DNA of 32,000 nucleotides from Nostoc sp. PCC 7120 = FACHB-418 (GTDB taxonomy: Bacteria > Cyanobacteriota > Cyanobacteriia > Cyanobacteriales > Nostocaceae): NCBI RefSeq assembly GCF_000009705.1, contig NC_003272.1, positions 3,090,001-3,122,000 of the forward strand. Direction: 5' to 3'. The notes under the pieces were generated by a model, which saw only the letters and a list, made by a program, of their open reading frames with translations, ran no database searches and was not told where the DNA came from. Position 1 is the stretch's first letter. Each line of letters opens with the position of its first letter. The position numbers and the translations under genes were made by a program. This document shows, piece after piece, positions 1 through 32,000 of the stretch.

Positions 1-154
1 GTCTGGCTAAACCTCGTAGTAAAGTTGATTTACCGCAACCATTTGCACCAACCAAAGCACTAATTTTACCAGTAGGAATTGCCAAATTCAAGTCACGGAT
101 AATTGGGACACCATCATAAGCTAAAGACAGACTTTGAGTTGATAATCCTTTCAT
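1..154 (-). CDS. Iron-siderophore ABC transporter ATP-binding protein (FecE/FhuC-like). Only the N-terminal part is present and the gene runs off the window start.
   Basis: Reverse translation from the ATG at 154-152 gives [51 protein letters not shown], with Walker A motif GANGCGKST. It lies downstream of two FecCD permease genes on the same strand. Confidence 0.85.
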
Positions 155-166
155 ATTGGCTATTTT

Positions 167-203
167 TTGAGTGTTGACTGTTGAGTGTTGACTGTTGAGT
201 GTT
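167..203. repeat. 14-bp tandem repeat TTGAGTGTTGACTG in about 2.6 copies. It contains ACTGTTG, the complement of the STRR3-type heptamer CAACAGT.
   Basis: Read directly: ttgagtgttgactg ttgagtgttgactg ttgagtgtt. It lies in the 109-bp gap between the permease and ATPase genes. Confidence 0.8.
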
Positions 204-263
204 AAACGGGCGGGTTTAACCGACATATGTGTTTTCTGTGTGAATATCTCACAGAACCCATCC

Positions 264-1304
264 CTACTTCTTGCGATTACGAATTAACAAATAGAGGAAA
301 TAAGGCGCACCGACGGCAGCTGTCACTACGCCACAAGGAATTTCGATAGGTGCAAAGAGGGTTCGTCCCAAGAAGTCTGCCACAACAACAAGCATCCCTC
401 CCAACAACGCAGAGGTAGGGAGCAAGCCTTGATGATTTGTACCTACTAACTGTCTGCCTAAATGGGGTGCTATTAATCCTACAAAACCAATCATTCCGGC
501 TGTGGCGACTCCTGCACCTGCCAATGCTACACCTACTAGCACTAGCAAACCACGCTGCCATTCCACACGAGTACCTAAACCTTTGGCAACATCATCTCCC
601 AAATTTAAGGTGTTCAAATGTCTGGCTAATGTCAACGCCATCGGGACAAAAACGATTAACCAAGGTAAGAAGGAAAAGACTTGTTCCCAGGTGCGTCCGT
701 AGACACTACCCGCTAACCATACCAAAGCGTCACTGACGCTATAGATATCGCCAAAGGTAATCATCAAGCTGGTGAAAGCACCTGCGATCGCAGATAATCC
801 CACACCCATTAAAATAAACAAAACGGGGGAACTACCATTGTTCCAAGCTAAGGAGTAAATTAAACCAGCCATTAATAAAGCACCTGCAAAGGCTGATAAA
901 GGCAAAGTGTAAATGGGCGCTGAGGGAAATAGGACAATTACTGTAACTGCTGCTAGACTTGCCCCGGCATTAATGCCAATAATACCGGGATCAGCTAGTG
1001 GGTTGCGTGTGATGCCTTGAAAGATAGTCCCGGCAACGGCTAGTGCCACTCCTACCATGCAAGCGACAAGGGTACGGGGTAGACGCAGGTTGTAAATCAC
1101 AAAAGCATGATCTGGGTTGCCTGTATCTATACCTAATACTGTTTTGATGATATCTAAGGGCGCAATGGGATATTCACCCCGCCCTAAGTTCATTACCATC
1201 GCTACCACAATAGCCACTACCAAACATAGCAATATTGGTGGTACACGTCGGTCAATCCGCAAAGACATGGTTTCGGAACGGATGACGAGCCAATCAACCT
1301 TCAT
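264..1304 (-). CDS. FecCD-family iron-siderophore ABC permease (FecD/FhuB-like)
   Basis: 346-aa polytopic membrane ORF with FecCD/BtuC signatures ([26 protein letters not shown]-terminal GAPYFLYLL). Its ATG overlaps the upstream stop as ATGA at 1301-1304, which indicates translational coupling. Confidence 0.92.
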
Positions 1305-2332
1305 TTCTTCACCTTTGATTTAGCCAAGTAAACAAAAAAGGGTGCGCCAACCAATGCTGTCATTACTCCCACAGGTAATTCCTGGGGTTTGAGTAATACA
1401 CGGGCCGCCACATCTGCAACTAAAAGTAAAGTTGCACCGACGACTGCGGAGTATGGCAAAATCCAACGATAATCAGCTTTGATGAAAAATCTCACCATGT
1501 GAGGCACGACTAAGCCAATAAAGCCAATTGGCCCAGCCAGAGATACGGAACTTCCCGCCAGTAAAACCACGCTGATGGCAGTTGTAATTTTCACCCAAGC
1601 AGTCTGTTGACCCAAGCCTTTAGCCATATCTTCACCCAGACTCATGGTTGTAATTTGTCTACCCAGAGCAAAGGCTACTACTAAGCCAATCATGACGAAA
1701 GGTAAGGCTGACAATAAGATGTTGAAATCTCGTCCAGCCAAAGAACCAGCTAACCAAAATCTAATTTCTTCTAAGGTGCGTTGACTAACGATGAGAATAG
1801 CAGTGGTGAGGGAAGAAATCAGTGCTGTCAACGCCGCACCTGCTACGGTGAGATTTAATGGTGTAGCTCCTCCCTTCCCTAAAGACCCAAGGAAGTAGAC
1901 TAACATCGCTGTGACTCCTGCACCCAAAAAGGCCACAGTGGTTAACAAACCCAAGGAGGAGCTGCCAAACACGAAAATTGTTGTAACTACAGCTAATGCG
2001 GCCCCCGACTCAATCCCTAAAATTCCTGGATCTGCTAGAGGGTTGCGTGTCAAACCTTGCATTAATGCGCCAGCGACTGCCAAGGATGATCCTACAAGAA
2101 GAGCGACGAGCGATCGCGGTAATCTCACCGTCTGAATCACTAAATGCTCATAAGAACCATCAAAGGTGATAAAGGATTCCAGAATCTTGTTTAACGGTAT
2201 TTCTGCCGCACCCAATGTAACACTGTACACCAAGCAAATTAGCAGAATCAGTATGCCCAGAATCAGACCCACTAATGGCGATATTTTGGGTGGATTCCAG
2301 TTCCTTGGTGATGCTGTGGTTGCTCTTGTCAT
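1301..2332 (-). CDS. FecCD-family iron-siderophore ABC permease (FecC-like)
   Basis: 343-aa membrane ORF with [25 protein letters not shown] and GAPFFVYL motifs. It is the first gene of the minus-strand importer operon. Confidence 0.92.
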
Positions 2333-2682
2333 TATCTCCTAGTTAATTGAAAAATATAGTCATTTGGGTAAGTTGGTTGTGCTTTCTTTGACATTTGCCA
2401 GTTCAACATCTTAATTGAGAATTAATATAAGAAGATTAAGTGTTTAAGCAAGGTATATTCTCGCATTCTTGAGATTTACAGCCTGATGTAAGCGGAAAGG
2501 TTCAAGATTATACTTTATACTTATTAGTATATTTTTTCAACTTTTTGTAGTCTTGTTTGATGAAAAAACAGAAATAATTGCCAAATAGTAGAGACAGTTA
2601 GTTACTTGCTGTGTGGTTGAATGCTGAAAATCAACACGAAAAATATACCAGTTAAATCCCTGACAGCTTAGTATGTCTGCTA

Positions 2683-2707
2683 TGCCAAAGATGGCACGGC
2701 ATATAAT
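2683..2707 (+). promoter_or_regulatory. Candidate AraC-1 promoter: 5-4-5 palindrome TGCCAaagaTGGCA followed by TATAAT (2702-2707)
   Basis: The palindrome and -10-like hexamer are read directly. The homologous position in cassette 2 (8615-8639) has TGTCAaataTGACA plus GATAAT. Confidence 0.35.
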
Positions 2708-2806
2708 GTCTGCTACTCTCTAACTGTAGAAACGACCAAAATTAATGATATAGTCTCTTATTTTTTTCTATTTTCTTAAGTAAACTGTGTAGATAATTCT
2801 AAGTAA

Positions 2807-3790
2807 ATGGTACTCATCCTTCAGGAATCAGCAGATTGTTATCAATCATTGACAGAAAATAACAACACTCCGCAATCAAATATCTGGGAAGCTCATATAC
2901 ATGATCCACAAGGTATGAGTCATGGTTATAGACAATGGTTTCATTTGCGCCCTGGAATATCTCTGCTCACTGATCACTATCAGTTAAATAACGATTTAAT
3001 TGTGGAGAAAATATCTGCTCCTAACTGTCTGTGGTTAGAGTTGAGTTTTAGTATATTTGGTAATAATAATAATGAAGATGTCTACTCAGGACAAAATTTC
3101 TTATATGTATATAGAGAATTAGGCAAAGCTGGTTATACTAAATGGCAAGCTCAGGAAAGAATCTTGAAGTTTGATATTCATATTGAATATTCACAAATTC
3201 AAAAATTACTTGCTCATCAAATGGATGTATTGCCTGTAAGCTTTAGGCAAATGTTTGAAAAAAATGATGATGAGCCTAATTATCGGAATTTTGGGATTAC
3301 CACCCACGAAATGCAAACTGTTTTACGTCAAATCTTAAATTGCCCATATCAAGGTTTGACAAAACAACTCTATTTGGAGGGTAAAATATTAGAACTATTA
3401 GCATTACGTTTAGAATATCTCCAAGAAAATCCTAATTTTAATAAAAGCACGACTTTGAAACCTCATCAACTTGATAGTATTTATCATGCTAGAGATATTT
3501 TAATTAATAATATTAATAACCCACCTTCATTAATAAATTTAGCCCGACAGGTAGGATTAAATGATTGCACCCTGAAAAAAGGTTTTCAAGAGATATTCGG
3601 TACTACAGTTTTTGGATATTTACACGAATATCGTATGGAAGAGGCGAAAGAATTACTCTTAGACAAGAAAATGAATGTGACTCAAGTAGCTCAAATCGTC
3701 GGTTACGAAGCACGTACTTCTTTTATTAGGGCTTTCCGTAAAAAGTTCGGTGTGAGTCCTACTGCTTATGTCCAAAAAAATTCCGCTTAG
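2807..3790 (+). CDS. AraC-family transcriptional regulator in PchR/YbtA-like position, cassette 1
   Basis: 327-aa ORF. The C-terminal AraC dual HTH reads LARQVGLNDCTLKKGFQEIFGTTVFGYLHEYRMEEAKELL...VGYEARTSFIRAFRKKFGVSP. An N-terminal sensor-like domain of about 200 aa precedes it. The gene sits directly upstream of a TonB-dependent receptor. Confidence 0.9.
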   Translation: MVLILQESADCYQSLTENNNTPQSNIWEAHIHDPQGMSHGYRQWFHLRPGISLLTDHYQLNNDLIVEKISAPNCLWLELSFSIFGNNNNEDVYSGQNFLYVYRELGKAGYTKWQAQERILKFDIHIEYSQIQKLLAHQMDVLPVSFRQMFEKNDDEPNYRNFGITTHEMQTVLRQILNCPYQGLTKQLYLEGKILELLALRLEYLQENPNFNKSTTLKPHQLDSIYHARDILINNINNPPSLINLARQVGLNDCTLKKGFQEIFGTTVFGYLHEYRMEEAKELLLDKKMNVTQVAQIVGYEARTSFIRAFRKKFGVSPTAYVQKNSA

Positions 3791-3818
3791 GTAACAGAAA
3801 AATTCCCGTTACGTCACA
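3776..3818 (+). promoter_or_regulatory. Direct repeat AAAAATTCCGCTTAGGTAACA / AAAAATTCCCGTTACGTCACA with a 22-bp period, overlapping the AraC-1 stop codon. Candidate AraC operator.
   Basis: Both copies are read directly. The same AAATTCCG-core repeat recurs at the equivalent site in cassettes 2 and 3. Confidence 0.4.
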
Positions 3819-3951
3819 CTTAGAGCTTTAACTCTCCGTTTAATTACAGTAAGATTCTTGCTAAGAATTACTAATAACAGAAGCAAGTCTCAATGAGATG
3901 TAACTAAAAGTACACCTCATTGGTGCTTTATCTTTCTGTATGAGAGGAGAG

Positions 3952-6495
3952 ATGTTAATTAAACCAGCATTATTGCATCGTTTATGTTTGGCGGCGACGG
4001 TATCAGTTTTAATCAGTAATCAAACTGTATGGGCAGAGGTAAATACCTCACAAAATAAGACTCCTCAACTGAGTAAAGGTGTCCCAATACTGGCGCAAGC
4101 ACCGACAACTGAAATTTTAGAAGTAACAGGCGTGAAAGCGAATCCCACAGAAAAAGGCGTAGAAGTAATTCTACAGACTACCTCTGGGGAAAAATTACAA
4201 CTGGTAAATCGTAGTCAAGGTAACGCATATATTGCTGATATTCCTAATGCACAGTTACGCTTACCTAATGGTGATACTTTTACATTCACTTCCCCAAAGC
4301 CAGTGGAGGGAATTAGCGAGATTATAGTCAGCAATCTGGATGCTAATACTATTCGGGTGACAGTCACAGGTGAGGCGGGATTACCTGTAGTAGAGTTATT
4401 TGATAGTGATGAGGGTTTGATTTTGGGAGTGTTGAGTGCAGCACCGTCACAGACACAAGCTACACCAACACCAGAACCAGAACAACCAGCCGCTACAACT
4501 GATCAGCCTATTGAACTTGTAGTAACAGGACAACAAGATAGCTATCGTGTAACGAATGCTGCAACGGCTACTAAGACTGATACACCCTTGCGGGATATTC
4601 CCCAATCAATTCAAGTCATTCCTCGTCAAGTGATTGAGGATCAACGCGCTACCCAGTTGAATGAAGCATTGCGGAATGTCAGTGGTGTACAGCCATCCAA
4701 CAGTGCAGGGAGAACACGCGATCGCTTCGTGATTCGGGGATTTGATGATTTCAACTCGGTAATTCGAGATGGGTTTAAAGAAAACACCTCTGTATATAGA
4801 GAAACTGCCAATATTGAACGCATAGAAGTGTTAAAAGGCCCGGCTTCTGTGTTATTTGGACAACTAGAACCAGGGGGAGTAATTAACGTTATTACCAAGC
4901 AACCCCAGAGAGAACCCTTTTTAATTATGGGTTTAGAGGCGGGAAGTTATGGCTTTTTCCGTCCGACAGTGGATTTTAACAGTCCTCTGAATGACTCTAA
5001 AACCTTGCGATTGCGAGTTAATGCAGCTGTAGAAATTTCCGAATCCTTCCGTGACTTTGACAAAGAAACTAGCCGCTTTTTTATTGCGCCTGTATTAGCG
5101 TGGGAGATTGGCGATCGCACAAGCTTAGTATTTGACCTAGAATATTTAAAAGACTCTCGACCATTTGATCGGGGTTTAGTAGCATTAGGCGATCGCGTTG
5201 CTGAGATTCCCTTCAATCGCATCTTAGGCGAACCCTTTGACTCTAAAGAAGTAGAAGACTTACGGATTGGTACACGCTTTGAGCATGGCTTCAATGATAA
5301 CTGGAAACTGCGTTCTGCCTTCCGAATTGTCTCCACACAAACATCTAGTTTTGTGACTGAACCTGGTAGTTTGGATGAAGCCACAGGTTTACTATCTCGT
5401 GATTTTGGTGTAGATCGACCTACACCTGATGAAACCTACGCTTTTCAAACTGATCTGATCGGTAAATTTAAAACTGGTGCAATTGAACACGAACTTGTAA
5501 TTGGCTTTGACTTTAACCGCCAAACTAACTTCGTTGACGATCGCCGCAGCGCACCCGCACCCGCTATTGATATTTTCAACCCAGTCTATTTGACTGCTAG
5601 ACCTAATATAGAATCAGATCCGTTTCGGGGTTTATTTGCAGCAGATAACATTGGTATCTATATCCAAGACCAAATTAAACTGGCAGAAAATCTCAAACTC
5701 CTGATTGGCGGACGTTATGATTTTACCAATCAAAGTTTCCTGAGTATTGTTGATGGTGTGAAATTCTTTGATATATCCGATCAAGCATTTAGCCCCCGTA
5801 TAGGCATAGTATATCAACCAATTACACCCCTCTCTCTTTACGCCAGTTATAGCCGTTCTTTCGCGCAAAACTTTGGCATTCAACGGGACAACTCACGCAT
5901 AGAACCAGAACGAGGAACACAATACGAAGTTGGTGTGAGAGGAGAATTTTTAGATGGTAAATTGATTGCGAGTTTAGCGGGTTATCAGATTACTAAAACC
6001 AATGTTGCCACACCCGACCCCGCAGATTTAAACTTTTCTATTCCCGTTGGCGAAGTACGAAGTCGAGGGATTGAATTTGATATTGCTGGAGAACTGGCTA
6101 AAGGCTGGAATATTATTGCTTCCTATGCCTATACAGATGCCAAGATTACAGAAGATAATACCGATAACGAAGGCAATCGCCTCAATCGAGTGCCAGAAAA
6201 TAGTGCTAGTATTTGGACAACCTACGAATTGCAAAGTGGGGCGTTGCAAGGTTTGGGTATGGGTGTGGGATTATTTTTTGTAGGTGAACGTCAAGGAGAC
6301 TTAAGTAATTCCTTTACCGTTCCTGGCTACACCCGCACTGATGCTGCTTTGTTCTATCGTCGAGATAACTGGAATATAGGTCTCAATTTTAAAAACATTT
6401 TTGATGTTAACTATATTGAGTCCACCACATCCCGCACATCAATTGATGCTGGTATTCCTTTTACGGTTATCGGTTCGTTGTCTGTAAAATTTTAA
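3952..6495 (+). CDS. TonB-dependent siderophore receptor with N-terminal AMIN-like domain, cassette 1
   Basis: Signal peptide; AMIN-like segment (VTGVKANPTEKGVEVILQT...TIRVTVTGEAG); P/T/Q-rich linker; TonB-box-like PIELVVTG; plug motifs DTPLRDIPQSIQVI and VLKGPASVLFG; long beta-barrel ending in terminal F. I prefer the start at ATG 3952, which is preceded by GAGGAGAG. The track start at 3940 corresponds to ATG-TGA in the cassette 2 paralogue. Confidence 0.93.
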   Translation: MLIKPALLHRLCLAATVSVLISNQTVWAEVNTSQNKTPQLSKGVPILAQAPTTEILEVTGVKANPTEKGVEVILQTTSGEKLQLVNRSQGNAYIADIPNAQLRLPNGDTFTFTSPKPVEGISEIIVSNLDANTIRVTVTGEAGLPVVELFDSDEGLILGVLSAAPSQTQATPTPEPEQPAATTDQPIELVVTGQQDSYRVTNAATATKTDTPLRDIPQSIQVIPRQVIEDQRATQLNEALRNVSGVQPSNSAGRTRDRFVIRGFDDFNSVIRDGFKENTSVYRETANIERIEVLKGPASVLFGQLEPGGVINVITKQPQREPFLIMGLEAGSYGFFRPTVDFNSPLNDSKTLRLRVNAAVEISESFRDFDKETSRFFIAPVLAWEIGDRTSLVFDLEYLKDSRPFDRGLVALGDRVAEIPFNRILGEPFDSKEVEDLRIGTRFEHGFNDNWKLRSAFRIVSTQTSSFVTEPGSLDEATGLLSRDFGVDRPTPDETYAFQTDLIGKFKTGAIEHELVIGFDFNRQTNFVDDRRSAPAPAIDIFNPVYLTARPNIESDPFRGLFAADNIGIYIQDQIKLAENLKLLIGGRYDFTNQSFLSIVDGVKFFDISDQAFSPRIGIVYQPITPLSLYASYSRSFAQNFGIQRDNSRIEPERGTQYEVGVRGEFLDGKLIASLAGYQITKTNVATPDPADLNFSIPVGEVRSRGIEFDIAGELAKGWNIIASYAYTDAKITEDNTDNEGNRLNRVPENSASIWTTYELQSGALQGLGMGVGLFFVGERQGDLSNSFTVPGYTRTDAALFYRRDNWNIGLNFKNIFDVNYIESTTSRTSIDAGIPFTVIGSLSVKF

Positions 6496-6497
6496 TT

Positions 6498-6540
6498 GGG
6501 GACTGGGGACTGGGGACTGGGGACTGGGGACTGGGGACTG
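6498..6540 (+). repeat. STRR1-type heptamer array: GGGGACT x6 (complement of CCCCAGT)
   Basis: Six perfect tandem heptamers are read directly between the receptor stop (6493-6495) and the next ATG (6541). Confidence 0.95.
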
Positions 6541-7494
6541 ATGAATTACTTTTTTTGTGCTGATGAATCTCGCCAAGTTAACGAAGATCCGATTGGTAGT
6601 GGTTGCAGACGACAGTGCTATGTATTGATTGAATGTCCGCCTCCTTGGATGGCGAATGAATTTGATTCTAAAGCTGTACCTGCAAATTTGCGATCGCTAG
6701 AAAATGAGTTCTATGCAGTCGAACCTGATGGAATTTTACTATTTATCTACAGCGAAGAATTACGGCAAAATTATCTAACCCGTATCCTCATTTTTCGCCC
6801 CATGATGGGTTATTCCGGGGGATATATCAAGCAAGAAATTCATGTTTCTAGTCTTGAGGATGTGGCGATTGTTCTCAAAGATTGGTTAGCGGGTAAAGAT
6901 ATTGCTGATACAGATATCAATCCTCACACTAGGGATATCTTAGTTTGTACTCACGGCACTCATGATAAATGTTGTGCTAAATATGGTATCCCTTTTTATC
7001 GCCAGGCTAAAAATATAGTAGCTGATTTGGCTGTAGAATCTGTCCGAATTTGGCAATCTAGCCATTTTAGTGGTCATCGCTTTGCCCCTACTATTTTGGA
7101 TTTGCCCCAAGGTAGATACTACGGTAAATTAGACTGCCAAAGTTTTACAAATATTCTCACCTACACAGGGGATATTAACTGTTTAAAATCCATCTATCGT
7201 GGTTGGGGAATCCTCCCGTTTCCGGCGCAAGTGATGGAGGGAGAATTGATTTTTTTACATGGTTGGCAATGGTTTAATTATAAAGTTAGCTGTTGTTTCA
7301 TAGAACAAAGTGAAGATGAGTGCTTTAATCGCATAGAAATTAGTGCTATTCTTCCCGATGGTGATATTAAAACTTATCAAGCGGATGTGGTGGAAGATGA
7401 GAGTAAATCTATATATTTAATTGGGGATTGTCATGGGATTGAGCCAGAACTGATTCCTAAATACTCTGTGAATAATCTTATACAAATTATCTAA
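6541..7494 (+). CDS. Sucrase/ferredoxin-like family protein. Predicted thioredoxin-like [2Fe-2S] protein of the Apd1/Aim32 type, cytoplasmic.
   Basis: Motifs: LVCTHGTHDKCCAKYG (C-x8-C, codons 6946-6975), SSHFSGHRFAP (H-x-x-G-H, 7063-7077) and EDPIGSG...LIECPPPW. No signal peptide is present. The start is set at ATG 6541 because the track start at 6496 only translates the heptamer array. The stop TAA is immediately followed by the ATG of the next gene. Confidence 0.75.
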   Translation: MNYFFCADESRQVNEDPIGSGCRRQCYVLIECPPPWMANEFDSKAVPANLRSLENEFYAVEPDGILLFIYSEELRQNYLTRILIFRPMMGYSGGYIKQEIHVSSLEDVAIVLKDWLAGKDIADTDINPHTRDILVCTHGTHDKCCAKYGIPFYRQAKNIVADLAVESVRIWQSSHFSGHRFAPTILDLPQGRYYGKLDCQSFTNILTYTGDINCLKSIYRGWGILPFPAQVMEGELIFLHGWQWFNYKVSCCFIEQSEDECFNRIEISAILPDGDIKTYQADVVEDESKSIYLIGDCHGIEPELIPKYSVNNLIQII

Positions 7495-8487
7495 ATGAAG
7501 ACTTGGTTTAAGTATATAAAATTATTGCTGCTATCAGTTTGTACTTTTTTGTTAGTGACAGGCTGTAACAGTAACGTATCAAAATTACCAAGTAATCAGA
7601 CTACCAGCAATATAACTACAAATTGCCGTGTAATTAATCATGAAGCAGGTAAAACGCAGATCTGCGGACAACCTAAAAAAGTTGTTGCTCTGAGTCCGCC
7701 TGTGTTAGATATGATGCTTGCTTTGGGTGTGCAACCTGCGGGTTATGCGGAAGTAGACTTGCTCAACAGTAAAGTATTTGATCGACCTAAAGAGCAAATT
7801 CCCTACCTTGGCGATCGCATTACCAGTCAACCGATGAATGTAGGCGATCGCGGTAATCCTTCTTTAGAAAGTTTACTGCAACTGAAGCCAGATTTGATTT
7901 TAGGTGAAGCATCTTATAACGAAACTGAATACCAAATCTTAAACAAAATTGCACCGACAATTTTAATAAGTCATCGAGATGGTATCACTCCAGCTTGGCA
8001 ACAAACAATCTCAATTATTGCCCAAGCTTTAGGACGAGAAGATAAAGTACCAACCGTCATAGCAGAGTATGAACAGAAATTATCCCAAGCCAAAACTGCG
8101 ATCGCTCCTATTGCTCAACACCAGGAACTATTGCTGTTAGCATTTAGGGGAATTACTCTAACCTCATTTACCTTTGGAGCAGAAACCTTTGCTGGCGGAC
8201 TATTACAAGATTTAGGATTTAAGCTTGTTAGTCCTGAATCCACAGAATATGAAGTGGCGTTGGAAGTATTACCTAAATTTAAGTCCGACTTAATTGTGAT
8301 TATGCCTTCAGGAAATAACAATATAGAAAACGCCAAGCGTCAATGGAGTCAAAATCCGATTTTACAGTCTATATCTGCTCACAATACAAATCGAATTTAC
8401 TTCATTGATTACCAACTAGCAAGCCGCATTCGCGGGCCGATCGCTGCTGAGTTGTTTGTTAATCAAGTTCGTCAATTGCTGTCTTGA
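7495..8487 (+). CDS. Periplasmic iron-siderophore binding lipoprotein (FhuD/FecB-type), cassette 1
   Basis: 330-aa ORF with lipobox LLVTGC, a conserved CRVINH..GKTQIC pair, and KPDLILG and IYFIDY motifs typical of siderophore/cobalamin-type binding proteins. Confidence 0.88.
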   Translation: MKTWFKYIKLLLLSVCTFLLVTGCNSNVSKLPSNQTTSNITTNCRVINHEAGKTQICGQPKKVVALSPPVLDMMLALGVQPAGYAEVDLLNSKVFDRPKEQIPYLGDRITSQPMNVGDRGNPSLESLLQLKPDLILGEASYNETEYQILNKIAPTILISHRDGITPAWQQTISIIAQALGREDKVPTVIAEYEQKLSQAKTAIAPIAQHQELLLLAFRGITLTSFTFGAETFAGGLLQDLGFKLVSPESTEYEVALEVLPKFKSDLIVIMPSGNNNIENAKRQWSQNPILQSISAHNTNRIYFIDYQLASRIRGPIAAELFVNQVRQLLS

Positions 8488-8671
8488 TATAGGACTCATC
8501 TTTGATTTCTGAAAAACCAAATTGGCTAGAAGCTTGCTATACAGAGCTTTGTTTCTCAGTATACGTAGCAAAATTCAAGTACGATTCCTATATGATTTTT
8601 CAGTATGCCTGATATGTCAAATATGACACATTAGATAATATCTGCTCCTTTGGAATTGCAGAAACTAACAA

Positions 8672-8691
8672 ACTAATGATAAGATTTATCA
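8672..8691. promoter_or_regulatory. Fur-box-like site upstream of AraC-2 (ACTAATGATAAGATTTATCA; core palindrome TGATAA-gat-TTATCA)
   Basis: By hand alignment it matches GATAATGATAATCATTATC at 14 of 19 positions. It has perfect 6-bp inverted arms and lies 47 bp upstream of the ATG at 8738. Confidence 0.5.
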
Positions 8692-8737
8692 TCTATTTTG
8701 ATTTTCTCCACTTATCTGTGTAGATAATTTCAAACCA

Positions 8738-9724
8738 ATGGTACTCATCCTTCAGGAATCAGCAGATTGTTATCAACCATTGACAGAAAATAACAACACT
8801 CCACAATCAACTATCTGGGAAGCTCATATACATGATCCGCAAGGTATGAGTCATGGTTATAGACAATGGTTTCATTTGCGCCCAGGAATATCTCTGCTCA
8901 CTGATTGTTATCAGTTAAATGATGATTTAGTTGTGGAGAAAGCACCTAGCCCTGCTTTAATTTGGTTAGAGTTAAGTTTTAATATCTTTGGTCATAACAT
9001 CTGTGAAGGTGTCTACCCAGGAGAAAATTTCTTAGATGTATATCGAGGATTAGAACCAGCAAATCATACTGAATGGCAAGCACAGGAAAAAGTTTTAAAA
9101 TTTGATATTCACCTTGAATATTCAGAACTTCAAAGATTATTTGCTCATCAAATGGATTTATTGCCAGCTAGCTTTAGACGAATGTTTGAAAAAAATGATG
9201 ATGAGCCTGAGTATCGGAATTTTGGCATTACCACCCATGAAATGCAAATTGTGTTACGTCAGATTTTAAATTGTCCCTATCAAGGTTTGACAAAACAACT
9301 TTATTTGGAAGGCAAAATATTAGAATTATTAGCTTTACGGTTGGAATATCTACAAGAAAATCCTACTAATATCAATACAGACAATACTCTTAAAAATCAT
9401 CAAGTTGATGGTATTTACCATGCTAGAGATATTTTAATTAAAAATCTCAATAACCCACCTTCATTAATAGATTTGGCGAGGCTGGTGGGATTAAATGATT
9501 GCACACTAAAAAAGGGGTTTCAAGAGGTGTTTGGGACTACAGCCTTTGGATATTTACATGAATATCGTATGGAACAGGCGAAAGAATTACTCTTAGAAAA
9601 AGAAATGAATGTGACTCAAGTAGCCCAAGTGGTTGGTTATGAAGCGCGTACTTCTTTTATCAGGGCTTTCCGTAAAAAGTTCGGTGTGAGTCCTACTGCT
9701 TATATCCAAAGAAATTCCGCTTAG
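8738..9724 (+). CDS. AraC-family transcriptional regulator, cassette 2 (close paralogue of 2807-3790)
   Basis: 328-aa ORF. The N-terminal 65 aa and the HTH region are near-identical to AraC-1, while the middle segment has diverged. Confidence 0.9.
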   Translation: MVLILQESADCYQPLTENNNTPQSTIWEAHIHDPQGMSHGYRQWFHLRPGISLLTDCYQLNDDLVVEKAPSPALIWLELSFNIFGHNICEGVYPGENFLDVYRGLEPANHTEWQAQEKVLKFDIHLEYSELQRLFAHQMDLLPASFRRMFEKNDDEPEYRNFGITTHEMQIVLRQILNCPYQGLTKQLYLEGKILELLALRLEYLQENPTNINTDNTLKNHQVDGIYHARDILIKNLNNPPSLIDLARLVGLNDCTLKKGFQEVFGTTAFGYLHEYRMEQAKELLLEKEMNVTQVAQVVGYEARTSFIRAFRKKFGVSPTAYIQRNSA

Positions 9725-9751
9725 GTAACAATAAATTCCGTTGATGTCACA
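9710..9751 (+). promoter_or_regulatory. Direct repeat AGAAATTCCGCTTAGGTAACA / ATAAATTCCGTTGATGTCACA with a 21-bp period, overlapping the AraC-2 stop codon
   Basis: Read directly. It is homologous to 3776-3818. Confidence 0.4.
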
Positions 9752-9884
9752 CTTAGAGCTTTAACTCTCCATTTAATTGCAGTAAGATTCTCGCTAAGAA
9801 TTACTAATAACAGAAGCAAGTCTCAATGAGATGTCATGCAATATACACCTCATTATGGCTTTATCTTTCTGTATGTGAGGAGAG

Positions 9885-12434
9885 ATGTTAATTAAAGCAG
9901 GTTTATTAAATACTTTGTACTTGGCGACAATAGTATCAATCTTAATCAGTAATCAAACTGTACGGGCAGAGGTAAACACCACAGGCAATCAAACTCCTCA
10001 ACTGAGTAAAGATGTCTCAATATTGGCGCAAGCACCGACAACTGAAATTGTACAAGTAACAGGAGTGACAGCAAATCCTACAGAAAAAGGCGTGGAAGTT
10101 ATTTTACAGACTACCTCTGGGGAAAAATTACAACTGGTAAATCTCAGTCAAGGTAACGCATACATAGTTGATATTCCTAATGCACAGTTACGCTTACCTA
10201 ATGGTGATAGTTTTACATTCACTTCCCCAAAGCCAGTGGAGGGAATTAGCGAGATTATAGTTACCAATCTGGATGCTAATACTATTCGGGTGACAGTCAC
10301 AGGTGAGACGGGATTACCTGTAGTAGAGTTATTTGATAGTGATGAGGGTTTGATTTTGGGGGTGGTGAGTGCAACACCCCCACAGACACAAGCTACACCA
10401 GAACAACCAGCAGCACAGACTGAAGAAAATCAAGAACCAATTGAACTGGTGGTGACAGGCGAACAGGATATATATAGTGTTCCTAATGCTTCCACTGCTA
10501 CCAGAACCGATACTCCATTGCGCGATATCCCTCAATCGATTCAAGTGATCCCGCAGCAGGTGTTGAAAGACCAGCAAGTAACTCGCATCTTAGATGCTGT
10601 GCGGAATGTGTCAGGGGTGACTCCACAAAAAGGTTATGGAGATGCGACAGATTTTTATACTATTCGCGGATTTAACTCGAATCGAACTCTGAGAAATGGA
10701 TTCAATGTTCGAGCCGCTAGGGGTGGTACGTCTACTTTTACCGCTCCTAGCAGCGTTGAGCGAGTCGAAGTTCTCAAAGGCCCGGCTTCCGTTTTGTATG
10801 GGCAATTAGAACCAGGGGGACTTGTAAATATTGTTACCAAAAAACCCCTCAGCGATCCCTACTATGCGGCTGAATTTACTGCTGGGAGTTACAGTTTTTA
10901 TAGCCCTTCATTAGATATCTCTGGGCCTCTGACTACTGACAAAAAACTGTTATATCGCTTGAATGCTTCGTATCAAAACTTTGGTAGCTTCATTGATTTT
11001 GTCAATGGGGAAAACTTGTCTATTGTACCCGTCGTCAATTATCAGATTAGCGATCGCACAGCCTTAACTTTTGAGTATGAACATTCACGCTCAAATCAGT
11101 CTTTTAATGATGGTTTACCCATAGATCCCATTTCCTTTGAGTTACCCATCAGTCGAAATTTAAACAATCCTGACGATACACTTGACAATACCACTAATAG
11201 TCTCAATTTCACCTTGGAGCATGGATTTAATGATAATATCCGCCTCCGCACTGTTTTTGGAGCTTCTTTTTCTGAGGGGACAACTTTAGCCTACCGTCTG
11301 TTTAACTACAATCCAGAAACCAATGAAGTCCTACGAGCCTTTCGGAATAGTCCAGATTATGAAAATGACTATTCTTGGCAAACCGATGTGATTGCTAAGT
11401 TTAATACTGGCGCAGTCAAACATGAGCTACTTGTCGGATTTGAACTCGCTTTTAATGATAACGCTTACAATGCAACGGATTCAGAAGACAGCTTCATTAA
11501 TGTTTTTAATCCTGTGTATGATACACCAATCCCACTAGCATTATACAGTTTTAGTGGCAAAAGCAATTCTAATACCATAGGTCTCTATCTCCAAGATCAA
11601 ATCACCCTCTCGCCTAATTTAAAGTTATTAATCGGAGGTAGATATGATTTTGCTAGAGCTAAATCTGATTCTAATTTCCAGTTTATAGGTGAACCTGACA
11701 GCCCTACCTCAGATGAATTTTATAATGAAGCCTTTTCCCCGCGTGTGGGATTGGTGTATCAACCGATTGAACCCATCTCTTTGTATGCTAGTTATAGTCG
11801 CTCCTTTCTCCCCAACAATGCTAAAACTTTTAGTGGAGAGATAATTGAACCAACTCGTGGTAAACAGTTGGAAGTAGGAGTCAAAGCTGATTTTGGGAGA
11901 CTTTCGACAACTCTAGCAGCTTATGAGATTACTAAAACTAATATTCTCACCAGCGATCGTGACAACCCTTTTTTCTCTCTTGGGGTGGGAGAAGTCAGAA
12001 GTCGTGGTATTGAGTTAGACATTTCTGGAGAAATTTTACCAGGTTGGAATGTCATTGCTTCCACTTTTATTAATGATTCCGTCATCACCCAAGATAATAA
12101 TCTACCTATTGGTGATACATTGGTTAATGCTCCAAGGCGTGGAGCTAGTCTGTGGACAACCTATGAAATTCAGACGGGCGATTTGCAAGGATTGGGCTTT
12201 GGCTTAGGGGTATTTTATGTTGGCGATCGCCAAGCTGAATTACCCAACAATCTTGTGTTACCATCCTATGTGCGTGCTGATGCTTCTATTTTCTATAGAC
12301 GCGATAACTGGAGAATAGGATTAAATTTTAAAAATCTATCTGACACGAGATATTACGAATCATCTCAAAATAGTTCATTGATATATCCAGGAACACCACT
12401 TACTGTATTGGGAACTGTTTCAGTACAATTTTAA
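9885..12434 (+). CDS. TonB-dependent siderophore receptor with AMIN-like domain, cassette 2
   Basis: 849-aa ORF with the same architecture as cassette 1 (signal peptide, AMIN-like domain, PIELVVTG, plug, barrel, terminal F). GAGGAGAG lies immediately upstream of the ATG. Confidence 0.93.
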   Translation: MLIKAGLLNTLYLATIVSILISNQTVRAEVNTTGNQTPQLSKDVSILAQAPTTEIVQVTGVTANPTEKGVEVILQTTSGEKLQLVNLSQGNAYIVDIPNAQLRLPNGDSFTFTSPKPVEGISEIIVTNLDANTIRVTVTGETGLPVVELFDSDEGLILGVVSATPPQTQATPEQPAAQTEENQEPIELVVTGEQDIYSVPNASTATRTDTPLRDIPQSIQVIPQQVLKDQQVTRILDAVRNVSGVTPQKGYGDATDFYTIRGFNSNRTLRNGFNVRAARGGTSTFTAPSSVERVEVLKGPASVLYGQLEPGGLVNIVTKKPLSDPYYAAEFTAGSYSFYSPSLDISGPLTTDKKLLYRLNASYQNFGSFIDFVNGENLSIVPVVNYQISDRTALTFEYEHSRSNQSFNDGLPIDPISFELPISRNLNNPDDTLDNTTNSLNFTLEHGFNDNIRLRTVFGASFSEGTTLAYRLFNYNPETNEVLRAFRNSPDYENDYSWQTDVIAKFNTGAVKHELLVGFELAFNDNAYNATDSEDSFINVFNPVYDTPIPLALYSFSGKSNSNTIGLYLQDQITLSPNLKLLIGGRYDFARAKSDSNFQFIGEPDSPTSDEFYNEAFSPRVGLVYQPIEPISLYASYSRSFLPNNAKTFSGEIIEPTRGKQLEVGVKADFGRLSTTLAAYEITKTNILTSDRDNPFFSLGVGEVRSRGIELDISGEILPGWNVIASTFINDSVITQDNNLPIGDTLVNAPRRGASLWTTYEIQTGDLQGLGFGLGVFYVGDRQAELPNNLVLPSYVRADASIFYRRDNWRIGLNFKNLSDTRYYESSQNSSLIYPGTPLTVLGTVSVQF

Positions 12435-12467
12435 AAATTTGCCAGATATCAAAAACTAAAAGCAAAG

Positions 12468-13469
12468 ATGTCCAAACGGTGGCTTTATTCTCTCCAGCTA
12501 ATCTTCTTTATAACCTTGGTCTTTGTATTAGTGACGGGTTGTTATAGCCATCCAAATCAAAATATTCAATCTGCTAATTCAAAACCAGTCACATCTGAAT
12601 GTCGAATTATCAAGCATCCCTTGGGAGAAACCTGTATTCCTTTGCATCCCCAGCGCATTATCGCTATGGATGAAGATATTTTAGAAATTTTGGTAGCACT
12701 AGATTTAAAACCCATAGCTGTAGCCATAAATTTTGATGAATGGAGTAGTAGAGAAAAACAATTATGGCAAAAAGCTGAAGGTATAGATTCAATTGTTATA
12801 GGAAATCATGGTATTTTGAATCTAGAAAAAATGCTGCTATTAAAACCAGATTTAATTTTAGGTCTAGCAGAAAGCACCGACAGAAAAAGCTACGAGTTAT
12901 TTTCGCAAATAGCCCCGACTGTTACTGTTGATTATGCTCAAACTGCTTGGAGAGATGTCCTTTTGCGTGTTGGTAATATAATCGGTAAAACTGAACAAGC
13001 CCAGAAATTAATTGCTGAATTTCAGCAACGAATAGAAAAATTGCGGGTAATTGTAAAAAACAAATTGGGAAAAACAAAAATTTCTGTAGTACGTGTATAT
13101 AATTACTTTCACAAAACAATAGAATTTCGCTCCAATTTCTCATTCCCCGGTAGCCTTCTTGTGGAGTTGGGACTGTCTTTTCCAGAAAAACAAAATCAAA
13201 TTCCTACTAGTCCAGGCTTTCCTTTTGTATTTGCAAGTCTAGAAAGACTAGACTTACTAGATGCAGATGTAATGTTTGTCACATTAGATGCTGGTGGTGA
13301 AGAAAACTTCAAAAAATTTCAGGCTAGCCCCTTATGGCAAAAGCTGAAAGCAGTCAAAAACAATTGCGTATACACAGTTGATTCAGGTTACTGGATATTT
13401 GGCAATATTATGTCAGCTAACGCCATACTCGATGATTTAGATAAATACCTTCTCCAGCAATGTAGATAA
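12468..13469 (+). CDS. Periplasmic iron-siderophore binding lipoprotein, cassette 2 (type B, similar to 25421-26380)
   Basis: 333-aa ORF with lipobox VLVTGC, CRIIKHPLGETC, KPDLILG and VYTVDSGYW. Confidence 0.88.
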   Translation: MSKRWLYSLQLIFFITLVFVLVTGCYSHPNQNIQSANSKPVTSECRIIKHPLGETCIPLHPQRIIAMDEDILEILVALDLKPIAVAINFDEWSSREKQLWQKAEGIDSIVIGNHGILNLEKMLLLKPDLILGLAESTDRKSYELFSQIAPTVTVDYAQTAWRDVLLRVGNIIGKTEQAQKLIAEFQQRIEKLRVIVKNKLGKTKISVVRVYNYFHKTIEFRSNFSFPGSLLVELGLSFPEKQNQIPTSPGFPFVFASLERLDLLDADVMFVTLDAGGEENFKKFQASPLWQKLKAVKNNCVYTVDSGYWIFGNIMSANAILDDLDKYLLQQCR

Positions 13470-13519
13470 TAGGTGACGGTGAAGAAATAAGAGGAATTTG
13501 AACGGCTGATTTCTATTTT

Positions 13520-13567
13520 TTGCTGTATTGTTTCACTACATTACAATAATTAATGATATTATTTATC
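13520..13567 (+). promoter_or_regulatory. Candidate Fur-repressed promoter: -35 TTGCTG (13520-13525), -10 TACAAT (13542-13547), Fur-box-like ATTAATGATATTATTTATC (13549-13567)
   Basis: By hand alignment the box matches the 19-bp Fur consensus at 14 of 19 positions. The element lies 28 bp upstream of the ATG at 13595. Confidence 0.45.
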
Positions 13568-13594
13568 AATAAATTTTCTGTTGACATTACTCAG

Positions 13595-13987
13595 ATGACC
13601 AAACACACCCTATTCGTTTGCAAATCTTGTCACCGTTCATCGGAAGAATTGGCAGAAAATCAGCCTTGCGATGGCAGTATTTTACTTGACAAAATTACCA
13701 GCTTGTATTCAGAAAAATTTGCAACAGAAGAACTGGAAATTCAGTCTGTGGGATGTTTATGGGCTTGCAGCCGTGGCTGTGTTGTGGCGCTTTCCAGTCC
13801 AGAAAAACCAACCTATCTGTTGGTTGATTTACCTCCAGATGCAGAAAATGCTTCAGCATTACTCGAATTTACACAGATGTACATTAATAATCGTAAAGGG
13901 GCGTTTATGTGGGAAAAACTTCCCAAAGAATTGGAGTCTGCCATTTTTGCAAGTATTCCTTCTGTATTGACGAAACCGGAAGGTTAG
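13595..13987 (+). CDS. DUF1636/COG5469-like predicted metal-binding protein with a thioredoxin-like ferredoxin fold
   Basis: MTKHTLFVCKSCHRS...DG..LL...VGCLWACSRGCVVALSSPEKPTYLLVDL...IFASIP matches my recollection of the family pattern (C-x2-C ... C-x3-C-x3-C, then YL..L and the C-terminal I.ARIP region). The start is set at ATG 13595, whereas the track starts at 13553. Confidence 0.65.
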   Translation: MTKHTLFVCKSCHRSSEELAENQPCDGSILLDKITSLYSEKFATEELEIQSVGCLWACSRGCVVALSSPEKPTYLLVDLPPDAENASALLEFTQMYINNRKGAFMWEKLPKELESAIFASIPSVLTKPEG

Positions 13988-13996
13988 GTGTTATTT

Positions 13997-14018
13997 GCAA
14001 CATCAATTGTGATGTTGC
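13997..14018 (+). terminator. Hairpin GCAACATC-aattgt-GATGTTGC, 10 nt after the DUF1636 stop
   Basis: The stem is a perfect 8 bp. There is no strong U-tract, so this is a weak terminator call. Confidence 0.35.
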
Positions 14019-14047
14019 TCTACTTAACGTACACAATGCTTATAACT

Positions 14048-14213
14048 GAATGTCACTAAGAAAAGGTGAAACTCTTGCTGTGGATGGGTGTAGGGGTTAG
14101 GAGAAGAACAGTATTGATGAGATATCTTCACTTAAGTATTAGTTGTTTCCCCTACACCCTTACACCCCAAAAGCCTTATACCTTAAAGATTTGCGCTTAT
14201 CTTAGTGCCATTC
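14048..14213. mobile_element. MITE copy 1 (166 bp). Terminal inverted repeats are GAATG(T/G)CACTAAGA... / ...TCTTAGTGCCATTC. It is flanked by the 10-bp direct duplication GCTTATAACT (14038-14047 and 14214-14223).
   Basis: The TIRs, the target duplication and an internal hairpin (GGGTGTAGGGG...CCCCTACACCC) are read directly. A second copy lies at 22076-22250. Confidence 0.8.
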
Positions 14214-14316
14214 GCTTATAACTCTTGATACTCATGTCCCAGACAAAGTAACAATATTATTTCTCATCTATATATTTAAATATTTAATAAATACAAAATC
14301 CCAAATCCCAAATTAC

Positions 14317-15309
14317 ATGACCCTTGTTTTACAAGAAGATTTTCATCATTTATTGACATCAGAACCACTAGATAATAACGCTCCTTTTCAACTCAAAACT
14401 TATGAATTGCAGGTAGATGATCCCAGGGGGATAAGTCATGGTTATAGACGGTGGTTGTATTTACGTCCAGGAATCTCCCTGTTGCTAGAAAAATATAATC
14501 TGCAAGAAAACTTAGTTATTGAATATTCCCCACATCAACCTTATTCTTGTTTAGAATTAGGGTTTCATATTTTGGGTCGTGACCCTCATTTAGATTTAAG
14601 AACAGGGCAAAATTTCATAGCTTTAGAACTAGATCCTGGTGAAAGTAGTTGGAAAGAATGGCAAGCTCAAAAAGAGTTTTTAAAACTAGATATTCATATT
14701 GAATATGCTTTATTTGAAAGTTTCGTATTCGATCATATAGATAAATTACCTGCCGATTTTAGACAGATCATTGAGAATGCTAATAGCGGTGAAATGAATT
14801 ATCTGCAAATTGGTAGGACAACACCACAAATGCAGACCATTTTACAACAAATATTAAATTGTCCCTATCAAAGTTTAACAAAGCAACTTTATTTAGAGGC
14901 TAAAGTATTGGAATTAATGGCGTTAAGGTTTGAAGAATTACAAGATTCGCTTATCTTAAATCAAAATATTAACCTCAAACCGATACAAATTGATAGTATT
15001 TACCAAGCCAGAGATATTCTCATTAATAATTTTACTAATCCACCAACATTAATAGCCTTAGCACGGCAAGTCAATCTGAATGATTGCACTCTTAAAAAAG
15101 GCTTTCAGCAAATATTTGGTACAACTGTCTTTGGTTATTTGCATAACTACCGTATGGAACAAGCCAAGGAATTACTTTTAGATGCCAAGTTAACTGTCAA
15201 TCAAGTAGCACAATATGTAGGTTATGCTAGTCGTAGTGCTTTTATGACAGCTTTCTGTAAAAAGTTTGGCGTGAGTCCTAGCGTTTACTCGCGCAAAAAT
15301 TCCGTTTAA
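14317..15309 (+). CDS. AraC-family transcriptional regulator, cassette 3
   Basis: 330-aa ORF with the AraC HTH LARQVNLNDCTLKKGFQQIFGTTVFGYLHNYRMEQAKELL...VGYASRSAFMTAFCKKFGVSP. Confidence 0.9.
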   Translation: MTLVLQEDFHHLLTSEPLDNNAPFQLKTYELQVDDPRGISHGYRRWLYLRPGISLLLEKYNLQENLVIEYSPHQPYSCLELGFHILGRDPHLDLRTGQNFIALELDPGESSWKEWQAQKEFLKLDIHIEYALFESFVFDHIDKLPADFRQIIENANSGEMNYLQIGRTTPQMQTILQQILNCPYQSLTKQLYLEAKVLELMALRFEELQDSLILNQNINLKPIQIDSIYQARDILINNFTNPPTLIALARQVNLNDCTLKKGFQQIFGTTVFGYLHNYRMEQAKELLLDAKLTVNQVAQYVGYASRSAFMTAFCKKFGVSPSVYSRKNSV

Positions 15310-15338
15310 AGAACTAAAAAATTCCGTTTAGAGAACAT
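15295..15338 (+). promoter_or_regulatory. Direct repeat AAAAATTCCGTTTAAAGAACT / AAAAATTCCGTTTAGAGAACA with a 22-bp period, overlapping the AraC-3 stop codon
   Basis: Read directly. The two copies are identical at 19 of 21 positions. Confidence 0.45.
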
Positions 15339-15484
15339 TCCATACTTTAGCTTTTCCTCAGATTACCGTAAGATTACTGAGAATACTTACTAATAAGACT
15401 TGCGTTTGTAATTCAAACAATCTTGCTAAAGTCATTGTCCGCTTGAGTTACGGACAAATTGTGTTATCTGATGTGGGGAGATAG

Positions 15485-18043
15485 ATGAAGTTAGATAAAT
15501 TATTTCCAAACTTGCTGCTGACAAGTGCAATACCTTTGACAATGGCTATTTTATTCGCCACTCCCACACGAGCCGAGACAGTGGGACAGGATAAAATCAA
15601 ACTTCCTGTAACTAATGCTCGTATTATCGCACAAACATCAGCCCCCACCCAACAGACTCTGATTCTCATTACAGGAGTAAAGGCAAATTCCACTGAAAAA
15701 GGGGTGGAGGTAATTTTAGAAACCACCCAAGGGGAGCAACTGCAAGTTACTAATCGCAGCACGGGAAATAATTTTATTGCAGATATTACTACAGGACAAT
15801 TGCAACTACCTAATGGAGATGCTTTTACATATCGCTCAGAAAAACCTATAAATGGAATTACGGAGATAACAGTTGCAAATCTTGACGCGAATACTGTACG
15901 AGTTACGGTAGTCGGTGAAAAGGCCTTACCTGCGGTTGAGTTATTTGATGATGATGCAGGGTTGATTTTGGCTGTTGAATCTACAACCACAGCCACACAA
16001 CCGCCAGCAACACCAACTAGTGATGCACCTCCAGCAGAACCCATAGCCCAACAGGATGACCCAATTGAGTTGGTAGTAACGGGAGAACAAGACAGATATC
16101 GCGTACCTACCGCCTCAACTGCGACTAAAACCGATACGCCTGTGCGCGATATTCCTGGTTCGATTCAAGTGATCCCGCGTCAAATCTTAGAAGACCAAAA
16201 AACCACGCGCATACAAGAGGTATTGCAGAACGTTAGCGGTGTCAACAAACAAGGTAATTATGGTGGTACAGATGCAGGTGGATATAGAATTCGTGGCTTC
16301 GATCAGGATGGTAACTTCCGCAATGGTTTTAATGATACTGACTTTTATTCTTTGGTAGACACAGCTAACATCGATCGCATCGAAGTTCTCAAAGGACCGG
16401 CTTCGGTGCTATTCGGTCAGGCTGAACCAGGAGGAATTATCAATGTTGTCACCAAACAACCCCTGAGAACTCCCTATTATGCGGCTGAGTTGAATGTGGG
16501 TAATTATGCCTTTTATCGCCCTAGTTTTGATATTTCGGGGCCGCTGACAGATGATGGTTCACTGTTGTATCGGTTGAATGTGGCTTATCAAAATTCTGGG
16601 AGTTTTCGAGATTATAACTTTCTAGAACGGGTATTTGTTGCGCCTGTAATTACTTGGAATATTAGCGATCGCACTTCTTTAACCTTTGACTTAGAATATC
16701 AGGACAACGATTATCTCTTTGATCGTGGTATTCCTTCCATTGGCGATCGACCTGCTCCTATCCCTATTAGTCGCTTTGTTGGTCTGCCCCACGTTTATAA
16801 CGATAGCACTTTTCGGATTGGCTATCGACTAGAGCATGACTTTAGTAAAGACTGGCAACTGCGTAATGCGTTTTCCTTTGTTTCTGGGAAATCATCTGGG
16901 ACTTATGCCTATGGTGGCTATGACTTAATTGATGACCAGTTTGCCCCAATATACGTGAGTCGTGATGAGTTCACACGCGACATCTATACTTTACAAACAG
17001 AAGTAGTTGGTAAGTTCAAGACGGGATCAATTGTTCATCAACCTTTAATTGGGGTGGAGTTAAGACGCAACACCTGGAAATACACCTCATTCGATGTGGC
17101 AGATCCTATACTTCTGGACATTTTTAATCCCAATTATGATGTAGAACTCCCGGCTACACCTGATGAAAGCACTTTCTCCTACACAACTAGAAGAGATACT
17201 TTAGGGATTTACGTTCAAGACCAAATTACTTTTGCAGATAATTTGAAGCTCTTAGTTGGTGGTCGCTTTGATGCCTTCCAGAGAAAAGAAGAAGGTTTCT
17301 CAGAAACAGCGAGTGAAGAATCTCTCAGTGCTTTTAGTCCCCGTATCGGTATAGTTTATCAACCAATTCAAGCGATTTCTCTTTATGCCAGTTATTCTCA
17401 ATCGTTTAAACCCGATCGCTTTTTTGGTCGTTCGGCAAGTAACGAACCCTTTAAGCCAACAAGAGGAACACAGTACGAAGTTGGTATCAAGGCAGATATT
17501 AGCGAAAAACTTTCAGCAACCCTAGCAGCCTACGAGATTACCAAAACTAACGTTGTCACTTCCGATCCCAACGATCCCAATTTATCTGTGCAGGTTGGAG
17601 AACAAAGAAGTAGAGGGATTGAATTAGATATTGGCGGGGAGATTGTGCCAGGTTGGAATATCATTGCCTCTTACACCTACACCGATGCAATTACCTCAAA
17701 GGACAATACCATTCCCGTAGGTAATCGCATCGATAATGTACCCGAACACGCTGCAAGTTTGTGGACAAGCTATGAACTGCAAAGCGGTGATTTAAAAGGT
17801 TTGGGCTTTGGTTTGGGACTGTACTATGTGGGAGATAGATATGCCGACGTGGAAAATACAAGCTTGTTGTCCAGCTATTTCCGAACAGATTCAGCAATAT
17901 ATTACAAACGAGATAACTGGAGGTTGGCTCTAAATTTCCGCAATCTTTTCAATGAAACTTACTATGAAACATCTCAAGCCAGAAATACAATCTATCCTGG
18001 TGCGCCTTTTACTGTCATCGGTTCGTTTTCAATTCAGTTTTGA
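15485..18043 (+). CDS. TonB-dependent siderophore receptor with AMIN-like domain, cassette 3
   Basis: 852-aa ORF. GGGGAG lies upstream of the ATG. Signal peptide, AMIN-like domain, PIELVVTG, plug (DTPVRDIPGSIQVI, VLKGPASVLFG), barrel, terminal F. Confidence 0.93.
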   Translation: MKLDKLFPNLLLTSAIPLTMAILFATPTRAETVGQDKIKLPVTNARIIAQTSAPTQQTLILITGVKANSTEKGVEVILETTQGEQLQVTNRSTGNNFIADITTGQLQLPNGDAFTYRSEKPINGITEITVANLDANTVRVTVVGEKALPAVELFDDDAGLILAVESTTTATQPPATPTSDAPPAEPIAQQDDPIELVVTGEQDRYRVPTASTATKTDTPVRDIPGSIQVIPRQILEDQKTTRIQEVLQNVSGVNKQGNYGGTDAGGYRIRGFDQDGNFRNGFNDTDFYSLVDTANIDRIEVLKGPASVLFGQAEPGGIINVVTKQPLRTPYYAAELNVGNYAFYRPSFDISGPLTDDGSLLYRLNVAYQNSGSFRDYNFLERVFVAPVITWNISDRTSLTFDLEYQDNDYLFDRGIPSIGDRPAPIPISRFVGLPHVYNDSTFRIGYRLEHDFSKDWQLRNAFSFVSGKSSGTYAYGGYDLIDDQFAPIYVSRDEFTRDIYTLQTEVVGKFKTGSIVHQPLIGVELRRNTWKYTSFDVADPILLDIFNPNYDVELPATPDESTFSYTTRRDTLGIYVQDQITFADNLKLLVGGRFDAFQRKEEGFSETASEESLSAFSPRIGIVYQPIQAISLYASYSQSFKPDRFFGRSASNEPFKPTRGTQYEVGIKADISEKLSATLAAYEITKTNVVTSDPNDPNLSVQVGEQRSRGIELDIGGEIVPGWNIIASYTYTDAITSKDNTIPVGNRIDNVPEHAASLWTSYELQSGDLKGLGFGLGLYYVGDRYADVENTSLLSSYFRTDSAIYYKRDNWRLALNFRNLFNETYYETSQARNTIYPGAPFTVIGSFSIQF

Positions 18044-18066
18044 CCTTGATTTTTGTTGAGTTGATC

Positions 18067-19143
18067 ATGTTCTGGAAAACTTGCTGCAATGCGATGCTTT
18101 TGGTGGGTGTTGCTATCGCTTTCCTGCATAAATATATTGTCTTGGTTGTACTCACGTCCATCTTGATCACAGCTTGTCAAGGTGATATTATCGACAACCC
18201 CAATTTAGAAAGTAATGTACCACAGTCTACTGATTGTCGAGTGGTTGAACACGCAGTAGGAAAAACCAAGATTTGCGGTAAACCTAAAAAAATCGCAGTT
18301 CTCGAACCTAAGATGCTGAGTCTGATGTTAGCCTTGGATGTACAACCTGCTGCTTACGCGGATGCTTATTTAGTGAATGCGCCTCAATTCGATAACCCTA
18401 GCCAACAAATTCCCTACCTGGGTAAGTATGTCACAAGTCAGCCGATTAATTTAGGCGATCGCTCTAGTCCTTCCCTAGAAGCTTTGACTCTACTCAAACC
18501 CGATTTGATTTTAGGCTTAAATTATCAGGACAATCAGTTATTTAGTGCGATCGCTCCAACCGTATTCATAGATAATGAGCAAAATTGGCAGGAAAGCATT
18601 AAAATTGTTGCCAAAGCCCTTGATAGCCAGAAAAATATACCATCAATTATTACCTCACAACAGCAACAGTTAGCTAAAGTCCGCGCTCAATTAGAATCTC
18701 TCGTCAGTACCCATCCGCGAGTCCTAAATATTGTTTGCAGTCAATTAATGGACTATATAGAGGTTACATACAACGGAAATACAATTGAAATTCTCGAAAA
18801 AATTGGATTTCAACCTGTATTTTTGCCAGATATAGAACGAAAACCAGGGTTACGTCCACAAATTACCCTGGAAACCCTCGCTCAACTCGATGCAGATATT
18901 GTAATTGTTAATACTTGGGTAGATAACTGGAATGGTAAATCTACTTATACCGTTCCCCTCAAAGAACTCAAGCAAAAATGGGCTAAAAATCCCCTCTTGC
19001 ACAATTCACAAGCTTGGAAAGAAGGACGGGTTTATTTTGTGGACTACACCCTCTGGGGTAATGTAATTGGCGCACCTATTGCTAATGCTCTGATATTAGA
19101 ACAACTACCATCACTTTTGCTATCCAACACCTTGAAACCATAG
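18067..19143 (+). CDS. Periplasmic iron-siderophore binding lipoprotein, cassette 3 (type A, similar to 7495-8487)
   Basis: Lipobox ILITAC, CRVVEHAVGKTKIC, KPDLILG and VYFVDY. I prefer ATG 18067. The track start at TTG 18040 overlaps the receptor stop. Confidence 0.85.
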   Translation: MFWKTCCNAMLLVGVAIAFLHKYIVLVVLTSILITACQGDIIDNPNLESNVPQSTDCRVVEHAVGKTKICGKPKKIAVLEPKMLSLMLALDVQPAAYADAYLVNAPQFDNPSQQIPYLGKYVTSQPINLGDRSSPSLEALTLLKPDLILGLNYQDNQLFSAIAPTVFIDNEQNWQESIKIVAKALDSQKNIPSIITSQQQQLAKVRAQLESLVSTHPRVLNIVCSQLMDYIEVTYNGNTIEILEKIGFQPVFLPDIERKPGLRPQITLETLAQLDADIVIVNTWVDNWNGKSTYTVPLKELKQKWAKNPLLHNSQAWKEGRVYFVDYTLWGNVIGAPIANALILEQLPSLLLSNTLKP

Positions 19144-19226
19144 ACATAGCTGGAAAATGCTGAGTGCTGAGTAAAAATCATCTGTAGCTGGTATATTGCT
19201 ATTGATGAAGATAAAGAAGTAGCCTT

Positions 19227-19353
19227 TAGTAGTGGACTGACGCGACTAAAATGTTGCATTAGAGTTTGGATAAAATTAACCGCAGATAAACGCAGATGGA
19301 CGCGGATGAAATTTTGGTTACTGCACTAAATTAGCTATGTCAGTCCATTACTA
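19227..19353. repeat. Long imperfect hairpin element. Arms are TAGTAGTGGACTGACG (19227-19242) and ATGTCAGTCCATTACTA (19337-19353). They enclose three tandem decamers CGCAGATAAA CGCAGATGGA CGCGGATGAA (19281-19310).
   Basis: The arms are complementary at 14 of 16 positions by eye, and the decamers are read directly. The element is intergenic between convergent genes. Confidence 0.55.
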
Positions 19354-19388
19354 TTGTGCAGTTTGGATAAGTCCTGACCTATCACCTA

Positions 19389-20243
19389 CTACAGCTTCAG
19401 AACTGTTTGAATAGACTCACTCAAAGATGTGGTAGGACGGCTTATCAGTTGACTTAGGGTTTGGCTGGCATCAAACAACCCTCCTTTTGCTGCTCCTGTC
19501 TCAGATTCTGCTAACATCACAGCAATAGACTCAGGTAAGCCTGCATTTTTTAATACATGAATATACTCATCTTCAGACAAATTCTGATAAATGACCTGCT
19601 TTCCAGACAGCTTACTAATTTCGGTGGCAAATTCGCTCAATGTATAGGCTACATCACCAGCTAATTCATAGACTTTACCCGCTTGGTCATGGGCTAATAA
19701 AACGGTGGCTGCGGCTGCGGCATAATCAGCACGGGCGGCGGAGGCTATTTTGCCTTCTCCGGCACAGCCCATGACTGCACCATATTCCAAAGCTACGGGA
19801 ATACCAGTCATATAATTTTCGTTATACCAACTATTACGTAATATCACATAAGGCACACCAGATTCTTTCAGGACAGTTTCAGTTTGTTGATGTTCTGCTG
19901 CTAGAGGCAGGGGACTGCTATCTGCGTGTAAGAGACTCGTATAAGCCAGTAATTTGACTCCAGCTTGTTTACAGGCGTTGATGACATTTTTATGCTGAGG
20001 TACGCGACTGCCAATTTCACTGGAGGAGATGAGCAATACTTTTTCTGCACCAGCGAAGGCAATATCTAATGTGTGGGGTTGGGTATAATCAATCTGCCGT
20101 ACCTGCACGCCTAAACTGGCAAAATCTGATACTTTTTCTGGATTCCGAACCGCAGCTACTAGTTTATTGGCAGGAACGGATTTTAATAGTTCTTGCAATA
20201 CTAATCTGCCTAACTGACCCGATGCAGCAGTGATGACAATCAT
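19389..20243 (-). CDS. NmrA-like / SDR-family NAD(P)H-dependent oxidoreductase (QorB/YtfG-like quinone oxidoreductase 2)
   Basis: 284-aa ORF with N-terminal Rossmann motif MIVITAASGQLG and LLISSSE...PQHKNVINA...AYTSLLHAD...LRNSWYNENY, resembling E. coli YtfG as I recall it. It is divergent from an HxlR regulator, as in ytfG-ytfH. Confidence 0.8.
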   Translation of the reverse strand: MIVITAASGQLGRLVLQELLKSVPANKLVAAVRNPEKVSDFASLGVQVRQIDYTQPHTLDIAFAGAEKVLLISSSEIGSRVPQHKNVINACKQAGVKLLAYTSLLHADSSPLPLAAEHQQTETVLKESGVPYVILRNSWYNENYMTGIPVALEYGAVMGCAGEGKIASAARADYAAAAATVLLAHDQAGKVYELAGDVAYTLSEFATEISKLSGKQVIYQNLSEDEYIHVLKNAGLPESIAVMLAESETGAAKGGLFDASQTLSQLISRPTTSLSESIQTVLKL

Positions 20244-20294
20244 ATTTTTTAGTTGGTTAATTTTTTGATGTCGATAAACCTAATATAATTGCTT

Positions 20295-20331
20295 TACTAA
20301 CTTTTGGTAAGTACTAACAAAAAAGTAAGTA
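20295..20331. promoter_or_regulatory. Candidate HxlR operator: half-sites TACTAAC, GTAAGTACTAAC (quasi-palindrome around AGTACT) and GTAAGTA. A TATAAT lies at 20284-20289.
   Basis: Read directly in the 89-bp divergent intergenic region. Confidence 0.35.
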
Positions 20332-20332
20332 T

Positions 20333-20728
20333 ATGAGTAATAACAATAATGATTCAAATACTCTGACACAACGCTTTGAAATGGGCGATCTTTTCGCCCA
20401 GCCATGTCCTTCACGAGACATCCTGAAACACGTTTGCAGTCGATGGGGCGTACTGATTCTGATTGCGCTGCGCCAAGGAACTCACAGATTTAGCGAGTTG
20501 AGACGAAAAATAGGGGGAGTTAGTGAGAAAATGCTGGCTCAGAGTCTACAATCACTGACGGAAGATGGTTTTGTTTTGCGTGTATCTCACCATGTAGTTC
20601 CACCTTTTGTTGAGTACAGCCTGACTCCGATGGGAGAAGAAGTCGCTGATCGCATCGCCGCTTTAGCAGACTGGATTGAACTCAATACGCCAAGGGTTTT
20701 GGATGCAAGGAAGAAGGTGGAGAGATAG
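20333..20728 (+). CDS. HxlR-family winged-helix transcriptional regulator
   Basis: 131-aa ORF with CPSRDILKHVCSRWGVLILIALRQGTHRFSELRRKIGGVSEKMLAQSLQSLTEDGFVLR...VEYSLTPMG, the typical HxlR domain. Confidence 0.88.
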   Translation: MSNNNNDSNTLTQRFEMGDLFAQPCPSRDILKHVCSRWGVLILIALRQGTHRFSELRRKIGGVSEKMLAQSLQSLTEDGFVLRVSHHVVPPFVEYSLTPMGEEVADRIAALADWIELNTPRVLDARKKVER

Positions 20729-20920
20729 CTAATTAAGTGACCCAATCGGGACTTTAGCAACAGAGGCGATCGCGTTGGTTGTGGTGGCTGCATATTAGAA
20801 TTAAAGTCATTACCACGAACAGATTTCATTGCAAAAATCAATAAAATTGGAAACCATTTTTCCGCGATTTCCAAGCCATAAAACCTGCGGTAAACAGCAG
20901 CGATAACCCTGAAATTGTAG

Positions 20921-21145
20921 ATTCTGGGTGTACCTGAGATTTGGTCTTATGATTCTGGAGAAATCAAAATTTATCAGTTGCAGGGTGAGGGATACCTTGA
21001 AAGAGAAACAATTTTAGTGTTTCCTCATCTGAATATTCAAGCAATTCCATCACTAATTGAAAGATATCGCATGGCAGGAAGACGGGTTTTTCTCCAAGCA
21101 ATCAGGGAATGGGTGAGAGAACAGATAATGCCACACAAAAACTAA
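20921..21145 (+). pseudogene. 3-prime relic of a Uma2-family (DUF820) endonuclease gene
   Basis: The frame opens after TAG at 20918 with no start codon: ILGVPEIWSYDSGEIKIYQLQGEGYLERETILVFPHLNIQAIPSLIERYRMAGRRVFLQAIREWVREQ. This matches the conserved C-terminal LGVPEYW...IYQL...FP...IP...AFR.WV pattern as I recall it. Confidence 0.55.
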
Positions 21146-21249
21146 GCTCTTGTTGAGAAATGTACTAAGGCTAAGAAACTATGTAAAGCTATAGGCAACA
21201 GAGCAAAATATTCTGAACTTTGTTAGTTTTTACTTATCTAGGTATAAAT

Positions 21250-21438
21250 GTGCCTTCAATTACTTACAATCGCACTGACAGCCAGCAGCCACAAAATGTT
21301 ATTATCGATGGTTATGTGATTCGTCCAGGATTACACATTCTCAGCTACGAGCAGCTTAGGTTAGTCCGCGAACAAATACAGCACAATTCTCAGCTTGAGT
21401 ATTTTGTTAGTCAAGGTGTCATTAAATTGATTGGCTAA
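21250..21438 (+). CDS. Hypothetical small protein, 62 aa from GTG 21250. Paralogue of 21604-21792.
   Basis: It aligns without gaps to the convergent ORF, with about 29% identity (Y6, T9, P14, N16, G21, PG, S.EQL, R, I, L..YV.Q). AGGTATAAAT precedes the GTG. The track start at TTG 21220 gives 72 aa. Confidence 0.45.
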   Translation: MPSITYNRTDSQQPQNVIIDGYVIRPGLHILSYEQLRLVREQIQHNSQLEYFVSQGVIKLIG

Positions 21439-21505
21439 TCATCTTGTGACATTTTCTAGGGATATTTAAGGCTATAGTGGCAATTCATTTTTCACCAGCC
21501 AAGCT

Positions 21506-21550
21506 TTTTCTTTTAGGTGCATATGCCAGATTAAAAGCACCTAAAGAAAA
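21506..21550. terminator. Bidirectional terminator-like hairpin between the convergent small ORFs
   Basis: TTTTCTTTTAGGTGC-16 nt-GCACCTAAAGAAAA forms a 14-bp stem with one bulged T. T/A runs flank it on both sides. Confidence 0.55.
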
Positions 21551-21603
21551 TATTTTTGTGTCAAAAACAGATTATTTCGTATGCAGAGACTCTTGTATAA
21601 AAA

Positions 21604-21792
21604 TCACTCTTGAATAATCAGAATTTTTTGTTTAACATAATGCTGAAGTAATCGATCATTTTTAATAAAATGCCGCATTTCAGTTAGTTGCTCACTACTA
21701 ATCTCAGTTATTCCAGGTACAAAAGATATTCCTAAAATAAGTATGTTAGGAGGAAGGTATTTTCCTGTTTGTTTATACTCAACTGTCGCCAC
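21604..21792 (-). CDS. Hypothetical small protein, 62 aa with a GTG start. Paralogue of 21250-21438.
   Basis: The GTG start is preceded by AAAAGGTGAATGT, which is Shine-Dalgarno-like. The length is the same as its convergent partner and the conserved positions are shared. Confidence 0.5.
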   Translation of the reverse strand: MATVEYKQTGKYLPPNILILGISFVPGITEISSEQLTEMRHFIKNDRLLQHYVKQKILIIQE

Positions 21793-21947
21793 ACATTCAC
21801 CTTTTAAGATTTTCTATCAAGCATTACTTGAAACAATCAGCCGCCATATACCATATAATTCATCCTTAAGAAGGATACGAATTAGATAGTCTTGTGATCA
21901 TCAAATATATAGATTTATATTCAATAATATACTAATATTAGTGAATC

Positions 21948-22028
21948 GCCCTTGGTCAAATGCCAGTAGTGCGGCTTCGGCTGCAAGTGTCTCTAATTCC
22001 GCGCCTGAGAATTGTGTAGTATTGCCGG
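21948..22028 (-). pseudogene. Short relic resembling the AAA+ ATPase lid region
   Basis: Reverse translation gives NTTQFSGAELETLAAEAALLAFDQGRF, similar to the (T.GFSGA[ED]LE.L..EA) motif. There is no start codon and no upstream domains. Confidence 0.3.
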
Positions 22029-22287
22029 CGATCGCCCATTTGCTGCCGTAATCCTGCAATCCTTTGATTATAGGCGAATGGCACTAAGAAAACATGAAAC
22101 TCTTGCTATGAATGGGTGTAGGGGTGATGAGAAGAACAGTATTTATGAGGTATCTTGATTTAATTATTTAGATGTTTACCTTACCCCTCTACACCCTTAC
22201 ACCCTGAAAGGCTTATACCTTAAAGATTTGCGCTTATCTTAGTGCCATTCGATTATAGGCATTGACGATTTTTTCAGCTTCAGATGT
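22029..22287 (-). pseudogene. Relic of a fifth type-B siderophore-binding-protein gene, split by a MITE
   Basis: 22029-22075 plus 22261-22287 align to 25795-25867 of the intact binding-protein gene: gcgatcgcccatttgctgc.gtaat.ctgcaatcctttgatt...attgacg.tt.ttcagcttcagatgt. Confidence 0.7.
22076..22250. mobile_element. MITE copy 2 (175 bp), flanked by the 10-bp duplication GATTATAGGC (22066-22075 and 22251-22260)
   Basis: It has the same TIRs and internal sequence as 14048-14213. The intact paralogue has a single GATTGTAAGC at the homologous site (25831-25840). Confidence 0.85.
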
Positions 22288-22308
22288 CAAATAACTCCGC
22301 CGGAAGCA

Positions 22309-22715
22309 TTGAGGGCTACTAATCAGCCCCAGCCAAGTATTATGGATGCTATAGCGGGGATGTTTTACGGTGGCATTACGGAAGAAATTTTGACGCGTTG
22401 GGGGTTGATGTCGCTCCTAGTTTGGTTAGGTTGGAAGTTATGCAAGCAAGGCTTAGGACTGCCTAGTCATGTAGTCTATCAGAGTGCGATCGTTTTAGCA
22501 GCAGTTGTTTTGGGCTGTTGCATTTGCCGCTAATCTCTAACCTGGCACCGATTACAGGTTGGGTCATCGTTTACGCCATTCTGCTGAATGGTATTGTGGG
22601 TACTGCTTGTGGATGGCTGTTTTGGCAATATTCTCTTGAAGCAGCAATGATAGCCCATGCCAACTTTCATGTTTATGTCTTTGCCCTGAATGCTTTGCTG
22701 ACAAAATTTATTTAA
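22309..22715 (+). pseudogene. CPBP-family (CAAX/Abi) intramembrane protease gene, truncated at the N-terminus and frameshifted
   Basis: Motif 1 GGITEEILTRWG is in the frame of 22309-22533. Motif 2 FGLLHLP and the later IAHANFH motif are in the frame of 22518-22715. The frame switch falls near 22500-22515. Confidence 0.65.
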
Positions 22716-23492
22716 TTTGCCAAAAAAGAATAGTGCTGGCAAAACGGGCTTGATGATATACAGGTAGCCAGCCTTGCAAAATTTTATGGAAGCGTTGCAT
22801 CACATAGCTTTTAGCACCATTGGCGCGGATGTCTTCCATCCCAACGAGTTGTTCACCTAGAAACCCAAAAAAATCGGCACTAATTTGGCGATAAGTTCTC
22901 CAATAGGGAACGGCTATGGAACGCAGACGTATTAAAGTAGATAAGGCTATTAAGGCAAAAAAGGCGATCGCTAAACCTGCACGCCAATCTTCGGCAAATA
23001 GCACTACAATTACACCTAACATCAATAGCAAGTTGCCTAAGATGTAAATGCTGAAATTGGAAAAGAATTGCGAAAGAGTGTGAACATCCCCTTCTACTCT
23101 CTCTAGTAATTCACCGGGTGTAGTGTATTTATGAAAGGATAAATCTAGTTTTAAACAATGCTCAACCAAGTCAGCCCGTAAGGCGTTAGTGGCTCTCCAA
23201 GCGACGTTTTCACCGTAGTAGGTAGCAGTAATGGTGATGAGTTGAGTGATGACAGCTACAGCTATAAATAGTAAGGCGGCTAAAAGTAAGTTTCGCCCAG
23301 AACCACCAGCTACGGCTGTATCTATGAAATAACGGAGAATTTGCGGGTTGACTAATTGTAGTCCGATGCTGGCTAAGAGTGCGATAAGCCTGACGGCATA
23401 GCTACGCTTACCGCAAATTTGATAACTCTACCCTTTTGGGGTTTAAGATAATCTACAAGTAAATTCCAGTATTGCCGTAGTCCAATTTTCAT
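22708..23492 (-). pseudogene. ABC exporter (type I transmembrane domain) gene fragment, disrupted by a 38-bp insertion and truncated at the 3-prime end
   Basis: ATG 23492 gives MKIGLRQYWNLLVDYLKPQKGRVI, then the frame breaks. Removing 38 bp (23383-23420) joins it in frame to ...ALLASIGLQLVNPQILRYFIDTAV...LVEHCLKLDLSFHK... (track ORF 22708-23169). No nucleotide-binding domain follows. Confidence 0.7.
23383..23425. mobile_element. Very small insertion: 33-bp GCCTGACGGCATAGCTACGCTTACCGCAAATTT flanked by 5-bp direct repeats GATAA
   Basis: Read directly. Deleting the insert plus one repeat restores the ABC-exporter reading frame. Confidence 0.55.
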
Positions 23493-23570
23493 ATTTTCCG
23501 CTTAATTATGCCTATTTAATGCGAATATATTTTGATATATTGATTTAGCTATGTAGCTTTTTTTGAATGT

Positions 23571-24181
23571 GTGAAAACTGATTCAATTCTCTATCGACTG
23601 TTCAAAACATTTCCTGGCGTTTTCTTTGAATTGCTCGGTCAATCGCCAGTGGAAGCGGAAGCCTATGAATTTTTATCAGTAGAAGTCAAGTCGCTTCGCT
23701 CCAATTCAAAAAAGGTCAGCGAGTGCAAGTAATTTACCTAGATGAGTTGAGAGACTTAACTAATCAATCAATTGGTTTAGGAACTCTCACGTTGGTAGTT
23801 GAACCACCAGAACAGGCCAGTGTAAAAGCTCGGAATTTAATTGAGAGGAGTAAACAAGTTCCTGATGAACAAGTCAGGAGAAAATTAGTAGAATTAATAG
23901 AGACAATCATTGTTTATAAGTTTCCTCACAAGAATCAAGCGGAGATTCAAGCAATGTTAGGATTAGGCGATTTGAAACAAACCAAGGTTTACCAAGAAGG
24001 CTTGGAAGACGGAGAGCGGAAGGGGCGCGTTGAGGGTAAACTTGAGGGTAAACTCGAAGGTAAACTCGAAGGTAAACTCGAAGCAGTACCTCGGTTATTG
24101 AAATTGGGGTTAACTTTGGAACAGGTAGCAGAAGCACTAGAATTAGACGTTGCAGAAGTTAGAAAAGCTGCGCGACCGTAA
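23571..24181 (+). pseudogene. DUF2887-family gene with an internal deletion and frameshift
   Basis: GTG 23571 gives VKTDSILYRLFKTFPGVFFELLGQSPVEAEAYEFLSVEVKS, the family N-terminus, and then a premature stop. The C-terminal part resumes in another frame (track ORF 23723-24181: ...VQVIYLDEL...IVYKFP...LKQTKVYQEGLEDGE...PRLLKLGLTLEQVAEALELD). Confidence 0.6.
24035..24082 (+). repeat. 12-bp tandem repeat GGTAAACT(T/C)GA(G/A) x4, encoding (GKLE)4
   Basis: Read directly. The duplicated copy downstream carries only one unit. Confidence 0.9.
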
Positions 24182-24206
24182 ACTGAGCAACAAAAGTAGT
24201 AATTAT

Positions 24207-24416
24207 CAGATTCAGGCAATGTTAGGATTAGGTGATTTGAAACAAACAAAGGTTTACCGAGAAGGCTTGGAAGACGGAAAGCGTAAGGGGCGCGTTGAGG
24301 GCAAACTTGAGGCAATACCTCGATTATTGAAATTGGGGTTAACTTTGGAACAGGTAGCAGAAGCACTAGAATTAGACATTACAGAAGTTAGAAAAGCTGC
24401 GCGTGTCCAATTTTGA
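24207..24416 (+). pseudogene. Tandem duplicate of the DUF2887 3-prime end (copy of about 23941-24181)
   Basis: IQAMLGLGDLKQTKVYREGLEDGKRKGRVEGKLEAIPRLLKLGLTLEQVAEALELDITEVRKAA is near-identical to the upstream copy. It has no N-terminal domain of its own. Confidence 0.7.
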
Positions 24417-25418
24417 TCATGCCAATTTCACTAGACTACTAACTTGATACTGCTTGACTTCCTCTAAAGTTGGGTTTGCTCCTGATTTCCAGGCTGTCAT
24501 AACTGAACCTTTTACTTCGACCCTGGCTTGATATGCACCGCTAATATTGCCATCAACTGTGGTGTAATCAATGCGAATATCAGCCCATTCTTGGTTAATT
24601 TCATCACTGGCTAAAACTTGACCGGCTTTATGATATTCCAGCCATTTCCAACCTTCAAGCATCCAAATTTCTCGTTCGGCAATTTGTTCAAAGAAGGATA
24701 AACCACCCCAGCCTCGATAGTAGGGATATAGTTCTTTAACTGAACCATTACGTCGGACTAATAAATCTAAAATTTCTGGTTTTAAATGACCCCAATATTG
24801 TCCTTGGGGTAAGTCAACTAAGGTAGGTGCAAATTCGTGTCCACCAAAATGACTACATCGCCAAAAACGTAAGTTATTATTATTTGCACTCGCGTATTCA
24901 GAACGCAATTTTTGATAAAGCGGATAACCAAATCTGCTACAAGCTGCATCAACATTGCCGTGGTTGCAAACGAGTATTTCTCGAATGTGGTTTGTTGGTT
25001 GGCGATATTGGTTAAGGTTTGGTAATTCTTCTGGATTTTTGAGTAAAGCTAATGCCAAAGAACCAAGTAAAGCATCAGGTACGATAAATTCATGTTTCTC
25101 AAATTGAGCAAAAAATTTGGCGGGTCGGCGATAGTAGAATACACGAGTATAACTTGGATGGGAATACTCTCGGTCTGGTGCGATCGCTAGTGGTCGAATT
25201 GACCCACCATTTCCCCAAATACATTGTAACGGGTCTAATACATCCTGTGGTATGGAGTTAGGGTTTATCCAAATGTTATCTGGCCAAGGTTGTGCAGCTT
25301 CAATAATGAAGTATTGTTCAGCATTGTTCGCTGAACCAATGGGGTCTTCACCGTTAGCTTGGGAAATCTCGGAACAAAAACGGCAATTATTTTGAGTTTT
25401 GTTGGTTGAAATATTCAT
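24417..25418 (-). CDS. Sucrase/ferredoxin-like family protein (Apd1/Aim32-type thioredoxin-like [2Fe-2S] candidate), cassette 4
   Basis: 333-aa ORF with ILVCNHGNVDAACSRFG (C-x8-C), CSHFGGHEFAP (H-x-G-G-H) and EDPIGSA...IIEAAQPW. No signal peptide. It starts 2 nt after the stop of the binding-protein gene. It is a paralogue of 6541-7494. Confidence 0.78.
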   Translation of the reverse strand: MNISTNKTQNNCRFCSEISQANGEDPIGSANNAEQYFIIEAAQPWPDNIWINPNSIPQDVLDPLQCIWGNGGSIRPLAIAPDREYSHPSYTRVFYYRRPAKFFAQFEKHEFIVPDALLGSLALALLKNPEELPNLNQYRQPTNHIREILVCNHGNVDAACSRFGYPLYQKLRSEYASANNNNLRFWRCSHFGGHEFAPTLVDLPQGQYWGHLKPEILDLLVRRNGSVKELYPYYRGWGGLSFFEQIAEREIWMLEGWKWLEYHKAGQVLASDEINQEWADIRIDYTTVDGNISGAYQARVEVKGSVMTAWKSGANPTLEEVKQYQVSSLVKLA

Positions 25419-25420
25419 GA

Positions 25421-26380
25421 TTACTTCACTAAATATTTAAACAAGTCATCCAAAACGAGATTGGCAGCAATGTAGCCGCTTCCACCCCAGTAACTATTTT
25501 CAACTTTATACACTTTTCCAGCCTGTACAGCCTTCAGTTGTTTCCATAGAGGATGATTAAGAACTTGCTGATAAAGTTGTGCTTCGGGATCTCGTGCCGT
25601 TAAAAAAATGATGTCGCCATCAGCATCCCCAATACTTTCAAGGGAGATATCCATTCCCTCTTCCTGGGAAGGTGGGCGAGGTAAGCCGATATCTTCGATA
25701 ATGGTGCTACTCAGGCTAACAGTCTTGGTTTTCCCATATAGGCGGATTCTATCGGGATAAATTTCGATAATTGAGATGACAGTATTTGGGAGGCGATCGC
25801 CCATTTGCTGCTGTAATTCTGCAATCCTTTGATTGTAAGCATTGACGGTTTCTTCAGCTTCAGATGTTTTCCCAAAGGCTTGAGCAAATAGTTGAAAGCA
25901 TTCTTTCCAGCGAATACTCTGACCATCCCACCACTTTGCAATCACAGTAGGAGCCATTTGTGAGAGCCGGTCATACAATTCCTGCTGTTCTCCATAATCA
26001 TCTGTAGCTAAAATTAAATCTGGTTTGATAGTGAGAATTTTCTCTAAACTTAGTTGTCGTGAATCTAAACCAACACTGTCAGAACTTTCAAACCGTTCTC
26101 TCAAGTAATCAGCCTGTTGTGCGTAATTAGTTGTACCTATGGGCTTGAAGTCTAGTATTAAAGCAGCCTCCAAAGCTGGTTCACTTGCAGCAATAATTCG
26201 CTGTGGGATATTAGGAACACAGGTTTCACCCGTAAGATGTTTGACTATTCTGCACTGTGAAGGCAATAACTCAGCAGAGTTAGTTAACTTTTGTGAGACA
26301 TTATTAGTACAAGCAGAAAACAGCACAACTGCCATAAGTGTTAACCCAAAGAACCCCAGCCCACGACGAATTTTATACAT
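25421..26380 (-). CDS. Periplasmic iron-siderophore binding lipoprotein, cassette 4 (type B)
   Basis: 319-aa ORF with lipobox VLFSAC, CRIVKHLTGETC, KPDLILA and VYKVENSYWGG. Confidence 0.88.
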   Translation of the reverse strand: MYKIRRGLGFFGLTLMAVVLFSACTNNVSQKLTNSAELLPSQCRIVKHLTGETCVPNIPQRIIAASEPALEAALILDFKPIGTTNYAQQADYLRERFESSDSVGLDSRQLSLEKILTIKPDLILATDDYGEQQELYDRLSQMAPTVIAKWWDGQSIRWKECFQLFAQAFGKTSEAEETVNAYNQRIAELQQQMGDRLPNTVISIIEIYPDRIRLYGKTKTVSLSSTIIEDIGLPRPPSQEEGMDISLESIGDADGDIIFLTARDPEAQLYQQVLNHPLWKQLKAVQAGKVYKVENSYWGGSGYIAANLVLDDLFKYLVK

Positions 26381-26421
26381 TTTAAAAAGTTGATTTAGTT
26401 CTACTCGAAGTGCAGGACAAT

Positions 26422-29001
26422 CTAAAACTCAACGGACACCGTTCCTCTTACCGTGAACGGCTCACCAGGGTTAATGCGATTCCGGCGCTGGCCACTATCT
26501 TCGATATAATCGACATTGAAAAGGTTGTTAATATTAATACCAGCCCGCCAGTTATTTCGTCGATAAAATATACTGGCATCAGTACGCACGTAGCTAGGCA
26601 GTTGAAAAGAGTTATTCAAATCACCTTGGCGTTCACCCACATAAAATAAACCCAAGCCAAATCCTAAGCCTTGGAAATCACCTGTTTGAATTTCATAAGT
26701 TGACCACAAACTGGCTGAATTAAACGGTACACCATCAAGTAAATTACCCGGCTGTAGGTTGTCATCTTTGGTAACTCTGGCATCAGTGTAAGCATAGGAA
26801 GCAATCAAATTCCATCCCGGCAAAATTTGCCCTGTGACATCCAACTCCACACCCCGGCTTCTTTGCTCTCCTGATGGAATGGAGAAATTTGGATTATCTG
26901 GATCAGTAACCGCAAGATTACTCCTGGTGATTTCATAAGCAGCCAAATTTGTAATCAAGCTACCATTGAGAAACTCACCTCTGACACCAACTTCATACTG
27001 TGTACCGCGCACTGGTTCAAGGAGCGAACCATCTGCACGATTTCCAAAGTTAGGTTGAAATGATCTACTGAAGCTGGTATATAAAGAAATTGGCTCAATC
27101 GGTTGATAGACGATACCCACTCGCGGACTAAAGGCTTGATCTTGCCGTTCATCAGAAGCAGAGCTTTGATCGATATTGTCAAAGCGTCCACCTACTAGCA
27201 GTTTTAAGTTTTCAGCTAGGGTAATTTGATTTTGCACAAACACGCCAATGGAATCTGTTTGAGATCCAAAAGGGAATACATCTGCAAATTCATCTCTGCT
27301 AGGTCGGGTAGCAATTCCATAAACAGGATTAAAGATATTAATGCTAGGAGCGGGTTCAAAAAGAGATACTCCTCCGTCATTTACCCAAGATAAATCAACG
27401 CCAAATAGCAGGGTGTGCTGGATTGATCCCGTAGCAAAATTTCCCACTAGATCGGTTTGCAATTCATAATTTCTTACAGTAAATTCACCCAGAGAAAATT
27501 CTCTACGTAGCTCCCCAGTAGTTTCGTTGAGCCTGCCAGGTTCGAGCCGATTATTGGTTTGGTCAGAGGAAGAGTATCGAAACTGATTCCGGAGTTTCCA
27601 GTCATCATTGAAACGATGCTCTAATCGATATCCTGCTAAAAAATTTGTTCTTTCACTGAAGTCGTCTGGTTCACCCAAAACTCGGTCAAAGGGAATATCA
27701 GCAATACCTGTACCAAAAGCAACTAATCCCCGATCATATGGACGCTTATCGTTTGAGTATTCTAATTCAAGTCTGAGGTCAGTGCGATCGCCAATCTTCC
27801 AAGTAACTACAGGTGAAATGAAAAATCTCTCAACTTCTGTATCAAAATTCCGAAAGTTTCCGCCTCTCTCATAAGCTGCATTCAAGCGATAAAGCAGTGT
27901 TCGTTCTGGGTTTAAGGGGCCTGATAAATCAAGGGTTGGTCGCACTAAACCAAAACTTCCAACCTGCAATCCCGCAGCATAAAAAGGCTCTGAAAGGGGT
28001 TGTTTGGTAACGAAGTTAATCACACCACCAGGGTCTAAATTACCATAGAGTACAGAAGCCGGTCCTTTGAGGACTTCTATCCGTTCCAAATTTGCCGTTT
28101 CTACAATAGAAAAATTGTTTCTATTGTTAAAGCCATCGCGGAGATTCCCTCCAAATTGTGGAAAACCACGAATATTAAATACCTCGGATGTACCGCCAAC
28201 TTTATTTCCCTGCTGCACACCACTGACACTACGTAGTGCATCTGAGGCTCGAATCACCTGTCTGTCCTCTAGCACCTGTCGGGGAACTGCTTGAATTGAT
28301 TGGGGAATATCACGTAGGGGTGTGTCCGTTCTTGTCGCAGTTGTGGCATTGGGTACACTGTATCTATCTTGCTGACCAGTTACTACCAATTCAATCGGCT
28401 GGTCTGGAGTTGATGGTTGTTCTGTTTGAGTTTCTGGTTCTTCTGGTAATTTTGGAGTCTGTGCAGAAGTAACAACTGGTGTCAAGCCAAAAATCAGACC
28501 TTCATCACTATCAAATAACTCCGCCGTAGGTAATCCCGCCTCTCCTATGACTGTGACTCGGATAGTATTAGCATCCAAGTTTGTTACCGTTATCTCAGTA
28601 ATTCCCTCAATTGGTTTTTCCGAACGGAATATGAACCCATCGCTATTGGGTAAACGCAATTGAGCATTGGCAATATCTGCGATAAAGTTATTATCGGCAC
28701 TACGATTGGTGATTTGTAACTCTTCTCCTTGATTCGTCTGCAAAATCAACTCCACCCCTTTATCTGTGGGAGTGGCTTTCACTCCTGTCACTTCCACCAG
28801 TGTGGGGGAATTAGGTACTTGAGACAGCAATTCAGCTTGATTAACAAGACGTTTACGTAATTCTCTGTGCGTAATATTTTGCAAAACGCCCGATTTTGTC
28901 TGAACCACTTCAGCAGAAGCAGAAGGCACAATCAATGTCGATACAATACCTGTTAAGCAAAGACTATACAAAATTTGTTGATTCACCGTACTCACCCTCA
29001 A
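26422..29001 (-). CDS. TonB-dependent siderophore receptor with AMIN-like domain, cassette 4
   Basis: 859-aa ORF with signal peptide, AMIN-like domain, PIELVVTG, plug (DTPLRDIPQSIQAV, VLKGPASVLYG), barrel and terminal F. The track start is TTG 29001. In-frame GTG codons at 28995 and 28986 are alternatives, so the start is uncertain. Confidence 0.9.
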   Translation of the reverse strand: MRVSTVNQQILYSLCLTGIVSTLIVPSASAEVVQTKSGVLQNITHRELRKRLVNQAELLSQVPNSPTLVEVTGVKATPTDKGVELILQTNQGEELQITNRSADNNFIADIANAQLRLPNSDGFIFRSEKPIEGITEITVTNLDANTIRVTVIGEAGLPTAELFDSDEGLIFGLTPVVTSAQTPKLPEEPETQTEQPSTPDQPIELVVTGQQDRYSVPNATTATRTDTPLRDIPQSIQAVPRQVLEDRQVIRASDALRSVSGVQQGNKVGGTSEVFNIRGFPQFGGNLRDGFNNRNNFSIVETANLERIEVLKGPASVLYGNLDPGGVINFVTKQPLSEPFYAAGLQVGSFGLVRPTLDLSGPLNPERTLLYRLNAAYERGGNFRNFDTEVERFFISPVVTWKIGDRTDLRLELEYSNDKRPYDRGLVAFGTGIADIPFDRVLGEPDDFSERTNFLAGYRLEHRFNDDWKLRNQFRYSSSDQTNNRLEPGRLNETTGELRREFSLGEFTVRNYELQTDLVGNFATGSIQHTLLFGVDLSWVNDGGVSLFEPAPSINIFNPVYGIATRPSRDEFADVFPFGSQTDSIGVFVQNQITLAENLKLLVGGRFDNIDQSSASDERQDQAFSPRVGIVYQPIEPISLYTSFSRSFQPNFGNRADGSLLEPVRGTQYEVGVRGEFLNGSLITNLAAYEITRSNLAVTDPDNPNFSIPSGEQRSRGVELDVTGQILPGWNLIASYAYTDARVTKDDNLQPGNLLDGVPFNSASLWSTYEIQTGDFQGLGFGLGLFYVGERQGDLNNSFQLPSYVRTDASIFYRRNNWRAGININNLFNVDYIEDSGQRRNRINPGEPFTVRGTVSVEF

Positions 29002-29114
29002 ACCACAGTTACATCACATTAACGAGTAGATTAAAACTAGGGTTTTAACCTGCTAGTTAGGAATACTTTTCAATTATTGTGAAAGTATTTTGATGGTTCT
29101 GTGGTTACTGAGTC

Positions 29115-29151
29115 TATCCATAGACAGACTTTCTTTATCCATAGACGGACT
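29115..29151 (-). promoter_or_regulatory. Direct repeat TATCCATAGAC(A/G)GACT x2 with a 21-bp period (gene-sense AGTCYGTCTATGGATA), upstream of receptor 4. Candidate AraC-4 operator.
   Basis: Read directly. A truncated third copy (AGACAGACT) overlaps the AraC-4 stop codon at 30319-30327. Confidence 0.4.
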
Positions 29152-29329
29152 ATTTTTACTTTCCGTAAGCACTGGGATTTACCATTCACAGCGATACTAC
29201 GTATCACTGTGAAGCATTTAAGCGAAAAACCAGCCCATCCCTAAAAGTTGGCTGTTCTCCTAACTTCCGCTTTCGTAAAGTATATTATCAATTGTTGGTT
29301 GCACTGTCGCTTAACCCAAGCTACATCTA

Positions 29330-30268
29330 TTAATCTGCTTCTGGTAAATTAGAGTTAACAAGCTGTGCAAATTCTTCTATAGAACTAACATTAATTGCTG
29401 ATATAAATATTTGTTCTAAAAAAGATGTATCATCAATTTGATTAATGTTTGCAACTAAATTTTCGGGAATATCACCAAACCGCACTTGCACAAGTTTGAT
29501 AATATTTTGTTTCAGAGTTTGTTTTATAGTCCGTTGTTCGATGTTAGTTAAAAGTGGCATTTTTCGTTCCTCTTGATAATTAGCTAATTTTTCCTCAAAA
29601 CTTAATTGCAGGTCTGGAGATAAAGCCATCATTAAATCAATGACTTTATACAAATCAACAATTTCTTTACGGTTATAACCTCTTTCATAAAGTAATCTAG
29701 CTAAGTTCCATTTCCACTGTTCCCTAGCTGACAAATTGCTGTTAGTGGCTTTAGTCCTTAAATGTGCCATTACCACTATAGCAAAAATATTATTACTTTG
29801 ATCTAACTCCTCCCACTGATAATCTAGAAGCTTAACAATAGAAAAGTTAAAGATTAATTGACTACTGCCTAAACCATATTAGTAAGAACTAGGTCGCCAA
29901 TTTTTAGTTTCATCTCCCAGTATGGCTAAACTAATAACTGGTTTTTTATATAAATCAAAAGCTCGATAGTTGTAGATAAACATTCTTTGGGAAAATTCTT
30001 TATCATATTGACTTTGTACTTCTACATGAATTAATATCCACACTTCTTGGTTATCTAACAACCACACTTGAAATAATTTATCAGCATGGCGTGTTTTGCT
30101 GTCCGCAGATGCGGTAATCTGTTCTAATTCTTTATCTAGAGAAATGGGGTTTTTAGTCCAATCTATTTGTTGATATATTTCTGGGTAAAAGAAGGCAAGA
30201 AATGAATCAAAATAATCTCCTATTACTTCTTTCCAGGTTTCATCATAGTTAGCTGTAATTTCCGTCAT
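29330..30268 (-). pseudogene. Rpn-family (PD-(D/E)XK nuclease / putative transposase with DUF4351 C-terminus) gene, interrupted by one in-frame TAA
   Basis: Track ORFs 29879-30268 and 29330-29776 are in the same frame. The sequence between them reads through as ...NWRPSSY*YGLGSSQLIFNFSIVKLLDYQWEELDQSNNIFAIVVMAHLRT..., with a single stop at 29879-29881. Confidence 0.7.
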
Positions 30269-30325
30269 TGTGATTAAAATAGTGTCAATAATTGTCTAAT
30301 ATTTGTGCCTTCTGCGTTAGACAGA

Positions 30326-31306
30326 CTATTTTTGTCGGTAAGCACTGGGATTTACCCCAAATTTTTTTCTGAATGCAGCCGCAAAGTGACTTAGATGAGA
30401 ATAGCCTACAGCATGGGCAACTTGGGCAACAGTCAATTTTTGTTCTGTCAACATTTGTTTAGCTTGTTCCATGCGATGATCATGCAGGTAGCCAAAAACT
30501 GTAGTCCCAAATATCTGCCGAAAACCCTGCTTCAGTTTTCGTTCATTCACCGTGATTCGACGTGATAGTTCTAGCAATGTTGGTGGATGATGTAAGTTAG
30601 TAATGAGAATATCTCTGGCATAGTAAATACGTTCTATATCATCTGGGGCAAGTTTGACTGTAGATTGGTTAATCTGACGATAATCTAGTTCTTGTGCCAG
30701 CCACAAAGCCACAAGTTCCAGTGCTTTACTTTGTAGATAAACCTCTCGGATAAAATCTCGGTAGGGACAATTGAGAATTTGGTATAGCACCGACTGCATT
30801 ACAGGTGTAGTGGTTCGCAGTTCGTAGTAAGGTGCATTTTTAACCCCGAAAAGCGGAAGTTGCTGGTGTGGAGATAAGTATTGTGAGTGTTGCTGAATCA
30901 ACATAGCCCACATTTCCGGCGTGAGGTTAATATCAACTTTCAGGTGTCGTTGATTACCCGCCCACTCTGTTACATCTCCGCGACCGACATCCGACAAACA
31001 CAAGAAGTTTTGACCACCTTGCATCACCTCACCTGTATACAATTTACGGTTTCCCGATAGCCGAAAACCTATTTCCGGCCATCCCTCGCCGTCTGGTTCT
31101 TTCAAGATAATATGGTTGAAGAATACATTATTTTCAATATCTATAGAAATACCATCCGGTAGGAACGTGCGCTGCCAATATCCTTTACCAATAGACTCTG
31201 AATATTTCAAAACAATGTCATTTTCAGTTTGATGAGGTTGATTACCGTTGATAGCTGTCTCTTCAAACATTTCATCCATATTTTTGATTGATAAGATACC
31301 AGCCAT
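30326..31306 (-). CDS. AraC-family transcriptional regulator, cassette 4 (the most divergent paralogue)
   Basis: 326-aa ORF with the AraC HTH LSRRITVNERKLKQGFRQIFGTTVFGYLHDHRMEQAKQML...VGYSHLSHFAAAFRKKFGVNP. Confidence 0.9.
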   Translation of the reverse strand: MAGILSIKNMDEMFEETAINGNQPHQTENDIVLKYSESIGKGYWQRTFLPDGISIDIENNVFFNHIILKEPDGEGWPEIGFRLSGNRKLYTGEVMQGGQNFLCLSDVGRGDVTEWAGNQRHLKVDINLTPEMWAMLIQQHSQYLSPHQQLPLFGVKNAPYYELRTTTPVMQSVLYQILNCPYRDFIREVYLQSKALELVALWLAQELDYRQINQSTVKLAPDDIERIYYARDILITNLHHPPTLLELSRRITVNERKLKQGFRQIFGTTVFGYLHDHRMEQAKQMLTEQKLTVAQVAHAVGYSHLSHFAAAFRKKFGVNPSAYRQK

Positions 31307-31462
31307 CTCTAGTTACACGCTCTTAAAGGTGATATTTACAACTAGGTTAACAGCTATTAGATAATTTTCTCAAGAGGGATGTCATCGCCCAATACCTGAC
31401 GGGTTTGATATCAAGACTGTATCTATTACTAAAAAAGTTGATGGTTATTATTTAAATCTTGT

Positions 31463-31491
31463 TTGACAATATTATCAATAATGATAATATT
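31463..31491 (+). promoter_or_regulatory. Fur-box palindrome embedded in a sigma70-like promoter: TTGACA (31463-31468), AATATTATCA-ataa-TGATAATATT (31468-31491), -10 TAATAT (31485-31490)
   Basis: The inverted arms are a perfect 10 bp. ATAATGATAAT matches 11 contiguous positions of the Fur consensus. The spacer between -35 and -10 is 16 bp. Confidence 0.6.
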
Positions 31492-31524
31492 ACTGTTAAC
31501 GATAACATTTATTTCTCTAAAACT

Positions 31525-32000
31525 TTGAGTGGTAGCAAAGCAGACCTAATTCTCCATCCTGTCCGATTAAAGATTCTTCAAGCTTTTGTAGGCGATCGCC
31601 ATCTTTCAGCACGGCAATTGTGCGAAATACTACCCGATATCCCTCAAGCAACGTTGTATCGTCATTTCCAAAAGCTTGTACAGGCAGAACTTCTGACCGT
31701 TATAGCAGAACATCCTATACGTGGTACTGTGGAAAAATTTTACAGTCTACAAGAGCAAAACACTGAGCTTTTACCAGAAGAACTAGCCGCCTTAACAGGT
31801 GCAGATCATCAACGCCATTTCACAGCCTTTGTCGTTAGCTTGTTGACTGAGTTTGAAGCGTATTTACAACGGGATGAGATTGATATTGTCAAAGATGGAG
31901 TTGGCTATCGTCAGATAGCACTGCATTTGAGTGATGAGGAACTGGCTGAGTTAACACAATCTCTCAATCAGGTACTAGTGAAGTTTTTGCACCAAAAACC
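31525..32000 (+). CDS. ArsR-like winged-helix transcriptional regulator, partial. The ORF is open to the window end.
   Basis: TTG 31525 gives LSGSKADLILHPVRLKILQAFVGDRHLSARQLCEILPDIPQATLYRHFQKLVQAELL..., with no stop through 32000. No in-frame ATG is available, so the start is uncertain. Confidence 0.6.
   Translation, partial: MSGSKADLILHPVRLKILQAFVGDRHLSARQLCEILPDIPQATLYRHFQKLVQAELLTVIAEHPIRGTVEKFYSLQEQNTELLPEELAALTGADHQRHFTAFVVSLLTEFEAYLQRDEIDIVKDGVGYRQIALHLSDEELAELTQSLNQVLVKFLHQK

Follow-up and report, generated by a model that had tools for sequence, protein, structure and literature searches.

A Suc_Fer-like protein embedded in siderophore import operons as a candidate ferric-siderophore reductase

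Background

Among the known proteins closest to the one analyzed here are Apd1 and Aim32 from the yeast Saccharomyces cerevisiae, two non-Rieske [2Fe-2S] proteins with bis-histidinyl ligation that share with it the family (PF06999, Suc_Fer-like, hereafter SucFer), the ligand motif, a conserved tryptophan and the thioredoxin-like ferredoxin fold. The Apd1/Aim32 motif is C-X8-C-X24-75-H-X-G-G-H (PMC11138216), and both proteins are established to use a bis-His [2Fe-2S] cluster whose electron transfer is coupled to protons (PMC11138216, PMC8482512). The yeast proteins are tied to redox stress and polyphenol tolerance and not to the uptake of iron, whereas the bacterial genes described below are found in siderophore import operons. 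Two kinds of ferric-siderophore reductase provide the functional comparison. FhuF/FchR (the FSR family) act in hydroxamate-siderophore uptake and are cytoplasmic [2Fe-2S] proteins, as is predicted for SucFer, but the fold of FhuF is unrelated and its ligand motif, C-C-x10-C-x2-C, consists of cysteines only; redox-Bohr, proton-coupled transfer, proposed for FhuF/FchR, is described as common to ferric-siderophore reductases, and midpoint potentials are -420 mV for FhuF and -320 mV for SfSIP at pH ~8 (10.1101/2023.07.04.547673). The SIP/ViuB/YqjH proteins carry FAD on an FNR-like fold.

A bacterial member of the family is CctD (BAU16020) of the cyanochelin B cassette of Leptolyngbya sp. NIES-3755, which lies on a plasmid together with the biosynthetic cluster of its known siderophore, in the order TBDT-SBP-MFS-CctD-permeases (TBDT, TonB-dependent receptor; SBP, binding protein) with cctD overlapping cctE. 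A preprint on this homologue noted the association of SucFer with siderophore uptake in cyanobacteria and left the function open; in Synechocystis, growth that depends on cyanochelin B did not require CctD, and CctAB alone sufficed (bioRxiv, 30 July 2026, 10.64898/2026.07.30.741596). An earlier reading of the present DNA, the first-pass annotation, held that no role in siderophore use had been described for this family. That statement is not fully right: the preprint had already noted the association, which is not entirely new. Literature searches on sucrase/ferredoxin and siderophores, on PF06999/IPR009737 and on Anabaena locus tags (alr2589, alr2594 and others) returned no functional study besides the preprint. 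In the corresponding operons of Anabaena, the accessory genes have carried the label 'hypothetical' from 2009 onwards (PMC2771747, PMC3610870). New here are a second paralogue in the window (the whole stretch of 32,000 nucleotides that was analyzed), a DUF1636 gene in the equivalent slot, the match between gene context and phylogeny, and recurrence of the linkage beyond cyanobacteria.

Results and discussion

The gene and its operon

The mechanical open reading frame that ends at 7494 on the forward strand begins with TTG at 6496, and its first 15 codons are a translated heptamer repeat, (TGGGGAC)x6.3, which fills the spacer between the end of receptor 1 (6495) and the ATG at 6541, 45 nt downstream (Table 1). 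Start sites of all homologues lie no more than two residues from ATG 6541. Given these starts and the repeat-derived codons, we rejected the TTG start, which adds only repeat translation and is explained as a spurious extension by the array, and we take the gene to be 6541-7494, the bounds that the first-pass annotation had given. The N-terminus (MNYFFCADESRQVNEDPIG...), read from the sequence, has no hydrophobic signal-like stretch; this agrees with the earlier view that protein 1 lacks a signal peptide and supports, by inference from the sequence, a soluble protein that is probably cytoplasmic.

Table 1. Features of the window; coordinates are positions in the whole stretch.
Feature	Position	Strand	Remarks
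Two FecCD permease genes	264..2332	-	PF01032, E~1e-97 each; divergent from cluster 1
AraC-family regulator, cluster 1	2807..3790	+	Pfam HTH_18/HTH_AraC
TonB-dependent receptor 1 (AMIN-Plug-beta-barrel)	3940..6495	+	PF11741, PF07715, PF00593
Perfect heptamer tandem array (TGGGGAC)x6.3	6497..6540		TRF 100% matches, score 88; fills receptor-ORF spacer
Suc_Fer-like protein 1	6541..7494	+	317 aa, start ATG 6541; PF06999
C136-x8-C145 loop, CTHGTHDKCC	6946..6975	+	Predicted Cys ligands; conserved H138, D142, C144 also here
H175-F-S-G-H179	7063..7077	+	Predicted His ligands; Apd1/Aim32-type motif
C-terminal domain of protein 1 (residues 222-317)	7204..7491	+	4-stranded antiparallel sheet with one long helix on it; not covered by Pfam model
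Subdomains of protein 1			N-subdomain, residues 1-125; core with thioredoxin-like ferredoxin fold, about 131-222; C-terminal alpha+beta domain, 227-317
FecB-like periplasmic binding lipoprotein 1 (Peripla_BP_2)	7495..8487	+	PF01497, E=6e-23
Cluster 2	8738..13469	+	AraC 8738-9724; receptor 9885-12434; binding protein 12468-13469 (PF01497)
DUF1636 protein, Cys-rich, thioredoxin-fold	13553..13987	+	PF07845, E=1.5e-35; post-binding-protein slot of cluster 2
Suc_Fer-like protein 2	24417..25418	-	333 aa; PF06999, E=4e-29, 102.4 bits; C151, C160, H190, H194
Binding protein 4	25421..26380	-	PF01497; upstream of protein 2
Receptor 4	26422..29001	-	Recognized by tblastn paralogy; upstream of protein 2

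At its 3' end the gene abuts the binding-protein gene in a TAAATG junction, with the stop TAA at 7492-7494 followed immediately by the ATG at 7495, as had been described. The tight spacing to the binding-protein gene is kept in orthologous loci, which supports the earlier placement of the gene within the uptake operon, and the AraC-TBDT-...-SBP layout recurs in loci related to cluster 1. Promoter and terminator scans between the receptor, SucFer and binding-protein genes gave nothing above shuffled expectation and therefore speak neither for nor against co-transcription of the cluster 1 genes. The layout of the divergent FecCD pair matches all2585/all2586 of Anabaena PCC 7120 (PMC3610870).

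Family, ligand motif and fold

Protein 1 matches the Suc_Fer-like profile over positions 3-191 of 191 (E=2.5e-27, 96.6 bits, against a Pfam gathering threshold of 34.9 bits), so that the Apd1/Aim32-type assignment first made from the ligand arrangement is borne out over the full profile; 610 homologues of the protein were found. NCBIfam has no model for the family, and nothing that we observed backs the 'sucrase' in its name. The motif reads C136-x8-C145-x29-H175-x3-H179, with the ligand codons at 6946-6948, 6973-6975, 7063-7065 and 7075-7077 exactly where they had been placed. All four residues are invariant in an alignment of 90 sequences, and so are H138, G139 and D142 in the cysteine loop, W171 before the first histidine, and W242 and W244 in the C-terminal domain. 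When homologues are clustered at 50% identity, C-x8-C...H-x-x-G-H is present in 135 of the 149 representatives, and these 135 have His at +2 in 132 cases, Asp at +6 in 130 and Cys at +8 in 120. Protein 1 has Ser at the first Gly position of H-x-G-G-H (HFSGH), and protein 2 has the exact HFGGH. From this motif, C136, C145, H175 and H179 are predicted to ligate a [2Fe-2S] cluster. A FhuF-type reading was considered and rejected: a regular-expression search for C-C-X10-C-X2-C and a Pfam search for FhuF found neither in proteins 1 and 2, neither of the two C-C pairs, at 144-145 and in VSCCF, resembles that of FhuF, and the VSCCF pair is not conserved. Pfam likewise gave no match in protein 1 to PF04954 or PF08021 (SIP, FAD_binding_9).

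The AlphaFold2 (AF2) model of protein 1 has a pLDDT of 94 and a pTM of 0.92. Its core finds its best Foldseek matches in 1m2b, 1f37 and 5abr (TM 0.62-0.65 over about 100 aa, E about 2e-3), all of the class of thioredoxin-like [2Fe-2S] ferredoxins, including those of Aquifex and Azotobacter, a class represented by Aquifex Fd4, A. vinelandii FeSI and NuoE/HydB modules. The model therefore supports a thioredoxin-like ferredoxin fold in the core, in line with the fold that the first-pass annotation had expected. In the model C136 is placed at the end of a beta-strand, C145 at the start of a helix, and H175 and H179 after the next strand, an arrangement that we take to be the cluster-site topology of thioredoxin-like ferredoxin structures. 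Classical members of this class are all-Cys dimers of about 100 aa, whereas protein 1 has two histidines in place of the C-x3-C pair and additional domains on the N- and C-terminal sides of its core; the spacing of the second half (x29, x3) is within the classical range (PMC11138216). No relative of solved structure came up when the PDB was searched by sequence, either with protein 1 alone or with a profile built from the 90 sequences.

The bacterial proteins also differ from Apd1/Aim32 in their architecture. The motif lies in mid-sequence and is followed, in nearly all full-length bacterial representatives, by a tail of roughly 110-190 aa, the last ~95 residues of which form an alpha+beta domain outside the Pfam model, whereas the thioredoxin-like ferredoxin domain of Aim32 is C-terminal (PMC8482512). 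Modeled separately, this domain reaches a pLDDT of 92, and its Foldseek matches are topological only (designed cystatin-fold and NTF2-like proteins, E>=0.15), so that we draw no functional inference from them.

Other receptor clusters in the window

The gene for protein 2 is the last in an operon of the order TBDT-SBP-SucFer. Protein 2 is 50.8% identical to CctD and about 30% identical to protein 1; protein 1 belongs to a clade different from that of CctD and differs in gene order as well (TBDT-SucFer-SBP). The AraC-TBDT-SBP-DUF1636 layout of cluster 2 is seen again in metagenome loci, once in L096 and two times each in L097 and L098. Neither the second SucFer gene nor the DUF1636 gene figured in the first-pass annotation. 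DUF1636 is a different Cys-rich protein that occupies the SucFer slot in cluster 2 and related loci, and we counted it towards the reductase analogy. A Pfam scan of window ORFs of at least 100 aa, which span four TonB-dependent receptor clusters, found no FhuF or SIP gene.

Linkage to siderophore import across genomes

We surveyed the neighborhoods of the closest homologues: in 24 of the 80 closest genomic loci, a same-strand binding-protein gene lies no more than 300 bp away. Gene context tracks phylogeny: transport-embedded genes form separate clades around proteins 1 and 2, and standalone genes form a third. In the neighbor-joining (NJ) tree every gene of the protein 1 clade adjoins a binding-protein or receptor gene, while in the sister clade, a standalone group of 55 of the 81 genes, none of the 55 has such a gene within 10 kb. 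Transport linkage, to FecBCDE-type importers, extends over Cyanobacteria, Deinococcota, Bacillota and Bacteroidota, and two samples of loci were linked to transport genes in 6/8 and 7/8 cases. At least six different gene orders occur in at least four phyla, with coding regions that often overlap or abut. Protein 2 and its relatives, two of which are in assemblies apparently of the Anabaena/Nostoc PCC 7120 type, come after AraC-TBDT-SBP. Anabaena PCC 7120 and Picosynechococcus PCC 7002, both genetically tractable model organisms, carry such genes; one of two transport-linked copies identified for PCC 7120 is probably all2617, and alr2589 is a candidate third copy. Outside Nostocales, the linked order is AraC-SBP-SucFer in Paenibacillus, FecCD-SucFer-FecCD-SBP-ATPase in Deinobacterium and exbB-exbD-SucFer in Picosynechococcus PCC 7002, and in Deinococcus deserti SucFer comes first in an iron ABC operon, with an ATGA overlap. 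Further linked loci were found in Chondrinema (Bacteroidota), Acaryochloris, Gloeothece, Leptolyngbya boryana and several metagenome-assembled genomes (MAGs). This recurrence supports a real functional link between SucFer and siderophore uptake. Some non-cyanobacterial members (Anaerolineales, Paenibacillus cremeus, Tsukamurella) have no transport neighbors and, together with the large standalone clade, they indicate that the chemistry of the family is not specific to siderophores.

Regulatory predictions are on record in two cases. The exbB/schT intergenic region of PCC 7002, which by its coordinates precedes the exbB-exbD-SucFer unit on the upstream side, has three predicted Fur sites (PMC5062996), and Streptomyces SCO5830 has a putative DmdR1 site (PMC12161575). 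At the Deinobacterium locus (L088) there is a second system next door in which the gene that directly follows the binding-protein gene encodes a SIP reductase; elsewhere this position belongs to SucFer.

A candidate ferric-siderophore reductase

Embedding in import operons of at least four phyla, together with a predicted Cys2His2 cluster, makes transport-embedded SucFer a good candidate for an enzyme of siderophore iron release. Reductive, proton-coupled release would be its best-supported mechanism, and we tentatively propose, at a little short of even probability, that protein 1 is a ferric-siderophore reductase that releases iron after import with a cluster at C136/C145/H175/H179. One SucFer copy would be dedicated to each uptake system of TonB-dependent receptor, FecB-like binding protein and FecCD permeases, and would act once the ABC importer has delivered the ferric-siderophore to the cytoplasm. 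The ferric-siderophore, the presumed substrate, would dock close to the cluster's exposed, His-ligated iron, in a pocket probably formed with the extra C-terminal alpha+beta domain; one electron and protons would pass to it from the bis-His cluster, Fe(II) would be released, and a donor in the cell, for instance ferredoxin or FNR, would reduce the protein again. A cluster domain joined to a putative substrate-binding domain would resemble the two-domain logic of FhuF/FchR, and with the SIP/ViuB/YqjH proteins SucFer shares the proposed role and, as at L088, an equivalent slot beside siderophore binding-protein genes. Energetics may limit such a mechanism. From work by Stegmaier et al. in 2019, the Apd1 cluster is said to have an Em,7 of about -164 mV. 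This is far above the potentials of FhuF and SfSIP and above typical ferric-hydroxamate potentials, so that unless Fe(II) is trapped or protonation helps, a similarly high potential may provide little driving force; by the same analogy, the cluster of protein 1 is expected to be much less negative than that of FhuF.

Several other functions have to be weighed against this one. SucFer may be a sensor of redox or iron status whose labile His-ligated [2Fe-2S] cluster modulates the adjacent AraC regulator or the ABC importer and so tunes the uptake of the siderophore concerned. An AraC regulator does lie beside most cyanobacterial clusters and in the Paenibacillus locus, thioredoxin-like ferredoxins have been proposed to act in regulation, and Aim32 is described as possibly a molecular switch based on thiols (PMC11138216, PMC8482512). 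That a heterologous host grew without CctD would also suit a protein that modulates. However, the operons at many linked loci (Deinococcus, Deinobacterium, MAGs) have no regulator gene, SucFer has no DNA-binding or known partner-interaction domain, and one copy per transporter is equally expected of a substrate-specific enzyme, and we consider a sensor unlikely. The dispensability of CctD also counts against a reductase, but this negative result could be confounded by complementation from the host or by siderophore photolysis.

It is similarly improbable that SucFer acts on the ligand, by reducing or detoxifying redox-active siderophore moieties (catechol/quinone, hydroxamate N-O) or by quenching redox cycling. 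The neighboring genes are import components (SBP, FecCD, TBDT, ExbBD), probably for chemically diverse siderophores, and not catabolic genes, and the Fur sites predicted in PCC 7002 point towards the acquisition of iron. In favor of such a function, Apd1/Aim32 provide chemoprotection against polyphenols in yeast, and a role of Aim32 in degrading allelochemicals (flavonoids, phenolics) was postulated by Stegmaier et al., according to the citing passage of PMC8482512. In addition, the Tsukamurella copy adjoins a gene of the nitroreductase/quinone-reductase family and an efflux pump, and the standalone clade shows that the chemistry is put to use outside iron import.

A role as iron acceptor or chaperone, which would take up iron freed from the siderophore at the Cys2His2 site or at a second site (H138, D142, C144, N-terminal Cys) and pass it to Fe-S assembly or storage, seems to us quite unlikely: H138, D142 and C144 are conserved besides the four ligands, and Dps or ferritin genes occur near the L094 and L. 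boryana loci, but the homologous site of Apd1/Aim32 holds a stable, redox-active [2Fe-2S] cluster (PMC11138216, PMC8482512) and nothing points to cluster transfer. That SucFer is a general housekeeping ferredoxin, placed in these operons by hitch-hiking or low-iron co-regulation, is very improbable, for although standalone genes make up over half of the closest homologues and CctD is dispensable, context follows the NJ tree perfectly, the genes often overlap or abut their transport neighbors in so many orders and phyla, and the observed proximity to Peripla_BP_2 genes compares with less than about 1% per gene by chance, by our own estimate.

Implications

If reductive iron release by SucFer is correct, then the proteins with the C-terminal domain would constitute a third class of cytoplasmic ferric-siderophore reductase, with transporter-specific paralogues and a bis-histidinyl [2Fe-2S] cluster whose electron transfer is intrinsically coupled to protons, structurally unrelated to the FhuF-type FSRs and the SIPs, and DUF1636 may be another analogous solution; we regard this as possible, if somewhat doubtful. 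Such a class would be widespread in Cyanobacteria, Deinococcota, Bacillota and Bacteroidota, a new enzyme class in the iron acquisition of several phyla, and would provide the first physiological function for the bacterial branch of the Apd1/Aim32 family. Siderophore iron release in cyanobacteria would gain a dedicated bis-His [2Fe-2S] reductase, and the multiplication of SucFer genes alongside receptor/binding-protein pairs would be explained.

Genomic setting of the Suc_Fer-like gene

As far as the annotated ORFs show, the window is a siderophore-uptake island. Its arrangement seems to match that of the all2584-alr2596 region in Anabaena PCC 7120, in which alr2589 and alr2594, located between a receptor and a binding-protein gene or behind such a pair, are given as hypothetical (PMC3610870; PMC2771747).

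Features of the siderophore-uptake island (window coordinates; empty cells, nothing reported)
Feature	Position	Strand	Remarks
FecCD permeases	264-2332	-	
AraC/receptor/binding-protein cluster 1	2807-8487		contains ORF 6541-7494
Heptamer array (TGGGGAC)x6.3	6497-6540		perfect tandem repeat
Suc_Fer-like gene (protein 1)	6541-7494	+	317 aa; ATG start
Ligand codon starts, C136/C145/H175/H179	6946, 6973, 7063, 7075	+	codons of the cluster motif
AraC/receptor/binding-protein cluster 2	8738-13469		DUF1636 in equivalent slot
DUF1636 (PF07845) Cys-rich protein	13553-13987	+	83 bp after cluster 2 binding-protein gene
AraC/receptor/binding-protein cluster 3	14317-19143	+	no ferredoxin-like gene
NmrA-like NAD(P)H-binding protein	19389-20243		opposite strand to cluster 3, after it
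HxlR-type regulator	20333-20728	+	divergent from NmrA-like gene
ABC_membrane-matching ORF	22708-23169	-	153 aa; profile positions 80-228 only
DUF2887 C-terminal fragment	23723-24181	+	
Suc_Fer-like paralogue 2	24417-25418	-	333 aa; C151, C160, H190, H194
AraC/receptor/binding-protein cluster 4	25421-31306	-	
YhgA-like transposase fragment	29879-30268		

A mechanical ORF ending at 7494 opens at TTG 6496, its 15 leading codons being the translated heptamer array; this start was rejected, and the gene placed at 6541-7494, because all homologues start within two residues of ATG 6541. The array, similar to the STRR (short tandemly repeated repetitive) elements known in heterocystous cyanobacteria, fills the whole spacer from the receptor stop to the ORF start and is the source of the spurious in-frame extension. 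An AMIN-Plug-barrel TonB-dependent receptor gene (TBDT), preceded by an AraC regulator gene, ends 45 nt 5' of ORF 6541. The first-pass annotation had described a protein without signal peptide whose stop codon abuts the next gene, and both points hold: no signal-like hydrophobic stretch was seen on reading the N-terminus of protein 1, and TAA 7492-7494 is followed directly by ATG 7495 of a Peripla_BP_2/FecB-like lipoprotein gene (binding protein, SBP).

Elsewhere in the island, the receptor and binding-protein genes of cluster 3 share 4 nt (18040-18043), no ORF of at least 100 aa spans 20729-22707, and the ABC_membrane-matching ORF is probably what is left of an ABC exporter of the sort encoded ahead of the homologous operon in apparently PCC 7120-type assemblies (locus L081). 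The DUF2887 fragment contains a repeat at 24035-24083, (GGTAAACTCGAA)x4.1, which encodes a reiterated GKLE peptide.

Family, cluster motif and predicted structure

Protein 1 belongs to PF06999, the family of Apd1/Aim32-type ferredoxins, with the sequence features present, the fold supported and the cluster predicted. The Pfam match, which bears out the family first proposed for it, covers the whole profile (E=2.5e-27, 96.6 bits against a cut-off of 34.9). The motif reads C136-THGTHDKC-C145-x29-H175-FSG-H179, its codons lying exactly where the first-pass annotation had put them, and the four predicted ligands are invariant in a 90-sequence alignment, as are H138, G139, D142, W171, W242 and W244. 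A search of 5.8 billion proteins returned 610 homologues, mainly cyanobacterial and annotated 'sucrase ferredoxin', the closest being that of Cronbergia sp. UHCC 0137 (90% identical); an exhaustive search of cluster representatives found 3133 related clusters at E<=1e-3, and C-x8-C...H-x-x-G-H is kept in 135 of 149 diverse representatives. Protein 1 shares this motif with yeast Apd1/Aim32 (C-X8-C-X24-75-H-X-G-G-H), in which two Cys hold the ferric iron and two His the reducible iron, giving proton-coupled electron transfer (PMC11138216, PMC8482512). In contrast, the defining motif and domains of the FhuF-type reductases (FSR) and the defining domains of the flavin-type SIPs were looked for and are absent, and protein 1 was rejected as a member of either class.

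Within the C-x8-C loop (6946-6975), H138, D142 and C144 are conserved family-wide beyond the four ligands (H(+2) in 132, D(+6) in 130 and C(+8) in 120 of the 135 motif-bearing representatives). An N-terminal Cys with a GEDPIG-like motif (6556-6600) is conserved in close homologues, and a loose pattern for it matched 51 of the 135. These residues might relay protons or make up a second site for a metal or substrate.

The AlphaFold2 model, built from the 90-sequence alignment (pLDDT 94, pTM 0.92), divides into an N-terminal subdomain, a core at ~131-222 and, C-terminal to it, an alpha+beta domain (227-317). Its top Foldseek matches in the PDB are thioredoxin-like [2Fe-2S] ferredoxins (Aquifex 1m2b/1f37, A. 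vinelandii FeSI 5abr and HydB modules; TM 0.62-0.65 across ~100 residues); no solved structure resembling the whole protein was found by Foldseek, and no PDB relative by sequence searches. In the model, C136 lies at a strand end, C145 at a helix start and H175/H179 after the next strand, presumably the cluster-site positions of solved thioredoxin-like ferredoxins, and from this topology the four ligands are predicted to converge on a single site. The C-terminal domain, modelled by itself (pLDDT 92), folds as a four-stranded sheet with a long helix packed against it and has topological structure matches only; it lies outside the Pfam model, yet occurs in nearly all full-length bacterial members.

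Linkage to uptake genes follows phylogeny

The first-pass annotation had suggested a survey of neighbouring genes, and among the 80 closest genomic loci a binding-protein gene lies within 300 bp on the same strand in 24 and a receptor gene within 10 kb in 23, the other 55 having neither within 10 kb. In a neighbour-joining tree, genomic context follows phylogeny without exception. The clade of ORF 6541-7494 contains 26 transport-embedded genes, usually in the order TBDT-SucFer-SBP, and its sister clade B contains 55 standalone genes (9968-10978 of locus L078 and 54 others; ~325 aa, 48-51% identical, with no transport gene closer than 10 kb), conserved across filamentous cyanobacteria, Nostocales among them. 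In Nostoc punctiforme NIES-2108, the clade B gene lies near ROK kinase, Mut7-C, Fer4+HTH (PatB-like) and COX2 genes.

Paralogue 2, ~30% identical to protein 1 and the final gene of a receptor-binding protein-SucFer operon, falls in a third, distant clade whose gene order is TBDT-SBP-SucFer. This clade has two proteins in apparently PCC 7120-type assemblies, both encoded after AraC-TBDT-SBP and one with an ATGA overlap, and includes CctD/BAU16020 of Leptolyngbya NIES-3755, the homologue from the cyanochelin B transport cassette (50.8% identical to paralogue 2).

Beyond Nostocales, the gene lies inside an operon for iron-siderophore transport at six of eight loci in a divergent-profile sample and at seven of eight sampled plasmid loci. 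The orders vary: AraC-SBP-SucFer in Paenibacillus, FecCD-SucFer-FecCD-SBP-ATPase in Deinobacterium, SucFer-permease-SBP-permease-ATPase in Deinococcus deserti, FecBCDE genes with SucFer last in three MAGs or metagenome contigs, AraC-SucFer-TBDT-SBP in Acaryochloris, TBDT-SBP-SucFer with an adjoining NRPS in Gloeothece, and SBP-SucFer in L. boryana; Chondrinema (Bacteroidota) also has SucFer in such an operon. Loci of an Anaerolineales MAG, P. cremeus and Tsukamurella show no linkage. This variation across phyla, some of whose bacteria lack outer-membrane receptors, argues for selection that would act on a cytoplasmic function downstream of the ABC importer. Protein 1 is very probably tied by function to siderophore utilisation.

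In Deinobacterium chartae (L088, 5910-12633), two adjacent uptake systems occur, one with SucFer between two FecCD genes and a second, divergent one with a SIP gene (FAD_binding_9+SIP) directly after its binding-protein gene, apparently a natural juxtaposition of the two putative kinds of reductase.

On plasmid pAQ7 of Picosynechococcus PCC 7002 (L102, 5770-7981), exbB-exbD-SucFer is divergent from the receptor gene schT (G0138), and we infer G0135 as the old locus tag of the SucFer gene. Three Fur sites are predicted in the exbB/schT intergenic region, 5' of this unit (PMC5062996), and Streptomyces SCO5830 has a putative DmdR1 site (PMC12161575).

A putative role in iron release

The reading with most support, put forward tentatively, is that protein 1 is a dedicated cytoplasmic electron-transfer protein, in which the one-electron predicted [2Fe-2S] carrier would pass an electron to the imported ferric-siderophore or a derived iron species, the His ligands would give intrinsic proton coupling, and the added C-terminal domain could provide substrate recognition. 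This reading is suggested because such a His-ligated carrier would be intrinsically proton-coupled, because each uptake system has its own paralogue with an added domain that might confer recognition, because the SucFer slot equals the SIP slot in the neighbouring Deinobacterium system and the DUF1636 slot in sister clusters, and because the scanned island ORFs of at least 100 aa include no FhuF or SIP gene. Proton-coupled (redox-Bohr) transfer is described as common to FhuF and SIPs and as easing low-potential ferric-siderophore reduction (10.1101/2023.07.04.547673). The AraC-TBDT-SBP-DUF1636 slot recurs in five instances for DUF1636 relatives in metagenome loci (L096, L097, L098); the DUF1636 protein, whose sole PDB relative is 9jn8 'ORF378' (E=4e-9), may be an analogous electron carrier.

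Several points count against a reductase. The standalone clade implies that PF06999 chemistry is not siderophore-specific. Apd1 reportedly has an Em,7 of about -164 mV. By analogy, and compared with FhuF (-420 mV) and SfSIP (-320 mV; 10.1101/2023.07.04.547673), the predicted cluster may have too high a potential. CctD is dispensable in Synechocystis (10.64898/2026.07.30.741596), although host complementation might mask its role, and cyanochelin is also photolytic. Of the rival explanations, a regulatory or sensor role is the most plausible, followed by redox chemistry directed at the ligand, of the kind put forward for Aim32 with phenolics, and then by a role as iron acceptor; meaningless hitch-hiking of Suc_Fer genes in uptake operons is the least plausible.

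The first-pass annotation knew of no described role for this family in siderophore use. The genomic association has in fact been published once, for cyanobacteria only, in a preprint of 30 July 2026 that left the function unresolved (10.64898/2026.07.30.741596). New here are the division into two transport-embedded clades and a standalone one, the recurrence of SucFer with FecBCDE importers across phyla, the conservation of the extra C-terminal domain and of cluster-loop residues beyond the four ligands, the equivalence of the slot taken by DUF1636 and the predicted Fur control in PCC 7002, whose exbB-exbD-SucFer unit offers a tractable model for iron regulation and function. Neither proven nor wholly unnoticed, the Suc_Fer genes represent a well-supported, testable lead on siderophore iron release in cyanobacteria and others.
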